Shown one piece after another: positions 1 to 64,000 of a stretch of 64,000 nt of DNA. Numbering within the stretch: the stretch's first letter is position 1; the number at the start of each line of letters is the position of its first letter. The position numbers and the translations under genes are program-made. The stretch lies in the NCBI RefSeq assembly GCF_003790525.1, contig NZ_CP033635.1. The stretch is one strand, 5' to 3'. Source of the stretch: Escherichia coli (lineage in GTDB: Bacteria; Pseudomonadota; Gammaproteobacteria; Enterobacterales; Enterobacteriaceae). Under the pieces are notes generated by a model that worked only from the letters and a program-made list of their open reading frames with translations, was not told where the DNA came from and made no database searches.

Positions 1-59
1 TCAGGCGATAAGGGTAACATTCGATGCCAGAACAGGCTATGGCTGGATGAGAAAACGGG

Positions 60-93
60 AAGAGGCCTCGCAAAACGAGGCCTCCGGGAGAGA
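60..93 (-). terminator. putative sdaB terminator hairpin (gaggcctcg / cgaggcctc)
   Basis: 9-bp inverted repeat with 5-nt loop immediately downstream of sdaB stop; weak U-run on minus strand. Confidence 0.35.
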
Positions 94-1461
94 TTAATCG
101 CAGGCAACGATCTTCATTGCCAGGCCACCGCGAGAGGTTTCGCGGTACTTGGCGTTCATATCTTTACCTGTTTCGTACATGGTCTCGATAACTTTATCGA
201 GGCAGACGCGCGGCTCGCTGGTACGGCGCAGCGCCATACGTGCAGCATTTACCGCTTTCACTGCCGCAATGGCGTTACGCTCGATGCATGGCACCTGGAC
301 CTGTCCAGCAACCGGGTCACACGTCAGACCGAGGTTGTGCTCCATGGCGATTTCCGCCGCGATGCACACCTGCGCCGGGCTTGCGCCTAACAGTTCTGCC
401 AGACCAGCCGCCGCCATTGAGCACGCCACGCCAACTTCACCCTGGCAACCCACTTCGGCACCAGAAATCGACGCGTTCATCTTATAAAGAGAACCAATGG
501 CGCTGGCTACCAGCAGGTAACGAGCCAGTGAGTTAGCGTTCACTTCGCGGATAAACTTATCGTAGTACGCCAGCACAGCTGGGATAATCCCGCACGCACC
601 GTTAGTCGGCGCAGTCACCACGCGACCGCCAGCAGCGTTCTCTTCGTTCACTGCCAGTGCAAACATGTTGATCCAGTCAACAACCGCCATCGGGTCAGTG
701 GTGGTTTTATCCTGGCTGACCAGCATCCGGCGTAGTGCCGCAGCACGGCGTGGAACGCGCAGTTTGCCAGGTAACACGCCTTCGGTAGAAATACCGCGCT
801 CAATACCGCCACGCATGACTTCCCAGACGTTCGCCAGGTGCTGTTCCAGCTCTTCTTTGCTGTGCAGCGCCAGCTCGTTTTTCATCATCAGGCCAGAGAG
901 TGACAGCCCGGTTTCCTGACAATGTTTTTGCAGATCGGCTGCTGAACTGTACGGATAAGGAACTTCAACCGGTGCGCTATCCTGCTGACCAAAATGTTCT
1001 TCATCAACAATAAAGCCACCGCCGATAGAGTAATAAGTCTGGCTGTAAACGACTTTATCGCCCGCCAGCGCGGTAATGCGCATACCGTTTTCATGCAGAG
1101 AAAGGTTGTCGGCATGGAAGTTCATGCACTGATCAACCGGGAACTCCACTTCATGCTGACCGTTTGCCAGCATCAGGCGACCATGAGTATTCACATCCTG
1201 AATAAAACCAGGGATGGAATCGATATCCACGGTATCCGGCAGGTTACCCGCCAGACCCATAATTATGGCGATATCAGTGTGGTGGCCTTTACCGGTCAGA
1301 GAGAGCGAGCCGTACACGTCAACCACCACGCGGGTCACGTCTTTAAGCAGGTCACGGGCAATCAGATCGTCGGTAAATTGTTTACCCGCTTTCATTGGTC
1401 CAACGGTATGAGAACTGGAAGGGCCAATGCCGATTTTGAAAATATCGAATACGCTAATCAT
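94..1461 (-). CDS. sdaB: L-serine dehydratase 2
   Basis: 455-aa ORF; translation MISVFDIFKIGIGPSSSHTVGPM is the characteristic Fe-S L-serine dehydratase N-terminus; sdaC immediately upstream. Confidence 0.9.
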   Translation of the reverse strand: MISVFDIFKIGIGPSSSHTVGPMKAGKQFTDDLIARDLLKDVTRVVVDVYGSLSLTGKGHHTDIAIIMGLAGNLPDTVDIDSIPGFIQDVNTHGRLMLANGQHEVEFPVDQCMNFHADNLSLHENGMRITALAGDKVVYSQTYYSIGGGFIVDEEHFGQQDSAPVEVPYPYSSAADLQKHCQETGLSLSGLMMKNELALHSKEELEQHLANVWEVMRGGIERGISTEGVLPGKLRVPRRAAALRRMLVSQDKTTTDPMAVVDWINMFALAVNEENAAGGRVVTAPTNGACGIIPAVLAYYDKFIREVNANSLARYLLVASAIGSLYKMNASISGAEVGCQGEVGVACSMAAAGLAELLGASPAQVCIAAEIAMEHNLGLTCDPVAGQVQVPCIERNAIAAVKAVNAARMALRRTSEPRVCLDKVIETMYETGKDMNAKYRETSRGGLAMKIVACD

Positions 1462-1518
1462 AGGAAATACATCGCGTTAAAACGGAGGAAGCGCCGCCCG
1501 AAAGCGGCGCGAAAGGAC

Positions 1519-2808
1519 TTAGCTGAACAGAGAGTAGAAGATTGCGGAGATTGCAATCAGACCCATCACGACAACGAATACGTTGCTGATGTGACCGCTG
1601 TACTTACGCATTGCCGGTACTTTCTGAATTGCGTACATCGGCATCAGGAACAGGATCATCGCGATGATTGGGCCGCCCAGGGTTTCAATCATACCCAGGA
1701 TGCTCGGGTTCAGGGTGGCAACAATCCAGGTCGTTACCAGCATGAACAGCGCAGTGATACGGTTCAGCTTGTTGATTTCGATAGACTTACCTTTACCACG
1801 CAGAGATTTAATCACCATACCGTTGAAGCCTTCACGTGCGCCCAGGTAGTGGCCGAGGAAGGATTTGGTGATAGCGATAATCGCGATAATCGGAGCCATC
1901 CACGCGATGATCGGCGCGTTAAAGTGGTTAGCCAGGTAAGACAGAATCGAGATGTTCTGCTCTTTAGCCGCAGCCAGGTCTGCCGGAGTCAGGCTCAGTA
2001 CGCAGCTGAAGACGAAGAACATTACGGTCAGCACCATCATGATGTGTGCGAATGCCAGGATCTTAGAGCATTTCTGTTCTGCCATATCGCCGTACTCTTC
2101 ACGCTTCGCAACGGCGAAAGAAGAGATGATCGGAGAGTGGTTGAACGAGAACACCATTACCGGAATTGCCAGCCACAGGGTCATCCACAGACCGTTTCCG
2201 GTTGCAGATGCAGTGTCCAGAGACAGTGTTTCCAGTGCTGCGCCGTTCCACTGCGGGATCAGGTACAGAGCCAGCAGCATCAGTACGCCAACAAACGGGA
2301 ATACCAGAATGCTCATCGCTTTAACGATCATCTGCTCACCGAAGCGAACGATGGTCATCATACCCACGATCAGGATCAGCGACAGAATCGCACGCGGCGG
2401 TGGTGTCATACCCAGCTGGTGAGACATGAAGCTTTCAACTGTATTGGTGATTGCCACGCTATAAACCAGCAGGATCGGGTAGATAGCGAAGAAGTAGAGC
2501 AGGGTAATCAGTTTACCTGCGCCAATACCAAAGTGTTCTTCTACAACCTCGGTGATGTCTTCGCCTGGGTTTTTACCAGACAGTACGAAGCGAGTCAGGC
2601 CGCGGTGAGCAAAAAATGTCATCGGGAACGCAAGGATAGCCATGATGATCAGCGGGATCATACCGCCAACACCGGCGTTGATTGGCAGGAACAGCACGCC
2701 CGCGCCGATTGCCGTGCCGTAAAGGCCCAGCATCCACATGGTGTCTGTCTTGCGCCAGGCACTACGAGAGTCTTTCGACGCAATCGTGCTGGTTTGAGTC
2801 GTTTCCAT
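1519..2808 (-). CDS. sdaC: serine:H+ symporter
   Basis: 429-aa polytopic membrane protein, HAAAP-family features, conserved position upstream of sdaB. Confidence 0.9.
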
Positions 2809-3363
2809 CTATTTCTCCTGGAGGAATGCAAATAATTCAGCTTTTAGCCAGTTCAGCCCGGGAAGGTGCCTGACCGTAAAAATGAAATCTGTCTATCGGC
2901 GATGGCTTAATCATTTACCGCCGTAATAATTTGAGGGCGGAAAGATACACACAAGTTATGTATCTATCAGTGATCTTGATCCCAAATACAATAATCTACT
3001 TGGAAGATAGATTATCCCAACGCTTTACTCTGTAAATCAAAAGTAAAAGAGAATTTAAGGGCAATATTTGCCCATTAAACGACATCTGACTTCTTCCGGG
3101 GCGCGCAATATATGTAGGTTGAACTGAAAAAATCAATACTTTTAGTTAATCATGGCGATAATTTCTTTTTCATAGCGATAAAATGTGGTTTATGAAAATA
3201 GGGAAACGTTTGCGTTACAACATAAATTGTATGACATATTAACTATAATGATATTTATCGCGTGAGGGTGGTAAGAAACATTCATATAACAAATGAAATA
3301 AATTGATGGGTATGTGACCAAAAACGAGAAAACCCGGCAACAAACGTCACCGGGGGAGGGAGA

Positions 3364-4728
3364 TTACGTGCAGATTTCGTAGCAAGGGATGTAGGCTGAG
3401 CCTGGCAACTTCATACGATGCTGGGCAACAAAACCCTGTAGCAGGTCATCCATACGACGCATAATCTCTTTATCGCCGTTGATTTTATAAGGACCAAACT
3501 CTTCAATGGCGCGAATACCGACTTCTTTTACGTTACCCGCCACAATACCGGAGAACGCACGGCGCAGGTCGGCAGCCAGCACTTCAACGGGTTGATCCGG
3601 GTAAAGCTTCAGATTAGCCATATTCTCGTGAGACGGCTCAAACGGCATTTGCAAATCTGGCGCAATGCGCATTGACCAGTTAAAGCTGTAGGCATCGCCT
3701 GTGTCGCGGCGATTTTCTTTCACCAGCGGCATCGATTTTTTCATCTGACGAGCGACTTCAGCGGCGTCATCAATGATGATGCGGTAATGGCGGCGCGCGT
3801 TTTCACCCAACGTATGCACGACAAACTCGTCCAGTACGCGGAAGTAGTCGGCGCTCTCTTTCGGGCCGGTGAGGAGCAATGGTAAAACCTGATCTTTGTT
3901 GGCCGGGTTCATTAAAATTCCCAGCAAATACAGCAACTCTTCTGCCGTACCCACACCGCCAGGGAAGATAATGATACCGTGAGCGATACGGACAAACGCT
4001 TCCAGACGTTTTTCGATATCCGGCATGATGATCAATTCGTTGACCAGCGGGTTAGGCGGTTCAGCGGCGATAATCGATGGCTCTGTCATACCAATAAAAC
4101 GACTGTCTTTGTAACGCTGCTGTGCGTGTCCGACCGCAGCACCTTTCATTGGCGCTTCCATCGCTCCCGGACCACAGCCGGTGCAGATATTCAGCTCACG
4201 CAGGCCCAGCTGATTCCCGACGCGACGGGCATACAAATACTCGTTTTCGTTAATTGAGTGCCCGCCCCAGCAGACCACCATATTTGGCGCTTCACCAACA
4301 TGCAGCGCGCGAGCGTTACGCAAGATGGAAAAGACCAGGTTAGTGATGTGGACGGAGTTGTCGAGATTCAGGTTGGGAAAACGAACGGTGTTATGGATTT
4401 GCCCGTAAACGAAGAGAATGTCGCGCAGAACCGCGAACAAGTTGGCCTGCAAAGCGCGAATAATTCGCCCATCGACAAAAGCCTCTTCCGGGGGATTAAT
4501 CAGTTCCAGCTTTACGCCGCGTTCACGGCGCAGGACGTTAATATCGAAATTTTCAAAACGAGACAGCAATTCTTTGCTGTTATCGGTCAAACTACCGGAG
4601 TTCAGTACGGCAAGTGAACAGTTGCGAAACAGTTGATAGAGGTCGCTGCTGGCGGTGCGTTTAAGCATATCCACTTCCAGCTGCGACAACATATCCATGG
4701 AGCCAAGCGGGCTAATATGTGTAATCAA
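3364..4728 (-). CDS. ppnN: LOG-family nucleotide 5'-monophosphate nucleosidase (YgdH/PpnN)
   Basis: 454-aa ORF with PGGxGTxEE LOG motif ([12 protein letters not shown]); conserved synteny with sdaC and queF. Confidence 0.85.
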
Positions 4729-4839
4729 GAAAAACTCCTTATGGGACGAATATCGTCATTCCCTTTGATTACAATAGCCCTGCCTGATGACCTTTCACAA
4801 CCTTCTGCGTGAATCCAGCACGCAAAATTGAGAAAAAAT

Positions 4840-5688
4840 TTATTGCCGAACCAGTCTTGTGGTCGATGGGACAAAATCGCTATTACTGCGCCACGGGTTA
4901 ATGTCCAGACCGCCACGACGGGTATAACGTGCGTAAACGCTCAATTTCTCTGGCTGGCAGAAGCGTAACAGGTCATTAAAGATGCGTTCCACGCACTGTT
5001 CGTGGAACTCGTTGTGATGGCGGAAAGAGACCAGGTAACGCAGCAGTTTTTCTCTGTCAATTTGGCGTCCACGATACTGAATTTGGATCGATCCCCAATC
5101 TGGTTGATGGGTGATCAGGCAGTTTGATTTCAGCAGGTGGCTGACGAGCGTCTCTTCTACTACTTTTTCGCCACTGGTGGCATTCTCCAGATAGTCAGTA
5201 GTGAATTCATAGTTATCGATAGTGATATCCTGGTCATCAATGCAAGTGCCATTGAAATGACCTATCGGTTGGCCTTCCAGTTCATCAAGACGATATAACG
5301 CCACGCTAACCTTACCCTGAGCGCAAGTGCTTAAGTCGCGCTCCAGCGTCTGGCGCACCTCATCCCAGTTATTAAAACGCGTCTGGTTAAAACTGTTGAG
5401 ATAGAGCTTAAAACTCTTCGACTCAATCAGATTTGCGCTGGTGTAATCAAGTTCAACATGACCGACGGCGACCTGCGGCAAACCTTTCGCATTCAGCCAG
5501 GAAAGTTCATATAGCGTCCAGATATCCGTACCGTGAAAAGGCAGGTTATCCGCTTTCAGACCCAGCGGATCGCGATTCAGACTACGCGGAACGCCTTGCA
5601 GTAGGCTGGCGTCATAGGTATCCCGGTAATCGGTTGATTTTCCAAGAGTCAGGCCCGCAAGTGCCTGATGGTTTGCATAAGAAGACAT
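4840..5688 (-). CDS. queF: NADPH-dependent 7-cyano-7-deazaguanine (preQ0) reductase
   Basis: 282-aa ORF, two-domain QueF architecture, conserved synteny. Confidence 0.9.
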
Positions 5689-5755
5689 GTTTCACCGTCA
5701 TAAACCAGATAAACTAAACGACAAGTGTATCTGGTTTAAGTGAAGAGAGAAATTA

Positions 5756-6301
5756 GTGGACGATTTGACCGCACAAGCCCTGAAAGATTTTACTGCACGC
5801 TACTGCGATGCGTGGCATGAAGAGCATAAAAGCTGGCCGTTGAGTGAGGAACTGTACGGTGTTCCTTCACCGTGCATTATTTCAACTACCGAAGATGCCG
5901 TATACTGGCAACCCCAGCCGTTTACCGGGGAACAAAATGTAAACGCGGTTGAACGTGCTTTTGATATTGTGATACAACCCACAATTCATACCTTTTATAC
6001 GACTCAGTTTGCCGGGGATATGCACGCGCAGTTTGGCGATATCAAACTGACATTGCTGCAAACCTGGAGTGAAGACGACTTCCGTCGGGTGCAGGAAAAT
6101 CTGATTGGTCATCTGGTGACTCAGAAAAGGCTAAAACTGCCGCCCACGCTATTTATCGCGACGCTGGAAGAAGAGTTAGAGGTGATCTCGGTGTGTAATC
6201 TCTCCGGTGAAGTGTGCAAAGAGACGCTGGGAACACGTAAACGGACGCATTTAGCCTCAAATCTTGCGGAATTCCTTAATCAACTTAAGCCTCTTCTGTA
6301 A
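5756..6301 (+). CDS. syd: SecY-interacting protein Syd
   Basis: 181-aa ORF divergent from queF, matches K-12 Syd length and position. Confidence 0.85.
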
Positions 6302-6320
6302 TCCAAATACCCCATCTGGT

Positions 6321-6338
6321 TGTGAGAGATCTCTTACA
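6321..6338 (+). promoter_or_regulatory. 18-bp perfect palindrome TGTGAGAGATCTCTTACA upstream of csrB (UvrY response-regulator box)
   Basis: perfect palindrome about 180 bp upstream of csrB 5' end; matches the recalled UvrY binding site. Confidence 0.6.
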
Positions 6339-6520
6339 GACTCTGTAGGAGATCGCCAGGAAATAAGCGAATACTTAAAAAGATAAGAATCGTTATTTTC
6401 ATTTAAAATCAATATATTGCTTGTCAATTCTTAACTTTCATATGAAATTTTCCTTAAGGCATTGTCTGTAAGCGCCTTGTAAGACTTCGCGAAAAAGACG
6501 ATTCTATCTTCGTCGACAGG

Positions 6521-6877
6521 GAGTCAGACAACGAAGTGAACATCAGGATGATGACACTTCTGAAGGACACACCAGGATGGTGTTTCAGGGAAAGGCTTCT
6601 GGATGAAGCGAAGAGGATGACGCAGGACGCGTTAAAGGACACCTCCAGGATGGAGAATGAGAACCGGTCAGGATGATTCGGTGGGTCAGGAAGGCCAGGA
6701 ACACTTCAGGATGAAGTATCACATCGGGGTGGTGTGAGCAGGAAGCAATAGTTCAGGATGAACGATTGGTCGCAAGGCCAGAGGAAAAGTTGTCAAGGAT
6801 GAGCAGGGAGCAACAAAAGTAGCTGGAATGCTGCGAAACGAACCGGGAGCACTGTGAATACAGTGCTCCCTTTTTTT
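6521..6877 (+). ncRNA. csrB: CsrB regulatory RNA (CsrA-sequestering sRNA)
   Basis: about 360 nt with roughly 20 reiterated CAGGATG / AGGA(N) motifs on the plus strand, ending in a GC hairpin (gggagcactg...cagtgctccc) plus T7 run; non-coding (minus-strand ORFs here are spurious). Confidence 0.9.
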
Positions 6878-6922
6878 ATTCCTGCTATCCTTCGCGGCAG
6901 TTTTTCTTATTGAGGTTGCTTT

Positions 6923-7252
6923 ATGACCACTCATGACCGCGTTCGTTTCCAGTTGCAGGCGCTTGAAGCGTTACTGCGTGAACATCAGCACTGGCGAAAC
7001 GATGAACCCCAGCCGCATCAATTTAATAGTACCCAACCGTTCTTTATGGACACCATGGAACCACTGGAGTGGTTGCAGTGGGTGCTGATCCCGCGAATGC
7101 ACGATTTGTTAGAAAACAACCAGCCGTTACCGGGCGCTTTTGCCGTTGCTCCCTATTATGAAATGGCGCTGGCGACGGACCACCCGCAACGCGCGCTTAT
7201 TCTGGCTGAGCTGGAAAAACTGGATGCTCTTTTTGCGGATGATGCGAGCTAA
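6923..7252 (+). CDS. yqcC: DUF446 protein YqcC
   Basis: 109-aa ORF, stop overlaps truC start; conserved synteny. Confidence 0.8.
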   Translation: MTTHDRVRFQLQALEALLREHQHWRNDEPQPHQFNSTQPFFMDTMEPLEWLQWVLIPRMHDLLENNQPLPGAFAVAPYYEMALATDHPQRALILAELEKLDALFADDAS

Positions 7253-8034
7253 TGCTGGAAATACTCTATCAGGATGAATGGCTGGTTGCGGTAAATAAAC
7301 CCTCCGGCTGGCTGGTTCACCGCAGCTGGCTGGATCGCGACGAGAAAGTAGTGGTCATGCAAACCGTGCGTGACCAGATAGGCCAGCATGTGTTTACTGC
7401 TCATCGTCTGGACCGACCCACTTCTGGTGTGTTGTTGATGGGATTATCCAGCGAGGCCGGACGGCTGCTGGCACAACAGTTTGAACAGCACCAAATCCAG
7501 AAACGTTACCATGCGATTGTGCGCGGCTGGTTGATGGAAGAAGCGGTGCTGGATTATCCACTGGTGGAAGAACTGGACAAAATCGCTGATAAATTTGCCC
7601 GCGAAGATAAAGGCCCGCAGCCAGCAGTGACGCATTATCGCGGTCTGGCGACCGTAGAAATGCCGGTAGCGACCGGACGTTACCCGACCACGCGCTACGG
7701 CCTGGTGGAACTGGAGCCGAAAACCGGACGTAAGCACCAGCTCCGTCGCCATCTTGCCCATTTGCGCCACCCGATTATTGGCGACAGCAAACATGGTGAT
7801 TTACGCCAGAATCGCAGCGGTGCTGAACATTTTGGCCTTCAGCGGTTAATGCTGCATGCCAGTCAGTTGTCATTGACGCATCCTTTTACTGGCGAGCCGC
7901 TGACTATTCACGCGGGCCTGGACGACACCTGGATGCAGGCGTTATCACAATTTGGCTGGCGGGGTCTGCTTCCTGAAAATGAAAGGGTTGAGTTCAGTGC
8001 GCCATCGGGTCAGGATGGAGAGATAAGTTCCTAA
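7252..8034 (+). CDS. truC: tRNA pseudouridine(65) synthase
   Basis: 260-aa ORF with RluA-family HRLDRPTSG catalytic motif. Confidence 0.9.
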
Positions 8035-8051
8035 TCCAGGGAGAAAACGGT

Positions 8052-8501
8052 ATGGCGGAAATTGGTATTTTTGTCGGCACTATGTACGGAAATTCGCTGT
8101 TAGTGGCGGAAGAAGCGGAAGCAATTCTGACCGCGCAGGGCCACAAAGCAACGGTATTTGAAGATCCTGAATTAAGCGACTGGCTGCCCTATCAGGATAA
8201 GTATGTTCTGGTGGTTACGTCCACGACCGGGCAGGGCGACCTTCCTGATTGCATTGTGCCGCTCTTTCAGGGAATTAAAGATACCCTGGGCTTCCAGCCG
8301 AATCTGCGTTATGGCGTGATTGCGCTCGGCGACAGTAGTTATGTGAATTTCTGCAATGGCGGCAAACAGTTCGATACCTTGTTGCAGGAACAGAGCGCTC
8401 AGCGAGTGGGAGAAATGCTGTTGATTGACGCCAGTGAGAACCCGGAACCGGAAACGGAATCAAATCCGTGGGTCGAACATTGGGGCACGCTGTTGTCCTG
8501 A
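8052..8501 (+). CDS. yqcA: flavodoxin-like protein YqcA
   Basis: 149-aa ORF with flavodoxin fold signature (TSTTGQGD). Confidence 0.85.
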
Positions 8502-8553
8502 TACGTTCAGCGAGCGGTAAATGCCGTTTTAGCAGTGCTGAATCGAATCTTTT

Positions 8554-8610
8554 CAGGCAAATGCCAGTAAAAACTGCTTCATAGCGCGGATTTTTACTGG
8601 CGTTTGCCTG
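8554..8610. repeat. long inverted repeat / hairpin (20-bp arms, 1 mismatch) downstream of yqcA
   Basis: caggcaaatgccagtaaaaa ... tttttactggcgtttgcctg; no flanking U-run on either strand. Confidence 0.5.
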
Positions 8611-8935
8611 GAGTCAAGCGATCCATTTCATACTCTTCTTTATTTCTTCGATTTAACCCTTCCTTTCTTGTTTTTGTTTTCATTTCCGTGAAGTGGATTC
8701 CACCGTCCAGGGCTAATGCCAAAATCGGGCCTCATTGAACGCATTAATGTTGTGTTGTTGCACGGTGAGCCGCTATGGCGCGCTTTTTATACTGCTATTG
8801 CCAGATATAAACACGCGCCGTATTCGGCGAACGACCTATAAAAACGGCAAAAAACACCCTACGTCACCTCTGATTTCCTGGCGATGTCGCAGTCCAGAGT
8901 GAGCGTGGCTAACGCGAATTTTCAGGAGTGCAACA

Positions 8936-10288
8936 ATGAGTTCTTTAAGTCAGGCTGCGAGCAGTGTGGAAAAACGCACGAATGCTCGTTACTGGATAGT
9001 GGTGATGTTGTTTATCGTCACATCCTTCAACTACGGCGACCGCGCTACGCTCTCTATCGCCGGTTCGGAAATGGCCAAAGATATCGGCCTTGATCCTGTG
9101 GGAATGGGCTATGTGTTCTCTGCTTTCTCATGGGCTTATGTTATCGGGCAGATCCCTGGTGGTTGGTTGCTGGATCGTTTTGGTTCAAAACGCGTCTACT
9201 TCTGGTCGATCTTTATCTGGTCGATGTTTACCTTGCTGCAAGGCTTCGTCGATATCTTTAGTGGATTCGGCATTATCGTTGCCCTGTTTACGCTGCGCTT
9301 CCTGGTCGGGCTTGCTGAAGCGCCCTCTTTCCCCGGCAACAGTCGCATTGTTGCGGCCTGGTTTCCGGCGCAGGAAAGGGGAACGGCGGTGTCGATTTTT
9401 AACTCCGCTCAATACTTCGCAACGGTGATCTTCGCGCCGATTATGGGCTGGCTGACGCATGAAGTGGGCTGGTCACACGTCTTTTTCTTTATGGGCGGTC
9501 TGGGCATTGTCATCAGCTTTATCTGGTTGAAAGTCATCCACGAGCCAAATCAACATCCGGGTGTAAATCAGAAAGAGCTGGAGTACATCGCCGCGGGTGG
9601 CGCGCTGATCAATATGGATCAGCAAAACACCAAAGTTAAAGTGCCGTTCAGCGTGAAGTGGGGGCAGATCAAACAGCTGCTCGGGTCACGGATGATGATC
9701 GGCGTTTATATCGGTCAGTACTGTATCAACGCCCTGACTTACTTCTTTATTACCTGGTTCCCGGTTTATCTGGTGCAGGCGCGTGGGATGTCGATTCTGA
9801 AAGCGGGCTTTGTGGCTTCCGTTCCGGCGGTTTGCGGTTTTATCGGCGGTGTGCTGGGTGGGATTATTTCCGACTGGCTGATGCGCCGCACGGGATCGCT
9901 GAACATTGCGCGTAAAACACCGATCGTAATGGGCATGTTGCTGTCGATGGTGATGGTGTTCTGCAACTACGTCAACGTTGAGTGGATGATCATCGGCTTT
10001 ATGGCGCTGGCCTTCTTCGGTAAGGGCATCGGGGCGCTGGGTTGGGCAGTAATGGCAGATACCGCGCCAAAAGAGATCAGCGGTCTTTCCGGTGGCCTGT
10101 TCAACATGTTCGGTAACATTTCTGGCATCGTCACGCCAATCGCAATTGGTTATATCGTTGGCACGACTGGCTCCTTTAATGGGGCGCTGATTTATGTTGG
10201 TGTTCATGCCTTAATCGCGGTACTGAGCTACCTGGTGTTGGTGGGCGATATCAAGCGTATCGAGTTGAAACCTGTTGCGGGGCAATAA
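8936..10288 (+). CDS. gudP: D-glucarate/D-galactarate MFS transporter
   Basis: 450-aa 12-TM MFS protein heading the gudPXD operon. Confidence 0.9.
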
Positions 10289-10289
10289 G

Positions 10290-11630
10290 ATGGCGACACA
10301 ATCCAGTCCTGTTATTACTGATATGAAAGTCATTCCGGTGGCCGGGCATGACAGCATGTTGCTTAATATTGGTGGTGCACATAACGCATATTTCACCCGC
10401 AATATTGTGGTACTCACCGATAACGCCGGGCATACCGGCATTGGTGAAGCGCCGGGCGGAGAGGTGATTTATCAGACACTGGTCGAGGCTATTCCGATGG
10501 TGCTGGGCCAGGAAGTTGCGCGCCTGAATAAAGTGGTTCAGCAGGTGCATAAAGGTAATCAGGCAGCCGATTTTGATACCTTCGGCAAAGGTGCCTGGAC
10601 TTTTGAATTGCGCGTTAATGCCGTGGCGGCGCTGGAAGCCGCCTTGCTTGACCTGCTAGGTAAGGCGCTGAATGTTCCGGTCTGCGAACTGTTAGGGCCA
10701 GGCAAGCAACGTGATGCTATTACCGTTCTCGGTTATCTGTTTTATATCGGTGATCGGACCAAAACCGATCTTCCTTATCTGGAAAATACTCCGGGCAACC
10801 ATGAGTGGTATCAATTGCGGCATCAGAAAGCGATGAACAGCGAAGCCGTTGTGCGTCTGGCGGACGCCTCACAGGATCGCTATGGCTTTAAAGATTTCAA
10901 ACTTAAGGGCGGAGTGTTACCTGGCGAGCAAGAAATCGACACTGTTCGTGCATTGAAGAAACGCTTCCCGGATGCGCGGATTACCGTTGATCCCAACGGA
11001 GCATGGCTGCTTGATGAAGCTATTTCTCTGTGCAAAGGGCTGAATGATGTTCTCACCTATGCCGAAGATCCGTGTGGCGCAGAACAGGGTTTCTCCGGAC
11101 GTGAAGTGATGGCGGAATTTCGGCGGGCGACCGGCTTGCCCGTCGCGACTAATATGATCGCCACCAACTGGCGCGAAATGGGCCATGCGGTGATGCTCAA
11201 TGCGGTAGATATTCCACTTGCCGACCCGCACTTCTGGACGCTTTCCGGTGCAGTCCGCGTAGCGCAGCTTTGCGACGACTGGGGGCTGACCTGGGGCTGC
11301 CATTCCAATAACCACTTTGATATCTCTCTGGCGATGTTTACCCATGTGGGCGCGGCGGCACCGGGTAATCCTACCGCTATCGATACCCACTGGATTTGGC
11401 AGGAGGGCGATTGTCGCCTGACCAAAAATCCGCTGGAGATTAAAAATGGAAAAATTGCCGTTCCTGATGCGCCCGGTCTGGGCGTGGAACTGAACTGGGA
11501 GCAGGTACAAAAGGCGCATGAGGCCTATAAACGTCTGCCTGGCGGTGCGCGTAACGACGCGGGCCCGATGCAGTACCTGATCCCCGGCTGGACCTTTGAC
11601 CGTAAACGTCCCGTTTTCGGCCGTCATTGA
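10290..11630 (+). CDS. gudX: glucarate dehydratase-related protein
   Basis: 446-aa enolase-superfamily paralogue of gudD; ATG at 10290 right after gudP stop (ORF track start 10275 likely an extension). Confidence 0.85.
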
Positions 11631-11650
11631 TTTTGAAAAAGGACATAAAG

Positions 11651-12991
11651 ATGAGTTCTCAATTTTCGACGCCTGTTGTTACTGAAATGCAGGTCATCCC
11701 GGTGGCGGGCCATGACAGTATGCTGATGAATCTGAGTGGTGCACACGCACCGTTCTTCACGCGTAATATTGTGATTATCAAAGATAATTCTGGTCACACT
11801 GGGGTAGGGGAAATTCCCGGCGGCGAGAAAATCCGTAAAACGCTGGAAGATGCGATTCCGCTGGTGGTGGGTAAAACGCTGGGTGAATACAAAAACGTTC
11901 TGACGCTGGTGCGTAATACATTTGCCGATCGTGATGCCGGCGGGCGCGGTTTGCAGACATTTGACCTGCGGACCACTATTCATGTGGTTACCGGGATAGA
12001 AGCGGCAATGCTGGATCTGCTGGGGCAGCATCTGGGGGTTAACGTGGCATCGCTGCTGGGCGATGGTCAACAGCGTAGCGAAGTCGAAATGCTCGGTTAT
12101 CTGTTCTTCGTCGGTAATCGCAAAGCCACACCGCTGCCGTATCAAAGCCAGCCGGATGATCAATGTGACTGGTATCGCCTGCGTCACGAAGAAGCGATGA
12201 CGCCGGATGCGGTGGTGCGCCTGGCGGAAGCGGCATATGAAAAATATGGCTTCAACGATTTCAAACTGAAGGGCGGTGTACTGGCCGGGGAAGAAGAAGC
12301 AGAGTCTATTGTGGCACTGGCGCAACGCTTCCCACAGGCGCGTATTACCCTCGATCCTAACGGTGCCTGGTCGCTGAACGAAGCGATTAAAATTGGTACA
12401 TACCTGAAAGGTTCGCTGGCTTATGCAGAAGATCCGTGTGGTGCGGAGCAAGGTTTCTCCGGGCGTGAAGTGATGGCAGAGTTCCGTCGCGCGACTGGCC
12501 TGCCGACCGCAACCAATATGATCGCCACCGACTGGCGGCAGATGGGCCATACGCTCTCCCTGCAATCCGTTGATATCCCGCTGGCGGATCCGCATTTCTG
12601 GACGATGCAAGGTTCGGTACGTGTGGCGCAAATGTGCCATGAATTTGGCCTGACCTGGGGTTCACACTCTAACAACCACTTCGATATTTCTCTGGCGATG
12701 TTTACCCATGTAGCCGCTGCTGCACCGGGTAAAATTACTGCTATTGATACGCACTGGATCTGGCAGGAAGGCAATCAGCGTCTGACCAAAGAACCGTTTG
12801 AGATCAAAGGCGGGCTGGTACAGGTGCCGCAAAAACCAGGATTGGGCGTAGAAATCGATATGGATCAGGTGATGAAAGCCCACGAGCTGTATCAGAAACA
12901 TGGGCTTGGTGCGCGTGACGATGCGATGGGAATGCAGTACCTGATTCCTGGCTGGACGTTTGATAACAAGCGCCCGTGCATGGTGCGTTAA
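11651..12991 (+). CDS. gudD: D-glucarate dehydratase
   Basis: 446-aa enolase-superfamily ORF; ATG at 11651 with AAGGA RBS (track start 11627 is an extension). Confidence 0.9.
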
Positions 12992-13002
12992 GACTGAAAA
13001 CA

Positions 13003-13030
13003 AAAACCGGCTCTGTCAGGAGCCGGTTTG
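13003..13030 (+). terminator. gudD terminator hairpin (aaaccggct...agccggttt)
   Basis: 9-bp stem immediately after gudD stop, between convergent gudD and barA. Confidence 0.5.
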
Positions 13031-13113
13031 AGACTGATGCCAAACGCAAAATTGCCTGTTGCGCTACGTATCAGGCCAACATACTTTTTAATTCATTGAA
13101 TTTAATTGGTTTT

Positions 13114-13148
13114 GTAGGCAGGATAAGGCGTTAACGCCGCATCCGGCA
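13114..13148. repeat. REP (repetitive extragenic palindrome) element
   Basis: gtaggcaggataaggcgttaacgccgcatccggca; classic REP consensus. Confidence 0.7.
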
Positions 13149-13221
13149 TAAACACAGGCACTTTGTCACCAGTCTGAAACCAGCTTCATAAAAAGCCGAT
13201 TGCTACTCGACAAGACGTCCG

Positions 13222-15978
13222 TTACCCGAGAATTTTGCTGGCTTCGCGCGCTACATTATCCATCTCGTCTAACAGTTCCAGCAGCTCCGGCTCCAAATCT
13301 TCTTCTTTAGTACCGCTACGTAGCTGTTGTTCGATCAGTTGGCAGAGATTTTTCATACGCGGCACACCGCTATAGCCGCAACTGCCATGCAGTTTATGAA
13401 TCAAATCAACCAGGCCTTCCGGGTTTTCTCCAACCAGCTGTTCCTCAACTTTGTTGCGAACTTCAGGCAGGAAATCGAGTAACATTTGCAGCATATCGCG
13501 CGCTAAATCGGTTTTTCCTGCTGCCTGGCGTAGTGCCAGTTGCCAGTCGAGGGTCGCATTCGGGTTCACCACAATTTCGTTGACTTCGGGCGTCACGACG
13601 CGAGAGGAAATACCGCTGCCAGGCTTATAGCGCAACAACAAATTATGCAATCGCTCTTCTTCAATCGGTTTCGCCAGATAATCGCTCATCCCTGCGCCAA
13701 GCAGCTTCTCTTTTTGCCCGGCCATTGCATGCGCCGTTACCGCGATAACCGGCGTTTGTTGCTGATGGGGGAGCTGGTGGATGAGTTCGCAGGCCCGAAT
13801 GCCGTCCATGTCCGGCATTTGAATATCCATTAAGATCAAATCGAACGGCATCTGTTTCGCCCGTTCAACCGCCTGATGCCCGCTATCGCAAAGTTCCACA
13901 TGTTGCACCATATCTTCCAGCAATGCGCCGATAAGTTTCAGGTTAGCGGGGTTGTCATCAACCGCCATGACTGTCATTGCCAGCTTACTTTCATCGGTTA
14001 CAGGCAAAAGCGTGTTTTGTTTGTGATGACAAAATTCCGTCAGGGCAGGTAACAGGCGCGTAGGTGTTAATGGTTTCAGCAGACACGCGCCGATACCATC
14101 TTGCTTAAGTTTTTCAGCATTGACTTGTGCATGGCAAGGAAGTGCCAGCATCAGAAAATCGGTCATCGATACTGCTTTCGCTAATCGCTCATGTTGCATT
14201 GTTAGCGGCTCGCGGAAGGTCACCGCGATGCCTAACAACATCATGTCGTAATGCGCGGGAGGCAGCGCGGAGAACGTTGGGCTATAAACCACTTCCAGCG
14301 GCGTTTCACTTAAAATATCCAGCGTGCATTGCGCTGCTGCGGAGTTTGGTTCGACATAGGCCAGGCGCTTACCGGCGAGGCACTGGGTGGATGGCCCTTC
14401 GATAATAATGTTCGGGTTCAGATCGAGATTAATGTGGAACCAGAAAGTTGAACCACGATTCGGCTGGCTATGGAACGAAATATCACCGCCCATTTCATTA
14501 ACCAGTTTTTGTGTAATCACCAGCCCCAGCCCGGTGCCACCATGACGGCGGGAAATACTGGCATCAGCCTGTCTGAAGGCCTGGAATAAGCGCGATTGGT
14601 CGCGTTCAGGAATACCAATGCCGGTATCCCGAATCTGCACTTCAATTTGCACTTTGGTATTACTCAGCGCACGTTTTTCTACCAGAATATCAATGTTGCC
14701 ATTCTCGGTGAATTTAATTGCATTCCCCACCAGGTTAGTGATGATTTGCTGTAATCGTAGTGGGTCGCCGATAACGTTATCAGGCACGTCGCTTTTAATA
14801 TTGAGCGTCAGTTCCAGCCCTTTATCGTGAGAAGAATGTGCCAGCAGGGTAACGACTTCATCCAGCGTGCTGCGTAGTGGGAATGGAATACTTTCCAGAA
14901 TCAGCTTACCTGCTTCCAGTTTCGAGAAGTCGAGAACATCATTAATAATTGCCAGCAAATTATTTGCCGAACGTTCAATCGTATTCAGGTGATCGCGCTG
15001 CGTTGGTGTTAATTCTGTTTTCAGCGTCAGGCGGGTAAAGCCAATAACACCATTCAGTGGTGTACGCAGCTCGTGTGACATATTTGCCAGAAACTCGGAT
15101 TTAATACGCGCCGCTTCCTGGGCGCGCTTTTTCGCCAGATCCAACTCAACGTTCTGAATTTCCATCTGCTCCAGCGTCTCACGCAGATCGGACGTCGCCT
15201 GGTCGATATTGTGTTGCATCTCTTCGTGATAAGCCGCCAGCGACATTGCCATCGAGTTGATACCGTTTTTCAGCATATCCAGCTCGCCGAGCATAAATCC
15301 TTCCACCCGGCTGTCGAGTTGCCCGCGACGGATGCGGTCGACGGTATTCACCATGTTGCGAATCGGGCCGGTAACATCGCGCATTAAGCGCCAGCCAAAA
15401 ATAAGCGCAATACCGATACAAAACAGCATCATCACGCTGGAAATAAAGATCTCTTTATATTGCTGCAAGCGAACCGATTTAAGATCCAGCTCCAGCGCAA
15501 TATATCCCAGCATATTTTGACTATTTTTGGCATCGCTACTGGGCGATTCGTCGGGGGAGTAACTTTCAGAAATAATCGGCGTGCGGAGGATCATTATATC
15601 GCCGTCACGAGTGACAGTGAGCTGGCGAGGAAACGGCACGTTGCTGCCGAGCTGCATTGATGAGGGATCAAGATGAAAATTGGAGGTGACAAAGAGTCGG
15701 TTATTTTCATCATAAACCGAAATCGCGCGAACAATATCAGAATGGCGACGATGCAGTACGCTTATTAACTGACCGATAGATTCGCGATTTTGCAGACTCA
15801 TGCCATATTCAGTAGAAACTGCAAGCGGCTCAATAATGCTGGCACCGGCATCTTCCAGTTGACGCTGCAAGTCGTTATAGCGATGCACGACGAAAAAGAT
15901 ACTCAGCAATAAACCAATAAGGACGGTCGGTGCCAGGATCAGAATCATCATGCGTGCGCGCAGGCTGTAGTTGGTCAT
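13222..15978 (-). CDS. barA: hybrid sensor histidine kinase BarA
   Basis: 918-aa ORF with HAMP, HisKA (SHELRTPLN), HATPase, receiver and HPt domains. Confidence 0.95.
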
Positions 15979-16034
15979 GGAGTTCCGTTATGGGACAATT
16001 AAGGTCACACTGTTAAATTGAGAAAGTCTCGCCA

Positions 16035-17336
16035 ATGGCGCAATTCTACTCTGCAAAACGACGCACGACGACGCGTCAGATCATAACCGTTTCAGTCAAT
16101 GACCTCGACTCTTTTGGTCAGGGCGTGGCGCGACATAACGGCAAAACGTTATTTATTCCTGGATTATTGCCACAGGAAAACGCGGAAGTTACTGTTACTG
16201 AAGATAAAAAACAGTACGCCCGCGCTAAAGTCGTACGCCGGTTAAGCGATAGCCCGGAACGCGAAACGCCACGCTGCCCTCATTTTGGCGTATGCGGTGG
16301 CTGTCAGCAACAACACGCCAGCGAGGATTTACAGCAGCGAAGCAAAAGTGCGGCACTCGCCCGATTAATGAAACACGAAGTCTCTGAAGTGATCGCCGAT
16401 GTTCCCTGGGGCTATCGCCGTCGCGCGCGTTTAAGTTTGAACTACTTACCGAAAACACAGCAACTTCAGATGGGGTTTCGCAAAGCGGGCTCCAGTGACA
16501 TTGTCGACGTTAAACAATGCCCCATTTTAGTGCCCCAACTTGAAGCATTGCTGCCCAAAGTCAGGGCATGCCTGGGCAGCTTACAAGCTATGCGCCATCT
16601 TGGTCATGTTGAACTGGTACAGGCAACCAGCGGCACGCTGATGATTTTGCGCCATACCGCACCGCTAAGTTCGGTAGATCGCGAAAAACTGGAACGCTTT
16701 TCGCATTCTGAAGGCCTGGATCTGTATCTCGCCCCCGATAGTGAGATACTCGAAACCGTCTCTGGTGAGATGCCCTGGTATGACTCAAACGGGTTGCGCT
16801 TAACTTTTAGCCCGCGCGATTTTATTCAGGTCAATGCGGGTGTGAACCAAAAAATGGTAGCGCGTGCGTTGGAATGGCTGGATGTACAACCTGAAGATCG
16901 CGTACTGGATCTGTTCTGCGGTATGGGCAACTTTACACTGCCATTGGCGACACAAGCTGCCAGTGTGGTGGGTGTAGAAGGCGTTCCGGCGCTGGTGGAA
17001 AAAGGCCAGCAGAATGCGCGTCTTAATGGCTTACACAATGTGACGTTTTATCACGAAAATCTTGAAGAAGATGTCACAAAGCAGCCGTGGGCGAAAAACG
17101 GCTTCGATAAAGTGTTGCTGGACCCGGCGCGAGCAGGTGCCGCAGGTGTTATGCAGCAAATTATAAAACTGGAACCTATTCGTATAGTTTATGTATCCTG
17201 TAATCCTGCAACGCTGGCTCGGGATAGCGAAGCGTTATTAAAAGCAGGATATACCATTGCGCGACTGGCGATGCTGGATATGTTCCCACACACGGGACAT
17301 CTGGAATCGATGGTACTTTTCTCGCGCGTTAAATAG
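16035..17336 (+). CDS. rlmD: 23S rRNA (uracil1939-C5)-methyltransferase
   Basis: 433-aa ORF with TRAM domain, Fe-S Cys cluster ([11 protein letters not shown]) and SAM-MTase fold. Confidence 0.9.
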
Positions 17337-17383
17337 TTACGATTTGCCGATTTCGGCAGGTCTGGTCCCTAAAGGAGAGGACG

Positions 17384-19618
17384 ATGGTTGCGGTAAGAAG
17401 TGCACATATCAATAAGGCTGGTGAATTTGATCCGGAAAAATGGATCGCAAGTCTGGGTATTACCAGCCAGAAGTCGTGTGAGTGCTTAGCCGAAACCTGG
17501 GCGTATTGTCTGCAACATACGCAGGGGCATCCGGATGCCAGTCTGTTATTGTGGCGTGGTGTTGAGATGGTGGAGATCCTCTCGACATTAAGTATGGACA
17601 TTGACACGCTGCGGGCGGCGCTGCTGTTCCCTCTGGCTGATGCCAACGTAGTCAGCGAAGATGTGCTGCGTGAGAGCGTCGGTAAGTCGGTCGTTAACCT
17701 TATTCACGGCGTGCGTGATATGGCGGCGATCCGCCAGCTGAAAGCGACGCATACCGATTCTGTTTCCTCCGAACAGGTCGATAACGTTCGCCGGATGTTA
17801 TTGGCGATGGTCGATGATTTCCGCTGCGTGGTCATCAAACTGGCAGAGCGTATTGCTCATCTGCGCGAAGTAAAAGACGCGCCGGAAGATGAACGCGTAC
17901 TGGCGGCAAAAGAGTGCACCAATATCTACGCGCCGTTGGCGAACCGTCTTGGGATTGGGCAACTGAAATGGGAGCTGGAAGATTACTGCTTCCGTTATCT
18001 CCACCCGACCGAATACAAACGCATCGCAAAACTGCTGCATGAACGCCGTCTCGACCGCGAACACTATATCGAAGAGTTTGTCGGCCACCTGCGCGCTGAG
18101 ATGAAAGCTGAAGGCGTTAAAGCTGAAGTGTATGGTCGTCCGAAACACATCTACAGCATCTGGCGCAAAATGCAGAAAAAGAACCTCGCCTTCGATGAGC
18201 TGTTTGATGTGCGTGCGGTACGTATTGTCGCCGAGCGTTTACAGGATTGTTATGCCGCACTGGGGATAGTGCACACTCACTATCGCCACCTGCCGGATGA
18301 GTTTGACGATTACGTCGCTAACCCGAAACCAAACGGTTATCAGTCTATTCATACCGTGGTTCTGGGACCAGGTGGCAAAACCGTTGAGATCCAAATCCGC
18401 ACTAAACAGATGCATGAAGATGCAGAGTTGGGTGTTGCTGCGCACTGGAAATATAAAGAGGGCGCGGCAGCTGGCGGCGCACGTTCGGGACATGAAGACC
18501 GGATTGCCTGGCTGCGTAAACTGATTGCGTGGCAGGAAGAGATGGCTGATTCCGGCGAAATGCTCGACGAAGTACGTAGCCAGGTCTTTGACGACCGGGT
18601 GTACGTCTTTACGCCGAAAGGTGATGTCGTTGATTTGCCTGCGGGATCAACACCGCTGGACTTCGCGTACCACATCCACAGTGATGTCGGACACCGCTGC
18701 ATCGGGGCAAAAATTGGCGGGCGCATTGTGCCGTTCACCTACCAGCTGCAGATGGGCGACCAGATTGAAATTATCACCCAGAAACAGCCGAACCCCAGCC
18801 GTGACTGGTTAAACCCAAATCTCGGTTACGTCACAACCAGTCGTGGGCGCTCGAAAATTCACGCCTGGTTCCGTAAACAGGATCGTGACAAAAACATTCT
18901 GGCTGGACGGCAAATCCTTGATGACGAGCTGGAACATCTGGGGATCAGCCTGAAAGAAGCAGAAAAACACCTGCTGCCGCGTTACAACTTCAATGATGTC
19001 GACGAGTTGCTGGCGGCGATTGGTGGCGGGGATATCCGTCTCAATCAGATGGTGAACTTCCTGCAATCGCAATTTAATAAGCCGAGTGCCGAAGAGCAGG
19101 ATGCCGCCGCGCTGAAACAGCTTCAGCAAAAAAGCTACACGCCGCAAAACCGCAGTAAAGATAACGGTCGTGTGGTGGTAGAAGGTGTCGGTAACCTGAT
19201 GCACCACATCGCGCGCTGCTGCCAGCCGATTCCTGGAGATGAGATTGTCGGCTTCATTACCCAGGGACGCGGTATTTCAGTACACCGCGCCGATTGCGAA
19301 CAACTGGCGGAACTGCGCTCCCATGCGCCAGAACGCATTGTTGACGCGGTATGGGGCGAGAGCTACTCCGCCGGATATTCGCTGGTGGTCCGCGTGGTGG
19401 CTAATGATCGTAGTGGGTTGTTACGTGATATCACGACCATTCTCGCCAACGAGAAGGTGAACGTACTTGGCGTTGCCAGCCGTAGCGACACCAAACAGCA
19501 ACTGGCGACCATCGACATGACCATTGAGATTTACAACCTGCAAGTGCTGGGCCGCGTGCTGGGTAAACTCAACCAGGTGCCGGATGTTATCGACGCGCGT
19601 CGGTTGCACGGGAGTTAG
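17384..19618 (+). CDS. relA: GTP pyrophosphokinase ((p)ppGpp synthetase I)
   Basis: 744-aa RelA/SpoT-family ORF; synteny rlmD-relA-mazEFG. Confidence 0.95.
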   Translation: MVAVRSAHINKAGEFDPEKWIASLGITSQKSCECLAETWAYCLQHTQGHPDASLLLWRGVEMVEILSTLSMDIDTLRAALLFPLADANVVSEDVLRESVGKSVVNLIHGVRDMAAIRQLKATHTDSVSSEQVDNVRRMLLAMVDDFRCVVIKLAERIAHLREVKDAPEDERVLAAKECTNIYAPLANRLGIGQLKWELEDYCFRYLHPTEYKRIAKLLHERRLDREHYIEEFVGHLRAEMKAEGVKAEVYGRPKHIYSIWRKMQKKNLAFDELFDVRAVRIVAERLQDCYAALGIVHTHYRHLPDEFDDYVANPKPNGYQSIHTVVLGPGGKTVEIQIRTKQMHEDAELGVAAHWKYKEGAAAGGARSGHEDRIAWLRKLIAWQEEMADSGEMLDEVRSQVFDDRVYVFTPKGDVVDLPAGSTPLDFAYHIHSDVGHRCIGAKIGGRIVPFTYQLQMGDQIEIITQKQPNPSRDWLNPNLGYVTTSRGRSKIHAWFRKQDRDKNILAGRQILDDELEHLGISLKEAEKHLLPRYNFNDVDELLAAIGGGDIRLNQMVNFLQSQFNKPSAEEQDAAALKQLQQKSYTPQNRSKDNGRVVVEGVGNLMHHIARCCQPIPGDEIVGFITQGRGISVHRADCEQLAELRSHAPERIVDAVWGESYSAGYSLVVRVVANDRSGLLRDITTILANEKVNVLGVASRSDTKQQLATIDMTIEIYNLQVLGRVLGKLNQVPDVIDARRLHGS

Positions 19619-19629
19619 GCCGAAACTTG

Positions 19630-19680
19630 TTCGTATCTACAATGTAGATCGATATATACTGTATCTACATATGATAGCGG
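19630..19680 (+). promoter_or_regulatory. mazEF promoter/operator region with alternating palindrome
   Basis: atctacaatgtagat palindrome and a second gtatctacatatgatag copy directly upstream of mazE. Confidence 0.5.
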
Positions 19681-19695
19681 TTTGAGGAAAGGGTT

Positions 19696-19944
19696 ATGAT
19701 CCACAGTAGCGTAAAGCGTTGGGGAAATTCTCCTGCAGTGCGGATCCCGGCTACGTTAATGCAGGCGCTCAATCTGAATATTGATGATGAAGTGAAGATT
19801 GACCTGGTGGATGGAAAATTAATTATTGAGCCAGTGCGTAAAGAGCCCGTATTTACGCTTGCTGAACTGGTCAACGACATCACGCCGGAAAACCTCCACG
19901 AGAATATCGACTGGGGGGAGCCGAAAGATAAGGAAGTCTGGTAA
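19696..19944 (+). CDS. mazE: antitoxin MazE
   Basis: 82-aa AbrB-fold antitoxin, overlaps mazF start. Confidence 0.9.
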
Positions 19945-20279
19945 TGGTAAGCCGATACGTACCCGATACGGGCGATCTGATTTGGGTTGATTTTGACCCG
20001 ACAAAAGGTAGCGAGCAAGCCGGACATCGTCCGGCTGTTGTCCTGAGTCCGTTCATGTACAACAACAAAACAGGTATGTGTCTGTGTGTTCCTTGTACAA
20101 CGCAATCAAAAGGATATCCGTTCGAAGTTGTTCTATCCGGTCAGGAACGTGATGGCGTAGCGTTAGCTGATCAGGTAAAAAGTATCGCCTGGCGGGCAAG
20201 AGGAGCAACGAAGAAAGGAACAGTTGCCCCAGAGGAATTACAACTCATTAAAGCCAAAATTAACGTGCTGATTGGGTAG
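19944..20279 (+). CDS. mazF: endoribonuclease toxin MazF
   Basis: 111-aa PemK/MazF-family ORF. Confidence 0.9.
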   Translation: MVSRYVPDTGDLIWVDFDPTKGSEQAGHRPAVVLSPFMYNNKTGMCLCVPCTTQSKGYPFEVVLSGQERDGVALADQVKSIAWRARGATKKGTVAPEELQLIKAKINVLIG

Positions 20280-20350
20280 GTGTTACTAACTCACTTCTAT
20301 TCTGGTCACAGGTTTCCACCTGACAGACCCGCAATTTTCAGGACAATTCA

Positions 20351-21142
20351 ATGAATCAAATCGACCGTTTGCTCACTATTATGCAGCGCCTGCGCGATCC
20401 GGAAAACGGCTGCCCGTGGGATAAAGAGCAGACATTTGCCACCATTGCGCCTTACACCCTTGAAGAAACCTACGAGGTGCTGGACGCCATCGCCCGTGAA
20501 GATTTTGACGATCTGCGCGGTGAACTGGGCGATCTGCTGTTCCAGGTGGTGTTTTACGCACAAATGGCTCAGGAAGAAGGGCGCTTTGACTTTAATGATA
20601 TTTGCGCTGCTATTAGCGATAAATTAGAGCGTCGCCATCCGCATGTTTTTGCTGACAGTTCTGCCGAAAACAGTAGTGAAGTGCTCGCCCGTTGGGAGCA
20701 AATCAAAACCGAAGAACGCGCGCAGAAAGCACAGCATTCGGCGCTGGATGATATTCCTCGTAGTTTACCGGCTTTAATGCGTGCGCAAAAAATCCAGAAA
20801 CGTTGCGCCAACGTTGGCTTCGACTGGACGACGCTTGGTCCGGTAGTCGATAAAGTCTACGAAGAGATCGACGAGGTGATGTACGAGGCGCAGCAGGCTG
20901 TTGTCGACCAGGCTAAACTGGAGGAGGAAATGGGTGACCTGCTGTTTGCCACGGTCAATCTGGCTCGTCATTTAGGGACAAAAGCGGAAATCGCATTGCA
21001 AAAAGCGAACGAAAAATTCGAGCGTCGTTTTCGCGAAGTGGAGCGTATTGTTGCCGCGCGTGGACTGGAAATGACAGGTGTTGACCTCGAAACAATGGAA
21101 GAAGTCTGGCAACAGGTAAAACGGCAGGAAATTGATCTCTAA
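20351..21142 (+). CDS. mazG: nucleoside triphosphate pyrophosphohydrolase MazG
   Basis: 263-aa ORF with tandem MazG domains. Confidence 0.9.
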   Translation: MNQIDRLLTIMQRLRDPENGCPWDKEQTFATIAPYTLEETYEVLDAIAREDFDDLRGELGDLLFQVVFYAQMAQEEGRFDFNDICAAISDKLERRHPHVFADSSAENSSEVLARWEQIKTEERAQKAQHSALDDIPRSLPALMRAQKIQKRCANVGFDWTTLGPVVDKVYEEIDEVMYEAQQAVVDQAKLEEEMGDLLFATVNLARHLGTKAEIALQKANEKFERRFREVERIVAARGLEMTGVDLETMEEVWQQVKRQEIDL

Positions 21143-21354
21143 GGGAATTACGCGGTCAAGCGCCATTTGTGTCATTTTTTAAATGACAAGCGCTTGATTT
21201 GCGTCAAAAACATTTACCCCAAAGGGGCTATTTTCTCACTCCTGATTTCAATAGTGCGCTGGCGAAGAGGAGGGATAATGAAAGTTTGTGGCACAGGTCA
21301 TGTTCGGGTATACTGCTTTCCCGTCCTGGTTATTCCATCGTCTTTTCAACCTAA

Positions 21355-23007
<1,653 letters not shown>

Positions 23008-23018
23008 GAAAAAAGTTA

Positions 23019-23050
23019 GAACGGCAACGCGTACCCTGGGTACGCGTTGT
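23019..23050 (+). terminator. pyrG terminator-like hairpin
   Basis: caacgcgtaccctgggtacgcgttg inverted repeat after pyrG stop. Confidence 0.4.
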
Positions 23051-23078
23051 TTGTCTGGAGTTTCAGTTTAACTAGTGA

Positions 23079-24392
<1,314 letters not shown>

Positions 24393-24433
24393 GTCTGACT
24401 TTATCTGATTTAAAAATGCCAGCCTTCGGGCTG

Positions 24434-25859
24434 TAATGCCAGTCAGTTAAGCAACTGACTGGCTCTTTTTCGGGGCTGTGGGGTATTTCCAGGGCCTCTC
24501 CTTTACCACTCTCGGGAAGGCCCTTTCCCTTCTTGTCGGTAATTTCACAAGTTGTCCCATACTTGCAAGATCGCGCATCAGCTCCGGTATACGTCCCGGT
24601 GAAGCGCCCTGCAATGTCATCAGCATTCTCATCACCATTCCACATGATTCTGAGAAACTCAGTTGATTCGGCCAGTAACCTTTCAGATATTCCGCCATTT
24701 TAATCATCTGATATCTCACCAGATTATAAGCCAGTAAGACACCCCACAGCTCTTGCTCCACAAGCTCCGGTTTTTTACTTCTCAGCGTCAGCCTGCTCAG
24801 TTGCATCGTCTGTTTTATCTCCCTGTATCCCAGTTCGATTTCCCAGCGATGACTGTACAGATCCGCCATTTCTCCTCCGGGGAAGCGCATGGCGTCCGTC
24901 ATCGACGTCAGCAGATGGCAGACTTTTCCTTTGCGCGTCACGGTCAGCAGGCGGGCTGTCACTTCATTTCCCAGTCCCGGCCACTTTTTTCGTGCCTGCG
25001 GGCTGGTTTTCAGCTTCACCAGATGATCGCCTTTACCCAGTTTTCTGATCTCTTCATATTGCGCTCCCTTTCTGAGAGGTATCATCCAGTGGCGGTGTTC
25101 TCCCGCCAGGCTCCAGGCATTTAACAGTCCCAGTGAGTAATAACCTTTATCCATTAACGTCAGAGTGTTATCGCCGGTTTGTTCTATAAGTTGCTCAGCA
25201 AGCTCATTTTCGCTGTTCTTCATCGTGCCGAAGGCTGCAGCCGTCAGCAGATGGCTGGTCAGTTCCATCTGGCAGACCATTTTGACCTGCGGGTAGAGCG
25301 CCGGGTTCCCGGCATGTGTCTGGCGGGGGAAGGCTGCATCGTTCTCTGGTGTATCCGGTGTGCGCCAGAACACACCATCGATGGCCAGCAGGGTCAGGCC
25401 GCACCAGTGCGGATGCGGCGTGGCGTTATGCCAGAGCTGCGCTGTTTTCGTGAACACGCGGCGGACAGCCTCACTTCCCAGGCGCTGGCGGGCCTGAATA
25501 ACGGCACTGGGGGCAACGAAGGGGCGATTGCCCGGCAGCATGATGTCCAGGCGATTCACAATCTGGTGAAGAGGTTCTTTACGCTCAAGCGCCATGCCAA
25601 CAATACACCAGACCATCATTTCGAGGGGAAGACGGCGCTTGCGTAGCGTTACAGTACCTGATTCGGCAAGGCAACGAGAGATGAGTTCGGGGTCGAGGTA
25701 ATCCCCCAGAGAAGTCAGTGGGTTACGCAGAGAATCGTAACGGGATACCAGATCAAGAGCCTGTCCAATGTGCATAAAAAAATCCGGAAACAAGTGAGCG
25801 TTTCCGGATTCTTACACAGCCACTGGATCGGTCAACTGATCCTTAACTGATCGGCATTA
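24434..25859 (-). mobile_element. IS4 insertion sequence
   Basis: about 1426 bp; terminal imperfect IRs (taatgccagtcagttaag / cttaactgatcggcattac); flanked by direct repeat cagccttcgggctg (13-14 bp); contains DDE transposase. Confidence 0.9.
24447..25775 (-). CDS. insG: IS4 transposase
   Basis: about 442-aa IS4-family DDE transposase ([15 protein letters not shown]...); track start 25793 is a short extension. Confidence 0.9.
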
Positions 25860-25891
25860 CAGCCTTCGGGCTGGCATTTTTTATGGCTGAG

Positions 25892-26764
25892 TTACCAGCG
25901 GCCAGACGCGCCGCCACCGCCAGAAGAACCGCCACCTCCGTTAAATCCGCCGCCAGTTGAGCCGCCACCAGAACCGCCGCTGTCTGAATGATAACTTCTA
26001 CCTGATGCTTTTTTCTGTGGGACACATAACCAGGTAAAGACCATAATGATGGTGAAAGCAAAAAAGAAGGAAAATACAGCAATGGAAAAAGTTTGATCGG
26101 AGAACAGGAATAAATCTATAAGATAGACTGTTGAAATACAAACACTGCTTTTAAATGCCCGACAAAAATTATTGCCTTGATGAAAAAACCAGAAAGGGAA
26201 GAACATCACTGCAAATACCCAAAAAATAGCAAAGTAGTAATGATCACTGGAAGACGCTGATTCACTTTCTGAAGGATTAGACGAATATTGGTGTTGTGAA
26301 GTGAGTTGGTTATTCAAAGCGATTATAGCTAATTCTAATCCCTTAGCTAATTTTTGTTTTTTAAAGGCGGGTATCATGATGCTACGGATGATATTGCCAG
26401 CCAGAGCATCGGTTACCTTTTCTTCCAGCCCATAACCTACCTGGATGCGGACAGTACGATCCGACCAGGCAACAATGATCAGTATCCCATCATTACGTTT
26501 GGCATCTCCTAAACGCCAATTGTCAAAAACTCTTGTAGCATATTGTTCAATAGAATCGTCTCCGGTGGATGGCACTATTAATACAGCGACCTGTGCCCGT
26601 GTTTTTTGTGTAATATCCTGCAGCTGTTGTGTTAGTGATTGTTGTTCAGACGTGCTTAAGGTACCAGTAATATCGGTCACCTGTTGGCGCAGCTCCGGCA
26701 CAGCAATTTGCTGGGCAAGCACAGGAAGGCACCATAAAGTGAGTAGAAAAAGGATTATACGCAT
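25892..26764 (-). CDS. ygcG: TPM-domain membrane protein YgcG
   Basis: 290 aa from MRIILF...; signal peptide, TPM domain, TM segments, C-terminal Gly/Ser tail ending GGGGASGRW. Confidence 0.8.
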
Positions 26765-26769
26765 AACGA

Positions 26770-27918
26770 TCACCAACGGTCGGATGAACCGCCGCCTCCT
26801 GAAGAACCGCCGCCACCGCGGAAAGAATTTTTCGACGAAGAGCGAGAATGAGCATTACGATTCCCCGTTTTCCTGTTGCTTTTTTCTCCTGACCCCAGCT
26901 TAAGATTGCCAGTAAATTTGGCCACAATGATCAGCAGAACGATGCCAGCAATGGTTATTGGGCCGATAAAATGATCAATTAACCCAATAATTGTTGAGAT
27001 GAATGCTATATCTTTATTACTGGCGAATACCAGGCACCATCCCACAACAATTATCAGCAGCACGACAAACAATGAGTTTCGTTCGGATTGAGAAACCTGC
27101 TGAGTCGTCTTTTGTTTTTTCACTTTAGCGTTTTTATTTTTTGGGGCCAGCATCATAGGAAATACGCGATACATATGAAAAATTACCGCGAGACGCTGCC
27201 AGCAGGTTGCTGCGAAAAATAAACTAAAACAAACGAGCGATACCCGCCGAATGATGACATCATCCTGAAAGAAGAAAAACCAGACCATAGGAGTAATCAT
27301 CGATATCATCCATATGCCAGGCCCGGGACGGCTGGTAAATCGCCAGAGGACAACGATGGCAACGATCATCAGTAATGTCCAGGCAAGACATGGCAGCGAG
27401 CGTTGCGGATTAGCAAACAGATGATTGGCTAAAGCATCCAAAGGGCTAAGATTCGCTTTTATATAGGTAAACTGTGCGATGCCTTCAATTCCCTGCGTTA
27501 ACCCGGAGAAGAGATTATTTTTTTTGAATTCCGGTTGCATATGGTAATGAACAATTTGCGCAGCTTGTTCCGGTGGCAGCATCTCTTTCAGTCCATGCCC
27601 AATCTTCATTGACGCCAGCCCTTCCGGCCAAACGACGAGAATTAAGATACCTTCGCCGTACCGCTTCTCTCCAACGGGTTTCCAGTGATATAACCCGTAG
27701 CTCTGAGAGGCTGCAAGTTTAATGTTTTTGCCCCCTGTGGTCGGCGTAACCAACACGGCCACCTGGAAGTGGTTTTGCTGCTCGAGAGTCTGTAATTGTT
27801 GATTTAAAGCAGTTTGTTCTTCTGTCGTTAATGTCCCGGTTAAGTCAGTTACTGAAGGCAATTGTTCAGCGAATGCCTGGAAACCATATAGCATCAGAAG
27901 TAAGAGAAAAATACGCAT
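26770..27918 (-). CDS. TPM-domain membrane protein, divergent paralogue
   Basis: 382 aa; signal peptide, divergent TPM-like domain, several TM segments, Lys-rich linker, C-terminal [15 protein letters not shown]. Confidence 0.7.
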
Positions 27919-27932
27919 TTCAATTCCTTTTG

Positions 27933-28826
27933 TTACCAGCGCCCGGAGGCGCCACCGCCGCCAGATGAACCGCCGCCGCCGCGGAAATTGTCATTGTCGA
28001 ATGAAGAGGATGACGATGACGAATAGTGGGAGGAAGAATTACTTCTTGTATGGCGTGATGGCTGGTTGGTATTACGCATCGAATCCCGAACCTTTTTGCC
28101 GAAGGGAGTAAAAGCGATGGCGACAGCCAGGAACGGTGTGGCGAAGCAGAGTAATGTTGCGAGCACTCCCCAGCTTCCGCTGAAACCTGCTATAGGTAAA
28201 ACAAAGGCCAGTACAATAGCTGCGAAGCAAATCAGTCCCAGCGTTTTGATATATCCTCTGGCAGAAATAAACGTCAGTATTATCGCCCAGACTAACAAAG
28301 CCCACCAACCGCTAAAGGGCAAAGGGTGATCGGTCGGTGTTATCGTTGCTGAATTATTCCCCGTCAGGCGACTTTCAATATCGTTGATCCCCTTTTGTAA
28401 ACCACCAGCCAGGTCGCCTTTTTTAAATGCCGGAATAATACTGTTGCGAATAATTTTCCCGGACTGTACATCCGTAATAATACCTTCCAGTCCGTAACCG
28501 ATTTCAATACGCACGGTATGATCCTGCCAGGCGACTAACAGTAGAACGCCATCATCGCGGTCTTTATCACCCGGTTTCCAGCTATCGAATACCCGCGTTG
28601 CGTACTGCTCGATGGTTTCATCGCCTGTTGTATCAACCACTAACACGACCAACTGTGCGTGGTTTTTTTGCGTCAGGGCTTTAATCTGGTTGGTCAGGGT
28701 GTTTACTTCGCTGTTTGTTAATGTGCCGGTTAAGTCATTCACATACTTGGGGGATTCAGGTACTGGAATTTGTGTGGCAAACACAGATGAACAGAAGAAA
28801 GCCATAAGGAAGATAAAATTTCGCAT
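27933..28826 (-). CDS. TPM-domain membrane protein, close paralogue of YgcG
   Basis: about 297 aa from MRNFIFLMAFF; shares [11 protein letters not shown] and VAW-D-TVRI-GYGLE blocks with ygcG; C-terminal [15 protein letters not shown]. Confidence 0.75.
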   Translation of the reverse strand: MRNFIFLMAFFCSSVFATQIPVPESPKYVNDLTGTLTNSEVNTLTNQIKALTQKNHAQLVVLVVDTTGDETIEQYATRVFDSWKPGDKDRDDGVLLLVAWQDHTVRIEIGYGLEGIITDVQSGKIIRNSIIPAFKKGDLAGGLQKGINDIESRLTGNNSATITPTDHPLPFSGWWALLVWAIILTFISARGYIKTLGLICFAAIVLAFVLPIAGFSGSWGVLATLLCFATPFLAVAIAFTPFGKKVRDSMRNTNQPSRHTRSNSSSHYSSSSSSSFDNDNFRGGGGSSGGGGASGRW

Positions 28827-28839
28827 AGAACTTCCCCGC

Positions 28840-29442
28840 TTAATGCGCATTAGCATTCTGGCTAAAATCTATTGTTGGGGCTTTACTTACTGCGGTGACA
28901 TCATCCGGCAAATAATTTTTCTTTGGTGTGTAATCCATGACCTTTGCGGTTAATACAGCGGGGAATTTGCGGATAGTGACATTATATTGTTCAATGGCTT
29001 TAATATATCTTCCTCGCGCAACGGCAATTCTATTTTCACTTCCTTCGAGCTGTACCATTAAGTTTTGATAGAGTTCCTGAGCTTTTAACTCAGGGTAACG
29101 TTCACTAATTATCGTTAACTGACCGAGAGTGCGAGACACCTGCGCCTGGGCTTGTTGCCAGGCTTGTAATTTTTGCGCATCTCCCGGAGCTTGCTGAAGA
29201 TCGCTACTGGCGCGATTAGCCTGGCTACGTGCCAATGTTACGGCTTCCAGTACCTCTTGTTCATGGCTAGAATAACCTTTAATACTGGCGACAAGATTAG
29301 GAATAAGATCGGCGCGACGTTGATATTGATTCAATACCTCAGACCAGGAGGCGTTAACCTGCTCATCATAGGTTTGAATATCGTTATATCCACAGCCTGA
29401 TAAATTGACAATAAATATAATTACGATGAATATCCTGAGCAT
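28840..29442 (-). CDS. lemA: LemA-family lipoprotein
   Basis: 200 aa; lipobox LSGC at N-terminus; LemA proteins typically sit next to TPM-domain genes. Confidence 0.75.
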   Translation of the reverse strand: MLRIFIVIIFIVNLSGCGYNDIQTYDEQVNASWSEVLNQYQRRADLIPNLVASIKGYSSHEQEVLEAVTLARSQANRASSDLQQAPGDAQKLQAWQQAQAQVSRTLGQLTIISERYPELKAQELYQNLMVQLEGSENRIAVARGRYIKAIEQYNVTIRKFPAVLTAKVMDYTPKKNYLPDDVTAVSKAPTIDFSQNANAH

Positions 29443-29614
29443 GTCTATGTCCCTTTTAATTAATTCCTTAAAACATAATACGCCGCTTCATTTTATTCTT
29501 TATGATCTCATCCACTTTTTGCCTTAAACCTGCCTGTAACAGAATGTTAATAAGACATGATTGTTGTGGCAGGATCTGCAATAATTAACAATTATCCACT
29601 TCACAGAGAATGCT

Positions 29615-30286
29615 ATGCAGTACCCGATTAACGAGATGTTCCAGACCCTGCAAGGTGAGGGTTACTTTACCGGCGTCCCCGCCATTTTTATTCGTTTACA
29701 GGGATGCCCGGTTGGCTGTGCCTGGTGCGACACCAAACACACCTGGGAAAAGCTTGAGGATCGGGAAGTCTCCCTTTTCAGCATTCTGGCGAAGACCAAA
29801 GAGAGTGATAAGTGGGGGGCGGCGAGCAGTGAAGATTTGCTGGCTGTCATTGGTCGGCAGGGATATACCGCGCGGCATGTGGTGATTACGGGTGGTGAGC
29901 CTTGCATTCATGATTTGCTGCCACTGACTGACCTGCTCGAAAAGAACGGTTTTAGCTGCCAGATCGAAACCAGCGGTACTCATGAAGTACGCTGCACGCC
30001 GAATACCTGGGTTACCGTATCGCCAAAGCTGAACATGCGCGGCGGCTATGAAGTGTTGTCACAGGCACTGGAGCGAGCCAACGAAATCAAGCATCCAGTG
30101 GGACGCGTACGTGATATTGAAGCACTGGATGAACTACTGGCAACGCTGACCGATGATAAACCGCGAGTCATTGCACTCCAGCCGATTAGCCAAAAGGATG
30201 ATGCCACACGTTTGTGCATTGAAACCTGCATTGCGCGTAATTGGCGTTTGTCGATGCAAACACATAAATATCTAAATATTGCCTGA
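29615..30286 (+). CDS. queE: 7-carboxy-7-deazaguanine synthase (radical SAM)
   Basis: 223 aa with CxxxCxxC-like radical-SAM Cys cluster (GCPVGCAWCDT). Confidence 0.9.
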   Translation: MQYPINEMFQTLQGEGYFTGVPAIFIRLQGCPVGCAWCDTKHTWEKLEDREVSLFSILAKTKESDKWGAASSEDLLAVIGRQGYTARHVVITGGEPCIHDLLPLTDLLEKNGFSCQIETSGTHEVRCTPNTWVTVSPKLNMRGGYEVLSQALERANEIKHPVGRVRDIEALDELLATLTDDKPRVIALQPISQKDDATRLCIETCIARNWRLSMQTHKYLNIA

Positions 30287-30371
30287 TTTGATTATTCATC
30301 ATTAATATTTAACGTTCAGGTTGAAAAACAATCGCCCCGTTTTACAGGGGCGATGCAAGATAGTGACGGGA

Positions 30372-31379
30372 TTATCGGTAGCGTTTTTGTAGACTGGCAG
30401 GAAGATAACGCTGTAATGGGGATGGCGTTTCACCTTCAATCAGTTGCGAAATAAGTTCAAAGCAGTGAAAAGCAAGTTGGCGATTATCCTGTTGTATTGT
30501 GTCGATTCTTACCGAAAGTGAATCATACAAGTAATGATCATCAAAACTCGCCAGGTGGATTTTACTGTCGAGTAAATTATATTGGCTCATATAGCGCAGA
30601 ACGCCTTCCAGTAATCCACAAGCGGCAGTGAATAAGGCTTTAGGGGGACGTCCTAAACGAGCGCATAGCGCGGCAAACATTTCATAGCCTGAGCTCGGAT
30701 GATAATTACCGTGAATAATCCATTCAGGTTGTAGCGTTACTCCGGCTTGCTGCAAGCCTTGTGTAAATCCTTCCAGTCGATCGCGAGTCGGTGACAAACG
30801 GGGTTGTCCGCCCAGAAAATAGAATTCATCCGGGTGACTCCGTGCAATATCTGCCACCAGAGCGGCGGTGGGAGAAACAGAGTCAGTAATGACCAATGGC
30901 AATGTGCTGCCGTTCATGTGGCGATCGAACAACACAACAGGTAATTGCTCGCTAAGTTTTTGATAGTCATTATCATGCAGCATACTGGATGCGACGATTA
31001 ACCCATCAACCTGGCGGGCAATCATATTGTTCACCACCATTGTTTCCTGTGAAGGATTTTCATCAGTACAGGATATGAGGAGTTGGACTCCCGCTTCCCG
31101 ACACAATGTTTCCAGTTCATGGGAAAATACTGCAAATCCGTAGTTAGTGATTTCAGGAACGACGAGACCAATGGTGTGACTGCGGTTGTCCCGTAATGAG
31201 CGGGCATGAATGCTGGGCTGATAATGCTGCTGTTGGGCAATACTCAGCACACGCTCACGCGTTTCCTGCGCAACACGTAACTCTTTGCCACGACCATTGA
31301 GAACCAGACTGGCGGTTGCTTTCGACACTCCCGCCAGTTCAGCAATGTCTTTAATAGTAACGCGTTTGGTTTTTCTCAC
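30372..31379 (-). CDS. scrR: LacI-family sucrose operon repressor
   Basis: 335 aa; N-terminal HTH ([22 protein letters not shown]) plus periplasmic-binding-like fold; last gene of the scr cluster. Confidence 0.8.
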
Positions 31380-31404
31380 GACGAGGATCCGTAATTCAAA
31401 ACCC

Positions 31405-32814
31405 TCATTCTACCATGCAGGCGCGTAGCGACCAGTAGTGTAACGTGACGTCAGACTCGCCCTGTAATATCAGCGAAGCTGGATGATGGGGAAAATAACG
31501 ATTGCTCATTACGCCTTCGCCATTATTGATGAATATCTCTATGCTGGAACTGTCACAGAGAATCTTCAGTGACGTTACGCTTCCTCGCCAGTAACGAGTT
31601 AGTTTCTCTTGCCCTGCAAGGCTTTTCCTCTGTAGTTGAATACCATCGTCATTAAGATGCAGTGCCAGTGCGTTGCCAAAATTCAGATGTAGCTCGCCTG
31701 ATGGAATGATGTCCATTTCCAGACGTTCAATTGCGACAGGCGGCGCATGATCCGCTTTTCCTTGCCAGAAGTGTTCAGCTTCACGCAGTTGCGCGAGTTC
31801 CCTGATTGGCATCTGAAATAATTTTCCCTTCTGGAATGAGAGTTCGCGAAAACAGGTCATTTGATGCTGCCAATGATGCTTTCTGGTTGGTTGCAACATC
31901 TCTTCGCCATCAGGAACCCCCATCCAGCCGACCAGTAATCGTCGCCCGTCCGGGGCTTCCATCGTCTGTGGTGCATAGAATTCAAATCCCGCATCCAGCT
32001 CTGAGAAAGCGCCATGCGTAAATTTGCCTGTCTCGTAATCAAACTGTCCATGTAGCCAGGCGCAGGGATAGGTATTCAGATAGCGCTCATGTTCGCGCGC
32101 CATTCCCTGGGGGCAGCAGAGGAGAATGTATTCACCATCAAGGGCGAAAAGATCAGGACATTCCCACATGTATCCTGCGTTATCAATTTCATTCAGACCA
32201 TTACCAGCAATTTCTCCATGAAAAGACCAGGTATAGAGATCGACAGAGGAATACAGCAGCACTTTCCCCCGTTTCTCTTTATCTTGCGCGCCAAGCACCA
32301 TGTACCATCGGCTGTTGTGCTTCCAGACTTTTGGATCACGAACATGTCCGGTGTAACCATCAGGTAACGGTATGACAGGGCCTAATTTATCAAACCCGCC
32401 CTGGTTATTTTCGGTGGCCAGACATTGCCATGCCGTTCTGCTGCCATCATCAAACTTAACATTACCGGTATAGCAAAGTGTGAGAACGCCCTGATTATTA
32501 ACCGCGCTTCCTGAGTAACAACCATTACGGTCATACTCTTTATCGGGCATTAGCGCTAATGGTTCATGCTGCCAGTGCAATAAATCCGTCGAACTCCAGT
32601 GCCCCCAACATTTGTACTTATGATTACAATCCAATGGATTCCACTGATAAAACAGATGATAGCGGCCTCCTGACCAGCAAAAGCCATTTGGATCGTTCAT
32701 TAGTCCGGTGACGGGAGCGAGATGCCAACAAGGATAGTGGGCATCTGCCTGTGCTTTGGACTGACCTTTCATCACTGCCTGTAAAATCGCGGGCATTTGT
32801 GAAGGCATCGACAT
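31405..32814 (-). CDS. scrB: sucrose-6-phosphate hydrolase (GH32 invertase)
   Basis: 469 aa with GH32 NDPNG catalytic motif. Confidence 0.85.
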
Positions 32815-34184
32815 TACTCCTCGTCTGTTTTGTATTTGAGCAATAAAGAGAGACTAAAAGCGACAGCGAAAGCAATCACCATTCCAATAATATAATTAAC
32901 CAACGATGTTGGCTGAACGATTGCCATGCCGGGTATTGCGGTCAGACCAACGGCAGTCATATAAACGTGAACAGAGACAACCCAGGCACCGCCGGCAGCG
33001 CCACCAATTAAGGCCGCAATAAAAGGTTTAACAAAACGAAGGTTGATACCAAAAATAGCGGCTTCAGTAATCCCTAACATTGCGGAAAAAGCCGAGGGTA
33101 GGGTGATTGCTTTAATTTTTGTATCTTTGGTTTTAAACCATACCGCCAGACATGCACCGCCTTGCGCAACGTTTGCCATTGCCCAAATAGGCAGCAGGAA
33201 ATTAACACCGATTGCAGGGTTACCTAAAAGTCCTGCTTCAATTGCGTGGAAGCTATGATGAATACCCGTAATAACAATCGCTGAATATAGCCCGCCGAAT
33301 AACAACCCCGCTAACCAGCCAGCGTGTGCAATCAGCGTGCTGAGAACGAAAGAGATACCATCACCTAACGCTCGCCCTGCCGGACCAATAATTAAAAGAG
33401 CGATAAAGCCAGAAATGACGACAGTCAGAAATGGCGTCAGAATGAGATCCAGAGCATCAGGGATAAACCTGCGTAACTGTTTTTCCACTATGCTCATAAA
33501 CCATACTGCCAGAAGCACGGGGAAAACCGTTCCCTGATAGCCAATCATGGCGATTTCAAAACCGAAGAAGTTCATTGTCTGAAATCCCGCAGCAACGCCC
33601 CAGGCATTTGTGAGTGCCGGGTGAGTCAGAATCCCTCCTAATGTCGCGCCAAGATAAGGATTTCCACCAAATTCACGAGCAGCAGTAAAGCCAATCAGGA
33701 TGGGGAGAATAATAAATGCGGCTGAACTGCACATATCCAGCAGGATATAAATCGCATTATCGGCATTCACCCAGCCATATGTTTTCACCATTCCCAGAAG
33801 CCCCATTAATAAACCAGAAGCAACAATGGCAGGAATGATGGGGACAAAAATATTAGAAAGCAGCCGTGCTATTCGCTGAAAAGGATTGAGTTTTTGAGCG
33901 GCGAGTCGAGCGGTATCTGCTTTACTGGATTCGCTAATACCCGCAACCTGAATAAAGGCAGCATAGACTTTATTAACCACGCCGGTGCCAAAGATGATCT
34001 GCATTTGCCCTGAATTACGAAAACAACCTTTCACTCCATCAATCTGGCCAATGGCATGTTGATCGGCAAGTGTGTCGTCAACCAGTACCAGCCGTAGGCG
34101 AGTGGCGCAATGTGCTGCACTGGCGATGTTCTCCTTACCACCTAATAAAGGAAGCAACGATTGGGCGATTTTATCGAAATCCAT
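32814..34184 (-). CDS. scrA: PTS sucrose-specific EIIBC component
   Basis: 456 aa; N-terminal EIIB Cys motif (CATRLRL) followed by polytopic EIIC. Confidence 0.85.
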   Translation of the reverse strand: MDFDKIAQSLLPLLGGKENIASAAHCATRLRLVLVDDTLADQHAIGQIDGVKGCFRNSGQMQIIFGTGVVNKVYAAFIQVAGISESSKADTARLAAQKLNPFQRIARLLSNIFVPIIPAIVASGLLMGLLGMVKTYGWVNADNAIYILLDMCSSAAFIILPILIGFTAAREFGGNPYLGATLGGILTHPALTNAWGVAAGFQTMNFFGFEIAMIGYQGTVFPVLLAVWFMSIVEKQLRRFIPDALDLILTPFLTVVISGFIALLIIGPAGRALGDGISFVLSTLIAHAGWLAGLLFGGLYSAIVITGIHHSFHAIEAGLLGNPAIGVNFLLPIWAMANVAQGGACLAVWFKTKDTKIKAITLPSAFSAMLGITEAAIFGINLRFVKPFIAALIGGAAGGAWVVSVHVYMTAVGLTAIPGMAIVQPTSLVNYIIGMVIAFAVAFSLSLLLKYKTDEE

Positions 34185-34244
34185 ATAACCCTCTAATTCA
34201 TTGTTATTTCAGTAAAAGCCTCACATTCGTGAGGCTGTCTGGTA

Positions 34245-35786
<1,542 letters not shown>

Positions 35787-35805
35787 TTATAAAAATTGCT
35801 AAAAT

Positions 35806-35879
35806 GCTAAACCGGTTTAGGTGTTGATAATAAAGCTGACTTTTTAGCCAGAGCAATTATTTTCGCTAAACCGATTTAG
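35806..35879. promoter_or_regulatory. two palindromic operator-like sites (gctaaaccggtttag at 35806-35820; gctaaaccgatttag at 35865-35879) in the scrY promoter region
   Basis: near-perfect LacI-type palindromes TAAACCGGTTTA in the scrK-scrY intergenic region. Confidence 0.55.
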
Positions 35880-35929
35880 TAAATGTGACAGGCACGACAA
35901 ATCGGGTTACAGATACAACAGCAGGATCA

Positions 35930-36850
35930 CTATTGTGAAGGGAGATCGTGTTGTCGGGGTAAGGCGGTTATCGCGCCTTTAGCCGTGGTCGCCAGAGCAC
36001 CACAAATCTGAGCTTGTGCAATGATTCGTTCAAGCTGTCTGGTATTTGTTGGTATTCCAGAATCAGCCAGACCTGCAAGTAATCCAGCGACAAAAGCATC
36101 TCCTGCCCCGGTCGTATCGACGACAGAAACAGGTTTGGCGGGATAGTGGATAAACTGCCCCTGAAAATACACAAGTACGCCATTTTTTCCTTGTGTAATA
36201 AGCAATAAAGTCAACGAATAACGTTGTACTAATGAATATGCGCCTTGCTGAACCTGGCTTTCGCCACTGATGAATAGCAACTCTTCTTCGGACAATTTAG
36301 CGATATTCGCCAGCGAAAGTGCGCGATCAAGGTATTTCCTTAATAGCGCTTCACTCTGCCAGAGATCGCTGCGGATATTGGGATCAAAACTGATGTTTCC
36401 GCCAGCCTGACGTATTTTCTCCATAGCCAGAAATGCGGTACTTCGGGAAGGTTCTGCACTGAGCGCAATGGAACAAAGATGGAGCCATTCACCCGGCCCA
36501 AATGCAGGAAGGTCACCAGGTTGTAAAAAAAGATCGGCACTTGGGCGTACCATAAAGGTAAAGTTTCTTTCTCCTTGCTCATCAAGTCCTACAGCCACAA
36601 TTGAGGTGCGTTGTTGAGGATCAAGAGACATATAATGTGTATCAACATTTTCTGTACTCAGTGTCTGATACATAAAGCGACCGAAAGGATCATCGCCAAC
36701 TTTGCCAATAAAGGCACTTTTCCCCCCCAGCCTTGCGATACCGACTGCAACATTAGCAGGCGCCCCGCCAGGACACTGTAGTAGTCTCCCCTGGCTTTCG
36801 GGTAATAAATCAACAACCGCATCACCGAGTACCCATACTCTTGCGCTCAT
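35930..36850 (-). CDS. scrK: fructokinase (PfkB family)
   Basis: 306 aa with PfkB signature (DTTGAGDAF). Confidence 0.85.
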   Translation of the reverse strand: MSARVWVLGDAVVDLLPESQGRLLQCPGGAPANVAVGIARLGGKSAFIGKVGDDPFGRFMYQTLSTENVDTHYMSLDPQQRTSIVAVGLDEQGERNFTFMVRPSADLFLQPGDLPAFGPGEWLHLCSIALSAEPSRSTAFLAMEKIRQAGGNISFDPNIRSDLWQSEALLRKYLDRALSLANIAKLSEEELLFISGESQVQQGAYSLVQRYSLTLLLITQGKNGVLVYFQGQFIHYPAKPVSVVDTTGAGDAFVAGLLAGLADSGIPTNTRQLERIIAQAQICGALATTAKGAITALPRQHDLPSQ

Positions 36851-36870
36851 AAAGGCTCCAATATACTAAT

Positions 36871-36897
36871 TGCTAAACTAATTAAATCGGTTTAGCA
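36871..36897. promoter_or_regulatory. inverted repeat tgctaaac-N11-gtttagca upstream of scrK (operator-like)
   Basis: shares the gctaaac half-site with the scrY operator-like palindromes. Confidence 0.45.
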
Positions 36898-37014
36898 ATT
36901 AAAGCATAAACGCTGCTCAGGAGAGAACAATATTCAGCAGTGGTTACCCGGTATTTTGTGGTGGAAACGTGAATATGCCGGGATTAATCATCTACCCGGC
37001 ACTGTTTATCTCAC

Positions 37015-38493
37015 TTACGCATTCGACCAGCTCTGGATCGAATCTTCATTCCCCAGCTCACCATGCATCACTTCATACGATTTTTTCAGGATCACATCAG
37101 TGTGCTTGGTTAGGTCTTTGAAAATGCCTTTATTCATCGCGTCGTAGCGTTTGGCGTTGCTCTCAACAGGCATAAAGATATCTTTCACGCGAACCATTTT
37201 GTCGACAGCCGTTGCGTAATCCGGGTATAGCCCCAGACCTGCCGCCGTATTGATCGCAGCCCCCAGACTTGCACAACCATTAATGGCGTTTCGGCGTGCC
37301 GGAAGGTTGAACACGTCGGCAAAAATCTGCATAAACAGATCGCTGTTCGAACCGCCGCCAGTAATGATCACATGCTTTGCAAAGTGATTCATTTCATTAC
37401 ACATATTGTCGTAATTGTTCTTCAGCGTCAGCGCCACGCTTTCCAGTATCGAACGATATATCCATGCGTAATCCATGCTGGAATCAAAGCCGATCATAAT
37501 CCCGCGTTTGTATGGTTCCCACGGATTGGTCAGCCAGTCCAGCACCGTCATCAGACCATTACAGCCAGGCGGCACACAAGACGCTTTTTTGTTGAGCAAA
37601 TCTTCCGGTGAAAGATCCTGTGCTTTGGCATCCTGAATTAACGACTCGCCTAGCATGTCGCGTAGCCAGCTCACCGTCCACATGCCTTTGCGAATACCGT
37701 AACCTTCATACAGCAAGGTTTGCGGAATAGAAGACATAATCGGCCAGTACGCTACCGGATCTTTCGGCAGTGCTTTGCCGTTCATCATCAACGCGATGTA
37801 AGTGCCAAGAGAAATTACCGCCGTTTCATCATCCAGTAACCCTGCTCCCAGTGCTTCTACCGGTTTATCACTGGTGGTACAAACAACGGGCAGTCCAACC
37901 GGGAAATGTGTCGCCAGCGCGGCTTGTGGTGTGATATGCCCAAGAACAGTGCCCGGCATTTGCACATCAAAAAGCATCTGTCGGGGAATATTAAACTTCT
38001 CCATTACCGCGGTATCTTCGCTCCATGCCCAGGTCTTATAATCCACCGGCCACTGACCAAAATAGTTGGCGATATTGTCTTTAAACTCGCCGGTTAAACG
38101 GTGTGTCAGATAACCTGAAAAAGAGGTGACATATGCCACATCAGGATTGGTGTGCTCGTAGGGACGTGTAACGCGTGCATCCTGCCAGCTAATCAACGGC
38201 GCAGCTGGCGTGCCATCGGCTTTCAATAACGCACGGCAGCAACGGATGGATCCCAGACCAATACCGACAATATCTTCTTTATTTCCGGCAAACTGACTCA
38301 TCAAATCGTGACCGGCAAAACATAATGATGCCCATAAATCGTCGTCAGGATGTTCTGCGGTATCGGCATCTGGCGTGTGCATCGGCTGCAATAAGCCTTT
38401 GCCTTCGCAAACCACATTACCTTCCAGATCATACATCACCACTTTTGTGCTCTGACTTCCGCCATCAATCCCTATGATGTATTTTTTCGACAT
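37015..38493 (-). CDS. ygcE: FGGY-family carbohydrate kinase
   Basis: 492-aa FGGY kinase; conserved K-12 position. Confidence 0.85.
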   Translation of the reverse strand: MSKKYIIGIDGGSQSTKVVMYDLEGNVVCEGKGLLQPMHTPDADTAEHPDDDLWASLCFAGHDLMSQFAGNKEDIVGIGLGSIRCCRALLKADGTPAAPLISWQDARVTRPYEHTNPDVAYVTSFSGYLTHRLTGEFKDNIANYFGQWPVDYKTWAWSEDTAVMEKFNIPRQMLFDVQMPGTVLGHITPQAALATHFPVGLPVVCTTSDKPVEALGAGLLDDETAVISLGTYIALMMNGKALPKDPVAYWPIMSSIPQTLLYEGYGIRKGMWTVSWLRDMLGESLIQDAKAQDLSPEDLLNKKASCVPPGCNGLMTVLDWLTNPWEPYKRGIMIGFDSSMDYAWIYRSILESVALTLKNNYDNMCNEMNHFAKHVIITGGGSNSDLFMQIFADVFNLPARRNAINGCASLGAAINTAAGLGLYPDYATAVDKMVRVKDIFMPVESNAKRYDAMNKGIFKDLTKHTDVILKKSYEVMHGELGNEDSIQSWSNA

Positions 38494-38519
38494 GATTTTT
38501 CTCCTGTAATTTTCTGGAC

Positions 38520-39797
38520 TTACTTGCTGCTAGCCATAGCAGGGGCGCTATCAGCAGTACGAATTTTTTGGAACAGCAAAAAGGTAAAGATGATCACCAT
38601 GGCAAGCGCCGCCATGCCCATTAGCCACATGTTGCGGTAGGCTTCTGCAGCGGGCAGGGTGTCTTGCCAGTGGCCGATAATCGGGTAAACGAAGACATCC
38701 GGCAGGAATCCAATCACCGAACAAATACCTACCGTGGTGCCCATAATGTAAGACGGTGTTCTCGCTTCGCCGGGGCAGGCCCAGTACAGTCCACGTGAGG
38801 CGTAGCAGGTGAATCCCAGTAGTAAAATCAGGCCAATCCCCATAGCGACCGATTGCGGGTTAGAGTTGGTAACAAGCAGGGCAGTCAGTGCCAGCAGGCC
38901 GATGATGGAAAGGATTTGAATTACGCGGGTAGGGGATTTCACTTTACTGTAGGTGGTGATAATGCCGCCAAGTGGACCACACAGCGCGCGGAAGATTTTG
39001 TTGATCACAATCCCCATGTAGCTCGCCGCCACCAGCGACATGCCGTACATTTCGGTGAGATAGTTGGTGGAGTAACTCAGAATGGCGTAGATGGTGAAGA
39101 CGCCAAAAATCACCATGCTGCAATACCAGGTGGTGCTGATGCGCAAAACAGCCAGGATGTCGCTAAGCTGGAATGATTGTTTTTCTTCGTTATTGGCACT
39201 GCGCAGGTTGTTGTTATCGCTAACAAAAAACCAGCACAGAATCCCCAACAAGATGTAAACCACACTATAGATGATAATGACCGTTTTCAGGCTGGCGCTG
39301 TCATCCGGTGCAAAGCGAGAAAAGACCCACATGGTAAACACCGCCAGCGACATTACACCGACGCCGCGCAGCCCTTCCATCCAGCCCATAATTTTCCCTT
39401 GCTCGCTATGATCGCCCAGCAACGATGCGGCTTTAATCGACACCGACCACAGCATTAAAATCGTCGTTATCGCAAAGGCAACCTGAATACAGAGCATTAC
39501 CCACAGCGGTGGATAAGTTGCCATTAACAGACCCAGTAATCCGGTAATGATCATCGCGGAAGTAATCATTTTGCGATGTGAGAATTTATCGGCAATAACG
39601 CCACTGGGCGCATAAAGAATAATAGCTGCAATACCAAAGGTACTCATTATTAAACCTATCTCGGTATTGCTGAATCCCATAAATTTCGCCATGGGAATTT
39701 GATAAATATAACGTAAATAAGCCAGGTCGAAACTAACGCCGCCGCTAAAACTAATTATCGCGAGGGTTATCCAACGGCGATATGAGTTGTGTTGCAT
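38520..39797 (-). CDS. yqcE: MFS transporter
   Basis: 425-aa polytopic MFS protein downstream of ygcE. Confidence 0.8.
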   Translation of the reverse strand: MQHNSYRRWITLAIISFSGGVSFDLAYLRYIYQIPMAKFMGFSNTEIGLIMSTFGIAAIILYAPSGVIADKFSHRKMITSAMIITGLLGLLMATYPPLWVMLCIQVAFAITTILMLWSVSIKAASLLGDHSEQGKIMGWMEGLRGVGVMSLAVFTMWVFSRFAPDDSASLKTVIIIYSVVYILLGILCWFFVSDNNNLRSANNEEKQSFQLSDILAVLRISTTWYCSMVIFGVFTIYAILSYSTNYLTEMYGMSLVAASYMGIVINKIFRALCGPLGGIITTYSKVKSPTRVIQILSIIGLLALTALLVTNSNPQSVAMGIGLILLLGFTCYASRGLYWACPGEARTPSYIMGTTVGICSVIGFLPDVFVYPIIGHWQDTLPAAEAYRNMWLMGMAALAMVIIFTFLLFQKIRTADSAPAMASSK

Positions 39798-40043
39798 ATC
39801 GTATTCCCATTTGTAATAGACAAAAAAAAGAGAAAAGTAAGCCGCCCTTTCAGGTGGATTACTTTTCTCAGGTCTCTAGTAATTGCAATAAGAAATAACA
39901 TGGAAAGCAGTGGTGTTGTGTGAGAGTAGTCACGCTTCTGCTTTTTAAAATTATTTGACAATACGAATATCACACTGTGATTACGATCACATTAGCGCTT
40001 ATGCCCTTATGCTAAAAATTATCTCCAGTTACCAGAGATAATG

Positions 40044-40090
40044 AGAAAGGTAACTTCCCTCTCGCGGGGGAAGTTACCTTTCTTTTTTTT
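40044..40090 (+). terminator. intrinsic-terminator-like hairpin plus T8 in the ygcW leader
   Basis: 17-bp stem gagaaaggtaacttccc / gggaagttacctttctt followed by tttttttt, ending 25 nt before the ygcW ATG. Confidence 0.5.
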
Positions 40091-40114
40091 GCTTTACGGA
40101 AATTGGAGTTAACT

Positions 40115-40900
40115 ATGTCAATCGAATCTCTCAATGCGTTCTCAATGGATTTTTTCTCCCTGAAAGGTAAAACAGCAATTGTTACCGGCGGGAATAGCGG
40201 TTTAGGCCAGGCATTTGCCATGGCGTTGGCCAAAGCTGGCGCAAATGTCTTTATCCCTAGCTTCGTCAAAGATAACGGCGAAACAAAGGAAATGATTGAA
40301 AAACAGGGTGTCGAAGTTGATTTTATGCAGGTGGATATCACCGCAGAAGGCGCGCCGCAGAAGATTATCGCTGCCTGCTGTGAGCGCTTCGGTACCGTAG
40401 ATATTCTGGTTAACAATGCCGGTATTTGTAAGCTGAATAAGGTGCTGGACTTTGGTCGTGCCGACTGGGACCCGATGATTGACGTGAACCTGACCGCCGC
40501 ATTCGAGTTAAGCTATGAAGCTGCAAAAATTATGATCCCGCAGAAAAGCGGTAAAATCATTAATATCTGTTCATTATTCTCTTACTTAGGTGGACAATGG
40601 TCACCTGCATATTCTGCCACTAAACATGCTCTTGCCGGATTCACCAAAGCTTATTGTGATGAACTAGGTCAATATAATATTCAGGTAAATGGTATTGCCC
40701 CTGGATATTACGCTACCGATATCACCCTGGCGACACGCAGTAATCCAGAAACCAATCAGCGCGTTCTTGATCATATTCCAGCAAACCGTTGGGGCGATAC
40801 TCAGGATTTAATGGGCACAGCCATATTTCTCGCAAGTCCGGCATCGAATTATGTCAACGGACATTTATTAGTGGTTGATGGCGGTTATTTAGTGCGCTAA
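40115..40900 (+). CDS. ygcW: short-chain dehydrogenase/reductase
   Basis: 261 aa from MSIESLN; Rossmann TGGNSGLG motif; GGAG RBS. Confidence 0.85.
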   Translation: MSIESLNAFSMDFFSLKGKTAIVTGGNSGLGQAFAMALAKAGANVFIPSFVKDNGETKEMIEKQGVEVDFMQVDITAEGAPQKIIAACCERFGTVDILVNNAGICKLNKVLDFGRADWDPMIDVNLTAAFELSYEAAKIMIPQKSGKIINICSLFSYLGGQWSPAYSATKHALAGFTKAYCDELGQYNIQVNGIAPGYYATDITLATRSNPETNQRVLDHIPANRWGDTQDLMGTAIFLASPASNYVNGHLLVVDGGYLVR

Positions 40901-40969
40901 TCCATAACGGTGGTTTCTGTTTTCTCTTATTAATGATTATTCCATTTTTATTATCAGGAAGGAATTACT

Positions 40970-42424
40970 ATGTCTTTATCTCGCGCAGCGATTGTCGACC
41001 AGCTAAAGGAAATTGTTGGTGCAGATCGCGTAATTACCGATGAAACAGTATTAAAGAAAAACAGTATTGACCGTTTTCGCAAATTTCCGGATATTCATGG
41101 CATTTATACTTTGCCTATTCCGGCAGCGGTCGTAAAACTCGGTTCCACAGAGCAAGTGTCCCGTGTGCTGAATTTTATGAATGCGCACAAAATTAACGGT
41201 GTGCCGCGTACCGGTGCTTCCGCCACTGAAGGCGGGCTGGAAACCGTTGTGGAAAACTCGGTGGTGCTCGACGGCTCTGCCATGAATCAAATCATTAATG
41301 TTGATATTGAGAATATGCAGGCCACGGCGCAATGTGGCGTTCCGCTGGAGGTGCTGGAAAACGCGTTGCGTGAAAAAGGTTACACCACGGGGCATTCACC
41401 GCAATCAAAACCGCTGGCGCAGATGGGCGGCCTGGTAGCAACCCGCAGTATCGGGCAGTTCTCCACACTCTACGGCGCAATCGAAGATATGGTCGTTGGT
41501 CTGGAAGCAGTATTGGCTGATGGCACCGTCACACGTATTAAAAACGTACCACGCCGCGCGGCAGGCCCGGACATTCGTCACATTATCATCGGCAACGAAG
41601 GTGCATTGTGCTATATCACTGAAGTAACAGTGAAAATCTTTAAGTTCACCCCGGAAAACAACCTCTTCTACGGCTATATCCTGGAAGACATGAAAACCGG
41701 CTTCAACATCCTGCGTGAAATCATGGTGGAAGGGTATCGTCCGTCGATCGCTCGTTTGTATGACGTTGAAGATGGCACCCAACACTTCACCCATTTTGCC
41801 GACGGTAAATGTGTGCTGATCTTTATGGCTGAAGGTAACCCTCGCATTGCGAAGGCGACGGGTGAAGGGATTGCTGAAATCGTGGCGCGCTACCCGCAGT
41901 GCCAGCGCGTGGACAGCAAGCTGATCGAAACCTGGTTTAACAACCTGAACTGGGGACCGGATAAAGTGGCTGCCGAACGTGTGCAGATCCTCAAAACCGG
42001 CAACATGGGCTTTACCACCGAAGTGTCCGGCTGCTGGAGCTGCATCCACGAAATCTACGAAAGCGTTATTAACCGTATTCGCACCGAGTTCCCGCACGCC
42101 GACGACATCACCATGCTGGGCGGTCACTCCTCTCATAGCTATCAGAACGGCACCAACATGTACTTCGTCTACGACTACAACGTCGTTGACTGTAAGCCGG
42201 AAGAGGAAATCGACAAGTACCACAATCCGCTCAACAAAATCATTTGCGAAGAAACCATTCGCCTCGGCGGTTCGATGGTGCACCACCACGGTATTGGTAA
42301 ACATCGCGTTCACTGGAGCAAACTGGAACACGGCAGCGCGTGGACGTTGCTGGAAGGGCTGAAAAAACAGTTCGATCCTAACGGCATTATGAATACGGGT
42401 ACTATCTATCCGATTGAAAAATAA
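40970..42424 (+). CDS. ygcU: FAD-linked oxidoreductase
   Basis: 484-aa FAD-binding PCMH-type oxidase fold. Confidence 0.8.
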   Translation: MSLSRAAIVDQLKEIVGADRVITDETVLKKNSIDRFRKFPDIHGIYTLPIPAAVVKLGSTEQVSRVLNFMNAHKINGVPRTGASATEGGLETVVENSVVLDGSAMNQIINVDIENMQATAQCGVPLEVLENALREKGYTTGHSPQSKPLAQMGGLVATRSIGQFSTLYGAIEDMVVGLEAVLADGTVTRIKNVPRRAAGPDIRHIIIGNEGALCYITEVTVKIFKFTPENNLFYGYILEDMKTGFNILREIMVEGYRPSIARLYDVEDGTQHFTHFADGKCVLIFMAEGNPRIAKATGEGIAEIVARYPQCQRVDSKLIETWFNNLNWGPDKVAAERVQILKTGNMGFTTEVSGCWSCIHEIYESVINRIRTEFPHADDITMLGGHSSHSYQNGTNMYFVYDYNVVDCKPEEEIDKYHNPLNKIICEETIRLGGSMVHHHGIGKHRVHWSKLEHGSAWTLLEGLKKQFDPNGIMNTGTIYPIEK

Positions 42425-42517
42425 TGTGTGAGGCAGCGTTCCGCGATGACGGGGCGTTGCCTTTTCGGCTTCTCAGGCGAGAAGCCGTTCTTATTACCGG
42501 ACAATGAAGGGGTAAAG

Positions 42518-43855
42518 ATGAACACTTCACCGGTGCGAATGGATGATTTACCACTTAACCGTTTTCACTGCCGCATTGCTGCGCTCACTTTCGGTGCGCA
42601 CCTGACCGACGGTTATGTCCTCGGCGTCATTGGTTACGCCATTATTCAGCTTACGCCCGCCATGCAACTGACGCCGTTTATGGCGGGAATGATTGGCGGC
42701 TCAGCACTCCTTGGTTTGTTTCTTGGCAGCCTGGTTCTTGGATGGATCTCCGACCATATTGGTCGGCAAAAAATCTTCACCTTCAGCTTTTTGCTGATTA
42801 CGCTCGCTTCGTTCTTGCAATTTTTTGCCACCACGCCAGAGCATCTTATTGGGCTGCGCATTTTGATCGGCATTGGTCTGGGAGGCGATTACTCAGTCGG
42901 TCACACCTTGCTGGCTGAATTTTCCCCGCGCCGCCATCGCGGTATTTTACTGGGCGCATTCAGCGTGGTGTGGACCGTAGGCTATGTGTTGGCAAGTATT
43001 GCCGGACATCACTTTATTTCCGAAAACCCGGAGGCCTGGCGCTGGCTGCTGGCATCAGCGGCGTTACCAGCCTTGCTGATTACGCTGCTACGTTGGGGCA
43101 CGCCGGAATCGCCACGCTGGCTACTGCGCCAGGGACGTTTTGCTGAAGCTCACGCTATTGTGCATCGCTATTTGGGGCCACATGTTTTACTGGGCGATGA
43201 AGTGGCAGCGGCGACCCATAAACACATCAAAACCTTGTTTTCTTCGCGCTACTGGCGACGCACGGCGTTTAACAGCGTCTTCTTTGTCTGCCTCGTAATC
43301 CCATGGTTTGTGATTTATACCTGGCTGCCGACCATCGCCCAGACTATTGGTCTGGAGGATGCGCTGACCGCCAGCCTGATGCTTAATGCGTTGTTAATTG
43401 TGGGCGCGCTGCTGGGATTAGTTCTGACGCACCTGCTGGCACATCGCAAGTTTTTGCTGGGAAGTTTTTTGCTGCTGGCGGCAACGCTGGTAGTGATGGC
43501 CTGTTTGCCTTCCGGCAGTTCATTAACGCTGCTGCTTTTTGTTCTCTTCAGCACCACCATTTCGGCAGTCAGTAATCTGGTGGGCATTTTGCCTGCGGAA
43601 AGTTTTCCTACTGACATTCGCTCGCTGGGCGTCGGTTTTGCCACCGCCATGAGTCGGTTGGGGGCGGCGGTAAGTACTGGCCTGCTGCCGTGGGTGCTGG
43701 CGCAGTGGGGAATGCAAGCCACCTTATTGCTCCTGGCGGCAGTGTTGTTGGTTGGTTTTGTTGTGACCTGGCTATGGGCACCAGAAACCAAAGCACTCCC
43801 GCTGGTGGCGGCGGGAAATGTAGGAGGTGCGAATGAACATTCTGTTAGCGTTTAA
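42518..43855 (+). CDS. ygcS: MFS sugar-porter-family transporter
   Basis: 445 aa from MNTSPVR; MFS sugar transporter signatures; track start 42428 is an extension. Confidence 0.8.
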   Translation: MNTSPVRMDDLPLNRFHCRIAALTFGAHLTDGYVLGVIGYAIIQLTPAMQLTPFMAGMIGGSALLGLFLGSLVLGWISDHIGRQKIFTFSFLLITLASFLQFFATTPEHLIGLRILIGIGLGGDYSVGHTLLAEFSPRRHRGILLGAFSVVWTVGYVLASIAGHHFISENPEAWRWLLASAALPALLITLLRWGTPESPRWLLRQGRFAEAHAIVHRYLGPHVLLGDEVAAATHKHIKTLFSSRYWRRTAFNSVFFVCLVIPWFVIYTWLPTIAQTIGLEDALTASLMLNALLIVGALLGLVLTHLLAHRKFLLGSFLLLAATLVVMACLPSGSSLTLLLFVLFSTTISAVSNLVGILPAESFPTDIRSLGVGFATAMSRLGAAVSTGLLPWVLAQWGMQATLLLLAAVLLVGFVVTWLWAPETKALPLVAAGNVGGANEHSVSV

Positions 43856-44612
43856 AGCCGAACCGGATGCCGGAATGCTGGCGGAAAAAGAGTGGCAGGC
43901 GGCGGCTCAGGGTAATATTGGACCAGATGTTTCGCTACTGCGAAGTTTACTCGGTGCTGATGAACAGGCTGCCGCCGCGCTGCTGTTGGCGCAGAGAAAA
44001 AATGGTACTCCGATGTCTTTAACCGCGTTGAGCATGGGGGATGAACGGGCGTTGCACTGGCTGCGCTATCTCATGGCTCTTGGGTTTGAGGAAGCTGTAT
44101 TGCTGGAGACGGCGGCAGATCTGCGCTTTGCGCCGGAATTTGTCGCTCGCCATATTGCCGAGTGGCAGCATCAGAATCCGCTGGATCTGATCATTACCGG
44201 CTGCCAAAGCAGCGAAGGACAGAATGGGCAAACGCCATTTTTGCTGGCGGAAATGCTGGGCTGGCCCTGTTTCACCCAGGTGGAGCGTTTCACACTCGAC
44301 GCGCCGTTTATCACCCTCGAACAGCGTACTGAAAATGGGGTGCGCTGTTGCCGGGTTCGCTTGCCTGCGGTGATTGCCGTGCGTCAGTGCGGTGAAGTGG
44401 CCTTGCCAGTACCGGGAATGCGCCAGCGAATGGCTGCGGGGAAAGCAGAAATTATCCGTAAAACTGTTGCTGTCGAATTGCCAGCGATGCAGTGTCTGCA
44501 ACTGGCAAGAGCAGAGCAACGACGCGGAGCGACGCTGATTGATGGGCAAACGGTAGCAGAAAAAGCGCAAAAGCTATGGCAGGACTATTTACGCCAAAGG
44601 ATGCAGCCATGA
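43833..44612 (+). CDS. ygcR: electron-transfer flavoprotein beta-subunit-like (FixA-like)
   Basis: 259 aa; AGGAGG RBS before ATG 43833; overlaps ygcS end. Confidence 0.75.
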   Translation: MNILLAFKAEPDAGMLAEKEWQAAAQGNIGPDVSLLRSLLGADEQAAAALLLAQRKNGTPMSLTALSMGDERALHWLRYLMALGFEEAVLLETAADLRFAPEFVARHIAEWQHQNPLDLIITGCQSSEGQNGQTPFLLAEMLGWPCFTQVERFTLDAPFITLEQRTENGVRCCRVRLPAVIAVRQCGEVALPVPGMRQRMAAGKAEIIRKTVAVELPAMQCLQLARAEQRRGATLIDGQTVAEKAQKLWQDYLRQRMQP

Positions 44613-45469
44613 ATATCGCCATTGTGACAATAAATCAGGAGAATGCCGCAATAGCGAGCTGGCTGGCAGAACAGGATTTCAGCGGTTGTACCCTGGCGCA
44701 CTGGCAGATTGAACCTCAGCCCGTAGTGGCGGAACAGGTGCTGGATGCGTTGGTGGAACAGTGGCAGCGAACGCCTGCGGACGTTGTTCTCTTTCCGCCG
44801 GGAACGTTTGGCGATGAACTGTCGACCCGGCTGGCCTGGCGTTTACATGGTGCAAGCATCTGCCAGGTGACTTCGTTAGATATTCCAACCGTAAGCGTGC
44901 GCAAATCCCACTGGGGAAATGCGTTGACGGCGACGCTGCAAACAGACAAACGCCCGCTATGCCTTTCGCTGGCACGTCAGGCGGGAGCAGATAAAAACGC
45001 CACGTTGTCCTCTGGGATGCAGCAACTGAACATTGTCCCCGGCGCGCTTCCCGACTGGCTGGTTAGCCTAGAAAACCTGAAAAATGTTACCCGCGACCCA
45101 TTAGCTGAAGCCAGACGGGTGCTGGTGGTGGGGCAGGGCGGAGAGGCAGATAACCAGGAAATCGCTATGCTGGCAGAAAAGCTGGGAGCCGAAGTGGGCT
45201 ACAGTCGGGCACGAGTGATGAACGGTGGCGTTGATGCCGAAAAAGTCATTGGTATTTCCGGACATCTGCTGGCACCTGAGGTGTGTATTGTTGTTGGTGC
45301 TTCCGGCGCAGCAGCGTTAATGGCGGGCGTACGCAATAGCAAGTTTGTGGTGGCGATTAATCATGACGCCAGCGCAGCGGTATTTTCACAGGCAGATGTT
45401 GGCGTGGTTGATGACTGGAAAGTGGTGCTGGAGGCACTGGTGACAAACATTCACGCAGATTGCCAATAA
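44609..45469 (+). CDS. ygcQ: electron-transfer flavoprotein alpha-subunit-like (FixB-like)
   Basis: 286 aa; ATGA overlap with ygcR stop. Confidence 0.75.
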   Translation: MNIAIVTINQENAAIASWLAEQDFSGCTLAHWQIEPQPVVAEQVLDALVEQWQRTPADVVLFPPGTFGDELSTRLAWRLHGASICQVTSLDIPTVSVRKSHWGNALTATLQTDKRPLCLSLARQAGADKNATLSSGMQQLNIVPGALPDWLVSLENLKNVTRDPLAEARRVLVVGQGGEADNQEIAMLAEKLGAEVGYSRARVMNGGVDAEKVIGISGHLLAPEVCIVVGASGAAALMAGVRNSKFVVAINHDASAAVFSQADVGVVDDWKVVLEALVTNIHADCQ

Positions 45470-45473
45470 CGTG

Positions 45474-45580
45474 TTGCCGGATGATCCTGCCTACGGTTCT
45501 GGCCTGGGGACTTGTAGGCCTGATAAGACGCGTCAAGCGTCGCATCAGGCGCTGAATGTCGGATGTGGCGTGCAGCCTAC
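45474..45580. repeat. REP/BIME cluster
   Basis: several REP units (gtaggcctgataagacgcgtcaagcgtcgcatcaggc etc.) between convergent ygcQ and ygcP. Confidence 0.75.
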
Positions 45581-45615
45581 AAATCACACAAATTCAATTC
45601 GTTACGATTATCCCG

Positions 45616-46191
45616 TTAAAGCAATTTTTTCGCCAACGTCCAGACCCCGGTATTCGTGGTGGAAAGCGCCACGACACCCGCGTTAATCGCATTACGCGCA
45701 TCTTCTTCATCGCACACCAGCCCGCCGGCAATCAGCGGTTGGCGGATTTTCTCCGTCACCCAGCCCAGCACTTTGGGCATACAGCCAGGCAGGATCTCAA
45801 TACAATCCGGATTCGATTGCGCAACTTGCTTATCAATGTTGTGAAACGAAATCGAATCAACAATAAACAGTCGATGAATACAGAAAAAACCTTCCGCTCT
45901 TGCTGCTTTCAGCATTGAGGCTTTGGTACTGATAATTCCGTCCGCCTCGGTCACCAGTTTCAAAAACTGAATCACCACTTCTTTATTTGACGCGCCTTCC
46001 AGCAAATCAACATGAATAAAAGCATATTTCCCGGCGTTCTTAATCTTTTTAACGATATTACTAATGGTGCAGATATTGCCGTACAACACGGAAATAAACT
46101 GGCATTCAGAGTCGATTGCCAGTTGCAGGCTGGCATTATCTTTAACGGCAGCAATCACCGGATTCTGGCGGAGCAGGTGTAAGAGGGGCAT
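45616..46191 (-). CDS. ygcP: GlpP-like glycerol-3-phosphate-responsive antiterminator family protein
   Basis: 191-aa ORF; family and position as in K-12. Confidence 0.7.
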   Translation of the reverse strand: MPLLHLLRQNPVIAAVKDNASLQLAIDSECQFISVLYGNICTISNIVKKIKNAGKYAFIHVDLLEGASNKEVVIQFLKLVTEADGIISTKASMLKAARAEGFFCIHRLFIVDSISFHNIDKQVAQSNPDCIEILPGCMPKVLGWVTEKIRQPLIAGGLVCDEEDARNAINAGVVALSTTNTGVWTLAKKLL

Positions 46192-46207
46192 AAATTATCC
46201 TTATTAT

Positions 46208-46468
46208 TTATCCAAAACGGTAGGTGATGCCGAATCCGGAAGGTGGATAGCGCCACTGTTGTAGTGTTTTTTCGTCGCACAGCAAACGGCAGGTGCCACA
46301 CTCCAGGCAACTGCGATAGTCAATACGTAAGTCACCTTCTGGTGTGAGCGAAAAAAGACCAGCCGGACAAGCGTTAATCAACCATTGTACCGTCTGACGC
46401 TCAACGGAGTCAGCCGGAACAATGTGCGGCGCATCGGCAACGCGCCAGAGATTACGGGCTACAGACAT
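46208..46468 (-). CDS. ygcO: ferredoxin-like protein (FixX-like)
   Basis: about 86 aa with Cys cluster (CLECGTCRLLC). Confidence 0.7.
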   Translation of the reverse strand: MSVARNLWRVADAPHIVPADSVERQTVQWLINACPAGLFSLTPEGDLRIDYRSCLECGTCRLLCDEKTLQQWRYPPSGFGITYRFG

Positions 46469-47730
46469 CGCAGACTCCTGATAACATCGCCCGCCAGATG
46501 CCACAGGCCGTGACGACGTAAATGACGCCAGAATAACTGGTGCAGCGGTGGAACAGGTTTATCACCCTGATCCCATAAATCGCGGGAAATATCCTGCATT
46601 AACGCAGGCCACGCCCGATACCAGCCAGGGCGTTGCAAAAGCGCCGGAACATGCTGATAACGTTGTAGAACATCCCACAGCAGGCTGCGCTCTACGTTGT
46701 GATGATAAAGCGCAAACAGATTTTGCGGCTCGCGGTGCTGGCAGGCGCTTATCAGCGTTTGTGCCGCCGCCTGCGCGCCAGTTAGCGCCATATCCATGCC
46801 GCGCACGGAAATTCCGGTATTGACGCAACTGCGCAACGTATCGCCCACCAGCAGCCAGCCGTTACCGGCGTATTGCACCTGCATACTGTGCAAGCCACCT
46901 TCTGGCACCAGATGCGCACCATACTCCAGTGATTCCGTGTTTTTGATAAGCGGGCGCACTGCCGGATGCGTTTTAAAGCGAGCCAGCAGCTCGCTTGCCG
47001 GAACACGACTTTGCGTAAGTGAAGAGAGCGGGCAAACAATCCCTAACGAGAGCGTTTGTTGATTAGTATAAAGAAATGCGCCGCCGGGTAAGTCATCACA
47101 GATCCCGCCGCTGAACAGCAACGCTGCGCCTTCGTTATTCTCCAGATGAAAACGTTCTTCAATAGCGGATGTTTCCAGCGACAGCACTTCTTTGATCCCC
47201 AACGCCATCGCTTCGCCAGCAGGACGAGTCACTAACCCGTGACGTTCAGCCAGGACGCTGTTGGCACCTTCTGCCAGCACCACATAACGGGCGCGGAGAA
47301 TATCGTCACCACAAATGACACCACACACCCTGCCGTTTTCTTCATACAGCGCATCCACCGTCGCACCGGGGATGCATTCGACACCTTCTTTTTCGGCTTC
47401 GGCAACCAGCCACGGATCGAACCGTGCACGTAATACACTCCAGGATTCACCGCCGGGCTGTAAGCTGGAAAACGTCGTTGCGCCATCCGGCGTTAACAGG
47501 GAAAGGCTTTCGTGAGTGATGCGTCGTTCAAGAGGCGCGGTCAGATGAAATTGTGGGAGGAGTTCCGCGAGCGCCTGGGTATATAAACGCCCGCCGGAAA
47601 GATTTTTGCTGCCGGGGATTTCAGCGCGTTCCAGTAACAAAACGGATAAACCCGCTCGCGCGCAGCGTAACGCGCAAGCGGTGCCTGCAATACCGGCACC
47701 AATAATAATAATGTCGCAGTCGTCTTCCAT
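46459..47730 (-). CDS. ygcN: FAD-dependent oxidoreductase (FixC-like)
   Basis: about 423 aa; N-terminal GAGIAG dinucleotide-binding motif. Confidence 0.8.
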   Translation of the reverse strand: MEDDCDIIIIGAGIAGTACALRCARAGLSVLLLERAEIPGSKNLSGGRLYTQALAELLPQFHLTAPLERRITHESLSLLTPDGATTFSSLQPGGESWSVLRARFDPWLVAEAEKEGVECIPGATVDALYEENGRVCGVICGDDILRARYVVLAEGANSVLAERHGLVTRPAGEAMALGIKEVLSLETSAIEERFHLENNEGAALLFSGGICDDLPGGAFLYTNQQTLSLGIVCPLSSLTQSRVPASELLARFKTHPAVRPLIKNTESLEYGAHLVPEGGLHSMQVQYAGNGWLLVGDTLRSCVNTGISVRGMDMALTGAQAAAQTLISACQHREPQNLFALYHHNVERSLLWDVLQRYQHVPALLQRPGWYRAWPALMQDISRDLWDQGDKPVPPLHQLFWRHLRRHGLWHLAGDVIRSLRCL

Positions 47731-47807
47731 GTCATGCCCCAGATATCCAGAACACAACACCCTAACATAGCGTTACTTAAGGGAAATTGACCGCCGACAC
47801 ACTCTTA

Positions 47808-48173
47808 TCATTCGCCGCGATAGATACAACCTGCGGTGCAGGTTTCTTTTACCATCACCGCACTTAACAGCGGCACAACGGGTTTAACCTGATCCCAAAT
47901 CCATTTTGCTAAAACTTCGCTGGTTGGGTTTTCCAGACCTGGAATATCATTGAGATAATGGTGATCGAGGCGCTCGTAGGTTGGCTTAAACGCCGCTTTC
48001 AGTTCAGCGAAATCGATAATCCAGCCCGTATGCGGATCGACTTCCCCGGTAATTTCCAGTCGCACCATAAAGGAATGCCCGTGCAGGCGACCACATTTAT
48101 GTCCTTCCGGGACGTGTGGTAAGCGGTGAGCGGCTTCGAAGGTGAAATCTTTAAATAACGTGGTGGACATCAT
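47808..48173 (-). CDS. queD: 6-carboxy-5,6,7,8-tetrahydropterin synthase
   Basis: 121 aa from [21 protein letters not shown]; track ORF extended to 48257. Confidence 0.85.
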
Positions 48174-48488
48174 AATTTCTCTACAGGACGATAAAACCGC
48201 CGTAGAGTACCGGAAAGGCTGTTTTTTCGCATTATCTAAAACGACTTTGTTGCGCAAAATCGCTGATTTATCTTAATGATTGGCTAAATTCATTTGTTTT
48301 TCATTGGGTTGAGTAATCTATTTTGTTGTTAAAGACTATTGCTAAAACAGGTTAGTCGATTTGGTTATTAGTTATCGCTATCCCGTCTTTAATCCACACC
48401 GTTCACCCCGTTAACCTTACCTTCTCTTCTGTTTTATGGGCGCTGACAGGGCGCAGAAACAGCTTTGCTTACTGGAACATAACGACGC

Positions 48489-50288
48489 ATGACGACACAG
48501 GTCTCACCTTCCGCGTTGCTTCCGTTGAACCCGGAGCAACTGGCACGCCTTCAGGCGGCCACGACCGATTTAACTCCCACCCAGCTTGCCTGGGTTTCTG
48601 GCTATTTCTGGGGCGTGCTCAACCAGCAGCCTGCTGCGCTTGCAGCGACGCCAGCGCCCGCCGCAGAAATGCCGGGTATAACTATTATCTCCGCCTCGCA
48701 AACCGGCAATGCGCGCCGGGTTGCTGAAGCGTTACGCGATGACTTATTAGCGGCAAAACTAAACGTTAAGCTGGTGAACGCGGGCGACTATAAATTCAAA
48801 CAAATCGCCAGCGAAAAACTGCTTATCGTGGTGACGTCAACGCAAGGGGAAGGGGAACCGCCGGAAGAAGCCGTCGCGCTGCATAAGTTCCTGTTCTCCA
48901 AAAAAGCGCCGAAGCTGGAAAACACCGCATTTGCCGTGTTTAGCCTCGGCGATAGCTCTTATGAATTTTTCTGCCAGTCCGGGAAAGATTTTGACAGCAA
49001 GCTGGCGGAACTGGGCGGTGAACGCCTGCTCGACCGTGTCGATGCCGATGTTGAATATCAGGCCGCTGCCAGCGAGTGGCGCGCCCGCGTGGTTGATGCG
49101 CTTAAATCGCGTGCGCCTGTCGCGGCACCTTCGCAATCCGTCGCTACTGGCACGGTAAATGAAATCCACACCAGCCCGTATAGCAAAGACGCGCCGCTGG
49201 TGGCGAGCCTCTCTGTTAACCAGAAAATTACCGGGCGTAACTCTGAAAAAGACGTTCGCCATATCGAAATTGACTTAGGTGACTCGGGCCTGCGTTACCA
49301 GCCGGGTGACGCGCTGGGCGTCTGGTATCAGAACGATCCGGCACTGGTGAAAGAACTTGTCGAACTGCTGTGGCTGAAAGGCGATGAACCTGTCACCGTT
49401 GAGGGCAAAACCCTGCCGCTGAATGAGGCGCTACAGTGGCATTTTGAACTGACCGTCAACACCGCCAACATTGTTGAGAACTATGCCACGCTTACCCGCA
49501 GCGAAACGCTGCTGCCGCTGGTGGGCGATAAAGCGAAGTTGCAGCATTACGCCGCGACGACGCCGATTGTTGACATGGTGCGTTTCTCTCCGGCGCAACT
49601 GGATGCCGAAGCGCTGATTAATCTGCTGCGCCCGCTGACGCCGCGCCTGTATTCCATCGCCTCTTCGCAGGCGGAAGTCGAGAACGAAGTACACGTCACC
49701 GTTGGTGTGGTGCGTTACGACGTGGAAGGCCGCGCCCGTGCCGGTGGTGCCTCCAGCTTCCTCGCGGATCGTGTGGAAGAAGAGGGTGAAGTCCGCGTCT
49801 TTATCGAACATAACGATAACTTCCGCCTGCCAGCCAATCCGGAAACGCCGGTGATTATGATTGGCCCAGGCACCGGCATTGCGCCGTTCCGCGCCTTTAT
49901 GCAGCAACGCGCCGCCGACGAAGCGCCGGGGAAAAACTGGCTGTTCTTTGGCAACCCGCACTTTACGGAAGATTTCCTCTACCAGGTGGAATGGCAGCGC
50001 TACGTCAAAGAGGGCGTGCTGACGCGTATCGATCTTGCCTGGTCGCGCGATCAAAAAGAAAAAATTTACGTACAAGACAAACTGCGCGAACAGGGCGCGG
50101 AGCTGTGGCGCTGGATCAATGACGGTGCCCACATTTATGTCTGCGGCGACGCTAATCGCATGGCGAAAGACGTTGAACAGGCACTTCTGGAAGTGATTGC
50201 CGAATTTGGTGGCATGGACACCGAAGCGGCGGATGAATTTTTAAGTGAGCTGCGCGTAGAGCGCCGTTATCAGCGAGATGTCTACTAA
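48489..50288 (+). CDS. cysJ: sulfite reductase [NADPH] flavoprotein alpha-component
   Basis: 599-aa flavodoxin plus FAD/NADPH-binding ORF. Confidence 0.95.
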
Positions 50289-52000
50289 TGAGCGAAAAAC
50301 ATCCAGGGCCTTTAGTGGTCGAAGGAAAACTGACAGACGCCGAGCGCATGAAGCTTGAAAGCAACTACCTGCGCGGCACCATTGCGGAAGATTTAAACGA
50401 CGGTCTGACCGGCGGCTTTAAGGGCGACAACTTCCTGCTGATCCGCTTCCACGGCATGTATCAGCAGGATGACCGCGACATCCGCGCCGAACGTGCTGAA
50501 CAGAAGCTGGAGCCGCGCCACGCGATGCTGTTGCGCTGCCGTCTGCCGGGTGGCGTGATCACCACCAAACAGTGGCAGGCGATCGATAAATTTGCCGGTG
50601 AAAACACCATCTATGGCAGCATTCGCCTGACCAACCGCCAGACGTTTCAGTTCCACGGCATTCTGAAAAAGAACGTCAAACCGGTGCACCAGATGCTGCA
50701 CTCGGTCGGTCTTGATGCGCTGGCGACTGCTAACGACATGAACCGTAACGTACTCTGCACCTCGAACCCTTACGAGTCGCAGCTACACGCGGAAGCGTAT
50801 GAATGGGCGAAGAAAATCTCTGAACATCTGCTGCCGCGTACCCGCGCGTATGCGGAGATCTGGCTCGATCAGGAAAAAGTCGCCACCACCGATGAAGAAC
50901 CGATCCTCGGTCAGACTTATTTGCCGCGTAAATTCAAAACCACGGTAGTGATCCCGCCGCAGAACGATATCGATCTGCATGCCAACGACATGAACTTCGT
51001 GGCAATCGCCGAAAACGGCAAGCTGGTGGGCTTTAACCTGCTGGTGGGGGGTGGGCTTTCTATCGAACACGGCAACAAGAAAACCTACGCCCGCACGGCG
51101 AGTGAGTTTGGCTATCTGCCGCTGGAGCATACGCTAGCGGTGGCGGAAGCCGTCGTGACAACTCAGCGTGACTGGGGTAACCGAACCGATCGTAAAAATG
51201 CCAAAACCAAATACACGCTGGAGCGCGTGGGGGTCGAGACGTTTAAAGCAGAAGTGGAACGTCGCGCGGGGATCAAGTTCGAACCGATCCGTCCGTATGA
51301 ATTTACCGGGCGCGGCGATCGTATCGGCTGGGTTAAGGGCATTGATGATAACTGGCACCTGACGCTGTTTATCGAAAATGGTCGCATCCTTGATTATCCG
51401 GGGCGTCCGCTGAAAACCGGCTTGTTGGAGATCGCGAAGATCCACAAAGGTGATTTCCGCATTACGGCGAACCAGAATCTGATCATCGCCGGCGTGCCGG
51501 AAAGCGAGAAAGCGAAGATCGAGAAGATCGCCAAAGAAAGCGGGTTAATGAATGCCGTCACGCCGCAGCGTGAAAACTCAATGGCCTGCGTGTCATTCCC
51601 GACTTGCCCGCTGGCGATGGCGGAAGCGGAGCGTTTCCTGCCGTCTTTTATCGACAAAATCGATAATTTAATGGCGAAACATGGTGTCAGCGATGAGCAT
51701 ATCGTGATGCGTGTAACAGGCTGCCCGAACGGTTGTGGTCGCGCGATGCTGGCGGAAGTGGGTCTGGTGGGGAAAGCGCCGGGTCGCTACAACCTGCATC
51801 TTGGCGGCAACCGCATTGGGACACGTATCCCACGGATGTATAAAGAAAACATCACCGAACCGGAAATCCTGGCGTCGCTTGATGAACTGATAGGGCGCTG
51901 GGCGAAAGAGCGCGAAGCGGGTGAAGGCTTCGGCGACTTTACGGTGCGTGCGGGCATCATTCGCCCGGTGCTCGATCCGGCGCGCGATTTGTGGGATTAA
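50288..52000 (+). CDS. cysI: sulfite reductase [NADPH] hemoprotein beta-component
   Basis: 570-aa siroheme/Fe-S sulfite reductase; ATGA overlap with cysJ. Confidence 0.95.
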
Positions 52001-52002
52001 CC

Positions 52003-52058
52003 ATCAGCCCGGTCTTGAAGGCCTGATAAGACGCGTGAGCGTCGCATCAGGCAAGGCA
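52003..52058. repeat. REP element
   Basis: gcctgataagacgcgtgagcgtcgcatcaggc between cysI and cysH. Confidence 0.7.
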
Positions 52059-52073
52059 AACAGTGAGGAATCT

Positions 52074-52808
52074 ATGTCCAAACTCGATCTAAACGCCCTG
52101 AACGAACTGCCGAAGGTAGATCGCATTCTGGCGCTGGCGGAAACTAACGCCGAACTGGAAAAACTGGACGCTGAAGGCCGCGTTGCCTGGGCGCTGGATA
52201 ATCTGCCCGGTGAATATGTACTTTCTTCCAGCTTTGGCATTCAGGCGGCGGTGAGCCTGCATCTGGTGAATCAGATTCACCCGGATATTCCAGTGATCCT
52301 CACCGATACCGGTTATCTGTTCCCGGAAACCTACCGCTTTATTGACGAGTTAACGGACAAACTCAAACTCAACCTGAAAGTGTACCGTGCTACCGAAAGC
52401 GCTGCCTGGCAGGAAGCGCGCTACGGCAAACTGTGGGAACAGGGCGTTGAAGGTATTGAAAAGTACAACGATATCAACAAAGTCGAACCGATGAACCGGG
52501 CGCTAAAAGAACTGAACGCGCAAACCTGGTTTGCCGGCCTGCGCCGTGAACAATCCGGCAGTCGTGCCAATTTACCGGTGCTGGCAATTCAGCGTGGCGT
52601 ATTTAAAGTGCTGCCGATTATCGACTGGGATAACCGAACTATTTATCAGTACCTGCAAAAACATGGCCTGAAATATCACCCATTATGGGATGAAGGATAT
52701 TTATCGGTCGGTGATACCCATACAACCCGTAAATGGGAACCCGGCATGGCGGAAGAAGAAACGCGTTTCTTTGGCTTAAAAAGAGAATGTGGGTTACACG
52801 AAGGGTAA
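52074..52808 (+). CDS. cysH: phosphoadenosine phosphosulfate (PAPS) reductase
   Basis: 244 aa from [14 protein letters not shown]; GAGGA RBS; track start 51921 reads through the REP. Confidence 0.95.
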
Positions 52809-52826
52809 ATATTGCCGGATAAATTA

Positions 52827-52864
52827 AACGCCTCTGTCAGAAATGATGGGGGCGTTTTTATTTT
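52827..52864 (+). terminator. putative cysH terminator
   Basis: aaacgcc...ggcgttt stem followed by tttttatttt. Confidence 0.4.
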
Positions 52865-53072
52865 GCGAGCAGCATTCCTGATTTTAAACGTGAACGTCGT
52901 TGGAAGAATTAACAGGTATAGAATGGCGTTGGGTGCTTGAGGCTGTCTGGCGTTAAGCATTCGCGAGGTTCCAGATGGACAAAAGCCCCAGGCGATATTT
53001 CTATCAACCTGAGGCCAGCGTTCGAACCCAAACAATTCGAATGTTAGTCTCTTCTTTGCAGGGAGGCAAGAC

Positions 53073-53225
53073 ATGCTGACAAAATATGCCCTTGTGGCAA
53101 TCATAGTGCTGTGTTTTACAGTACTGGGATTCACGCTGATGGTAGGCGACTCGTTGTGTGAGTTGAGTATCAGAGAACGTGGTATGGAGTTTAAGGCGGT
53201 TCTCGCTTACGAATCGAAGAAGTAG
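53073..53225 (+). CDS. Hok/Gef-family type I toxin (HokE-like small membrane peptide)
   Basis: 50-aa [53 protein letters not shown]; single TM helix, conserved Cys and C-terminal AYES motif; GGGAGG RBS; not in the supplied ORF track (below length cut-off). Confidence 0.8.
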
Positions 53226-53246
53226 CCACCACGCGGGGGTAAAACC

Positions 53247-54585
53247 CATAAGCGCTAACTTAAGGGTTGTGGTATTACGCCTGATATGATTTAACGTGCC
53301 GATGAATTACTCTCACGATAACTGGTCAGCAATTCTGGCCCATATTGGTAAGCCCGAAGAACTGGATACTTCGGCACGTAATGCCGGGGCTCTAACCCGC
53401 CGCCGCGAAATTCGTGATGCTGCAACTCTGCTACGTCTGGGGCTGGCTTACGGCCCCGGGGGGATGTCATTACGTGAAGTCACTGCATGGGCTCAGCTCC
53501 ATGACGTTGCAACATTATCTGACGTGGCTCTCCTGAAGCGGCTGCGGAATGCCGCCGACTGGTTTGGCATACTTGCCGCACAAACACTTGCTGTACGCGC
53601 CGCAGTTACGGGTTGTACAAGCGGAAAGAGATTGCGTCTTGTCGATGGAACAGCAATCAGTGCGCCCGGGGGCGGCAGCGCTGAATGGCGACTACATATG
53701 GGATATGATCCTCATACCTGTCAGTTCACTGATTTTGAGCTAACCGACAGCAGAGACGCTGAACGGCTGGACCGATTTGCGCAAACGGCAGACGAGATAC
53801 GCATTGCTGACCGGGGATTCGGTTCGCGTCCCGAATGTATCCGCTCACTTGCTTTTGGAGAAGCTGATTATATCGTCCGGGTTCACTGGCGAGGATTGCG
53901 CTGGTTAACTGCAGAAGGAATGCGCTTTGACATGATGGGTTTTCTGCGCGGGCTGGATTGCGGTAAGAACGGTGAAACCACTGTAATGATAGGCAATTCA
54001 GGTAATAAAAAAGCCGGAGCTCCCTTTCCGGCACGTCTCATTGCCGTATCACTTCCTCCCGAAAAAGCATTAATCAGTAAAACCCGACTGCTCAGCGAGA
54101 ATCGTCGAAAAGGACGAGTAGTTCAGGCGGAAACGCTGGAAGCAGCGGGCCATGTGCTATTGCTAACATCATTACCGGAAGATGAATATTCAGCAGAGCA
54201 AGTGGCTGATTGTTACCGTCTGCGATGGCAAATTGAACTGGCTTTTAAGCGGCTCAAAAGTTTGCTGCACCTGGATGCTTTGCGTGCAAAGGAACCTGAA
54301 CTCGCGAAAGCGTGGATATTTGCTAATCTACTCGCCGCATTTTTAATTGACGACATAATCCAGCCATCGCTGGATTTCCCCCCCAGAAGTGCCGGATCCG
54401 AAAAGAAGAACTAACTCGTTGTGGAGAATAACAAAAATGGTCATCTGGAGCTTACAGGTGGCCATTCGTGGGACAGTATCCCTGACAGCCTACAAAACGC
54501 AATTGAAGAACGCGAGGCATCGTCTTAACGAGGCACCGAGGCGTCGCATTCTTCAGATGGTTCAACCCTTAAGTTAGCGCTTATG
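53247..54585 (+). mobile_element. IS186 insertion sequence
   Basis: 1339 bp; perfect 23-bp terminal IRs (cataagcgctaacttaagggttg); flanking about 11-bp direct repeat gggtaaaaccc within a GGGG-N6-CCCC palindrome. Confidence 0.9.
53302..54414 (+). CDS. insL: IS186 transposase (IS4 family)
   Basis: about 370 aa from MNYSHDNWSAILAHIGKPEEL, recognisable as the IS186 transposase. Confidence 0.9.
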   Translation: MNYSHDNWSAILAHIGKPEELDTSARNAGALTRRREIRDAATLLRLGLAYGPGGMSLREVTAWAQLHDVATLSDVALLKRLRNAADWFGILAAQTLAVRAAVTGCTSGKRLRLVDGTAISAPGGGSAEWRLHMGYDPHTCQFTDFELTDSRDAERLDRFAQTADEIRIADRGFGSRPECIRSLAFGEADYIVRVHWRGLRWLTAEGMRFDMMGFLRGLDCGKNGETTVMIGNSGNKKAGAPFPARLIAVSLPPEKALISKTRLLSENRRKGRVVQAETLEAAGHVLLLTSLPEDEYSAEQVADCYRLRWQIELAFKRLKSLLHLDALRAKEPELAKAWIFANLLAAFLIDDIIQPSLDFPPRSAGSEKKN

Positions 54586-54768
54586 GGGTAAAACCCCGCG
54601 TACTGAATTGTGATGGTTTGGTCTCCTGCACCCTTTTTTAATTTATATTGTTTATGTGAATATTATGCCTATGTTTATTATTCATATATATTACGGATGA
54701 AAATTATTTGATTATTCATAATGTAAATATTTTATTGAACGATATATATCACAGATAATTTTTAATAT

Positions 54769-57468
54769 ATGCGTAAATATCCTTTAAGTTTACTGAAGGA
54801 TAAAAATATTGTGACTTTTTTTGATTTCTGGGGAAAAACCCGACGCGGCGAGAAAGACGGGGGCGACGACTATCACCTTCTTTGCTGGCATTCGCTGGAT
54901 GTAGCCGCGATGGGCTATTTAATGGTTAAAAGCAATTGCTTCGGACTGGCTGACTATTTTCGTCAATTAGGTTTCGCTGACACGGAGCAGGCAGCACAAT
55001 TTTTCGCCTGGCTGCTGTGCTGGCACGATATTGGAAAATTTGCCCGCTCTTTTCAGCAACTTTACCTGCACCCACAACTCAAGGTCCCGGAAGGCGCAAG
55101 AAAGAATTACGAAAAGATCTCTCATTCAACGCTGGGCTACTGGTTGTGGAACCATTATTTAAGTGAATGTCAGGAGTTGCTTCCTTCATCTTCACTCTCT
55201 CCGCGCAAACTTAAACGGGTGATGGAGATGTGGATGCCCATGACTACCGGGCATCATGGTCGACCCCCTGAGCGTATGGATGAACTGGATAATTTTCTGC
55301 CTGAAGACAAAGGTGCCGCACGAGATTTTCTCCTTGCAATCAAGGTACTGTTTCCGCTCATAGAGATCCCCACATTCTGGGATGATGACGAGGGCGTTGA
55401 ACTTATAAAACAACTTTCCTGGTATATCTCTGCAACCGTCGTACTTGCAGACTGGACGGGATCGTCAACGCGATATTTTCCACGCGTCGCACAGACAATG
55501 GATATTGAAGATTACTGGCAGAAAACTTTAGTTCAGGCTCAAAACGCCTTAACCGTCTTTCCTCCAAAAGCAGAAAGCGCGCCTTTCACCGGAATTAATA
55601 CGCTGTTTCCTTTTATTGAGAATCCGACACCGCTACAGCAAAAGGTGCTGGATCTGGATATCAGCCAGCCGGGACCACAGTTATTTATTCTGGAGGATGT
55701 AACCGGCGCAGGTAAAACAGAAGCGGCGCTTATCCTGGCGCACAGGTTGATGGCTGCGGGGAAAGCGCAGGGTTTGTTTTTTGGCCTGCCAACAATGGCA
55801 ACGGCCAATGCCATGTACGATCGACTGGTCAAAACCTGGCTTGCTTTCTATTCGCCAGAGTCCCGCCCCAGCCTGGTGCTGGCACACAGTGCCCGAACAT
55901 TAATGGACCGCTTTAATGAATCACTCTGGTCCGGTGATTTAGTCGGGTCAGAAGAACCGGATGAACAAACGTTCAGTCAGGGATGTGCGGCCTGGTTTGC
56001 CGACAGTAACAAGAAGGCGCTACTGGCTGAAATTGGCGTCGGCACGCTGGATCAGGCGATGATGGCTGTGATGCCGTTCAAACATAATAATCTGCGGCTT
56101 CTGGGACTGAGTAACAAAATCCTGCTGGCTGATGAGATCCATGCCTGTGACGCTTACATGTCATGCATTCTTGAAGGGCTGATCGAGCGGCAGGCGCGTG
56201 GCGGAAACAGCGTCATTTTGCTTTCTGCCACGTTATCTCAACAGCAGCGCGACAAACTCGTTGCTGCCTTTGCGCGTGGTATAGAGGGCCAGCAAGAAGC
56301 TCCGTTCCTGGAAAAGGATGATTACCCCTGGCTGACGCACGTTACGAAATCCGATGTGCATTCACACCGGGTAGCGACGCGCAAAGACGTTGAGCGCAGC
56401 GTGAGTGTGGGTTGGCTTCATAGCGAACAAGAGTGTATTGCGCGTATCGCATCGGCGGTAAGTCAGGGGAAATGTATCGCCTGGATCCGAAATTCTGTCG
56501 ATGACGCCATCCAGGTTCATCGTCAGTTACTTGCCCGCGGCGTCATTCCTGCTTCCAGCCTTTCACTTTTTCATAGCCGCTTTGCTTTTAGCGATCGCCA
56601 GCGAATTGAAACGGAGACGCTGGCACGCTTTGGTAAAGAAGACTGTTCACAGCGTGCCGGAAAAGTCCTCATTTGTACTCAAGTCCTGGAGCAGAGCGTT
56701 GACTGCGACCTGGACGAAATGATTTCCGACCTTGCCCCTGTTGATTTACTGATCCAGCGAGCAGGGCGATTACAGCGACATATCCGCGATATGAATGGCC
56801 AGTTAAAGCGTGACGGTAAAGACGAGCGTCACCCTCCTGAATTGCTGATTCTGGCCCCCGTCTGGGACGACTCTCCGGGTGACGAATGGTTTGGCAGTGC
56901 CATGCGTAACAGTGCATTTGTCTATCCCGATCATGGGCGAATCTGGCTGACGCAGCGTGTGCTGCGTGAGCAAGGTGCTATTCAGATGCCACACTCAGCC
57001 CGGCTTCTGATTGAATCAGTCTACGGTGAGGACGTAGTAATGCCGGAAGGGTTTGCCCGCAGCGAGCAGGAGCAAGTGGGCAAATATTACTGCGATCGCG
57101 CAATGGCTAAAAAGTTTGTACTGAACTTCAGGCCCGGCTATGCCGCCAATATCAACGATTACCTCCCGGAAAAACTGTCGACACGTCTGGCTGAAGAGTC
57201 TGTTTCCCTGTGGCTGGCTACCTGTATTGACGGTGTGGTGAAGCCTTATGCCACAGGTGCACACGCATGGGAAATGAGCGTTGTCAGAGTGCGCCGAAGC
57301 TGGTGGAAAAAACATCGGGATGAGTTTTCTTTACTGGAAGGGGATGCGTTCAGGCAGTGGTGCGTTGAACAGCGGCATGATCCGGAGATGGCAAACGTGA
57401 TTTTAGTCACCGATGACGAAAGTTGTGGGTATTCGGCTACGGAGGGATTGATTGGCAAGGTTGGTTGA
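54769..57468 (+). CDS. cas3: Cas3 nuclease-helicase (type I-E)
   Basis: 899 aa; N-terminal HD motif (HSLDVAAM), Walker A (TGAGKTEAAL), DExH (DEIHA); heads the cas operon. Confidence 0.9.
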   Translation: MRKYPLSLLKDKNIVTFFDFWGKTRRGEKDGGDDYHLLCWHSLDVAAMGYLMVKSNCFGLADYFRQLGFADTEQAAQFFAWLLCWHDIGKFARSFQQLYLHPQLKVPEGARKNYEKISHSTLGYWLWNHYLSECQELLPSSSLSPRKLKRVMEMWMPMTTGHHGRPPERMDELDNFLPEDKGAARDFLLAIKVLFPLIEIPTFWDDDEGVELIKQLSWYISATVVLADWTGSSTRYFPRVAQTMDIEDYWQKTLVQAQNALTVFPPKAESAPFTGINTLFPFIENPTPLQQKVLDLDISQPGPQLFILEDVTGAGKTEAALILAHRLMAAGKAQGLFFGLPTMATANAMYDRLVKTWLAFYSPESRPSLVLAHSARTLMDRFNESLWSGDLVGSEEPDEQTFSQGCAAWFADSNKKALLAEIGVGTLDQAMMAVMPFKHNNLRLLGLSNKILLADEIHACDAYMSCILEGLIERQARGGNSVILLSATLSQQQRDKLVAAFARGIEGQQEAPFLEKDDYPWLTHVTKSDVHSHRVATRKDVERSVSVGWLHSEQECIARIASAVSQGKCIAWIRNSVDDAIQVHRQLLARGVIPASSLSLFHSRFAFSDRQRIETETLARFGKEDCSQRAGKVLICTQVLEQSVDCDLDEMISDLAPVDLLIQRAGRLQRHIRDMNGQLKRDGKDERHPPELLILAPVWDDSPGDEWFGSAMRNSAFVYPDHGRIWLTQRVLREQGAIQMPHSARLLIESVYGEDVVMPEGFARSEQEQVGKYYCDRAMAKKFVLNFRPGYAANINDYLPEKLSTRLAEESVSLWLATCIDGVVKPYATGAHAWEMSVVRVRRSWWKKHRDEFSLLEGDAFRQWCVEQRHDPEMANVILVTDDESCGYSATEGLIGKVG

Positions 57469-57565
57469 GATGTCTGCGACAGGATTCTCTGAATAGTTGA
57501 TACACAAAAAAGGATGGAAGGATGGACAACCGACCAGGGATGGTCTTTTTTACGAGAGGATGCGT

Positions 57566-59128
57566 ATGAACTCGTTTTCACTTCTGACAACCCCGTGGTT
57601 GCCTGTTCGTTTCAAAGACGGAACGACAGGCAAGCTGGCACCAGTCGATCTGGCTGATGAAAATGTTGTCGATATCGCCGCACCGCGAGCAGATTTACAA
57701 GGTGCGGCCTGGCAGTTTTTGCTGGGACTACTACAAACCAGCTTCGCGCCAAAAGATCATCGTCGTTGGGATGATATCTGGGAAGACGGACTGGAAGCTG
57801 AAAAGCTACGAGAAGCATTGCTGTCTTTAGAACATGCTTTCCAGTTTGGGCCTGATTCATCTTCATTTATGCAGGATTTTGAGGCGCTCACGGGAGATAA
57901 AGTTCCGGTCGCTTCGCTACTGCCTGAGATTCCCGGCTCTCAAACGACGAAGTTTAATAAAGACCATTTTATCAAGCGGGGTGTAACGGAATATCTGTGC
58001 CCCCATTGCTTAGCATTGGCCTTGTTCTCTTTACAGTTGAATGCACCCGCGGGCGGCAAAGGCTATCGCACCGGTTTACGAGGCGGTGGGCCGATGACGA
58101 CTCTCATTGAATTACAGGAATATCAGGGCAATCAACAAACACCCTTGTGGCGCAAACTGTGGCTCAACGTGATGCCGCAGGATGAAGCCGACTTACCGCT
58201 ACCCAAAAAATTTGACGATCTGATTTTCCCCTGGCTAGGCCCGACGCGTACCAGCGAACTGGTCGGTGCGGTGGTAACCCATGATCAGGTCAATAAACTC
58301 CAGGCGTACTGGGGAATGCCGCGGCGTATACGTATTGATTTTAATACCACGACAGTCGGCAACTGCGATATTTGCGACGAGCAGAACGACGCGCTCCTGA
58401 GCCTGATGACGACCAAAAATTATGGTGCCAATTATGCCATGTGGCAGCATCCCTTAACGCCTTACCGTGTACCACTTAAAGAGGGTGGCGAGTTTTACTC
58501 CGTTAAACCACAACCGGGCGGTTTAATCTGGCGCGACTGGTTAGGCCTTATCGAAACGGGTAAATCAGAAAACAATACGGAACTTCCCGCGTTGGTGGTG
58601 AAACTCTTTAATGCCAGCAGTCTGAAACAGGCAAAAGTGGGCCTATGGGGATTTGGTTATGATTTTGACAACATGAAAGCGCGCTGTTGGTACGAACACC
58701 ATTTCCCGCTACTGCTCAATAAAAAAGAAGGCCAGATACCGAAGCTGCGGCTGGCTGCGCAAACGGCTTCACGGATTCTGAGTCTGTTACGGAGTGCATT
58801 GAAAGAAGCATGGTTCTCCGATCCAAAAGGTGCAAGGGGTGATTTCAGTTTTGTGGATATCGACTTCTGGAACAAAACTCAGCATCGCTTCCTGAGGTTA
58901 GTGCGCCAAATTGAAGAAGGTCAGGATGCGGATGAATTACTCGGCAAATGGCAAAAGGAAATGTGGTTATTCGCGCGTCAGGATTTTGACGAGCGTGTAT
59001 TCACTAATCCTTATGAGCCCGTTGATTTGAAACGCGTCATGACCGCGCGCAAGAAATATTTTACAACATCGGCGGAGAAGCAAAGTGCTAAAGCCGCCAG
59101 GGAGAAAAAGCAGGAGGCTGCTGAATGA
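57566..59128 (+). CDS. casA: Cascade large subunit Cse1/CasA (Cas8e)
   Basis: about 520 aa from MNSFSLLTTPWLPVR with AGGA RBS; track start 57497 likely an extension; position after cas3. Confidence 0.8.
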   Translation: MNSFSLLTTPWLPVRFKDGTTGKLAPVDLADENVVDIAAPRADLQGAAWQFLLGLLQTSFAPKDHRRWDDIWEDGLEAEKLREALLSLEHAFQFGPDSSSFMQDFEALTGDKVPVASLLPEIPGSQTTKFNKDHFIKRGVTEYLCPHCLALALFSLQLNAPAGGKGYRTGLRGGGPMTTLIELQEYQGNQQTPLWRKLWLNVMPQDEADLPLPKKFDDLIFPWLGPTRTSELVGAVVTHDQVNKLQAYWGMPRRIRIDFNTTTVGNCDICDEQNDALLSLMTTKNYGANYAMWQHPLTPYRVPLKEGGEFYSVKPQPGGLIWRDWLGLIETGKSENNTELPALVVKLFNASSLKQAKVGLWGFGYDFDNMKARCWYEHHFPLLLNKKEGQIPKLRLAAQTASRILSLLRSALKEAWFSDPKGARGDFSFVDIDFWNKTQHRFLRLVRQIEEGQDADELLGKWQKEMWLFARQDFDERVFTNPYEPVDLKRVMTARKKYFTTSAEKQSAKAAREKKQEAAE

Positions 59129-59661
59129 GTATTGTAAAAGAGGAGCACAAAGCCACGCTGCGTAAATGGCACGAAGAGTTGCAGGAAAAACGCGGCAATC
59201 GTGCCAGTCTGCGGCGTAGCACAACGGTTAATGATGTTTGTCTGTCAGAAGGTTTTCGTTCTCTGCTGATGCAGACCCACACGTTGTGGAAAATTGAATC
59301 ACAGGAGTGGCGTTTTACCGCACTGGCGCTGGTTGCCGCCGTTGCCGCCAATGTAAAAGCCATTGATGAACGGCAGCCTTTTGCCGCGCAGTTGGCGGCG
59401 GTAATGTCTGAGGGGCGTTTTACTCGCCTGTCGGCAATCAAAACGCCGGATGATTTACTGCGCCAGTTACGTCGCGCGGTCAAATTATTAAACGGTTCCG
59501 TCAATCTTATCTCTTTGGCAGACGATATTTTCCGCTGGTGCCAGGAGAGTGACGACCTGCTCAACCATCACCGCCGTCAGCAGCGGCCAACAGAATTTAT
59601 CCGTATCCGCTGGGCGCTGGAATATTACCAGGCTGGCGACGCCGATAACGAACAAAATTAA
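59125..59661 (+). CDS. casB: Cascade small subunit Cse2/CasB
   Basis: 178 aa; ATGA overlap with casA stop; operon position. Confidence 0.8.
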   Translation: MSIVKEEHKATLRKWHEELQEKRGNRASLRRSTTVNDVCLSEGFRSLLMQTHTLWKIESQEWRFTALALVAAVAANVKAIDERQPFAAQLAAVMSEGRFTRLSAIKTPDDLLRQLRRAVKLLNGSVNLISLADDIFRWCQESDDLLNHHRRQQRPTEFIRIRWALEYYQAGDADNEQN

Positions 59662-59675
59662 TAAAGGACTATCTC

Positions 59676-60731
59676 ATGACGACATTTATTCAGCTTCATT
59701 TGTTAACCGCTTACCCTGCAGCCAACCTTAACCGTGATGACACCGGTGCGCCGAAAACCGTGGTGCTGGGTGGAGCAACGCGTCTGCGCGTTTCCTCGCA
59801 AAGTCTGAAACGTGCGTGGCGCACTTCTGCACTTTTTGAACAGGCGCTGGCGGGCCATATTGGTATTCGTAGTGGGCGTATCGCGCGCGAGGCAGCAACT
59901 ATCATGATAGAGAAAGGAATCGAAGAAAAAAAAGCCATCGAATGGGCGGCAGATATTGCCGATTATCTTGGTAAAGCCAAAAAAGACAAAAAACCAAAAG
60001 ATCCGCTCACTAACGCTGAAACTGAACAGCTCGTCCATATCAGCCCGGCAGAATTTGACGCCGTAAAAGCGCTGGCCCATCAACTGGCAGAAGAAAAGCG
60101 CGCGCCAAAAGAGGACGATCTCGCTTTGTTACGTAAAGATCGTATGGCGGTAGATATCGCCATGTTTGGTCGTATGCTGGCGAATAAACCCGAGTTTAAT
60201 GTTGAAGCCGCCTGTCAGGTCGCGCACGCGTTTGGTGTCAGTGAAACGATTGTCGAAGATGATTTTTTCACCGCCGTTGATGATTTGCGCCAGGCCTCTG
60301 AAGATGCTGGTGCAGGGCATCTTGGTGAAACTGGATTTGGTTCTGCGCTGTTCTACACCTATATCTGCATTGATAAAGATCTGCTGGTCGAAAACCTCGG
60401 CGGTGACGAAGCATTAGCTAATCAGACCCTGCGCGCCTTTACGGAAGCAGCGTTTAAAGTTTCCCCAACCGGTAAACAAAACAGCTTTGCCAGCCGTGCC
60501 TACGCCTCCTGGGCGCTGGCAGAAAAAGGCACCGAACAACCGCGTTCTCTGGCGGCGGCTTTCTATGAACCCATTAATGGCACACGTCAGTTAGATGTGG
60601 CGGTGCAGCGTATTACAACGCTTCGCGAAAACATGAATACGGTTTACGAACAGAAGACCGAATGCGCAAGTTTTGACGTGATGAACAAACAGGGAAGCAT
60701 GAAGGACGTGCTGGACTTTATCTGCGCGTAA
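59676..60731 (+). CDS. casC: Cascade backbone subunit Cas7/CasC
   Basis: 351 aa; operon position. Confidence 0.85.
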   Translation: MTTFIQLHLLTAYPAANLNRDDTGAPKTVVLGGATRLRVSSQSLKRAWRTSALFEQALAGHIGIRSGRIAREAATIMIEKGIEEKKAIEWAADIADYLGKAKKDKKPKDPLTNAETEQLVHISPAEFDAVKALAHQLAEEKRAPKEDDLALLRKDRMAVDIAMFGRMLANKPEFNVEAACQVAHAFGVSETIVEDDFFTAVDDLRQASEDAGAGHLGETGFGSALFYTYICIDKDLLVENLGGDEALANQTLRAFTEAAFKVSPTGKQNSFASRAYASWALAEKGTEQPRSLAAAFYEPINGTRQLDVAVQRITTLRENMNTVYEQKTECASFDVMNKQGSMKDVLDFICA

Positions 60732-60741
60732 GGGGCGGCTT

Positions 60742-61488
60742 ATGAGCCAATATCTGATTTTTCAGCTTCATGGGCCAATGGCATCCTGGGGCGTTGATGC
60801 ACCCGGTGAGGTGCGTCATAGCCATGAACTGCCTTCGCGTTCAGCATTGCTGGGGCTGCTGGCTGCCGGGGTAGGGATACGGCGTGATGACACCGAATGC
60901 TTAAACGCGTTTAATCGCCACTATTCACTGGTGGTTTGCGCCAGCCGTAACCCGCGCTGGGCACGGGATTATCACACGGTCCAGATGCCAAAAGAGGTGC
61001 GTAAAGCGCGTTATTTCAGCCGTCGCGAAGAGTTGAGCGACCCTGATCTTCTAAGCGCGATTATCTCCCGGCGCGACTACTACACCGATGCCTGGTGGAT
61101 GGTGGCCGTGGCAACAACAGCTGATGCGCCTTACAGCCTCGAACAGTTGCAGGAAGGTTTACGCCATCCGGTTTTTCCGCTTTATCTGGGGCGAAAAAGC
61201 CATCCGCTGGCATTACCCCTTGCGCCGTTACTGCTCGAAGGCAACGCGTCTGATGCCTTACGTAACGCATACCAACAGTATCAGGATCGTTTCCACGAAC
61301 TAAAAGTCTCACTCCCGAAACTTCAGGATGAATGCTGGTGGGAAGGGGAGCACGATGGCCTGGTCTCGAGCAAAATATTACGCCGCCGGGATGTTCCTTT
61401 AAATCGTCAGCAGTGGCTGTTTGGGGAACGCACCGTCAATCAGGGGCCGTGGCTCAGCAAGGAGGAACCATGTACCTCTCAAGAATAA
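60742..61488 (+). CDS. casD: Cascade subunit Cas5/CasD
   Basis: 248 aa; operon position; N-terminal LIFQLHGPMASWG resembles the K-12 CasD N-terminus. Confidence 0.8.
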   Translation: MSQYLIFQLHGPMASWGVDAPGEVRHSHELPSRSALLGLLAAGVGIRRDDTECLNAFNRHYSLVVCASRNPRWARDYHTVQMPKEVRKARYFSRREELSDPDLLSAIISRRDYYTDAWWMVAVATTADAPYSLEQLQEGLRHPVFPLYLGRKSHPLALPLAPLLLEGNASDALRNAYQQYQDRFHELKVSLPKLQDECWWEGEHDGLVSSKILRRRDVPLNRQQWLFGERTVNQGPWLSKEEPCTSQE

Positions 61489-62116
61489 CCTTACATACCG
61501 GCCAGCTTTCGCCTGCGCAGTTGCTGCATCTGGTGGATCGCGGGGAATATGTGATGCATCAGTGGCTGTGGGATCTTTTTCCTGGCGGCAAAGAAAGGCA
61601 ATTTCTTTATCGTCGGGAAGAACTCCAGGGCGCGTTTCGCTTTTTTGTCCTGTCGCAGGAACGCCCGGCGGAAAGTGAAACGTTCACCATCGAATGCCGG
61701 TCATTTGCGCCTGAACTGCATACCGGACAATCCCTTTGTTTCAACCTGCGGGCGAATCCAACAGTCTGTAAAGCGGGTAAGCGCCACGATCTGCTGATGG
61801 AGGCGAAACGGCAGGTGAGGGGGCAGGCGGAAGGAAGAAATGTCTGGTTGCATCAACAACAGGCGGCGCTGGACTGGCTGGCAGCGCAGGGGGAGAGAAG
61901 CGGTTTTACACTGCTGGATACCTCGGTCGATGCCTACCGACAACAGCAACTGCGGCGGGAAAACTCCCGGCAACTGATCCAGTTCAGTAGCGTGGATTAT
62001 ACAGGGATGCTTACAGTCACCGATCCAGGGTTATTTCTGCAACGTCTCTGCCTGGGGTATGGCAAAAGCCGGGCGTTCGGCTGTGGTCTGATGTTAATCA
62101 AACCCGGAGCAGAGGC

Positions 62117-62120
<4 letters not shown>
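61470..62120 (+). CDS. casE: CRISPR RNA endoribonuclease Cas6e/CasE
   Basis: 216 aa from MYLSRITLHTGQ with AGGAGG RBS; ends GCGLMLIKP; track start 61332 is an extension. Confidence 0.85.
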
Positions 62121-63330
<1,210 letters not shown>

Positions 63331-63426
63331 GTTACCCGTTCTTTAAAAATAAGGAAAAGTTTGAATTTAGTTGGTAGATTGTTGTTGTGGAATAAAATTG
63401 TTTAAAAACAGATACGTATGCTTAGT
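63331..63426 (+). promoter_or_regulatory. CRISPR leader (AT-rich)
   Basis: 96-bp AT-rich segment between cas2 stop and first repeat. Confidence 0.7.
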
Positions 63427-64000
63427 GTGTTCCCTGCGCCAGCGGGGATAAACCGGTGACCATAAGGGCATTTCATACTGCCTTGCTGTGTTCCCTGCGC
63501 CAGCGGGGATAAACCGGTGAACGTGACAACGCCCGCGACAGAAACGTCGTGTTCCCTGCGCCAGCGGGGATAAACCGGGAAGAAGCGGTAAAGCGGGTTC
63601 CAGTTCAGCGTGTTCCCTGCGCCAGCGGGGATAAACCGAAATTAATTTCGAAACGGGCGTTGATGGTGAAGTGTTCCCTGCGCCAGCGGGGATAAACCGG
63701 CTGGCGCACCTTACGCAAAAATAGACGTAAAGTGTTCCCTGCGCCAGCGGGGATAAACCGCCAGGGAGCGAAGCTGTGGCCATGCTGAAAGGGTGTTCCC
63801 TGCGCCAGCGGGGATAAACCGGGGTTCTATTTCCTCGGGATTTGCCGACACGCGTGTTCCCTGCGCCAGCGGGGATAAACCGGTCAACGCTGGTCAGGCG
63901 TGGTACTTCCTCCGGTGTTCCCTGCGCCAGCGGGGATAAACCGGCTGCCGCGCTTTCGGTGTGGGAGCAGTATGAGTGTTCCCTGCGCCAGCGGGGATAA
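63427..64000 (+). CRISPR. type I-E CRISPR array, at least 10 repeats (9 complete, 10th truncated by window end), 61-bp period
   Basis: identical 29-bp repeats GTGTTCCCTGCGCCAGCGGGGATAAACCG starting at 63427, 63488, 63549, 63610, 63671, 63732, 63793, 63854, 63915, 63976; nine unique 32-bp spacers. Confidence 0.97.

Follow-up and report, generated by a model that had tools for sequence, protein, structure and literature searches.

The replacement of the CRISPR2 array by sucrose utilization (scr) genes is already known in Escherichia coli, and the main points about such loci have all been published. Touchon & Rocha (2010) placed CRISPR2 between the core genes cysJ and ygcF and described a sucrose operon at this site in a named strain, SMS-3-5 (PMC2886076). 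Stephens et al. (2024) found scr in phylogroups B2 and F at the CRISPR2.2 position, next to queE, where it is not flanked by IS or transposable elements; the closely related scr locus of a B2 isolate, when cloned on a plasmid, conferred sucrose fermentation and growth, and 20 of 24 scr-positive isolates grew on sucrose (PMC11251922). For the native locus that paper also cites Trevino-Quintanilla et al. (2007) and Diez-Villasenor et al. (2010). In a survey of urinary isolates published in 2025, scr genes were reported at this site. Our analysis adds base-level breakpoints, the frequency of the locus (840 of 5,426 complete E. coli genomes) and the conservation of its operator layout, as well as divergent flank haplotypes and further copies of the scr module, carried by IncF plasmids and by a tRNA-Phe island.

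The window, i.e. the whole stretch of 64,000 nucleotides analyzed here, is 99.99% identical to the genome of E. coli SMS-3-5. It contains a chromosomal, E. coli-"native" scrKYABR regulon for PTS-dependent sucrose utilization. ORF mapping revealed five intact, co-oriented scr genes on the minus strand, bracketed by the convergent genes queE and ygcE:

29615..30286, plus strand: queE (ygcF), left core flank (TIGR04322, 368 bits; RefSeq annotation)
30372..31379, minus strand: scrR, LacI/FruR-subfamily repressor, 335 aa (TIGR02417, N-terminal helix-turn-helix motif)
31405..32814, minus strand: scrB, sucrose-6-phosphate hydrolase (GH32), 469 aa (TIGR01322, motifs)
32814..34184, minus strand: scrA, sucrose-specific PTS EIIBC, 456 aa (TIGR01996, motifs)
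34245..35762, minus strand: scrY, sucrose porin, 505 aa (PDB 1A0S match, N-terminal sequence)
35930..36850, minus strand: scrK, ATP-dependent fructokinase (pfkB family), 306 aa (NF006957, motifs)
37015..38493, minus strand: ygcE, FGGY-family kinase, right core flank (family assignment, RefSeq annotation)

Genes were called with NCBIfam models, whose curated cut-offs are exceeded by four of the five scr genes over essentially the full model length. ScrR matches TIGR02417 (fructose/sucrose LacI-type repressor) with 462.8 bits (cut-off 389.55; model positions 1-326 of 327), ScrA matches TIGR01996 with 649.6 bits (cut-off 559; positions 2-460 of 461), ScrB matches TIGR01322 with 548 bits (cut-off 356) and ScrK matches NF006957 with 506 bits (cut-off 450). 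The catalytic triad motifs of ScrB are intact (LMNDPNG, residues 38-44; RDP, 159; ECP, 218), ScrK carries GGAPAN and DTTGAGD motifs, and ScrA contains the phosphorylatable Cys26 within CATRLR and GITE at position 371, while lacking a IIA domain. ScrY is a LamB-fold sucrose porin: its residues 93-505 align with all 413 of the 413 residues of PDB 1A0S, the ScrY protein of pUR400 (E=1.7e-226, 77% identity), and are preceded by a signal peptide and an extension of ~70 aa. The complete, co-oriented scrKYABR set that an earlier note had recognized is therefore borne out by four full-length family matches and the 1A0S alignment, and these, together with the intact ORFs and motifs, show that the scr genes are not pseudogenes. 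The G+C content of the scr segment (0.44-0.49) is not distinguishable from that of its flanks, and no csc genes were found within it in an NCBIfam profile search.

The published native locus of B2 and F strains occupies the same site and differs in nothing essential: the junction segments seen here match those of the B2 strains ST131, E2348/69 and NC101 base for base, a few SNPs aside, and module identity is 98.7-99.4%. The scr systems of pUR400 (Salmonella) and Klebsiella pneumoniae resemble the present locus in gene order, in an EIIBC without a IIA domain, in the N-terminal extension of ScrY, in a FruR-subfamily repressor, and in one palindrome before scrK and two before scrY, but their genomic context is different. 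The order scrK-scrY-scrA-scrB-scrR on one strand is also found in aligned scr loci of other Enterobacterales. Identities to the K. pneumoniae proteins are 74% (ScrY), 65% (ScrB), 69% (ScrK), 85% (ScrR) and 91% (ScrA), and the pUR400 porin shares 77% identity with mature ScrY. The label "pUR400/Klebsiella-type", given in the earlier note, thus fits the gene order and regulatory layout, but not the sequence (65-91% versus K. pneumoniae; 77% for ScrY versus pUR400). Judged by these identities, the locus is an E. coli-specific "native" scr lineage and not a recent import from pUR400 or Klebsiella.

In Salmonella Senftenberg, tRNA-Phe is the insertion site of the conjugative transposon CTnscr94. 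A parallel is provided by the E. coli scr module of NCTC9966, which lies in a tRNA-Phe island with an adjoining tyrosine recombinase, whereas around the copy in the window there are neither tRNA genes nor genes for an integrase or for conjugation. The csc regulon of E. coli (cscB, cscK, cscA, cscR) is likewise a variable chromosomal sucrose pathway with an alternating site (csc versus dsd); however, it lies at another locus and is a non-PTS system with a proton symporter and an invertase, in contrast to the PTS and sucrose-6-phosphate hydrolase encoded here.

By analogy with the pUR400/Klebsiella model, sucrose would cross the outer membrane through the porin ScrY and be taken up and phosphorylated by the EIIBC protein ScrA. 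An EIIBC lacking a IIA domain, such as ScrA, depends on Crr, so the phosphate would have to come from the housekeeping EIIA-Glc (Crr). Sucrose-6-phosphate would then be split by ScrB (GH32) into glucose-6-phosphate and fructose, the latter being phosphorylated by ScrK, and ScrR would occupy one palindrome before scrK and two before scrY until an inducer is present. We infer these biochemical roles from homology and from published work on near-identical alleles.

The limits of the segment were mapped by blastn. Homology to K-12 ends at 30288, 2 bp past the queE stop codon, and resumes at 37010, 5 bp ahead of the ygcE stop codon, with a 6,721-bp segment here versus a 1,365-bp K-12 spacer containing the CRISPR2 array. 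Identical breakpoints were obtained against two scr-negative strains that retain degenerate CRISPR repeats. At its ends the segment carries two short junction segments:

30289..30370, minus strand: left junction segment, 82 bp, holding the scrR terminator hairpin (alignments)
36964..37009, minus strand: right junction segment, 46 bp, found only with chromosomal queE-ygcE copies

The scrR terminator hairpin, found by a terminator scan, lies at 30331-30354 on the minus strand (ATCGCCCC-N8-GGGGCGAT, followed by TTGTTTTTC). A hairpin GCCGGG-N12-CCCGGC is located at 36977-37000, inside the right junction segment; its K-12 counterpart, just downstream of ygcE, is another hairpin, GGCCGGGC-N8-GCCCGGCC, and both probably act as ygcE terminators. 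The 82-bp segment is present in all six chromosomal queE-ygcE copies compared, is lacking in the compared copies from plasmids and the tRNA-Phe island, and has no homology to K-12-type spacers. Both junction segments occupy matching positions in SMS-3-5, ST131, E2348/69, NC101, TCM3e1 and PM06121, where they have gathered SNPs of their own. A query spanning the right junction matched across it in exactly 840 genomes, all scr-positive; in other genomes, among the matches listed, only its ygcE half was matched. With the left-junction query, 80% coverage was attained by only 283 genomes, probably because SNPs and a 1-bp indel of the B2-type junction break the megablast word match. Neither query matched a plasmid.

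In a K-12-derived genome, the interval from queE to ygcE is annotated with a CRISPR array, and repeats or repeat remnants persist at this site in the three scr-negative strains examined. Within 30287-37014 the best match to the type I-E repeat has 12 mismatches in 29 positions, no better than in shuffled sequence; in the two flanks of the scr segment the best matches have 14-16 mismatches of 29, and an Rfam scan of 29000-39000 revealed no CRISPR repeat family. The sole CRISPR repeats of the window belong to the CRISPR1 array, which can be seen from 63427 up to the end of the window, and SMS-3-5 still possesses this array and a full type I-E cas operon. No notable direct or inverted repeats bracketing the scr segment were found, and the region 29400-38500 contains no integrase, transposase, tRNA gene, att site, target-site duplication or terminal repeat. 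The earlier note had placed the genes at the K-12 CRISPR2 site and had seen neither a CRISPR repeat in the flanks nor an adjacent integrase, IS or direct repeat. The annotated array puts CRISPR2 at queE-ygcE and not elsewhere, the repeat searches and the inspection of ORFs and annotation agree with the remainder, and the mapping against K-12 that it proposed yielded the two breakpoints given above. The note also called the mechanism of acquisition unclear, which matches the published account of a locus without flanking IS or transposable elements (PMC11251922).

The sequence patterns suggest a narrower history. With a probability of about 0.85, the locus is a native scrKYABR regulon that arose by one old replacement of the CRISPR2 spacer and was subsequently subject to recombination in its flanks. 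The 6.72-kb segment, with terminator-like hairpins at both ends, would have replaced the entire queE-ygcE spacer (CRISPR2 leader and array) in a single, ancestral, non-homologous event. The exchange would have begun immediately after the queE stop codon, ended immediately ahead of that of ygcE, and taken place either in an ancestor of phylogroups B2 and F or in a lineage that donated the segment to them. The scr allele would then have been inherited and reshuffled through ordinary homologous recombination in the flanking core genes, a mode of spread that would require no integrase or IS at this site. The argument for a single origin is based on six aligned strains and the junction-coverage counts. 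Among these strains, divergence is 0.2-1.3% in the scr module but reaches 5.65% in queE and 4.7% in ygcE; when SMS-3-5 is compared with ST131, the scr genes have dS values of 0.009-0.089, against 0.26 in queE and 0.18 in ygcE. The 3′ end of queE in SMS-3-5 is of the K-12 type right up to the junction, and the queE 3′ haplotype common to the other five scr-positive strains recurs in SCU-116, which is scr-negative; flank haplotypes thus do not track scr status. Breakpoints at the gene ends could alternatively reflect the arrival of queE-scr-ygcE as one block from a relative not yet sampled, with later overwriting of its coding flanks only.

Three other histories were weighed against a single old replacement. 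Touchon & Rocha (2010) used the words "recent insertion" (PMC2886076), and the retention of the cas operon and CRISPR1 in SMS-3-5 makes the loss of the partner array look isolated. Nevertheless, a recent, strain-specific insertion into the SMS-3-5 lineage is very improbable. The segment and its junctions are identical in position across the 840 genomes, in which queE-scr-ygcE is contiguous and which include the B2 lineages ST131, E2348/69 and NC101; the SMS-3-5 module differs from the B2 copies by 1.1-1.3%, with dS reaching 0.089, as expected of between-lineage divergence and not of a fresh import; and four of six ECOR phylogroup F strains carry scr (PMC11251922). We likewise give little credence to repeated site-specific insertion by a mobile element (a CTnscr94-like ICE, genomic island or composite transposon) targeting the CRISPR2 spacer. 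The scr module does travel: the same module (window 30371-36963), ~98% identical, is present on 22 PLSDB plasmids, 21 of them typed as conjugative (the one inspected is an IncF plasmid with IS1 nearby), within the NCTC9966 tRNA-Phe island, and next to IS66 or ISEcp1 in other chromosomes. Flank haplotypes also vary among scr-positive strains. However, the mobile copies have a different common unit of 7,074 bp, with 460 bp of different DNA beyond scrR; the 82-bp and 46-bp segments, common to the six chromosomal copies, were not detected in any of the mobile copies that were examined, the junction queries have no match on a plasmid, and the queE-ygcE site bears none of the mobility signatures listed above.

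It is also highly doubtful that scr was the original content of the E. coli queE-ygcE spacer, to be replaced by CRISPR2 in most lineages. Such an order of events would agree with the term "native" used by Stephens et al. (PMC11251922), with a G+C content equal to that of the flanks, and with the isolation of the scr lineage, which has no close relative outside E. coli: the nearest ScrB there shows 70-71% identity (in a collection of 5.8 billion proteins and also among 100,044 species representatives). On the other hand, CRISPR2 occurs in nearly all Salmonella and Escherichia genomes surveyed (PMC2886076), which points to the array as the older state; the scr-negative strains examined keep repeats or remnants at the site, scr at queE-ygcE is reported in the literature mainly from B2 and F, and in the 80 scr loci retrieved from other species, neither queE nor ygcE lies within 10 kb.

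A more far-reaching extension of the single-replacement reading is tentative, and we regard it as somewhat less probable than its opposite. One intergenic slot may have two long-lived alleles, the scr segment and the CRISPR2 array, scr having entered once from an unsampled donor (the nearest non-E. coli ScrB being ~70% identical) and moving between backgrounds by homologous recombination, each tract stopping precisely where homology ends. The scr genes might then stay more uniform than their unusually divergent flanks through exchange with the copies on plasmids and in the tRNA-Phe island. If true, the locus would be a clean natural case of an island spreading without an integrase and of a CRISPR array being lost through allelic replacement.

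Three similar palindromes are present in the segment, at -59 and -118 relative to scrY and at -46 relative to scrK:

35806..35821, unstranded: perfect palindrome GCTAAACCGGTTTAGC, resembling a ScrR operator, 59 nt before the scrY start
35865..35880, unstranded: second palindrome resembling an operator, GCTAAACCGATTTAGT, 118 nt before scrY
36881..36896, unstranded: third palindrome resembling an operator, 46 nt before the scrK start codon, within a 35-bp inverted repeat (36867-36901)

In K. pneumoniae ATCC 13883 operator-like sites lie at identical offsets. Among 73 related loci from other Enterobacterales, two sites were found upstream of scrY in 55 and one upstream of scrK in 66, while only 8 matches to GCTAAACCGGTTTAGC-like palindromes occurred elsewhere in 1.44 Mb. 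The locus has the ScrR repressor and, at conserved positions before scrK and scrY, the putative cognate operators of an scrKYABR regulon. The palindrome GCTAAACCGATTTAGT is overlapped by a promoter-like site (-35 TTTACT, 35883-35878; -10 AATAAT, 35861-35856). Just upstream of the latter, a CRP-like sequence, TGTCG-N6-TCACA, was recognized by eye at 35884-35899, which suggests catabolite control of scr.

The spacer between the convergent genes queE and ygcE (30287-37014) is filled by five minus-strand open reading frames. The genes, with the profiles, structure and motifs that identify the products of these five frames, are:

29615-30286, plus strand, queE
30372-31379, minus strand, fructose/sucrose-type LacI repressor (ScrR); TIGR02417, 462.8 bits; N-terminal helix-turn-helix
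31405-32814, minus strand, sucrose-6-phosphate hydrolase (ScrB); TIGR01322, 548 bits; motifs NDPNG, RDP and ECP
32814-34184, minus strand, sucrose-specific PTS EIIBC (ScrA); TIGR01996, 650 bits; motifs CATRLR and GITE
34245-35762, minus strand, sucrose porin ScrY, 505 aa; structure 1A0S; signal peptide and long N-terminal extension
35930-36850, minus strand, fructokinase (ScrK); NF006957, 506 bits; motifs GGAPAN and DTTGAGD
37015-38493, minus strand, ygcE, FGGY-family kinase gene

ScrR, ScrB, ScrA and ScrK exceed the curated NCBIfam cut-offs and cover nearly the whole length of the respective models, while ScrY matches the structure of pUR400 ScrY (1A0S; E=1.7e-226) with 77% identity across 413 mature residues. 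The full-length profile matches and the presence of the functional motifs indicate that the scr genes are intact and rule out pseudogenes. The complete, co-oriented scrKYABR regulon recognized in the earlier note was therefore confirmed. A strong terminator-like hairpin follows scrR (30331-30354). The G+C content of the scr segment (0.44-0.49) is like that of its neighbours and gives no signal.

The analyzed DNA is identical to the genome of strain SMS-3-5 (NC_010498.1) across 29500-38500 and 99.99% identical outside this range, except for an extra 1,337 bp at 53248-54584. In a K-12 derivative the queE-ygcE spacer is 1,372 bp long and contains an annotated CRISPR array, so the regulon does occupy the K-12 CRISPR2 site, as stated in the earlier note. 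Precise mapping of the breakpoints against K-12 revealed that homology stops at 30288, 2 bp past the queE stop codon, and restarts at 37010, 5 bp ahead of the ygcE stop codon; thus, 6,721 bp stand in place of the entire 1,365-bp K-12 spacer. Two scr-negative strains give identical breakpoints; their spacers, though shorter, keep degenerate repeats, and one repeat remnant there is located ~45 bp from the ygcE stop codon. Two or three recognizable type I-E repeat copies are present in the queE-ygcE spacers of the genomes L002 (1623-1709) and L003 (1626-1715 and 2216-2239), although no CRISPR is annotated there; hence, a queE-ygcE spacer with no annotated CRISPR is not necessarily free of repeats.

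Both flanks and the insert were screened for degenerate CRISPR repeats using the K-12 and SMS-3-5 repeat variants. The best Hamming distances equalled those of shuffled controls and an Rfam E-value scan around the scr segment returned nothing relevant, so such remnants were rejected. Direct and inverted repeats bracketing the segment were limited to short, chance-level matches, and their interpretation as target duplications or att sites was likewise rejected. The annotation shows neither an integrase nor a transposase in the interval from the LemA-family gene to yqcE. The initial observations that neither flank holds a CRISPR repeat, and that no integrase, IS or direct repeats border the island, agree with the results of both the searches and the annotation.

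Among 5,426 complete E. coli genomes, 840 showed a contiguous queE-scr-ygcE arrangement. A query across the right junction was spanned in exactly 840 genomes, the count relied on here, and the others listed match its ygcE half only. Megablast with the left junction gave 283 genomes, but SNPs and an indel in B2-type junctions break up this short query, and the count cannot serve as a census. The scr module was detected anywhere in 986 genomes, and 40 copies are carried by plasmids. Alignments of strains SMS-3-5, TCM3e1, ST131, E2348/69, NC101 and PM06121 revealed common junction segments that differ by a few SNPs (82 bp on the scrR side and 46 bp on the ygcE side). The possession of these segments by all six strains points to a single origin of the chromosomal arrangement.

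The scr module is also found on mobile elements. Its core (30371-36963) is ~98% identical on 22 PLSDB plasmids, 21 of which were typed as conjugative; the one inspected is an IncF plasmid with IS1 nearby. In NCTC9966 the module is part of a tRNA-Phe island that also has a tyrosine recombinase, and in other chromosomes it adjoins IS66 or ISEcp1. The plasmid and island copies have a common unit of 7,074 bp that reaches 460 bp past scrR. Both junction segments are absent from the two mobile copies examined, so the chromosomal copy is not simply one such element inserted between queE and ygcE. The 7.07-kb mobile unit occupies 7541-14613 in locus L004 and 5540-12613 in locus L006 (IncF plasmid and tRNA-Phe island), and the island additionally encodes a type I restriction system. 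In loci L092 and L093, from other chromosomes, the module is placed beside IS66, or beside ISEcp1 with blaCTX-M-15.

Relatives of ScrY were retrieved from 100,044 species representatives, and neither queE nor ygcE was found within 10 kb of scr in any of the 80 other-species loci. ScrY is 98% identical in one metagenome fragment, from an unassigned Enterobacteriaceae; with this fragment excluded, the best identities in other species are 83% for ScrY, 93% for ScrA, 87% for ScrR, 74% for ScrK and 70% for ScrB. In a collection of 5.8 billion proteins, ScrB matched one cluster at 98%, the named members of which, where read, are all E. coli, followed by proteins of Lelliottia and Cedecea at 70-71%. 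A near-identity search of PLSDB yielded E. coli plasmids with the native module and otherwise Pantoea and Enterobacter plasmids at 72-76%. No donor species carrying scr beside queE or ygcE was found among the 80 loci, and none emerged from the ScrB search, with its gap in identity. The regulon had been described as being of pUR400/Klebsiella type, which holds for its architecture but not for its sequence: mature ScrY, compared via the solved structure, is 77% identical to that of pUR400, and ScrB reaches at most 70-71% in other species.

The 16-bp palindrome GCTAAACCGGTTTAGC, or a near-copy of it, occurs three times around the starts of scrY and scrK:

35806-35821, palindrome proximal to scrY, -59 from the scrY start codon
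35865-35880, palindrome distal to scrY, -118 from the scrY start codon
36881-36896, palindrome before scrK, -46 from the scrK start codon

At the distal scrY palindrome there is an overlapping promoter-like site, and a CRP-like TGTCG-N6-TCACA was read by eye directly upstream of it. In a scan of 73 scr loci of other Enterobacterales, two sites were found 5′ of scrY in 55 loci (at about -58 and -117 among the loci listed) and one site 5′ of scrK, at about -35 to -50, in 66; only eight matches in 1.44 Mb fell outside these positions. This one-plus-two layout presumably matches the arrangement of ScrR operators in pUR400 and Klebsiella.

Divergence within the six aligned scr-positive strains is 0.2-1.3% for the module and reaches 5.65% for queE and 4.7% for ygcE. 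The comparison of SMS-3-5 with ST131 gives dS values of 0.009-0.089 in the scr genes, 0.26 in queE and 0.18 in ygcE. The flanks have mosaic haplotypes that do not track scr status. The 3′ end of SMS-3-5 queE is of K-12 type through the final base preceding the junction, unlike the queE 3′ haplotype common to the five other scr-positive strains and the scr-negative SCU-116, while one ygcE 3′ haplotype is private to SMS-3-5 and TCM3e1. The simplest reading of these sequence comparisons is that the queE-ygcE spacer was replaced once, non-homologously, by the scr segment, and that homologous recombination, whose tracts can reach the homology boundary, would then have acted in the genes on either side; scr itself was possibly homogenized via the mobile copies. 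Junctions common to 840 genomes, together with the 1.1-1.3% divergence between the scr copies of phylogroups F and B2, indicate an old allele and not a “recent” one. That word (Touchon and Rocha 2010, PMC2886076) is the sole point of disagreement with the literature.

The scr/CRISPR2 observation is confirmed and its interpretation supported. The site of scr, the replacement of CRISPR2 and the absence of mobility genes have already been published, SMS-3-5 included, so the finding, together with the open question of acquisition, is already known. According to Stephens et al. 2024 (PMC11251922), almost every scr-positive isolate of groups B2 and F with a closed genome has scr next to queE, at the CRISPR2.2 position (for which they refer to Diez-Villasenor 2010 and Trevino-Quintanilla 2007), where it stands in for ~0.5 kb of non-homologous DNA and has no IS or transposable element beside it. 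For E. albertii, the same paper gives scrA in 12% of RefSeq genomes. The cloned locus conferred sucrose use, and 20 of 24 scr-positive isolates grew on sucrose (PMC11251922). In a 2025 survey of urinary isolates, 47% of strains carried scr genes at queE-ygcE (PMC12736100). No direct statement on the sucrose phenotype of SMS-3-5 was found in the literature. The exact breakpoints, population frequency, conserved operator layout, mosaic flanks and mobile module copies reported here refine the published picture without changing it. The locus explains why many B2 and F strains of E. coli, among them ST131 and EPEC E2348/69, use sucrose rapidly, and is of interest as a feedstock trait; its presence costs one of the two type I-E arrays on which CRISPR typing relies.

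Across E. coli strains, dS is 0.18-0.28 in queE and ygcE and their nucleotide differences reach 5.8%, a divergence far exceeding that of the scr genes between them. A recombination hotspot, introgression and balancing selection are candidate explanations. To the left of SMS-3-5 queE lie a LemA-family gene and TPM-domain genes, one annotated as partial (26770-29442), at the position of ygcG and yqcG in K-12 and ST131, whose homology begins at 29410, ~205 bp upstream of queE. The LemA-type arrangement is also present in TCM3e1, SCU-116 and strain 119, and constitutes a second presence/absence polymorphism beside scr/CRISPR2. The corresponding RefSeq record annotates an IS4 transposase gene (~24447-25793) between the TPM-domain genes and eno.

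The additional DNA at 53248-54584, missing from the otherwise 99.99% identical NC_010498.1, is an IS186-type element inserted between a hok/gef gene and cas3. It encodes a 372-aa IS4-family transposase (53296-54414), has terminal repeats CATAAGCGCTAACTTAAGGGTTG and is flanked by a target duplication of ~11 bp, GGGTAAAACCC. The element lies upstream of cas3, the expression of which it might affect. Annotation transfer from NC_010498.1 placed a complete type I-E cas operon (cas3, casA, casB, cas7e, cas5e, cas6e, cas1e and cas2e), followed by the CRISPR1 array and iap, at ~54.7-64.0 kb; the strain thus keeps its cas genes and one array, without CRISPR2. From 63427 onward, nine CRISPR1 repeats can be seen up to the end of the window, each with the G-to-A variant CGGTTTATCCCCGCTGGCGCAGGGAACAC, which would make one pair of the predicted repeat-RNA stem G-U.

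Follow-up and report, generated by a model that had tools for sequence, protein, structure and literature searches.

The two scr promoter regions of the E. coli DNA analysed here (a stretch of 64 kb, hereafter the window) very probably contain three operators for ScrR, the cognate LacI-family repressor. Each of them would be contiguous, and the pair of half-sites standing 11 bp apart upstream of scrK would consist of the left half (L) of one such operator together with an extra, directly repeated copy (R2) of its right half. Judged by its letters and by its counterparts in other species, the scrK operator itself is an ordinary contiguous site at 36881-36896. The spacer of 11 bp is only apparent, because a normal contiguous operator is trailed, 3 nt on, by the extra right-half copy.

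The scr genes lie between queE and ygcE on the E. coli chromosome, with scrK and scrYABR on the minus strand (Table 1). The window is 100% identical to the chromosome of E. coli SMS-3-5, and the region is carried by ~990 of the 5426 complete E. coli genomes. It is the same locus as that described in PMC11251922, which puts scr beside queE and whose primer scrK43F matches positions 36961-36983. The closest solved relatives of the ScrR protein encoded here are Cra proteins (1.5e-44), and the hinge motif of the family was found in it, the behaviour of the linker being beyond the reach of sequence alone. Both the hinge motif and the kinship with Cra fit a dimer that binds a contiguous palindrome with a central CpG. 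The presence of this FruR/Cra-like gene at the end of the operon agrees with the proposal, made in the first-pass annotation, that both scr promoter regions carry putative LacI-family operators.

Table 1. Genes, putative operators, candidate promoters and extra half-sites of the scr locus, in window coordinates
Feature	Position	Strand	Details
scrR, cognate LacI-family FruR/Cra-like repressor, end of operon	30372-31379	-	TIGR02417, 462.8 bits (cut-off 389.55)
scrB, sucrose-6-phosphate hydrolase	31405-32814	-	
scrA, sucrose PTS IIBC	32814-34184	-	
scrY, sucrose porin (LamB-type), first gene of scrYABR	34245-35762	-	100% identical to E. coli 'carbohydrate porin'
R2 after scrY O2	35798-35803	-	sense TTTAGC, 2 nt past the 16-mer
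scrY operator O2, gene-proximal (putative)	35806-35821	-	sense CCTAAACCGGTTTAGC; 28.3 bits, 1 mismatch
scrY core promoter (predicted)	35827-35856	-	-35 TTGCTC 35851-35856, 18-bp spacer, -10 TATTAT 35827-35832; read from sequence
scrY operator O1, distal (putative)	35865-35880	-	sense ACTAAATCGGTTTAGC; 25.2-26.3 bits, 2 mismatches
CRP-like site abutting O1 (putative)	35881-35902	-	sense ATTTGTCGTGCCTGTCACATTT, TGTCG-N6-TCACA
scrK, fructokinase	35930-36850	-	NF006957, 506 bits
R2 after scrK operator	36872-36878	-	sense GTTTAGC; with 36890-36896 makes the N11 palindrome
scrK promoter, model A (candidate)	36875-36903	-	-35 TTTAAT 36898-36903, -10 TAGTTT 36875-36880
scrK operator, contiguous 16-mer (putative)	36881-36896	-	sense GCTAAACCGATTTAAT; 25.6-27.4 bits, 3 mismatches

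All the sites sit 5' of the minus-strand genes scrY and scrK. On the plus strand they read gctaaaccggtttag (35806-35820) and gctaaaccgatttag (35865-35879) near scrY and, near scrK, tgctaaac (36871-36878), 11 nt and gtttagca (36890-36897). These three palindromes, already listed in the first-pass annotation, could be read directly at their positions and are far above chance. The bare 7-mer GCTAAAC was not enriched across the window (6 copies found, 7.9 expected), and four of the six copies fall within the two scr promoter regions. The ideal 16-mer GCTAAACCGGTTTAGC, with up to 3 mismatches allowed, was matched four times in 64 kb against an expectation of 0.22, a number reached by none of 100 shuffles; the matches start at 35806 (1 mismatch), 35865 (2), 36881 (3) and 13502. 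The last of these lies inside an ORF of 918 aa, scores 10.7 bits and was treated as chance. We also built a weight matrix of 20 nt from 82 distinct sites of other species (68 loci), the window being excluded, and scanned the whole 64-kb window with it. Exactly three sites were returned, at 35804-35823 (28.3 bits), 36879-36898 (27.4/25.6 bits) and 35863-35882 (26.3/25.2 bits), the next best scoring 10.7 bits, so that, by a matrix derived solely from other species, the scrK operator falls in the same range as the scrY sites. All three are contiguous inverted repeats of 14-16 bp, of the type (G)CTAAAC-CG-GTTTAG(C), with a central CpG.

The scrK site repays a closer reading. Embedded in the 'spaced' palindrome is a contiguous 15/16-mer copy at 36881-36896 (plus strand ATTAAATCGGTTTAGC), which a repeat search groups with the scrY sites (family D2). 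The sense strand runs TTGCTAAACCGATTTAAT-TAG-TTTAGCAATTAG, that is, a perfect L, a CpG centre, a right half (R1) that is degenerate at its outer positions, 3 nt, and a perfect second right half, R2. The wide palindrome drawn here by the first-pass annotation is therefore half right: its outer arm is real and proves to be a conserved third half-site, but the element was mis-parsed and the contiguous 16-mer inside it was missed. As an inverted repeat the region has perfect arms of 12 bp (36867-36878 / 36890-36901), or arms of 17 nt at 88%; arms of at least 12 with a spacer of at most 15 are expected 0.03 times per window in first-order Markov surrogates, while arms of 8 bp alone are expected ~18 times per window and are hence unremarkable. 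Five further E. coli alleles, of which one is on a plasmid, differ in the scrK operator at position 7 at most.

For a comparison across species, 18 ScrY proteins were aligned and 80 scrY loci were fetched from GTDB genomes, one per species, of which 68 were kept because scrK lies directly upstream of scrY in the same orientation. Given the shared ancestry of these loci and the horizontal mobility of the scr cluster, locus counts overstate the number of independent events. Exactly one contiguous 16-mer was found at -32 to -62 from the scrK start in each of the 68 other loci, and two 16-mers were found 5' of scrY in nearly all of them, 56-60 bp apart (mostly 58-60). In K. pneumoniae ATCC 13883 (locus L030), which belongs to the species whose ScrR operators were established by experiment, GCTAAACCGGTTTAAT precedes scrK while CTTAAACCGGTTTAGC and ACTAAACCGGTTTAGC precede scrY, at the same positions as the three sites of the E. 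coli locus. The 'unusual 11-bp spacer' had been taken to imply a distinct binding mode or a second regulator; with a conventional 16-bp operator at 36881-36896 that has an orthologue in 68/68 loci, this reading is not borne out in that form, since one contiguous operator stands before scrK in every species examined and no unusual binding mode is needed.

The scrY control region closely resembles what has been published. The core of O2 is a perfect 14-bp palindrome (35807-35820) that overlaps the predicted scrY transcription start, and its counterparts in other species lie at -55 to -63 relative to the scrY ATG. O1 lies directly 5' of the predicted scrY -35, at 59 bp centre-to-centre from O2, so that the two operators bracket the predicted -35 and -10 hexamers, whose orthologues (TTGC.. 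and TA...T) are found in the loci of other species. A block of the form ttTG...N...TCACA is kept directly 5' of O1 in nearly all loci, at the place of the putative CRP-like site. This arrangement agrees with PMC11251922, which states that the scrY -35/-10 is flanked by two 14-bp inverted repeats for which there is mutational evidence as ScrR operators (citing Cowan 1991; Jahreis and Lengeler, 1993), that the downstream repeat overlaps the start site, and that fructose or fructose-1-phosphate is the inducer that releases ScrR (citing the same two papers). The sites are described there as ScrR-specific operators (citing Jahreis and Lengeler, 1993), and physical binding by ScrR is reported, within the literature cited there, just for pUR400 and K. 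pneumoniae. The 2024 study also found the scrY operator sites conserved across eight species including E. coli, in an alignment of the scrY promoter alone (PMC11251922). Comparison with published ScrR operators, which the first-pass annotation had suggested, thus yields a match in form and position for both scrY sites. ScrR is further known to repress both the scrK and the scrY promoters (PMC4521459).

Where the scrK promoter lies is less readily told. A consensus promoter scan gave just one weak match at scrY, overlapping O1, and nothing convincing at scrK, the number found being within shuffle expectation. For scrK we therefore turned to a cross-species tally of consensus hexamers, which has no null model behind it. 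Two models are about tied in the window: model A (Table 1; score 9.0), whose 17-bp spacer is made up of 1 nt and the operator and in which R2 would cover about -7 to -2, and model B (score 8.5), with -35 TTGTTC at 36925-36930, a 16-bp spacer and -10 TATGCT at 36903-36908. An NAnnnT hexamer abuts the 16-mer in 42 of the 45 distinct loci that bear R2, 16-18 nt after a -35-like hexamer, and in Kosakonia, Phytobacter, Yersinia and Brenneria a good -35 (TTGATT/TTGCTT) stops 1 nt before the operator while TAnnnT starts right after the 16-mer. If, as these loci suggest, the 17-bp spacer is taken up by the operator and the -10 is flanked by R1 and R2, L would stay outside the transcript.

Seen against known systems, the locus is closest to the enterobacterial scr regulon (pUR400 of Salmonella, K. 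pneumoniae), with which it shares the gene order scrK / scrYAB-scrR, a FruR-like LacI-family repressor, a pair of sites around the scrY -35/-10 and a single site at scrK, which has its own ScrR-controlled promoter. Nothing essential differs from these classical regulons, the right half of the E. coli scrK operator being weaker, with 3 mismatches between the operator and the ideal 16-mer as compared to 2 in K. pneumoniae. The half-site of Cra, GCTGAAAC, is a relative of GCTAAACC, and in a typical Cra site one half is well conserved and the other degenerate. A similar asymmetry is seen here, as the left half is perfect at scrK and the right half at O1 and O2, although Cra (FruR) operators differ from ScrR sites in the sequence of the half-site. 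CytR binds inverted octamers 10-13 bp apart and also direct repeats (PMC3454398). Formally the L-N11-R2 pair and the R1/R2 repeat look alike, being inverted repeats about one helical turn apart and direct repeats, but CytR owes its flexibility to an unstructured linker and to its cooperation with flanking CRP dimers, whereas ScrR has a standard hinge motif and every ScrR site has a canonical contiguous operator with a central CpG. Two good half-sites about one helical turn apart, as expected of a spaced operator, do occur (TGCTAAAC-N11-GTTTAGCA), but a spaced operator would be one with no contiguous site available, and here the 16-mer at 36881-36896 is embedded in it and kept in all species. 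CcpA, likewise of the LacI family, binds cre-var sites with variable spacers and a 6-bp core palindrome, TGTAAA/TTTACA (PMC5263246). The likeness lies in a core palindrome with a variable spacer; the differences are that CcpA is a Gram-positive global regulator that needs HPr-Ser-P, and that its spaced site replaces the canonical cre instead of overlapping it.

The one small detail left to account for is R2. Extra half-site copies are not mentioned in the accessible scr literature; the supplements of the LacI-regulon paper list ScrR regulogs without site sequences, and the Photobacterium scr paper has nothing on operators. At scrK, an exact TTTAGC occurs 3-6 nt (mode 4) downstream of the 16-mer in 49 of 67 distinct neighbourhoods, which come from E. 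coli, Kluyvera, Klebsiella, Raoultella, Enterobacter, Citrobacter and Lelliottia as well as from Edwardsiella, Cedecea, Phytobacter, some Kosakonia, Mangrovibacter, Yersinia and Brenneria. At scrY, the window has CCTAAACCGGTTTAGC-AT-TTTAGCA, and of 63 distinct neighbourhoods 22 have an exact R2 at offset 2 from O2; they come from E. coli, Enterobacter, Citrobacter, Lelliottia, Yersinia and Brenneria. The copy was also seen in the Rouxiella-type loci L075 and L077. No extra copy was found beside O1 (0/57), none in the opposite orientation at any operator examined, and none on the upstream side, save for a TTTAGC 5' of the scrK operator in 2 of 67 neighbourhoods.

At scrK the presence of R2 anticorrelates with the quality of R1, the extra copy occurring where the operator's own right half is degenerate. 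Where R1 reads TTTAAT, TTTAAC or ATTCTTC, R2 is present in 44/44 loci, and where the outer hexamer of R1 is an intact TTTAGC (Pantoea, Erwinia) it is present in 1/17, both counts being a tally from listings over loci that are not phylogenetically independent. R2 remains an exact TTTAGC although the neighbouring bases have diverged freely, the 4 nt that separate R1 from R2 being hypervariable within Enterobacter; an information profile is circular for the R2 columns, the loci having been selected on R2, and is not counted as evidence of conservation. The side, orientation and distance of R2 relative to the 16-mer are fixed (offsets 3-6 at scrK, always 2 at scrY O2), while the distance from R2 to the ATG is widely variable and its place relative to the promoter is not the same at the two genes (~-7 to -2 at scrK, ~+18 to +23 at scrY). 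Being tied to the operator and not to promoter or ATG, R2 would have to do with the binding of ScrR and not with RNA polymerase, ribosome or transcript. We also considered R2 as the right half of a second, overlapping operator and rejected this, as the left half that would be required, ATTTAATT, matches GCTAAACC at only 3 of 8 positions. The shift between R1 and R2 is just 8-10 bp, and a second ScrR dimer on R2 would for that reason clash with the one bound to the operator.

R2 may give one DNA-binding domain an alternative or additional contact, it may serve a CytR-like stretched L-R2 mode, or it may do nothing at all. In the stretched mode a single ScrR dimer would sit on L (36890-36896) and R2 (36872-36878), about one extra helical turn apart, with R1 as a relic or as an alternative register. 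All 49 scrK neighbourhoods with R2 keep the L...R2 inverted repeat, the conservation of R2 exceeds that of the outer R1 positions, and Yersinia and Brenneria have a very degenerate R1 (GATTCTTC) with an intact R2; within the family, CytR (PMC3454398) and the cre-var sites of CcpA (PMC5263246) offer precedents. However, nearly all species keep the inner R1 sequence CG-GTTTA and its central CpG, as expected for insertion of a hinge helix, ScrR has the usual hinge motif and its closest solved relatives are Cra proteins, and the distance from GCTAAA to TTTAGC ranges over 13-16 nt, a variation of 3 nt between species. Moreover, Rouxiella-type loci have a degenerate R1 without an exact R2, and R2 is also present beside O2, which is already a perfect palindrome. 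Given the conserved core of R1, the hinge motif, the variable distance between L and R2 and the copy at O2, we consider such a mode improbable, at least as the main one. R2 could also be a neutral relic of an old tandem duplication of the right half, inherited with a mobile gene cluster. Direct repeats 8-10 bp apart are the pattern that slippage would create, the horizontal mobility of the scr cluster (PMC11251922) and shared ancestry inflate the counts, and R2 has been lost in Pantoea and Erwinia and, at O2, in the lineages of K. oxytoca, Raoultella and Kosakonia, all of which have retained the operators. It is nevertheless hard to see why a relic should keep TTTAGC exact in lineages whose ScrY proteins are just 62-65% identical and whose non-coding surroundings have diverged, or why stray copies on the other side or in the other orientation should be missing at every operator save for the two upstream cases among the 67 scrK neighbourhoods; a relic is accordingly unlikely. 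Against a minor variant of this account, in which a second regulator recognises the wide palindrome, it counts that no other known motif was recognised there and that the spacing is variable.

Nor does the wide palindrome look like a nucleic-acid structure, be it a 5' stem-loop in the scrK mRNA that affects stability or translation, or a DNA cruciform, instead of a protein site. Were transcription to begin at 36901 or further upstream, the leader would form a stem of 12 bp (-12.7 kcal/mol, z = -3.4), yet a start at 36896 gives an unremarkable fold (z = -1.3) and a start at 36891 abolishes the hairpin; by the promoter tally, most species that bear R2 have their -10 between R1 and R2, which would leave the left arm untranscribed. 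A conserved stem with a loop of variable length fits a hairpin better than it fits a rigid protein site, and the extension of the stem beyond its core is slightly, if marginally, above a permutation null (0.87 vs 0.61 pairs, P ~0.02). Against this, arms of 12 bp are peculiar to this E. coli lineage and broken in strain F11, the invariant left arm leaves no room for covariation and none was seen, and the fold of the scrY leader does not surpass that of its shuffles (z = +1.0). No Rfam match was found in 35600-37100 at E<=1. A functional hairpin or cruciform is thus very improbable, and R2 is probably not the arm of an RNA hairpin. We lean, tentatively, towards R2 as a putative auxiliary contact for ScrR, although the clash of dimers noted above counts against it. 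The more specific proposal, that ScrR makes functional use of the third half-site, either by the stretched L-N11-R2 mode or by one domain switching between R1 and R2, and that a conserved tripartite L-R1-R2 arrangement at the scrK operator and at scrY O2 tunes repression or induction, has a small chance of being correct.

In the scheme that we favour, three contiguous ScrR operators with R2 as an accessory, each operator would offer a 16-bp palindrome, GCTAAACC|GGTTTAGC, with a central CpG, the geometry suited to a LacI-family dimer with a hinge helix. At scrY, O1 and O2 would bracket the -35/-10, with O2 covering the start site, and at scrK the single operator would lie on the core promoter, most likely filling the spacer between -35 and -10. 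From this placement at both promoters, bound ScrR is predicted to exclude or trap RNA polymerase until it is released, as the literature has it, by fructose or fructose-1-phosphate. R2 would be a conserved accessory of the two gene-proximal operators (scrK and scrY O2), offering a perfect TTTAGC where an operator half is weakened and so stabilising or repositioning one DNA-binding domain; it would not be the partner of a stretched palindrome.

The ScrR operators described here are already known biology, to which R2 adds one small unexplained detail. The control region through which ScrR acts in the classical pUR400 and Klebsiella regulons is present in the chromosomal scr locus of E. coli as well, and the practical value of the analysis is a corrected annotation, in which the scrK operator is the contiguous 16-mer and not an 11-bp-spaced site. 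Should ScrR indeed use the third half-site, this would extend the flexible use of operators known from CytR to the sugar-repressor branch. If R2 affects the occupancy by ScrR, it would provide a modest but clear-cut case in which accessory half-sites tune a LacI-family repressor, and such an effect, if true, would be relevant to engineering sucrose-inducible expression or faster growth on sucrose in E. coli.

Every class of scr operator was consistently asymmetric across the scrY loci L001-L080, taken from GTDB genomes with one locus per species. In the scrK operator the left half GCTAAA was invariant (41/41 distinct sites) and the outer right half was weak; in both scrY operators, O1 and O2, the right half TTTAGC was invariant and the left half lacked its outer G. 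In every class it was the half more distant from the other scr promoter that was perfect. The window also contains two further matches (see table), of which the left-type half-site in the scrY promoter is found only in E. coli, is not kept in other species and is probably due to chance. The 16-mer resembling a ScrR operator, scored with a weight matrix built on the operators of other species, is located inside a 918-aa ORF (13222-15978, minus strand) and was likewise taken as a chance match.

Features in and around the scr region
Feature	Position	Strand	Sequence	Remark
CRP-like site	35881-35902	minus	ATTTGTCGTGCCTGTCACATTT (sense)	abuts scrY O1
Extra left-type half-site	35842-35848	minus	GCTAAAA	inside scrY -35/-10 spacer
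scrY leader segment	35788-35803		TTTAGCAATTTTTATA (sense)	
scrK leader segment	36862-36877		TTTAGCAATTAGTATA (sense)	
ScrR 16-mer lookalike	13502-13517		GCTAAATCGGTTTTTC	3 mismatches, 10.7 bits
GC-rich hairpin	36978-37000		GCCGGG...CCCGGC	after ygcE stop

In the scrY loci, over the 30 nt preceding O1, the TCACA half and the ttTG left half of a CRP-like site were kept in nearly all 68 species; if scrY transcription starts near 35820, the centre of this site would lie at about -71.5. It may be different from the site in the quoted description, or its conservation may be understated there. A direct-repeat search of the E. coli window revealed 88% identity over 16 nt between the scrY and scrK leaders, in segments that take in R2 (an extra copy of the right half downstream of the scrK operator and of scrY O2) and the bases after it. 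This likeness may reflect chance or local gene conversion, since the similarity around R2 showed no extension in Citrobacter or Enterobacter loci.

Other arrangements of the locus were also encountered. In the Rouxiella-type loci (L075, L077 and L072) scrK and scrY are divergent and share one intergenic region with one site for each gene, that of scrK being GCTAAACCGGTTCTTC and that of scrY GGAAAACCAGTTTAGC followed by AATTTAGC; no O1-type site was found in these loci at ≤3 mismatches. In four loci of Pantoea eucrina, P. ananatis and P. stewartii (L044, L045, L057 and L064) the region upstream of scrY yielded no scrK homologue, and ScrR-type sites were present upstream of scrY in 3/3 of these scrK-less loci that were scanned (L044, L057 and L064).

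Homology among E. coli scr alleles is lost upstream of about 36945, and homology with the copies on IncF plasmids, which are 97.6% identical to the window in a match that ends at 36971, likewise breaks down there. The mobile scr module has one of its boundaries at this breakdown.

What the first reader, a model, noticed from the sequence alone, without database searches (positions are those of the whole stretch)
37015..47760. Uncharacterised sugar-catabolism-like cluster with FixABCX-type electron-transfer genes
Two MFS transporters, an FGGY kinase, an SDR, an FAD-linked oxidase and a GlpP-like antiterminator sit next to ETF alpha/beta-like, FixC-like and ferredoxin-like genes. FixABCX-type modules usually feed electrons to or from a specific dehydrogenase, which suggests an unknown polyol or sugar-acid pathway. 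The cluster lacks an assigned substrate.
Basis: partly seen in the sequence, partly recalled or inferred. Interest (0 to 1): 0.4.

Follow-up and report, generated by a model that had tools for sequence, protein, structure and literature searches.

The report
E. coli ygc cluster, antiterminator-controlled pathway
This is the uncharacterised ygc gene cluster of E. coli: a switchable breakdown pathway of still unknown substrate, built around a kinase, a dehydrogenase and a flavoenzyme resembling the ether-lipid enzyme AGPS, and apparently controlled by a previously undescribed leader-RNA switch conserved across bacterial phyla.

Summary
Window 37015-47760 is the E. coli cluster ygcE-yqcE / ygcWUSRQ / ygcNOP, and every domain assignment holds. 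I found no paper that assigns a substrate.

New points:
1. The conserved core across phyla is SDR YgcW, flavoenzyme YgcU and FGGY kinase YgcE, usually with the GlpP-like YgcP. The ETF (YgcRQ) follows YgcU in many lineages but is missing in others. FixCX (YgcNO) is seen only in Enterobacterales.
2. YgcU is closest to alkyl-DHAP synthase (AGPS) by sequence and fold. It keeps AGPS's catalytic Arg, Tyr and HHH loop, not the EHG motif that the glycolate oxidase/D-lactate dehydrogenase hit and the second oxidase carry.
3. Both divergent leaders (40024-40092 +, 39822-39887 -) carry one conserved antiterminator/terminator RNA, flanking a perfect CRP site. The RNA has covariation support, no Rfam match, and co-occurs with GlpP-like genes from Vibrio to Firmicutes.
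4. Outside enterobacteria the same RNA precedes BCCT and OpuC-type transporters and MttB-family methyltransferases. This points to a quaternary-amine-type substrate there.

Best reading (inferred): an inducible pathway that phosphorylates and oxidises a C1-substituted glycerol-like compound to a DHAP-like ketone. YgcU then processes it, electronically coupled to ETF.

The parts
37015..38493 (-). ygcE, FGGY-family kinase (492 aa)
   Evidence: Pfam FGGY_N and FGGY_C. Best NCBIfam hits are XylB and AI-2 kinase, far below their cut-offs. Best PDB hit is LsrK at 1e-28, then glycerol kinases. An invariant member of the core across phyla at 44-57% identity.
38520..39797 (-). yqcE, MFS transporter (425 aa)
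   Evidence: Pfam MFS_1. Weak match to the D-galactonate transporter subfamily. YqcE-like MFS genes lie inside the operon in Vibrio, some Bacillaceae and metagenomic loci.
39822..39887 (-). yqcE-ygcE leader RNA element: antiterminator motif, intrinsic terminator (hairpin 39869-39830) and U8 run
   Evidence: Covariance model R1 scores 72 bits, E 8e-13. Fold z-score is -3.2. ATTACT at 39883-39878 can pair with AGTAAT at 39863-39858 in the terminator 5' arm.
39976..39991 (.). perfect CRP-type palindrome TGTGATTACGATCACA between the two leaders
   Evidence: The only match in the 64 kb window, against 0.08 expected. Found about 45 nt upstream of the plus-strand motif in all but a few Enterobacterales loci, perfect in 29 of the 48 loci scanned. 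Ranked among the top CRP predictions by PhyloScan (PMC1794230).
40024..40092 (+). ygcWUSRQ leader RNA element: antiterminator motif, 19-bp intrinsic terminator (40043-40084) and U run, 23 nt before the ygcW start codon
   Evidence: Terminator scan. Fold energy -37.5 kcal/mol, z-score -6.8. Model R1 scores 76.7 bits, E 7e-14. GTTACC at 40028-40033 can pair with GGTAAC at 40049-40054.
40115..40900 (+). ygcW, SDR oxidoreductase (261 aa)
   Evidence: Pfam adh_short. KduD-like at 348.6 bits, below the 369 cut-off. The most conserved core gene, 62-79% identity to Firmicutes homologues.
40970..42424 (+). ygcU, AGPS-like FAD enzyme (484 aa)
   Evidence: Pfam FAD_binding_4 and FAD-oxidase_C. Best PDB sequence hit is AGPS at 4e-40. 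R262, Y398 and H438-440 are invariant in 135 homologues and align with AGPS R419, Y578 and H615-617. AF2 model has pLDDT 82.4; best Foldseek hit is AGPS at 6.5e-32, TM 0.77-0.80.
42446..43855 (+). ygcS, MFS sugar-porter/aromatic-acid-type transporter (469 aa)
   Evidence: Pfam Sugar_tr. Travels with the ETF genes in Enterobacterales but sits in a different LysR-linked operon in Erwinia, Pantoea and Serratia. It is 26.5% identical to the niacin transporter NiaP; overexpression raises NMN yield from nicotinamide (PMC8601175).
43833..44612 (+). ygcR, ETF beta/FixA-like subunit (259 aa); overlaps ygcS by 23 nt
   Evidence: Pfam ETF. NCBIfam ETF-beta and FixA hits are below their cut-offs.
44609..45469 (+). 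ygcQ, ETF alpha/FixB-like subunit (286 aa)
   Evidence: Pfam ETF_alpha plus a partial ETF domain. PDB hits are human ETF alpha at 3e-23 and LctC at 4e-21. The N-terminal domain is about 25-35 aa shorter than in Serratia, Rahnella and Firmicutes orthologues.
45616..46191 (-). ygcP, GlpP-family antiterminator-like protein (191 aa)
   Evidence: Pfam G3P_antiterm at 210 bits. PDB 3KTS, a glycerol uptake operon antiterminator, at 1e-27. It is 96-97% identical between E. coli and Citrobacter or Klebsiella and 51-60% identical to Firmicutes homologues.
46208..46468 (-). ygcO, FixX-like ferredoxin-like protein (86 aa)
   Evidence: NCBIfam FixX E 1e-22, at 80 bits below the 166 cut-off. Weak Fer4 matches.
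46459..47730 (-). ygcN, FixC-like ETF:quinone oxidoreductase (423 aa)
   Evidence: NCBIfam PRK10015 and FixC subfamily hits at E 5e-112 and 1e-107. Pfam ETFQO_UQ-bd. PDB T. maritima FixC (7KOE) at 3e-54.

Best explanation
This is an inducible catabolic pathway for a small hydroxylated compound that has not been identified.

**Regulation (well supported by computation).** A CRP-dependent divergent promoter region drives two transcripts, ygcWUSRQ and yqcE-ygcE. Each begins with the same leader RNA, which folds into a strong intrinsic terminator just before the first start codon. A 6-nt segment upstream, (G/A)UUAC(C/U), can instead pair with the 5' arm of the terminator. The GlpP-family protein YgcP is proposed to stabilise this antiterminator when it binds the pathway's phosphorylated intermediate, as B. 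subtilis GlpP does with glycerol-3-phosphate at the glp leaders.

**Chemistry (inferred).**
1. The substrate enters through the MFS carriers.
2. YgcE phosphorylates a terminal hydroxyl.
3. YgcW oxidises the adjacent secondary alcohol to a ketone. This gives a dihydroxyacetone-phosphate-like molecule carrying a substituent on C1.
4. YgcU acts on C1 through its flavin, using the same Tyr/Arg/His-His-His machinery as alkyl-DHAP synthase. It removes or exchanges the substituent and leaves a triose-phosphate-type product.
5. YgcU's flavin exchanges electrons with the dedicated ETF YgcRQ. In enterobacteria, YgcN/YgcO wire this ETF to the quinone pool. The direction of electron flow is not determined.

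**Substrate class.** In Firmicutes, Desulfobacterota-type and Vibrio relatives, the same RNA-defined regulon contains BCCT and OpuC-type importers and MttB-family methyltransferases. There the substituent or substrate is most likely of the quaternary-amine (betaine/choline-like) class. Whether E. coli uses the same compound is open.
For: **Core and synteny**
- SDR, YgcU and kinase are present in essentially every locus that carries YgcU and has enough flanking sequence, across Enterobacterales, Bacillaceae, Negativicutes, Clostridia, Desulfobacterales, Spirochaeta and Vibrio.

**YgcU is AGPS-like**
- The best PDB sequence hit is AGPS.
- R262, Y398 and H438-440 are invariant in 135 homologues and align with AGPS R419, Y578 and H615-617.
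- AGPS is the best Foldseek match at 6.5e-32.
- The glycolate oxidase/D-lactate dehydrogenase hit 9QGZ and the second oxidase carry EHG where YgcU has HHH.

**A parallel triad exists**
- P. aeruginosa PA3026-PA3024 combines an oxidoreductase that its authors place at the alkyl-DHAP synthase step, a GlpD-like dehydrogenase and an FGGY kinase (PMC8151288).
- Locus L070 carries both triads back to back. Its 561-aa oxidase keeps the R, Y and HHH residues.

**ETF partnership**
- EtfB starts within 0-40 nt of the YgcU stop codon in ten loci from several phyla.

**RNA element**
- There are two copies in the window and none elsewhere in its 64 kb.
- The terminator is 87.6% paired, with 9 pairs changing on both sides.
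- The antiterminator helix is 93.5% paired, against 17-54% when the partner is slid. It shows G-C to A-U exchange in 12 sequences and U-A to C-G in 9.
- No Rfam family matches.
- Among the loci searched with R1, the element is present wherever a GlpP-like gene is near the core and absent from those without one.

**CRP site**
- The site is unique in the window and sits at a near-constant spacing in most loci.

**Regulon**
- The element directly precedes BCCT genes, OpuC-type ABC operons and MttB-PanB-like-ABC operons.

**Known precedent**
- The GlpP mechanism in B. subtilis uses a promoter, a GlpP site and an inherent terminator in the 5' UTR (PMC9604022; PMC10573289).
Against: - No experiment supports any step. 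RNA binding by YgcP, the inducer and all enzyme activities are inferred.
- AGPS chemistry is redox-neutral, so the conserved ETF partner is not explained by a simple AGPS-type substitution. YgcU may instead catalyse a net oxidation or reduction.
- YgcU shares only about 24% identity with AGPS and lacks AGPS's first 150 or so residues.
- D-lactate dehydrogenases are nearly as good structural matches (1.7e-27).
- YgcW looks like KduD or gluconate 5-dehydrogenase, and YqcE looks like sugar-acid carriers. These would fit a sugar-acid route.
- E. coli itself has no BCCT, OpuC or MttB gene in the cluster, so the quaternary-amine link is an extrapolation for E. coli.
- The order of the kinase and SDR steps is assumed.
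Confidence: 0.5

Rival explanations
1. Sugar-acid or 2-hydroxy-acid route. YgcU is an ETF-dependent D-2-hydroxyacid-type dehydrogenase, like LctD or D-lactate dehydrogenase. It would feed electrons through YgcRQ and YgcNO to quinone. YgcW would act as a KduD-like keto-sugar-acid reductase and YgcE as a sugar(-acid) kinase.
For: - D-lactate dehydrogenases and LctD of the Ldh-EtfAB complex are strong structural matches (1.7e-27 and 9e-27).
- ETF genes follow ygcU in many phyla.
- YgcW scores 348.6 bits against a KduD model.
- YqcE matches the galactonate-transporter subfamily.
- The CRP site is typical of sugar operons.
Against: - YgcU has HHH where the glycolate oxidase/D-lactate dehydrogenase hit 9QGZ has EHG, a motif I attribute (from my own knowledge) to the metal site of this enzyme class. 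It keeps the AGPS Tyr and Arg, invariantly.
- AGPS ranks above every dehydrogenase by sequence and by fold.
- A true GlcD/LDH-type oxidase with EHG is present as a separate gene next to the ETF in anaerobes.
- The regulon carries BCCT, OpuC and MttB genes, not sugar-acid genes such as aldolases or dehydratases.
Confidence: 0.15
2. An alternative, mainly anaerobic, glycerol or glycerol-3-phosphate route. YgcE would be a glycerol or dihydroxyacetone kinase and YgcW a glycerol dehydrogenase. YgcU-ETF-FixCX would form a glycerol-3-phosphate:quinone oxidoreductase. YgcP would sense glycerol-3-phosphate itself.
For: - YgcP belongs to the glycerol-3-phosphate antiterminator family.
- Glycerol kinases are among the best PDB hits for YgcE.
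- An AGPS-like pocket is expected to accommodate a DHAP moiety (inference).
- The FixC-like YgcN suggests delivery to quinone.
Against: - E. coli already has GlpK, GlpD and GlpABC.
- In P. aeruginosa and L070, an AGPS-like enzyme (in PA3026's case on its authors' assignment) sits in one operon with a GlpD-like dehydrogenase. That would be redundant if the AGPS-like enzyme were itself the G3P dehydrogenase.
- Plain glycerol does not explain BCCT or OpuC importers and MttB methyltransferases under the same RNA switch.
- The YgcP subfamily is over 50% identical across phyla and distinct from canonical GlpP, whose PDB relative is matched at only 100 bits.
Confidence: 0.1
3. A biosynthetic role: making alkyl-DHAP-type ether-lipid precursors, as proposed for P. 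aeruginosa PA3026-PA3024.
For: - The AGPS catalytic residues are conserved.
- Two PlsC/GNPAT-type acyltransferase genes lie directly upstream of the GlpP-like gene in a Syntrophomonadaceae locus.
- The authors of PMC8151288 suggested this for the Pseudomonas triad.
Against: - A CRP site, importers inside the operons and inducible antitermination are hallmarks of catabolism.
- YgcU lacks about 150 N-terminal residues of AGPS.
- E. coli is not known to make ether lipids (own knowledge).
- The regulon includes betaine-type importers and MttB.
Confidence: 0.04

Closest known systems
Bacillus subtilis GlpP / glpD, glpFK, glpTQ leader antitermination
   Same: - The regulator belongs to the same Pfam family, PF04309 (210 bits).
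- The architecture matches: a promoter followed by a 5' UTR holding a conditional intrinsic terminator that the protein overrides (PMC9604022 and PMC10573289).
- Several transcription units share one leader motif.
   Different: - YgcP belongs to a separate, highly conserved subfamily.
- It controls an SDR/AGPS-like/kinase pathway and betaine-type importers rather than the glp genes.
- The ligand is unknown.
- I could not obtain the B. subtilis leader sequences, so I could not test whether the RNA motif is shared.
- To my knowledge, no GlpP-type antitermination has been described in E. coli.
Alkyl-dihydroxyacetone-phosphate synthase (AGPS, EC 2.5.1.26; PDB 4BBY, 2UUU)
   Same: - It is the best sequence and fold match to YgcU.
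- YgcU residues aligned with AGPS's catalytic Arg419, Tyr578 and His615-617 loop are invariant across the family.
- AGPS's substrate is a C1-substituted DHAP. That is exactly what a kinase plus a C2 dehydrogenase would produce.
   Different: - Identity is only about 24%.
- YgcU lacks the first 150 or so residues of AGPS.
- YgcU is encoded next to a dedicated ETF, which AGPS does not use.
- The context is catabolic and bacterial rather than peroxisomal lipid synthesis.
FixABCX / ETF-quinone modules (E. coli fixABCX next to cai, ydiQRST; T. maritima FixABCX, PDB 7KOE)
   Same: All four protein types are present: ETF beta, ETF alpha, a FixC-like flavoprotein with a ubiquinone-binding domain, and a FixX-like ferredoxin.
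   Different: - The genes are split. ygcRQ end the ygcW operon, and ygcNO lie with ygcP on the other strand.
- All scores are below the NCBIfam cut-offs.
- YgcQ has a shortened N-terminal domain.
- The module is accessory to the pathway in other taxa.
- Bifurcation was not tested.
Acetobacterium woodii Ldh-EtfAB (LctBCD, PDB 7QH2)
   Same: - A VAO-fold flavoenzyme is encoded next to EtfB and EtfA.
- LctD is a close structural relative of YgcU.
- Anaerobe loci carry a second, LctD-like oxidase. In one case (L068) there is also a second ETF with a ferredoxin domain, like LctC.
   Different: - YgcU has AGPS-type rather than lactate-dehydrogenase-type active-site residues.
- E. coli has no second oxidase.
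Pseudomonas aeruginosa PA3026-PA3024 (GliR regulon)
   Same: - An operon combining an FGGY kinase, a dehydrogenase for the C2 alcohol (GlpD-like there, SDR here) and PA3026, an oxidoreductase its authors place at the alkyl-DHAP synthase step (PMC8151288).
- A triad with the same composition sits back to back with the ygc-type triad in locus L070, and its oxidase keeps the AGPS residues.
   Different: - The regulator is AraC-type, with no ETF and no leader RNA.
- The L070 oxidase is only 29% identical to YgcU; I did not compare PA3026's own sequence.
- The function is also unknown: the deletion had no phenotype on Biolog plates.

Membership tests
GlpP-type antitermination system | Regulator with the G3P_antiterm (PF04309) fold | tested here: met
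   YgcP scores 210.6 bits over the full length. PDB 3KTS matches at 1e-27.
GlpP-type antitermination system | Intrinsic terminator in the 5' leader of the regulated operons | tested here: met
   Hairpins at 40043-40084 (+) and 39869-39830 (-) are each followed by a U run and lie 23-30 nt before the start codon. They are conserved, with 9 of 19 pairs changing on both sides.
GlpP-type antitermination system | Alternative (antiterminator) structure or protein site overlapping the terminator | tested here: met
   The helix between columns 5-10 and 26-31 of alignment A1 is 93.5% paired, against 17-54% in slid controls. Two pairs show compensatory change, in 12 and 9 sequences.
GlpP-type antitermination system | Protein binds the leader RNA in response to glycerol-3-phosphate | not testable with these tools
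   The only support is co-occurrence of the element and the GlpP-like gene.
Alkyl-DHAP synthase (AGPS) | VAO/PCMH two-domain FAD fold | tested here: met
   Pfam FAD_binding_4 and FAD-oxidase_C. Foldseek best hit is AGPS at 6.5e-32, TM 0.77-0.80.
Alkyl-DHAP synthase (AGPS) | Catalytic Arg419, Tyr578 and His615-617 loop | tested here: met
   They align with YgcU R262, Y398 and H438-440, which are invariant in 135 family members.
Alkyl-DHAP synthase (AGPS) | N-terminal domain and overall length of AGPS (584-658 aa) | tested here: not met
   YgcU is 484 aa. The alignment starts at AGPS residue 138-215.
Alkyl-DHAP synthase (AGPS) | Acyl-DHAP plus fatty alcohol exchange activity | not testable with these tools
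   Needs an enzyme assay.
GlcD / D-lactate dehydrogenase-type 2-hydroxyacid dehydrogenases | E-H-G motif, which I take (own knowledge) to belong to the metal-binding site, in the C-terminal domain | tested here: not met
   YgcU has H-H-H-G where the glycolate oxidase/D-lactate dehydrogenase hit 9QGZ has G-E-H-G. The neighbouring second oxidase of anaerobes has S-E-H-G.
FixABCX-type ETF module | ETF beta, ETF alpha, FixC-like and FixX-like proteins all encoded | tested here: met
   All NCBIfam scores are below the curated cut-offs.
FixABCX-type ETF module | Four genes forming one operon | tested here: not met
   ygcRQ lie on the + strand at the end of the ygcW operon. ygcNO lie on the - strand with ygcP.
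FixABCX-type ETF module | Two-FAD, electron-bifurcating ETF | not tested
   YgcQ matches non-bifurcating human ETF alpha (3e-23) and LctC (4e-21) about equally. Its N-terminal domain is shortened.
KduD / gluconate 5-dehydrogenase (sugar-acid SDRs) | Score above the NCBIfam equivalog cut-off | tested here: not met
   NF005390 scores 348.6 against a cut-off of 369. TIGR01832 scores 275 against 338.85.

The most novel reading that the evidence does not exclude
The cluster may encode a new, oxygen-independent way of breaking a carbon-heteroatom bond on a glycerol-like skeleton.

The proposed route has three steps:
1. A C1-substituted glycerol or polyol is phosphorylated. Candidates are the deacylated head group of betaine lipids, a glyceryl ether, or a 1-onium or 1-amino-1-deoxy polyol.
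2. It is oxidised to a substituted DHAP.
3. An AGPS-type flavoenzyme runs 'in reverse', coupled to ETF. This frees DHAP and the substituent, which anaerobes then demethylate with MttB-family enzymes.

The whole pathway would be switched by a phylum-spanning GlpP-type leader RNA. That RNA would also be, to my knowledge, the first such antitermination system described in E. coli.
Probability: 0.25. Interest if true: 0.8.

Novelty: new variant of a known kind. Interest (0 to 1): 0.5.

Why it matters
- **A y-ome cluster with a handle.** Ten conserved genes in the best-studied bacterium still lack a function. This work reduces the problem to a testable scheme and supplies a practical tool. The two leader RNAs plus YgcP can serve as a reporter to screen for the inducer.
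- **A new role for AGPS chemistry.** If the AGPS-like reading is right, it would give bacteria a catabolic use for flavin chemistry known so far only from ether-lipid synthesis.
- **A link to quaternary-amine turnover.** It would connect the pathway to quaternary-amine metabolism, and possibly methylamine formation, in guts and sediments.
- **A new regulatory RNA class.** The leader element would be a new, widely distributed cis-regulatory RNA that is absent from Rfam.

Tried and rejected
- **Literature.** Searches for all ten gene names returned only genome-scale lists and three marginal reports. YgcS overexpression helps NMN production. ygcU is 1.69-fold induced by D-serine, but its deletion has no effect. 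CRP-site predictions exist. Searches for FGGY+ETF+BCCT and AGPS+FGGY found nothing.
- **Rfam.** At a permissive E-value, only sub-threshold chance matches appeared in 39700-40200.
- **Comparison with canonical GlpP leaders.** I tried to reach B. subtilis GlpP to compare its leaders. The protein search listed only the YgcP subfamily, and one look-up found no record. The comparison could not be made.
- **D-serine or D-amino-acid oxidase role for YgcU.** Considered and dropped: wrong fold family and no phenotype.
- **YgcS as a clue to the substrate.** It is not part of the conserved core. In Erwinia, Pantoea and Serratia it lies in a separate operon with Fae-like, aldo-keto reductase and aldehyde dehydrogenase genes.
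- **Bifurcating versus non-bifurcating ETF.** PDB hits did not discriminate.
- **Specific substrates.** I weighed carnitine, glycerophosphocholine, DHPS, betaine-lipid head groups and Amadori compounds. The evidence neither proves nor excludes any of them, so I name none as the answer.

Full report
**What is there**

The region 37015-47760 is 100% identical to E. coli SMS-3-5. It corresponds to the annotated genes:
- ygcE, an FGGY kinase
- yqcE, an MFS transporter
- ygcW, an SDR
- ygcU, an FAD-binding oxidoreductase
- ygcS, an MFS transporter
- ygcR and ygcQ, ETF beta and alpha
- ygcP, a 'glycerol-3-phosphate responsive antiterminator'
- ygcO, a ferredoxin-family protein
- ygcN, an FAD-dependent oxidoreductase

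YgcN matches FixC models at E 1e-107 and the solved T. maritima FixC at 3e-54. YgcO matches FixX at 1e-22. No protein reaches an NCBIfam equivalog cut-off, so none has a curated function.

The cluster is present at 80% coverage or more in 5060 of 5426 complete E. coli genomes. Full-text searches for all ten gene names found no functional study.

**What is conserved**

YgcU homologues at more than 70% identity occur far outside the enterobacteria. I fetched 65 genome loci, several annotated contigs and 39 metagenome loci.

The SDR, YgcU and the kinase are always together, in:
- Enterobacterales
- halophilic Bacillaceae
- Sporomusa
- a Syntrophomonadaceae MAG
- Desulfobacterales
- Spirochaeta
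- Vibrio hannami

A GlpP-like gene accompanies them in most lineages. Some Bacillaceae carry an RpiR-type regulator instead.

The ETF genes follow ygcU directly in ten non-enterobacterial loci. They are absent from Erwinia, Pantoea, Izhakiella, some Serratia and all the aerobic Bacillaceae loci. FixC and FixX homologues are seen only in Enterobacterales.

Between E. coli and Citrobacter or Klebsiella, YgcW, YgcU and YgcP are 93-97% identical. YgcQ, YgcR, YgcO and YgcN are only 55-77% identical.

**YgcU**

- By sequence, the best solved relatives are mammalian and Dictyostelium alkyl-DHAP synthase (4e-40). Glycolate oxidase, D-lactate dehydrogenases and LctD follow.
- In the pairwise alignments, YgcU R262, Y398 and H438-H440 fall on AGPS R419, Y578 and H615-617. 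These are the positions mutated in PDB entries 4BC7 (R419H) and 4BCA (Y578F).
- All five residues are invariant in 135 YgcU-family sequences.
- Where the glycolate oxidase/D-lactate dehydrogenase hit 9QGZ reads GEHG, YgcU reads HHHG. From my own knowledge, that Glu-His belongs to the metal site of such 2-hydroxy-acid dehydrogenases.
- An AlphaFold2 model (pLDDT 82.4) finds AGPS first in the PDB (6.5e-32, TM 0.77-0.80). D-lactate dehydrogenases follow at about 1e-27.
- YgcU lacks roughly the first 150 residues of AGPS.

It is therefore AGPS-like in its active site but is not an AGPS orthologue.

**A parallel triad**

In P. aeruginosa the GliR-activated operon PA3026-PA3024 encodes three enzymes: PA3026, an oxidoreductase whose authors place it at the alkyl-DHAP synthase step, a GlpD-like dehydrogenase and an FGGY kinase. 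Its function is unknown, and its deletion had no phenotype (PMC8151288). I did not analyse PA3026's sequence myself.

Locus L070 carries such a triad back to back with a ygc-type operon. Its 561-aa oxidase is 29% identical to YgcU and keeps the Arg, Tyr and HHH residues.

Two independent gene sets thus combine a kinase, a dehydrogenase for a secondary alcohol (GlpD-like or SDR) and an AGPS-like enzyme. This is what one expects if the first two steps make a DHAP-type ketone phosphate for the third. It also argues against YgcU simply being a glycerol-3-phosphate dehydrogenase, because that would duplicate the GlpD-like enzyme in the same operon.

**The leader RNA, the best-supported new finding**

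*Layout.* The 317-bp divergent region between yqcE and ygcW contains the only perfect TGTGA-N6-TCACA palindrome in the 64-kb window, at 39976-39991. The expected number is 0.08. PhyloScan had ranked this region among the top CRP predictions.

On each side, just before the first start codon, lies an intrinsic terminator:
- On the + strand, a 19-bp stem at 40043-40084 plus a U run. With the upstream hairpin the fold energy is -37.5 kcal/mol, z-score -6.8.
- On the - strand, a stem at 39869-39830 plus U8.

*Shared sequence.* The two leaders share the sequence CA(G/A)UUAC(C/U)AGAGA...GAGAAA(G/A)GUAA(C/U). The upstream hexamer is complementary to the start of the terminator's 5' arm. Between the two leaders, the two variable positions change together: GUUACC/GGUAAC versus AUUACU/AGUAAU.

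*Covariation.* I aligned 42 distinct elements from Enterobacterales, a Syntrophomonadaceae MAG and two Bacillaceae.
- The antiterminator helix is 93.5% paired, against 17-54% when the partner is slid by 1-3 columns. G-C to A-U exchange occurs in 12 sequences and U-A to C-G in 9.
- The terminator is 87.6% paired, with 9 of 19 pairs changing on both sides.
- These sequences are related and the alignment was seeded with a motif, so the shuffle controls overstate significance. The slid controls and the paralogous compensatory changes are the stronger evidence.

*Specificity.* No Rfam family matches. A covariance model built from the alignment finds exactly these two sites in the window.

*Link to the GlpP-like gene.* In other taxa the model finds the element in every locus searched that has a GlpP-like gene next to the core. 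Those are Sporomusa L002, L055, L062, L068, L069, L071, L072 and Vibrio L073. It finds none in the loci searched that lack such a gene: L003, L004, L054, L059, L060, L063-L066 and L070. In metagenome contigs the GlpP-like gene usually lies immediately upstream of the element.

*CRP spacing.* In most Enterobacterales loci (about 40 of 46) a CRP site sits at a near-constant 44-46 nt from the motif. It is perfect in 29 of the 48 loci scanned. This spacing is compatible with a class II promoter whose transcript starts at about the first base of the element. That reading is inference.

*Precedent.* This architecture is the one described for B. subtilis GlpP: a promoter, a GlpP site and an inherent terminator in the 5' UTR. 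I could not retrieve the B. subtilis leaders to test whether the motif itself is shared.

**What the RNA element says about the pathway**

The element is specific, so the genes behind it define a regulon. Besides the SDR-kinase-YgcU(-ETF) operons, it directly precedes:
- BCCT transporter genes (L002, L068, L071)
- OpuC-type ABC operons with an OpuAC binding protein (L062, L069, L072, L088, L094, L097)
- In five metagenome loci, an uninterrupted MttB-family methyltransferase gene (PF06253, 352 bits), followed by a PanB-like gene and an OpuC-type ABC transporter

In L082 an MttB-family gene closes the SDR-kinase-YgcU-EtfBA operon. In Vibrio hannami a BCCT gene follows the GlpP-like gene in the kinase operon.

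BCCT and OpuC systems and non-pyrrolysine MttB enzymes are, from established knowledge, specialised for quaternary-amine compounds such as betaines, choline and carnitine. In those organisms the substrate, or the group released from it, is therefore very probably of that class.

E. coli has only the two MFS carriers. YqcE-like carriers sit alongside OpuC-type or BCCT genes in the same cluster in L077/L078 and in Vibrio. This is compatible with a zwitterionic substrate but does not prove it.

**Mechanism proposed**

*Shown by computation:*
- gene content
- the conserved core
- AGPS-type active-site residues
- the ETF adjacency
- the two terminators
- the covarying antiterminator
- the CRP site
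- the composition of the regulon

*Inferred:*
1. YgcP binds the leader when loaded with a phosphorylated intermediate and prevents termination.
2. YgcE phosphorylates a terminal hydroxyl.
3. YgcW oxidises the neighbouring secondary alcohol.
4. YgcU acts at C1 of the resulting DHAP-like ketone through its flavin, removing or exchanging the C1 substituent.
5. YgcRQ exchange electrons with YgcU, and YgcNO connect them to quinone.

*The weak point is the ETF.* AGPS chemistry is redox-neutral, so a dedicated ETF suggests one of three things:
- YgcU performs a net oxidation, for example of a C-N or C-O bond next to the carbonyl, followed by hydrolysis.
- YgcU performs a reductive elimination.
- Its flavin must be kept in the right redox state.

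The absence of ETF genes from the aerobic Bacillaceae loci fits an enzyme that can use another acceptor there. The direction of electron flow remains open.

**Rivals**

- **Sugar-acid or 2-hydroxy-acid route.** It is favoured by the KduD-like SDR, the sugar-acid-like carrier and the structural closeness to D-lactate dehydrogenases. It is disfavoured by the active-site residues, by the separate EHG-type oxidase in anaerobes and by the regulon.
- **Second glycerol/G3P route.** It is disfavoured by the Pseudomonas/L070 triads and by the transporters.
- **Ether-lipid biosynthesis.** It is disfavoured by the catabolic regulation and the importers. The two PlsC/GNPAT-type acyltransferase genes in L055 keep it alive at a low level.

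**Novelty and verdict**

The gene cluster itself is known and annotated, and each protein belongs to a known family. The following appear to be new, as far as Rfam and the searchable literature show:
- the definition of the conserved core
- the AGPS-type nature of YgcU
- the phylum-spanning leader RNA with its GlpP-like partner
- the quaternary-amine-type regulon

I rate this a new variant of known kinds, namely GlpP-type antitermination and ETF-linked flavoenzyme pathways. Interest is moderate at 0.5. It is a concrete, testable handle on a long-standing y-ome cluster rather than a demonstrated new mechanism.

Noticed in passing
window 30372-36850: A sucrose utilisation block lies between queE (29615-30286) and ygcE. 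It comprises a LacI-type regulator, sucrose-6-phosphate hydrolase, a sucrose PTS IIBC component, a carbohydrate porin and a fructokinase-like 'aminoimidazole riboside kinase'. From my own recollection, queE lies next to ygcE in K-12, so this may be a strain-variable insertion next to the ygc cluster.
   Followed up: no
window 53073-53225 and from 53420: A Hok/Gef family toxin gene is followed by the start of a type I-E CRISPR-Cas locus (cas3), downstream of cysJIH.
   Followed up: no
window 44609-45469 (ygcQ): In the Escherichia, Citrobacter and Klebsiella lineage, the ETF alpha subunit lacks about 25-35 residues of the N-terminal domain that are present in Serratia, Rahnella and Firmicutes orthologues. 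The ETF and FixCX genes are also much less conserved (55-77%) than ygcW, ygcU and ygcP (93-97%) between E. coli and Citrobacter or Klebsiella.
   Followed up: partly
window 43833-43855: ygcS and ygcR overlap by 23 nt, which suggests translational coupling of a transporter gene with the ETF beta gene. In Erwinia, Pantoea and Serratia the ygcS-like gene lies instead in a LysR-linked operon with Fae-like, aldo-keto reductase and aldehyde dehydrogenase genes.
   Followed up: partly
L070 349-5317: A second triad sits divergently next to a ygc-type operon in an uncultured genome. It comprises an AGPS-like oxidase (561 aa), an FGGY kinase and a GlpD-like dehydrogenase, the same composition as P. aeruginosa PA3026-PA3024.
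   Followed up: partly
L055 5587-6912: Two PlsC/GNPAT-type acyltransferase genes (PF01553) lie directly upstream of the GlpP-like gene in a Syntrophomonadaceae MAG. This is the enzyme family that makes AGPS's substrate in eukaryotes.
   Followed up: no
L100 6230-12098; also L076, L090, L092, L104: The leader RNA element precedes an operon of a non-pyrrolysine MttB-family methyltransferase, a PanB-like (ketopantoate hydroxymethyltransferase family) protein and an OpuC-type ABC transporter. The role of the PanB-like enzyme is unexplained. L055 adds a proline-racemase-family gene to a similar operon.
   Followed up: partly
L078 8480-11546 and L077: In two metagenome loci the operon also encodes a SurE-family phosphatase and a FAD_binding_2 (fumarate-reductase-like) flavoprotein. 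They lie between the kinase and an OpuC-type ABC transporter.
   Followed up: no
L068 14758-16789: One Firmicutes locus has two ETF pairs. One is YgcRQ-like and lies next to YgcU. The other has an N-terminal 4Fe-4S ferredoxin domain, like A. woodii LctC, and lies next to the second EHG-type oxidase.
   Followed up: no

Follow-up and report, generated by a model that had tools for sequence, protein, structure and literature searches.

Conditional-terminator leaders upstream of ygcW and yqcE in Escherichia coli, and YgcP as their proposed antiterminator

Why does a strong terminator-like hairpin lie immediately upstream of the ygcW start codon, on the ygcW strand, when the preceding gene is transcribed in the opposite direction? 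The question is raised by the spacer between ygcW and yqcE (positions 39798-40114 of the window, i.e. of the whole 64-kb stretch of E. coli DNA that was analysed), which is 100% identical to that of E. coli SMS-3-5 and is found at 95-99% identity in 5046 of 5426 complete E. coli genomes. The original prediction regarded the hairpin as part of a leader attenuator or riboswitch-like element related to ygcP, or as the 3' end of an unannotated small RNA of about 290 nt or less. Its statements on the neighbouring genes are correct: yqcE is divergent from ygcW, and ygcP is an antiterminator-family gene, the product of which matches PF04309 (G3P_antiterm) over its full length with an E-value of 1.4e-62. 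The genes of the locus are as follows.

38520-39797, minus strand: yqcE, encoding an MFS transporter, divergent from ygcW
left of the spacer, beside yqcE, minus strand: ygcE, encoding an FGGY kinase
40105-40117, plus strand: Shine-Dalgarno sequence GGAG (40105-40108) and ATG (40115) of ygcW, from the sequence and RefSeq, located 3' of the terminator
40115-40900, plus strand: ygcW, encoding an SDR
right of ygcW, plus strand: ygcU (FAD-linked oxidase), ygcS (MFS) and ygcR-ygcQ (ETF beta/alpha)
after ygcQ, minus strand: ygcP, ygcO and ygcN
45616-46191, minus strand: ygcP, GlpP family, PF04309 match, proposed trans-acting antiterminator

Within the ygcW leader RNA the hairpin acts as a genuine transcription terminator, and YgcP-dependent, CRP-gated antitermination of the ygcW and yqcE leaders is the explanation that we consider probable. 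The short RNAs, their 3' ends and the CRP site of this spacer are already published as unexplained list entries, and the type of mechanism and the protein family are known as well; the new elements are the motif class and its proposed assignment to YgcP.

Terminated leader RNAs in the ygcW-yqcE spacer

The promoter elements, leader transcripts and terminators of the spacer are listed below.

39976-39991: CRP site TGTGATTACGATCACA, centred at 39983.5, in the class II position for the transcription start site (TSS) of the ygcW leader
39919-39934: second, CRP-like site TGTGAGAGTAGTCACG, predicted, centred at 39926.5, with one mismatch to the consensus
40010-40018, plus strand: candidate extended -10 element TGcTAAAAA, by sequence, its position agreeing with the TSS and the CRP centre
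40023-40090, plus strand: leader RNA of ygcW, running from its TSS through the U-tract, identified with ecr2774, 73 nt
39822-39884, minus strand: leader RNA of yqcE, running from its TSS (39884/39883) through the U-tract, identified with ecr2775, 63 nt
40043-40090, plus strand: intrinsic terminator of the ygcW leader, stem 40043-40061 with 40066-40084, U-tract 40083-40090
39822-39869, minus strand: intrinsic terminator of the yqcE leader, stem 39869-39859 with 39840-39830 and an upper helix, U-tract 39829-39822

The stem of the ygcW terminator consists of 16 consecutive Watson-Crick pairs (40044-40059 with 40068-40083), is lengthened to 19 pairs by G-U and G-C pairs, and carries a CGCG loop; the 17-bp perfect stem described originally was thus a fair approximation of it. 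The strong terminator-like character of the hairpin was confirmed by folding of the RNA, which gave -31 kcal/mol in comparison with -11.7 +/- 2.7 kcal/mol for 200 dinucleotide shuffles, none of which was equally stable (z -7.2). The following T8 tract (40083-40090) is separated from the ygcW ATG by 24 nt, practically the 25 nt stated earlier. Within a 700-nt region seven terminator-like sites were observed, with 0.6 expected.

A twin of this hairpin precedes yqcE on the minus strand (39869-39830; -22.3 kcal/mol, z -3.9) and is followed by a T8 tract (39829-39822) that ends 24 nt before the yqcE ATG. Both terminator stems start with GAGAAA(A/G)GTAA. This minus-strand twin, the two CRP sites and the cross-phylum conservation described below were absent from the original prediction.

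Published K-12 data contain the products of both terminators. Romero et al. 2014 (PMC4681348) listed two short RNAs in the spacer, ecr2774 on the ygcW strand and ecr2775 on the yqcE strand, the latter among five RNAs confirmed by northern blotting, together with Class I dRNA-seq TSSs at positions 2898384-88 (reverse) and 2898527-28 (forward) of U00096.2. Using the K-12 copy of the locus (L083) and the offset between U00096.2 and U00096.3, which is +1978 in this region and was verified on the gcvB and csrB TSSs, the TSS of the ygcW leader was placed at 40023-40027 of the window and that of the yqcE leader at 39884-39883. Transcription of ygcW hence starts upstream of the hairpin, and not 3' of position 40090, where a start would have spoken against the original prediction. 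The RNA-seq 3' boundaries of ecr2774 and ecr2775 lie 1-5 nt beyond the U-tracts. Term-seq 3' ends were reported by Adams et al. 2021 (PMC7815308) at 2900311(-) and 2900556(+), which correspond to window positions 40078 and 39833, both in the 3' arms of the hairpins, presumably due to trimming of the A/U-rich base. In the same study the ends received Rho scores of 0.50 (ygcW side) and 0.61 (yqcE side), i.e. not Rho-dependent, and intrinsic terminator scores of 15.8 and 11.4, respectively, and the 'regulatory element' column is empty for both; a search of its supplements near the locus found no TSS. Transcripts ending at the hairpin, which the original prediction proposed to look for by RNA-seq or Term-seq, are thus on record as ecr2774 and a Rho-independent 3' end.

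The 'potentially novel sRNAs' of Romero et al. are therefore the same RNAs as the two terminated leaders, and the orphan Term-seq ends of Adams et al. upstream of ygcW and yqcE match the two leader terminators, so that two abundant orphan short RNAs and two unexplained 3' ends are accounted for. Neither list gives a function, a structure or a regulator. The suggestion of an unannotated small RNA was right in that a short RNA ends at the hairpin, but this RNA has 73 nt rather than about 290 nt and, having been listed in 2014, is not unannotated.

The CRP site TGTGATTACGATCACA is the sole perfect TGTGA-N6-TCACA sequence in the 64-kb window, and its centre is located 39.5-43.5 nt (about 41.5 nt) from the ygcW TSS. 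The site had already been predicted in 2007, is bound in vivo according to ETEC ChIP-seq (PMC4287617) and is bound by CRP in vitro with a Kd of 1.7 nM (PMC12871828). TGcTAAAAA might serve as the extended -10 element of this promoter. The centre of the CRP-like site TGTGAGAGTAGTCACG is about 42.5 nt from the yqcE-leader TSS.

Two mutually exclusive helices and their conservation

Each leader can form an alternative hairpin, P1, in front of its terminator.

40027-40055, plus strand: antiterminator hairpin P1 of the ygcW leader, AGTTACC (40027-40033) with GGTAACT (40049-40055)
39858-39883, minus strand: antiterminator hairpin P1 of the yqcE leader, ATTACT (39883-39878) with AGTAAT (39863-39858)

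The P1 loop of the ygcW leader has 15 nt, AGAGATAATGAGAAA (40034-40048), with GAGA at 40035-40038 and 40043-40046; that of the yqcE leader has 14 nt, AGAGACCTGAGAAA (39877-39864), with GAGA at 39876-39873 and 39869-39866. Both agree with a motif consensus of RTTACY - AGAGA nnn(n) GAGAAA - RGTAAY, followed by a variable hairpin top, TTRCYTTTCTC and T7-9, in which RTTACY and RGTAAY pair to a P1 hairpin of 6-7 bp enclosing the two GAGA repeats in a loop of 14-15 nt. Since the 5' arm of the terminator contains the 3' strand of P1 and the second GAGA repeat, the two structures are mutually exclusive.

Both helices are supported by covariation. P1 is paired at 98.9% in 38 ygcW leaders, with three pairs changed on both sides (slid controls 20-56%), and at 94.1% in 101 distinct motif copies, for which P1 had been left out of the model structure (slid controls 16-56% over both sets). 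Two P1 positions covary among the 101 copies (G:C in 66 and A:U in 32; U:A in 70 and C:G in 25), and the outermost pair is missing in 31 of them. The terminator helix is 91-93% paired across motif copies (93% in the ygcW leaders) with compensatory changes. In the ygcW leaders a three-way covariation connects alignment columns 12, 30 and 68, being C:G:C in 19 sequences and U:A:U in 18. Thus, the search for an alternative antiterminator within 39850-40090, which the original prediction had proposed, ends in a covariation-backed helix of 40027-40033 with 40049-40055. Another hairpin, at 40018-40042 (TTATCTC/GAGATAA), appeared in the minimum-free-energy fold and was dropped, since it lacks conservation and most of its 5' arm would precede the mapped TSS.

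By itself P1 folds at -6.1 kcal/mol in the ygcW leader and is very weak in the yqcE leader (-0.7 kcal/mol). In both leaders folding with the terminator is strongly favoured over folding with P1, at -32.4 versus -15.6 kcal/mol for ygcW and -22.3 versus -6.5 kcal/mol for yqcE. Termination should therefore be the default, which the published RNA data bear out, and readthrough should need a factor that stabilises P1. Together, the TSS, the 3' ends and the covarying P1 support the leader attenuator linked to ygcP, which was one of the options considered originally.

The distribution of the motif was followed from a start set of 80 loci with YgcW orthologues. The region 5' of ygcW shows striking conservation across Escherichia, Citrobacter, Klebsiella, Raoultella, Serratia, Rahnella, Budvicia, Pantoea and Erwinia, and also among Firmicutes (Geosporobacter, Anaerosolibacter, Cohnella and Tissierellia). 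A covariance model, R1, recovered 108 copies (101 distinct) with E-values below 5e-6 in Enterobacterales and Firmicutes, and further matches were obtained in Vibrionaceae. Enterobacterales loci carry one copy before ygcW and one before the divergent yqcE, except for a locus with a degenerate copy only (L032). Firmicute clusters possess one to three copies, located before the SDR-kinase operon, the FAD oxidase-ETF operon and the BCCT transporter genes. In the window R1 matches the ygcW leader at 40022-40094 with 87.8 bits and the yqcE leader at 39820-39889(-) with 54.7 bits; these are the only sense-orientation matches, the others being opposite-strand echoes of the same hairpins. BLAST of the E. 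coli genomes with the 73-nt motif gave a median of two places per genome and no sign of further copies, a search that diverged copies would escape.

The spacing between CRP sites and P1 is conserved too. In Enterobacterales the best CRP-like site of the spacer lies 41.5-44.5 nt (mostly 43.5 nt) from where P1 begins in one of the two leaders. The 43.5-nt spacing on the ygcW side is kept in most Enterobacteriaceae loci, and in many Enterobacterales loci the best site is the one on the yqcE side, with a spacing of 42.5-43.5 nt. This conserved spacing indicates that the transcript starts right at the RNA element.

YgcP and the proposed mechanism

The candidate for the P1-stabilising factor is YgcP, which, besides its PF04309 match, shares 28% identity over its full length with B. 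subtilis GlpP (E 3e-35) and has relatives of solved structure (3KTS and 1VKF). Across the 80 loci, which come from related organisms, so that the counts are not independent observations, 53 have both the motif and ygcP, 4 have the motif without ygcP, none has ygcP without the motif, and 23 have neither. In two of the four motif-only loci the contigs stop before the expected ygcP position, in Serratia microhaemolytica a YgcP orthologue is encoded on a different contig (P0050), and the fourth locus begins 900 nt from the motif. The same SDR-kinase-oxidase cluster is present in 13 of the 23 loci that have neither motif nor ygcP, and seven ygcP-less clusters searched with R1 at E-values up to 1 with filters off gave no match. 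Of ten cluster genes compared, ygcP is the sole one that separates motif-bearing from motif-less loci. A prospective set was chosen via the YgcP homologue alone (Vibrio hannami, Photobacterium gaetbulicola, Thalassobacillus and Fodinisporobacter), and all four loci contained both the cluster and the motif; the six R1 matches were all in sense orientation and directly 5' of SDR, kinase or MFS operons, with none elsewhere in 82 kb. This co-occurrence, which is affected by shared ancestry, and the homology of the proteins suggest that YgcP acts on the leaders. A literature search found no functional study dealing with YgcP, with the ygc cluster or, beyond the Bacillus glp system, with PF04309.

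On these grounds the following mechanism may be proposed. The spacer would contain two divergent CRP-dependent promoters, each followed by a short conditional-terminator leader. In the presence of cAMP-CRP both promoters would fire, and the polymerase would make P1 first. With no active YgcP, the 3' arm of the terminator would displace P1 and transcription would stop at the U-tract, releasing RNAs of about 63-73 nt, i.e. ecr2774 and ecr2775; with the polymerase stopping by default at hairpin and U8, ygcW-ygcUSRQ and yqcE-ygcE would be off. Inducer-loaded YgcP would bind the P1 hairpin with its GAGA-repeat loop and stabilise it, and the bound P1 would hold 13 of the 19 nucleotides of the terminator 5' arm, so that no terminator could form and the operons would be read through. 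On the pattern of GlpK, glycerol-3-phosphate and GlpP, YgcP would probably be induced by the phosphorylated compound that the YgcE kinase makes. The binding of YgcP, the identity of its ligand and the positive direction of control are what we infer in this scheme. Points against it are the very weak P1 of the yqcE leader, 5' of which the mapped TSS leaves no nucleotide to spare, the outermost P1 pair missing in 31 of the 101 copies, the low identity of YgcP to GlpP, and the low score of the glpD leader with R1 (see below).

The conserved two-state design with its strongly conserved unpaired segment, located in the 5' UTRs of catabolic and transporter genes, might also be expected of a protein-independent riboswitch, in which P1 and the purine-rich loop would bind a metabolite and block the terminator; some very small aptamers do exist. 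However, conservation is limited to one hairpin of 6-7 bp and its 14-15-nt loop and does not extend to other helices or to pseudoknot partners, and a scan of 39300-40600 against Rfam 15 with E-values up to 10 yielded chance matches only, the best of them with 23 bits against a 100-bit threshold. Moreover, the motif occurs only in loci or genomes with YgcP and is lacking in homologous clusters without ygcP, and the same GAGA layout is found in leaders known to need the GlpP protein. A riboswitch is thus unlikely, and the term 'riboswitch-like' was the weakest part of the original prediction, given that one small hairpin, found only alongside a protein regulator, makes up the whole element.

It might also be supposed that both terminators are constitutive and leaky and simply damp two strong CRP promoters, with no specific antitermination, as short terminated RNAs dominate in all published conditions (LB, M9 glucose) and no inducing condition is known for these genes. 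Such damping would leave the covarying P1, the invariant GAGA..GAGAAA loop and the strict association with ygcP unexplained, and is decidedly unlikely. Very little probability is given to the idea that ecr2774 and ecr2775 are primarily trans-acting small RNAs, with the hairpin as merely their terminator. Both RNAs are discrete and abundant, measure 63-73 nt, possess a TSS of their own, a strong terminator and a long U-tail, and appear as candidate sRNAs in the list of Romero et al. (PMC4681348), but each of them ends 24 nt from an operon start codon on the same strand, conservation has acted on the antiterminator and terminator pairings and not on a seed region, and copies before every cluster operon in distant phyla form the pattern of a cis-regulator; a RIL-seq sRNA-prediction paper contains no mention of these genes. 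A secondary role in trans may nevertheless exist. Attenuation by translation of an upstream frame from the ATG at 40041 (MRKVTSLSRGKLPFFFLLYGNWS*), which opens 23 codons across the terminator with a stop just before the ygcW ATG, is hardly credible, as this ATG has no good Shine-Dalgarno sequence and is present in only 49 of the 101 distinct copies, the E. coli yqcE leader being one of those that lack it, and the hairpin top varies in length by non-multiples of three, so that no peptide is conserved. As a general feature, a leader peptide can be ruled out.

Antitermination by YgcP, if true, would have several consequences. It would give a concrete function to YgcP, a y-gene product of E. coli K-12 annotated by homology alone. 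To our knowledge, few cases of protein-mediated antitermination at intrinsic terminators are known in E. coli; the ygc leaders would be one more, layered on class II CRP control, and the first GlpP-type antitermination system in Proteobacteria. They would also represent the switch for a conserved uncharacterised catabolic pathway (SDR, FGGY kinase, FAD oxidase and ETF), the substrate of which would be imported by MFS, BCCT or OpuA-type transporters and signalled by a phosphorylated intermediate other than glycerol-3-phosphate. The leader would offer a handle on the inducer, and hence on the substrate of the conserved ygc catabolic cluster.

Comparison with GlpP and other antitermination systems

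YgcP-dependent antitermination would most closely resemble the GlpP system of B. subtilis, in which GlpP together with glycerol-3-phosphate relieves a terminator in the leaders of glpD, glpFK and glpTQ. Two of these leaders, glpD and glpFK, were compared, using the glpD 5' UTR sequence from PMC9604022 and the glpP-glpF-glpK-glpD locus recovered through the exact GlpK sequence. A metagenome scan with an 18-mer of the glpD leader returned nine loci, one of which (L093) was a Bacillus glpD leader. A definition of the GlpP site on the glpD leader at the nucleotide level was not found in the literature. The glpD leader contains a GGUC...GACC helix, the nascent RNA folding as GGUC[loop]GACC, and the glpFK leader a UGUG...CACA helix, read by eye; in both, the loop carries two GAGA repeats 8-9 nt apart and the 3' strand of the helix opens the 5' arm of the terminator. 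The pattern GAGA-N3-5-GAGA has only two matches in the 13.5-kb glp locus, which are in the glpD and glpFK leaders directly 5' of the terminator arm, and six in the 64-kb window, two of which are the ygc leaders. R1 aligned with the glpD leader in register and weakly (14.6 bits, E 0.1) and did not report glpFK, so the similarity of the RNA targets is confined to the layout and the GAGA repeats.

Both systems thus have a PF04309 regulator, an intrinsic terminator in the 5' UTR right after the promoter, a short hairpin with its 3' strand inside the terminator 5' arm, and two GAGA repeats 7-9 nt apart, just 5' of the terminator arm or overlapping it. In Firmicute and Photobacterium ygc-type clusters the regulator gene is separated by the motif from the first gene under control, as in glpP-glpFK. 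The P1 stem RTTACY/RGTAAY, in contrast, is specific to the ygc leaders and missing from the glp leaders; the regulon comprises an SDR, an FGGY kinase, an FAD oxidase, ETF and transporters instead of glycerol catabolism; and the host of the E. coli system is Gram-negative, its two leaders being divergent and transcribed from class II CRP promoters. The ygc and glp leaders therefore likely have the design and the recognition element in common, judging from their sequences, and differ in the P1 stem. RNA recognition by the GlpP family is poorly understood, the only solved structures (3KTS and 1VKF) being without RNA, and the alignment of about 100 copies provides the first comparative view of what such a protein may recognise, namely a hairpin loop with tandem GAGA. 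With somewhat less assurance than for the control of the two E. coli leaders, we lean towards the view that the motif is an undescribed cross-phylum cis-regulatory RNA of Enterobacterales, Vibrionaceae and Firmicute lineages, that it acts as the operator of the YgcP subfamily, and that recognition takes place via the two GAGA repeats 7-9 nt apart in the antiterminator loop, a rule that would hold also for the B. subtilis glp leaders.

The logic proposed for the ygc leaders is also that of BglG and SacY with their RAT elements (E. coli bgl, B. subtilis sacB), where a protein stabilises a weak antiterminator hairpin overlapping the 5' arm of a terminator, BglG/RAT being the best-known such case in E. 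coli. These proteins, however, belong to an unrelated family with CAT-PRD domains and are controlled by PTS phosphorylation, their RAT targets probably have another sequence and structure than the ygc motif, and no gene for a CAT-PRD antiterminator was found in the 24-kb annotated neighbourhood or among the Pfam matches of the cluster proteins. TRAP and HutP are oligomeric proteins that read repeated NAG or GAG triplets in leader RNAs; TRAP promotes termination, and HutP needs two clusters of three or more repeats. The ygc leaders resemble the targets of both in having, as the apparent recognition element, short purine repeats at a fixed spacing beside a leader terminator, but the folds of these proteins are unrelated to that of YgcP, and the ygc leaders carry two GAGA repeats only, placed in a hairpin loop.

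Leader RNAs and their 3' ends

The 3' ends detected by Term-seq in the ygcW and yqcE leaders (window 40078 and 39833, respectively) fall short of the end of the U-tract by 11-13 nt and are within the 3' arm of the hairpin, unlike the RNA-seq coverage of both leaders, which extends to the U-tract. The Term-seq ends look as if the RNAs had been trimmed from the 3' end to the G/C-rich portion of the stem. In Limnobaculum eriocheiris, the ygcW-side leader (L032:3092-3165) retains the GAGAAAAGTAAC terminator hairpin and carries an A-run in place of the expected 5' strand of the antiterminator hairpin P1. Judged from its sequence, this leader seems to be a copy that has degenerated or been rearranged, and that would be incapable of antitermination.

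In the glp locus of Bacillus subtilis, the top match of R1, the covariance model of the leader motif, is no glp leader; it is an ordinary terminator located after a pgcA-like gene (L094:11172-11233, 18.8 bits). As this case shows, weak-scoring matches of R1 owe their scores to the model's generic terminator portion.

The proposed regulator gene ygcP and its surroundings

YgcP (window 45616-46191) shares 88-98% identity between genera of Enterobacteriaceae, while YgcR, YgcQ, YgcO and YgcN of these genomes reach only 40-75%. The neighbours compared with ygcP were as follows:

43833-45469: ygcR and ygcQ
46208-47730: ygcO and ygcN

On the basis of these identities, the putative regulator YgcP is under unusually strong constraint. 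In the R1 scan, ygcN-ygcO-ygcP was not preceded by the motif, which was absent from both the queD-ygcN spacer (47731-47807) and the ygcQ-ygcP spacer (45470-45615), and in E. coli the regulator gene does not appear to control itself. The motif is located immediately 3' of ygcP in Photobacterium and in several Firmicutes.

As to the gene layout, the annotated coding regions of ygcS (42446-43855) and ygcR (43833-44612) overlap by 23 nt (43833-43855), and those of ygcR and ygcQ by 4 nt. Between ygcE and queE (about 30372-36850), the SMS-3-5 annotation contains a sucrose-type PTS cluster, encoding a LacI-family regulator, sucrose-6-phosphate hydrolase, a sucrose PTS IIBC component, a carbohydrate porin and a sugar kinase; K-12 is not known to have such a cluster at this position, queE following ygcE there.

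Transporters and the possible substrate

In Firmicutes and Vibrionaceae, the cluster of SDR, kinase and FAD oxidase, with or without ETF, occurs together with transporters of the BCCT (betaine/carnitine/choline transporter) family or an OpuA-type ABC system, as observed in the following comparison loci:

L060:2866-6406
L067:7957-9507
L098:10715-12286
L099:8353-9990
L100:4387-5928
L101:14773-18053

In L060 and L067, the BCCT genes are located directly 3' of copies of the motif. Since such transporters accompany the cluster and motif copies precede BCCT genes, there is a hint that the substrate of the ygc cluster is a quaternary-amine or osmolyte-like compound. The E. coli cluster encodes two MFS transporters where those of Firmicutes and Vibrionaceae have BCCT or OpuA-type systems.

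Follow-up and report, generated by a model that had tools for sequence, protein, structure and literature searches.

Between cysH and cas3 of this Escherichia coli chromosome lies a toxin gene of the hok type, and the question that it raises is whether a working host-killing module is present there and whether its siting next to a CRISPR-Cas operon has any meaning. The window analysed is the whole stretch of 64,000 nucleotides, and coordinates count from its first letter. A first-pass annotation had placed a Hok-type module at 52925-53246, treated it as intact, and pointed to the neighbouring cas genes. The reading favoured here, with a probability of about 0.8, is that the region is a chromosomal hokX/sokX type I toxin-antitoxin locus, a paralogue of hokE/sokE, that has been split by IS186 and has lost the long-range lock of its mRNA. 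As such it is already known, annotated and published as the hokX/sokX locus beside cysH.

The toxin itself is the least contentious element. An ATG-started and uninterrupted ORF of 50 aa can be read at 53073-53225 on the plus strand, with a GGAGG Shine-Dalgarno sequence at 53062-53066. Its product has the size (~50 aa), N-terminal transmembrane helix and conserved cysteine of the Hok/Gef family (it carries Cys14 and Cys29), and the Pfam profile HOK_GEF (PF01848) matches it at E 3.5e-11 with all of the model covered (1-42/42). Identity to K-12 HokE is 78% at the protein level. The coordinates, the AYESKK tail, the family and the closeness to HokE had all been rightly called in the first-pass annotation. 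Matches to the NCBIfam HokA and Hok-subfamily models are significant, yet lie below the curated cutoffs (57.7 versus 89 bits and 41 versus 73 bits), which is consistent with hokX being a paralogue for which no NCBIfam model meets its cutoff; family membership is based here on Pfam, Rfam and homology. The protein is WP_000956460.1, named ‘Hok/Gef family protein’ in RefSeq, and is identical in CM2, MSB1_4I and BL21(DE3). Exactly the same protein occurs in at least 1000 public contigs under the name Hok family toxin, with certain sources mislabelling it as ‘HokE’.

Of the Hok homologues tested in a 2026 preprint, 42 of 45 were toxic, HokE among them; the exact hokX peptide is absent from the main text of that preprint. 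Under artificial expression the hokX ORF would be expected to remain toxic. A separate feature of the coding sequence is that codon 46 specifies Tyr (TAC, 53208-53210, in the context CUUACGAA) and lies in a predicted hairpin loop. The preprint describes A-to-I editing by TadA of hokB codon 29, with Tyr becoming Cys, and reports something comparable for hokC, hokD and hokE at Cys46, which forms a disulfide with Cys29. HokX, having Cys29 together with Tyr46, may therefore be a further TadA editing substrate.

Upstream of the ORF is a structured leader of the hok kind. Rfam RF01794 matches 52931-53088 on the plus strand over the full model (1-157) with 111.1 bits against a gathering threshold of 59 (E 7e-26), one of two matches to that model in the 64-kb window, and the conserved helices, including the Sok-target hairpin, are on the hok strand. 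(The model is named ‘sok antitoxin’ but its match is to the sense strand of hok, between tac and the start of hok; taken at face value it would put Sok on the wrong strand, as what it describes is the hok leader that Sok overlaps.) The string gcttgaggct at 52935-52944, earlier likened to a 5′ tac element, is indeed part of one: it lies within GGGTGCTTGAGGCT at 52931-52944, where the Rfam match begins, and this tac sequence (GGGUGCUUGAGGCU, plus strand) forms the 5′ end of the hokX mRNA and pairs with 54620-54633 in the minimum free energy (MFE) fold of the IS-less transcript, as detailed below. From alignment to the IS-free MSB1_4I allele and from the Rfam match, the 5′ part of the mRNA, comprising leader, ORF and the left half of a post-stop hairpin, extends over 52931-53246(+) and now runs into IS186.

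Promoters are less readily placed. A probable hokX -10 box, TAGAAT at 52919-52924(+), was picked out by eye and matches the position of TATAAT before GGGTGC in K-12 hokC, and transcription would start near 52925-52931; a search for a hokX -35 box found no good candidate. The sokX promoter probably consists of a -35 box TTGCCT (53069-53064), a 17-nt spacer and a -10 box TAACAT (53046-53041), spanning 53041-53069 on the minus strand, and was also identified by eye. Its -35 box overlaps the hok Shine-Dalgarno sequence, and a homologous TTGCCT-17-TACCAT is present upstream of K-12 sokE. It agrees with consensus at 8 of 12 positions, which is under the threshold of the consensus promoter scan used; the scan reported neither promoter, both being placed by eye and homology with weak consensus matches.

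The antisense RNA had been expected on the minus strand at about 53000-53080, but an exact match to the annotated K-12 sokX (b4701) maps it instead to 52975-53033(-), a length of 59 nt with its start at 53033, 7 nt past the -10 box. SokX is predicted to have a single-stranded 5′ tail and, after it, a terminator hairpin with a U run (-23.8 kcal/mol, z -3.05). By sequence, then, it is a cis-antisense Sok, given the exact K-12 match, the predicted terminator-like hairpin and the promoter placed by eye. Its 5′ end is complementary to the loop, CCCAAACAA, of a predicted Sok-target hairpin at 53011-53051(+) that is seen both in the Rfam consensus structure and in the folds.

A candidate mok-like ORF of 34 codons is present at 52975-53079(+), with a GAGG Shine-Dalgarno sequence at 52965-52968. 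Its ATG is at the 3′ edge of the SokX-complementary region and its TGA overlaps the hok ATG (AUGCUGA), an arrangement that would fit mok-type coupling. In the B2 and O157 hokX alleles only 18 codons of the frame remain. (In B2-type and O157 alleles, mRNA nt 45-101, a C-to-T change in the Sok-target loop makes the stop and the hok ORF is intact.) Either hokX can do without mok coupling, or the B2 and O157 alleles are translationally silent. Since the mok-like ORF is unconserved among hokX alleles, the coupling step known from plasmid R1 may not apply, and the label ‘mokX’ is kept tentative because of this shortening and because the upstream ATGs of hokE are in frame with hok.

What sets this copy apart is IS186. 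The element, 1339 bp at 53247-54585(+) and in the same orientation as hokX, has the length (~1.34 kb), 23-bp terminal inverted repeats (53247-53269 and 54563-54585), InsL transposase and 10-bp-class G-run/C-run target duplication of IS186, and shows zero differences from K-12 IS186B over its whole extent. The insL gene is intact (53302-54414; NCBIfam IS4-family transposase, 133 bits versus a cutoff of 115). The duplication, GGGTAAAACC, is 10 bp and is found at 53237-53246 and 54586-54595; a repeat search gives 12 bp because the ends of the element are ambiguous. Insertion was in the loop of a GCGGGGG-UAAAA-CCCCGC hairpin 21 nt past the hok stop codon. The left half of this hairpin, GCGGGGGTAAAACC, with the left duplication copy is now at 53233-53246(+), and the right copy with the right half (…CCCCGC) is at 54586-54599(+). 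Removal of IS186 and one copy of the duplication yields exactly the IS-free allele of MSB1_4I.

Beyond the element lies the original 3′ end of the hokX mRNA, namely fbi (GGUCUCCUGCACCC, 54620-54633) and a U run (54634-54639), together 54620-54639(+). Now ~1.35 kb from the hokX ORF, fbi is part of the final 43 nt of the original unit (54597-54639), so that the limits first proposed for the locus, 52925-53246, take in its 5′ four-fifths and leave the last 43 nt beyond IS186. That the unit ends with the U run is apparent from comparison of hokX alleles, conservation ceasing directly after it at 54639/54640 (a class of BLAST matches ends at query position 151, that is 54640), and cas-less B2-type strains diverge into the iap flank at the same point. 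An intrinsic terminator scan of the plus strand predicted none in the first ~1 kb of IS186. For gef, mRNA termination ~200 bp into IS186 has been described (PMC3562002), and the scan did not reproduce a gef-like terminator there for hokX. The CM2 strain is 100% identical to the window over 52809-53260. In the CM2 assembly, however, IS186 carries three 1-nt insertions and a dinucleotide change relative to the intact copy in the window, and its annotation marks it as frameshifted; these differences are likely to be CM2 assembly errors, or else the window is from a sister strain.

The consequences for RNA structure can be judged from folding. In the MFE structure of the reconstituted IS-less 360-nt mRNA, nt 1-6 and 9-14 (52931-52944) pair with nt 341-354 (54620-54633). 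This RNA has a predicted stability of -130.7 kcal/mol (z -4.05), not equalled by any of 100 shuffles, and among 58 windows tested along the hokX mRNA its 3′ end is the best duplex partner for the 5′ 16 nt. Reconstituted K-12 hokE and hokC mRNAs have the same 5′-3′ closure with different sequences, the second half-helices being GAGGCU/GGUCUC in hokX, UUGAGG/CUUCAA in hokC and GGGUGCCU/AGGCACCU in hokE. Covariation of tac and fbi among hokX alleles is minimal, with changes on one side only, and because of this the comparison of paralogues is the best comparative support for the pairing. Without the terminal 42 nt at the 3′ end, the predicted fold has tac paired locally, nt 1-14 with nt 19-32, and contains the hairpin of nt 81-121 (53011-53051). 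With read-through of 50-650 nt into IS186 the local tac pairing and the target hairpin were again predicted, in every fold. Contiguous tac-fbi pairing is thus a feature of the IS-free allele and not of the window, where IS186 intervenes, and the hokX locus here is the descendant of a hok/sok family member that at present is without it.

For plasmid R1, tac-fbi pairing holds the complete hok mRNA in a locked state until 3′ trimming triggers a refolding that permits both mok/hok translation and Sok binding, the latter leading to RNase III cleavage (PMC9841398). By analogy, and with support from folding, the ~360-nt mRNA of the ancestral IS-free hokX allele would be closed by tac-fbi pairing, untranslatable and inaccessible to Sok. 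Slow trimming from the 3′ end would free tac and let the leader refold, SokX would pair with the exposed target hairpin and the region of the upstream-ORF start, and the duplex would be destroyed; only where SokX had decayed would Hok be translated and damage the inner membrane. At the present locus, transcripts from the hokX promoter would enter IS186 and never form the lock. The leader would fold directly into the local, Sok-accessible form, leaving no stable latent pool of toxin mRNA, and the locus would still be transcribable and repressible by SokX, as reported for K-12 gef/hokC::IS186. It would, on these structural models, be unable to accumulate a stable locked toxin mRNA, its transcripts being open to SokX from the start. 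With the lock impossible and the latent pool absent, hokX::IS186 would therefore most likely be crippled as a delayed-killing module. The ‘host-killing module’ of the first-pass annotation stands as regards the intact ORF and sokX, with the caveat that IS186 (53247-54585) splits fbi and the 3′ end from the mRNA.

In the literature the IS186 lesion counts as an inactivating one for K-12 hokC and hokE and for hokX of E. coli B (PMC7232551, PMC3562002), and in K-12 gef/hokC::IS186 the element is thought to disrupt fbi and mRNA processing (PMC3562002). However, the mRNA from that K-12 gene is still made and still regulated by antisense RNA (PMC3562002), and ‘inactivated’ may therefore be too strong. 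The ‘ancestral function’ of chromosomal hok is itself uncertain, since IS-free chromosomal hok loci are reported, in the 2026 preprint citing others, to show neither post-segregational killing nor activation by rifampicin.

How far could the locus be something other than a disabled hokX/sokX? That IS186 is without regulatory effect and the killing module fully functional, for instance through some replacement 3′ structure within IS186 that locks or stabilises the mRNA, is unlikely, even with the ORF, Shine-Dalgarno sequence, leader and sokX all intact and identical to the widespread allele and with the persisting transcription and antisense regulation of gef/hokC::IS186 as a precedent. In the native mRNA tac has one strong partner, fbi, which is now 1.35 kb off; no read-through fold of 370-970 nt pairs tac with any part of IS186; and the same lesion is treated as inactivating in PMC7232551. 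A doubt from the opposite direction, that the 50 codons are a chance frame in an intergenic spacer and no gene at all, can draw on the shortness of the ORF and the NCBIfam scores under their curated cutoffs (57.7 versus 89 and 41 versus 73 bits); set against the full-length Pfam match, the 78% HokE identity, the annotation and conservation of the ORF across thousands of genomes, and its setting in a leader that scores 111 bits on a hok-family RNA model, its likelihood is practically nil.

The remaining alternative concerns the neighbours. cysH ends at 52808, with its terminator hairpin downstream at 52826-52857; the sub-threshold Rfam matches for ctRNA_p42d and Spot_42 at 52766-52866 correspond to this hairpin and were rejected. 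On the other side cas3 occupies 54769-57468, with casA to cas2 continuing to ~63330 and a CRISPR array from ~63427. Adjacency to cas3 is thus real, as first pointed out, but is positional only with no functional link: hokX beside cas3 is, on comparative sequence grounds, genome geography and not functional coupling. A role as, for example, an addiction module for the cas locus or an abortive-infection partner of the type I-E system is highly improbable. The same module, with the same 3′ boundary, is by iap in cas-less strains, K-12 has cas genes without hok, and BL21(DE3) has hokX without cas genes. In uropathogenic strains hok is by cysH in 90% and cas is there in 46% (PMC12736100), and hok shows no enrichment around defence systems, 12% of loci being within 20 kb of one where 9.4% would be expected at random (2026 preprint). 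What coupling has to recommend it is that hokX adjoins cas3 both here and in many other strains, and that a contribution of hok/sok to phage defence has been reported (cited in the 2026 preprint).

As to the CRISPR-Cas locus in its own right, the type I-E cas operon is complete (54769-63330) and is followed by an array of at least 10 repeats (GTGTTCCCTGCGCCAGCGGGGATAAACCG, 61-nt period) at 63427-64000 that runs off the end of the window. Tandem Repeats Finder gave no CRISPR array; a separate repeat search did. With the NCBIfam PRK09694 Cas3 equivalog the cas3 product reaches 423 bits, where the cutoff is 569, consistent with the non-K-12 type I-E sequence variant of PMC12736100.

The hokX/sokX locus so interpreted is widespread. 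Of 5426 complete E. coli genomes, 5425 contain sequence matching 52809-53260, and in 4145 the coverage is at least 80%. The name hokX has been used for the cysH-adjacent locus (PMC7232551), and hok with sokX is beside cysH in 90% of urological isolates, the rest having sokX alone in the manner of K-12 (PMC12736100). K-12 keeps only 52809-53075, through the hok ATG, followed by unrelated cas3-upstream sequence, and sokX (b4701) is annotated in this remnant; the earlier statement that K-12 has just a sokX remnant here was accurate, the K-12 deletion beginning directly after the hok ATG. In the O157:H7 TR01 allele (extracted locus 772-800) the 29 nt past the hok ATG are replaced by TGTATATCACTGTAATTCGATATTTATGA, and PGAP calls a shortened 42-aa Hok there. 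The same TGTATATCACTGTAATTCGATATTTATGA also follows the ATG at the K-12 deletion junction (K-12 extracted locus 2268-2296), and this common sequence suggests that the K-12 ‘deletion’ and the O157:H7 TR01 allele share recombination history.

The arrangement in the window, with IS186 in the same orientation as hokX, is present in 170 of the 5426 genomes by a right-junction query, and further genomes have the inverted form. Initial junction queries overcounted, since hokE::IS186 junctions align at ~87% identity, and the right-junction query was clean; in the same 5426 genomes hokE::IS186 junctions are much commoner than those of hokX::IS186. With the element at the same site in both orientations, window-type and BL21-type, IS186 has therefore entered hokX independently at least twice. 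The target sequence, GGGGG-TAAAA-CCCC, is similar to those in hokC and hokE. Interruption of hok copies by IS186 has been on record ever since chromosomal hok genes were first described. A target consensus for IS186 was reportedly set out by SaiSree in 2001, and repeated insertion at hokX is in keeping with the known target preference of the element.

The nearest of the systems available for comparison is hokX of E. coli B/BL21(DE3), at the same cysH-side site, with identical WP_000956460.1 and with IS186 after the same hairpin base; the 59-nt sokX is identical between the window, this locus and the K-12 remnant. In BL21(DE3) IS186 is inverted, its far side abuts the CRISPR array, and neither the hokX 3′ end nor any cas gene is left, whereas the window has a simple insertion with both target duplications, fbi and the cas operon kept. 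(The inverted IS186 at the identical site, with its other end against CRISPR repeats, is at 9640-11480 of the extracted BL21(DE3) locus.) From sequence comparison, the absence of cas from E. coli B looks like an IS186-associated deletion beginning in the hokX hairpin. The K-12 remnant, unlike the window, has kept nothing past the hok ATG.

Among paralogues K-12 hokE/sokE is the closest, with 78% protein identity and ~87% DNA identity over leader and ORF. SokE covers mRNA 45-104 where SokX covers 45-103, and, as in the window, IS186B points the same way as hokE, occupies the loop of the homologous hairpin past the stop and is flanked by a 10-bp duplication. It differs in chromosomal site (ybdK-entD), in its tac and fbi sequences, and in that its upstream ATGs are in frame with hok, the upstream ORF of hokX being in another frame and stopping on the hok ATG. 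K-12 hokC (gef)/sokC has IS186A in a GGGG-N6-CCCC hairpin just past the stop, again with a 10-bp duplication and with fbi split from the ORF, and the first 16 nt of its mRNA, including tac (GGGUGCUUGAGGCUGU), are identical to those of hokX. Its toxin is much more divergent, however, mokC is an in-frame 69-codon extension, and the IS is opposite to hok. With plasmid R1 hok/sok are shared a ~50-aa Hok/Gef toxin, long-range pairing of a 5′ tac with a 3′ fbi (for hokX predicted, and in the IS-free allele), a short cis-antisense Sok with a 5′ tail and terminator hairpin, and the start of an upstream ORF, for hokX a candidate one, in the Sok-complementary region. Unlike R1, hokX is chromosomal with its mRNA split by IS186, and its mok arrangement is different and unconserved; for chromosomal hok loci, in contrast to R1, there is no evidence of post-segregational killing (2026 preprint).

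Several features elsewhere in the window may be recorded in passing. A second toxin-antitoxin locus, the type II mazE/mazF, is at 19696-20279 downstream of relA, by colinearity with CM2. The small RNA CsrB is at 6521-6880(+) (Rfam RF00018, 383 bits), and an IS4 element is beside eno (24447-25793). Between ygcE and queE is a sucrose cluster (~31405-36850) comprising kinase, porin, PTS IIBC, sucrose-6-phosphate hydrolase and a LacI-type regulator; other strains have a second CRISPR array in this region (PMC12736100).

A broader reading is that IS186 in the hokC, hokE and hokX hairpins has been selected, either as converting a latent-killer mRNA into a harmless Sok-titrated form or for same-orientation transposase read-through. 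It is a doubtful one, with the odds heavily against it. IS186 recurrence, at hokX in both orientations and in different lineages, would then exceed what mere target preference gives, and in the same-orientation cases (the window and K-12 hokE) the transposase gene would come under read-through from a Sok-gated toxin promoter. If true, transposition would be coupled to Sok-depleting conditions.

Beyond correct annotation the significance of the split hokX/sokX is small. The appropriate label is hokX/sokX, not hokE as in some databases, with the IS186 interruption flagged, and so labelled the locus is neither counted as an intact type I toxin-antitoxin system nor read as a CRISPR-associated toxin. 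It is one more case of IS186 targeting the GC hairpin that follows a hok stop codon, and hokX::IS186 could serve as a natural comparison, with and without the IS, for the role of fbi in chromosomal hok loci.
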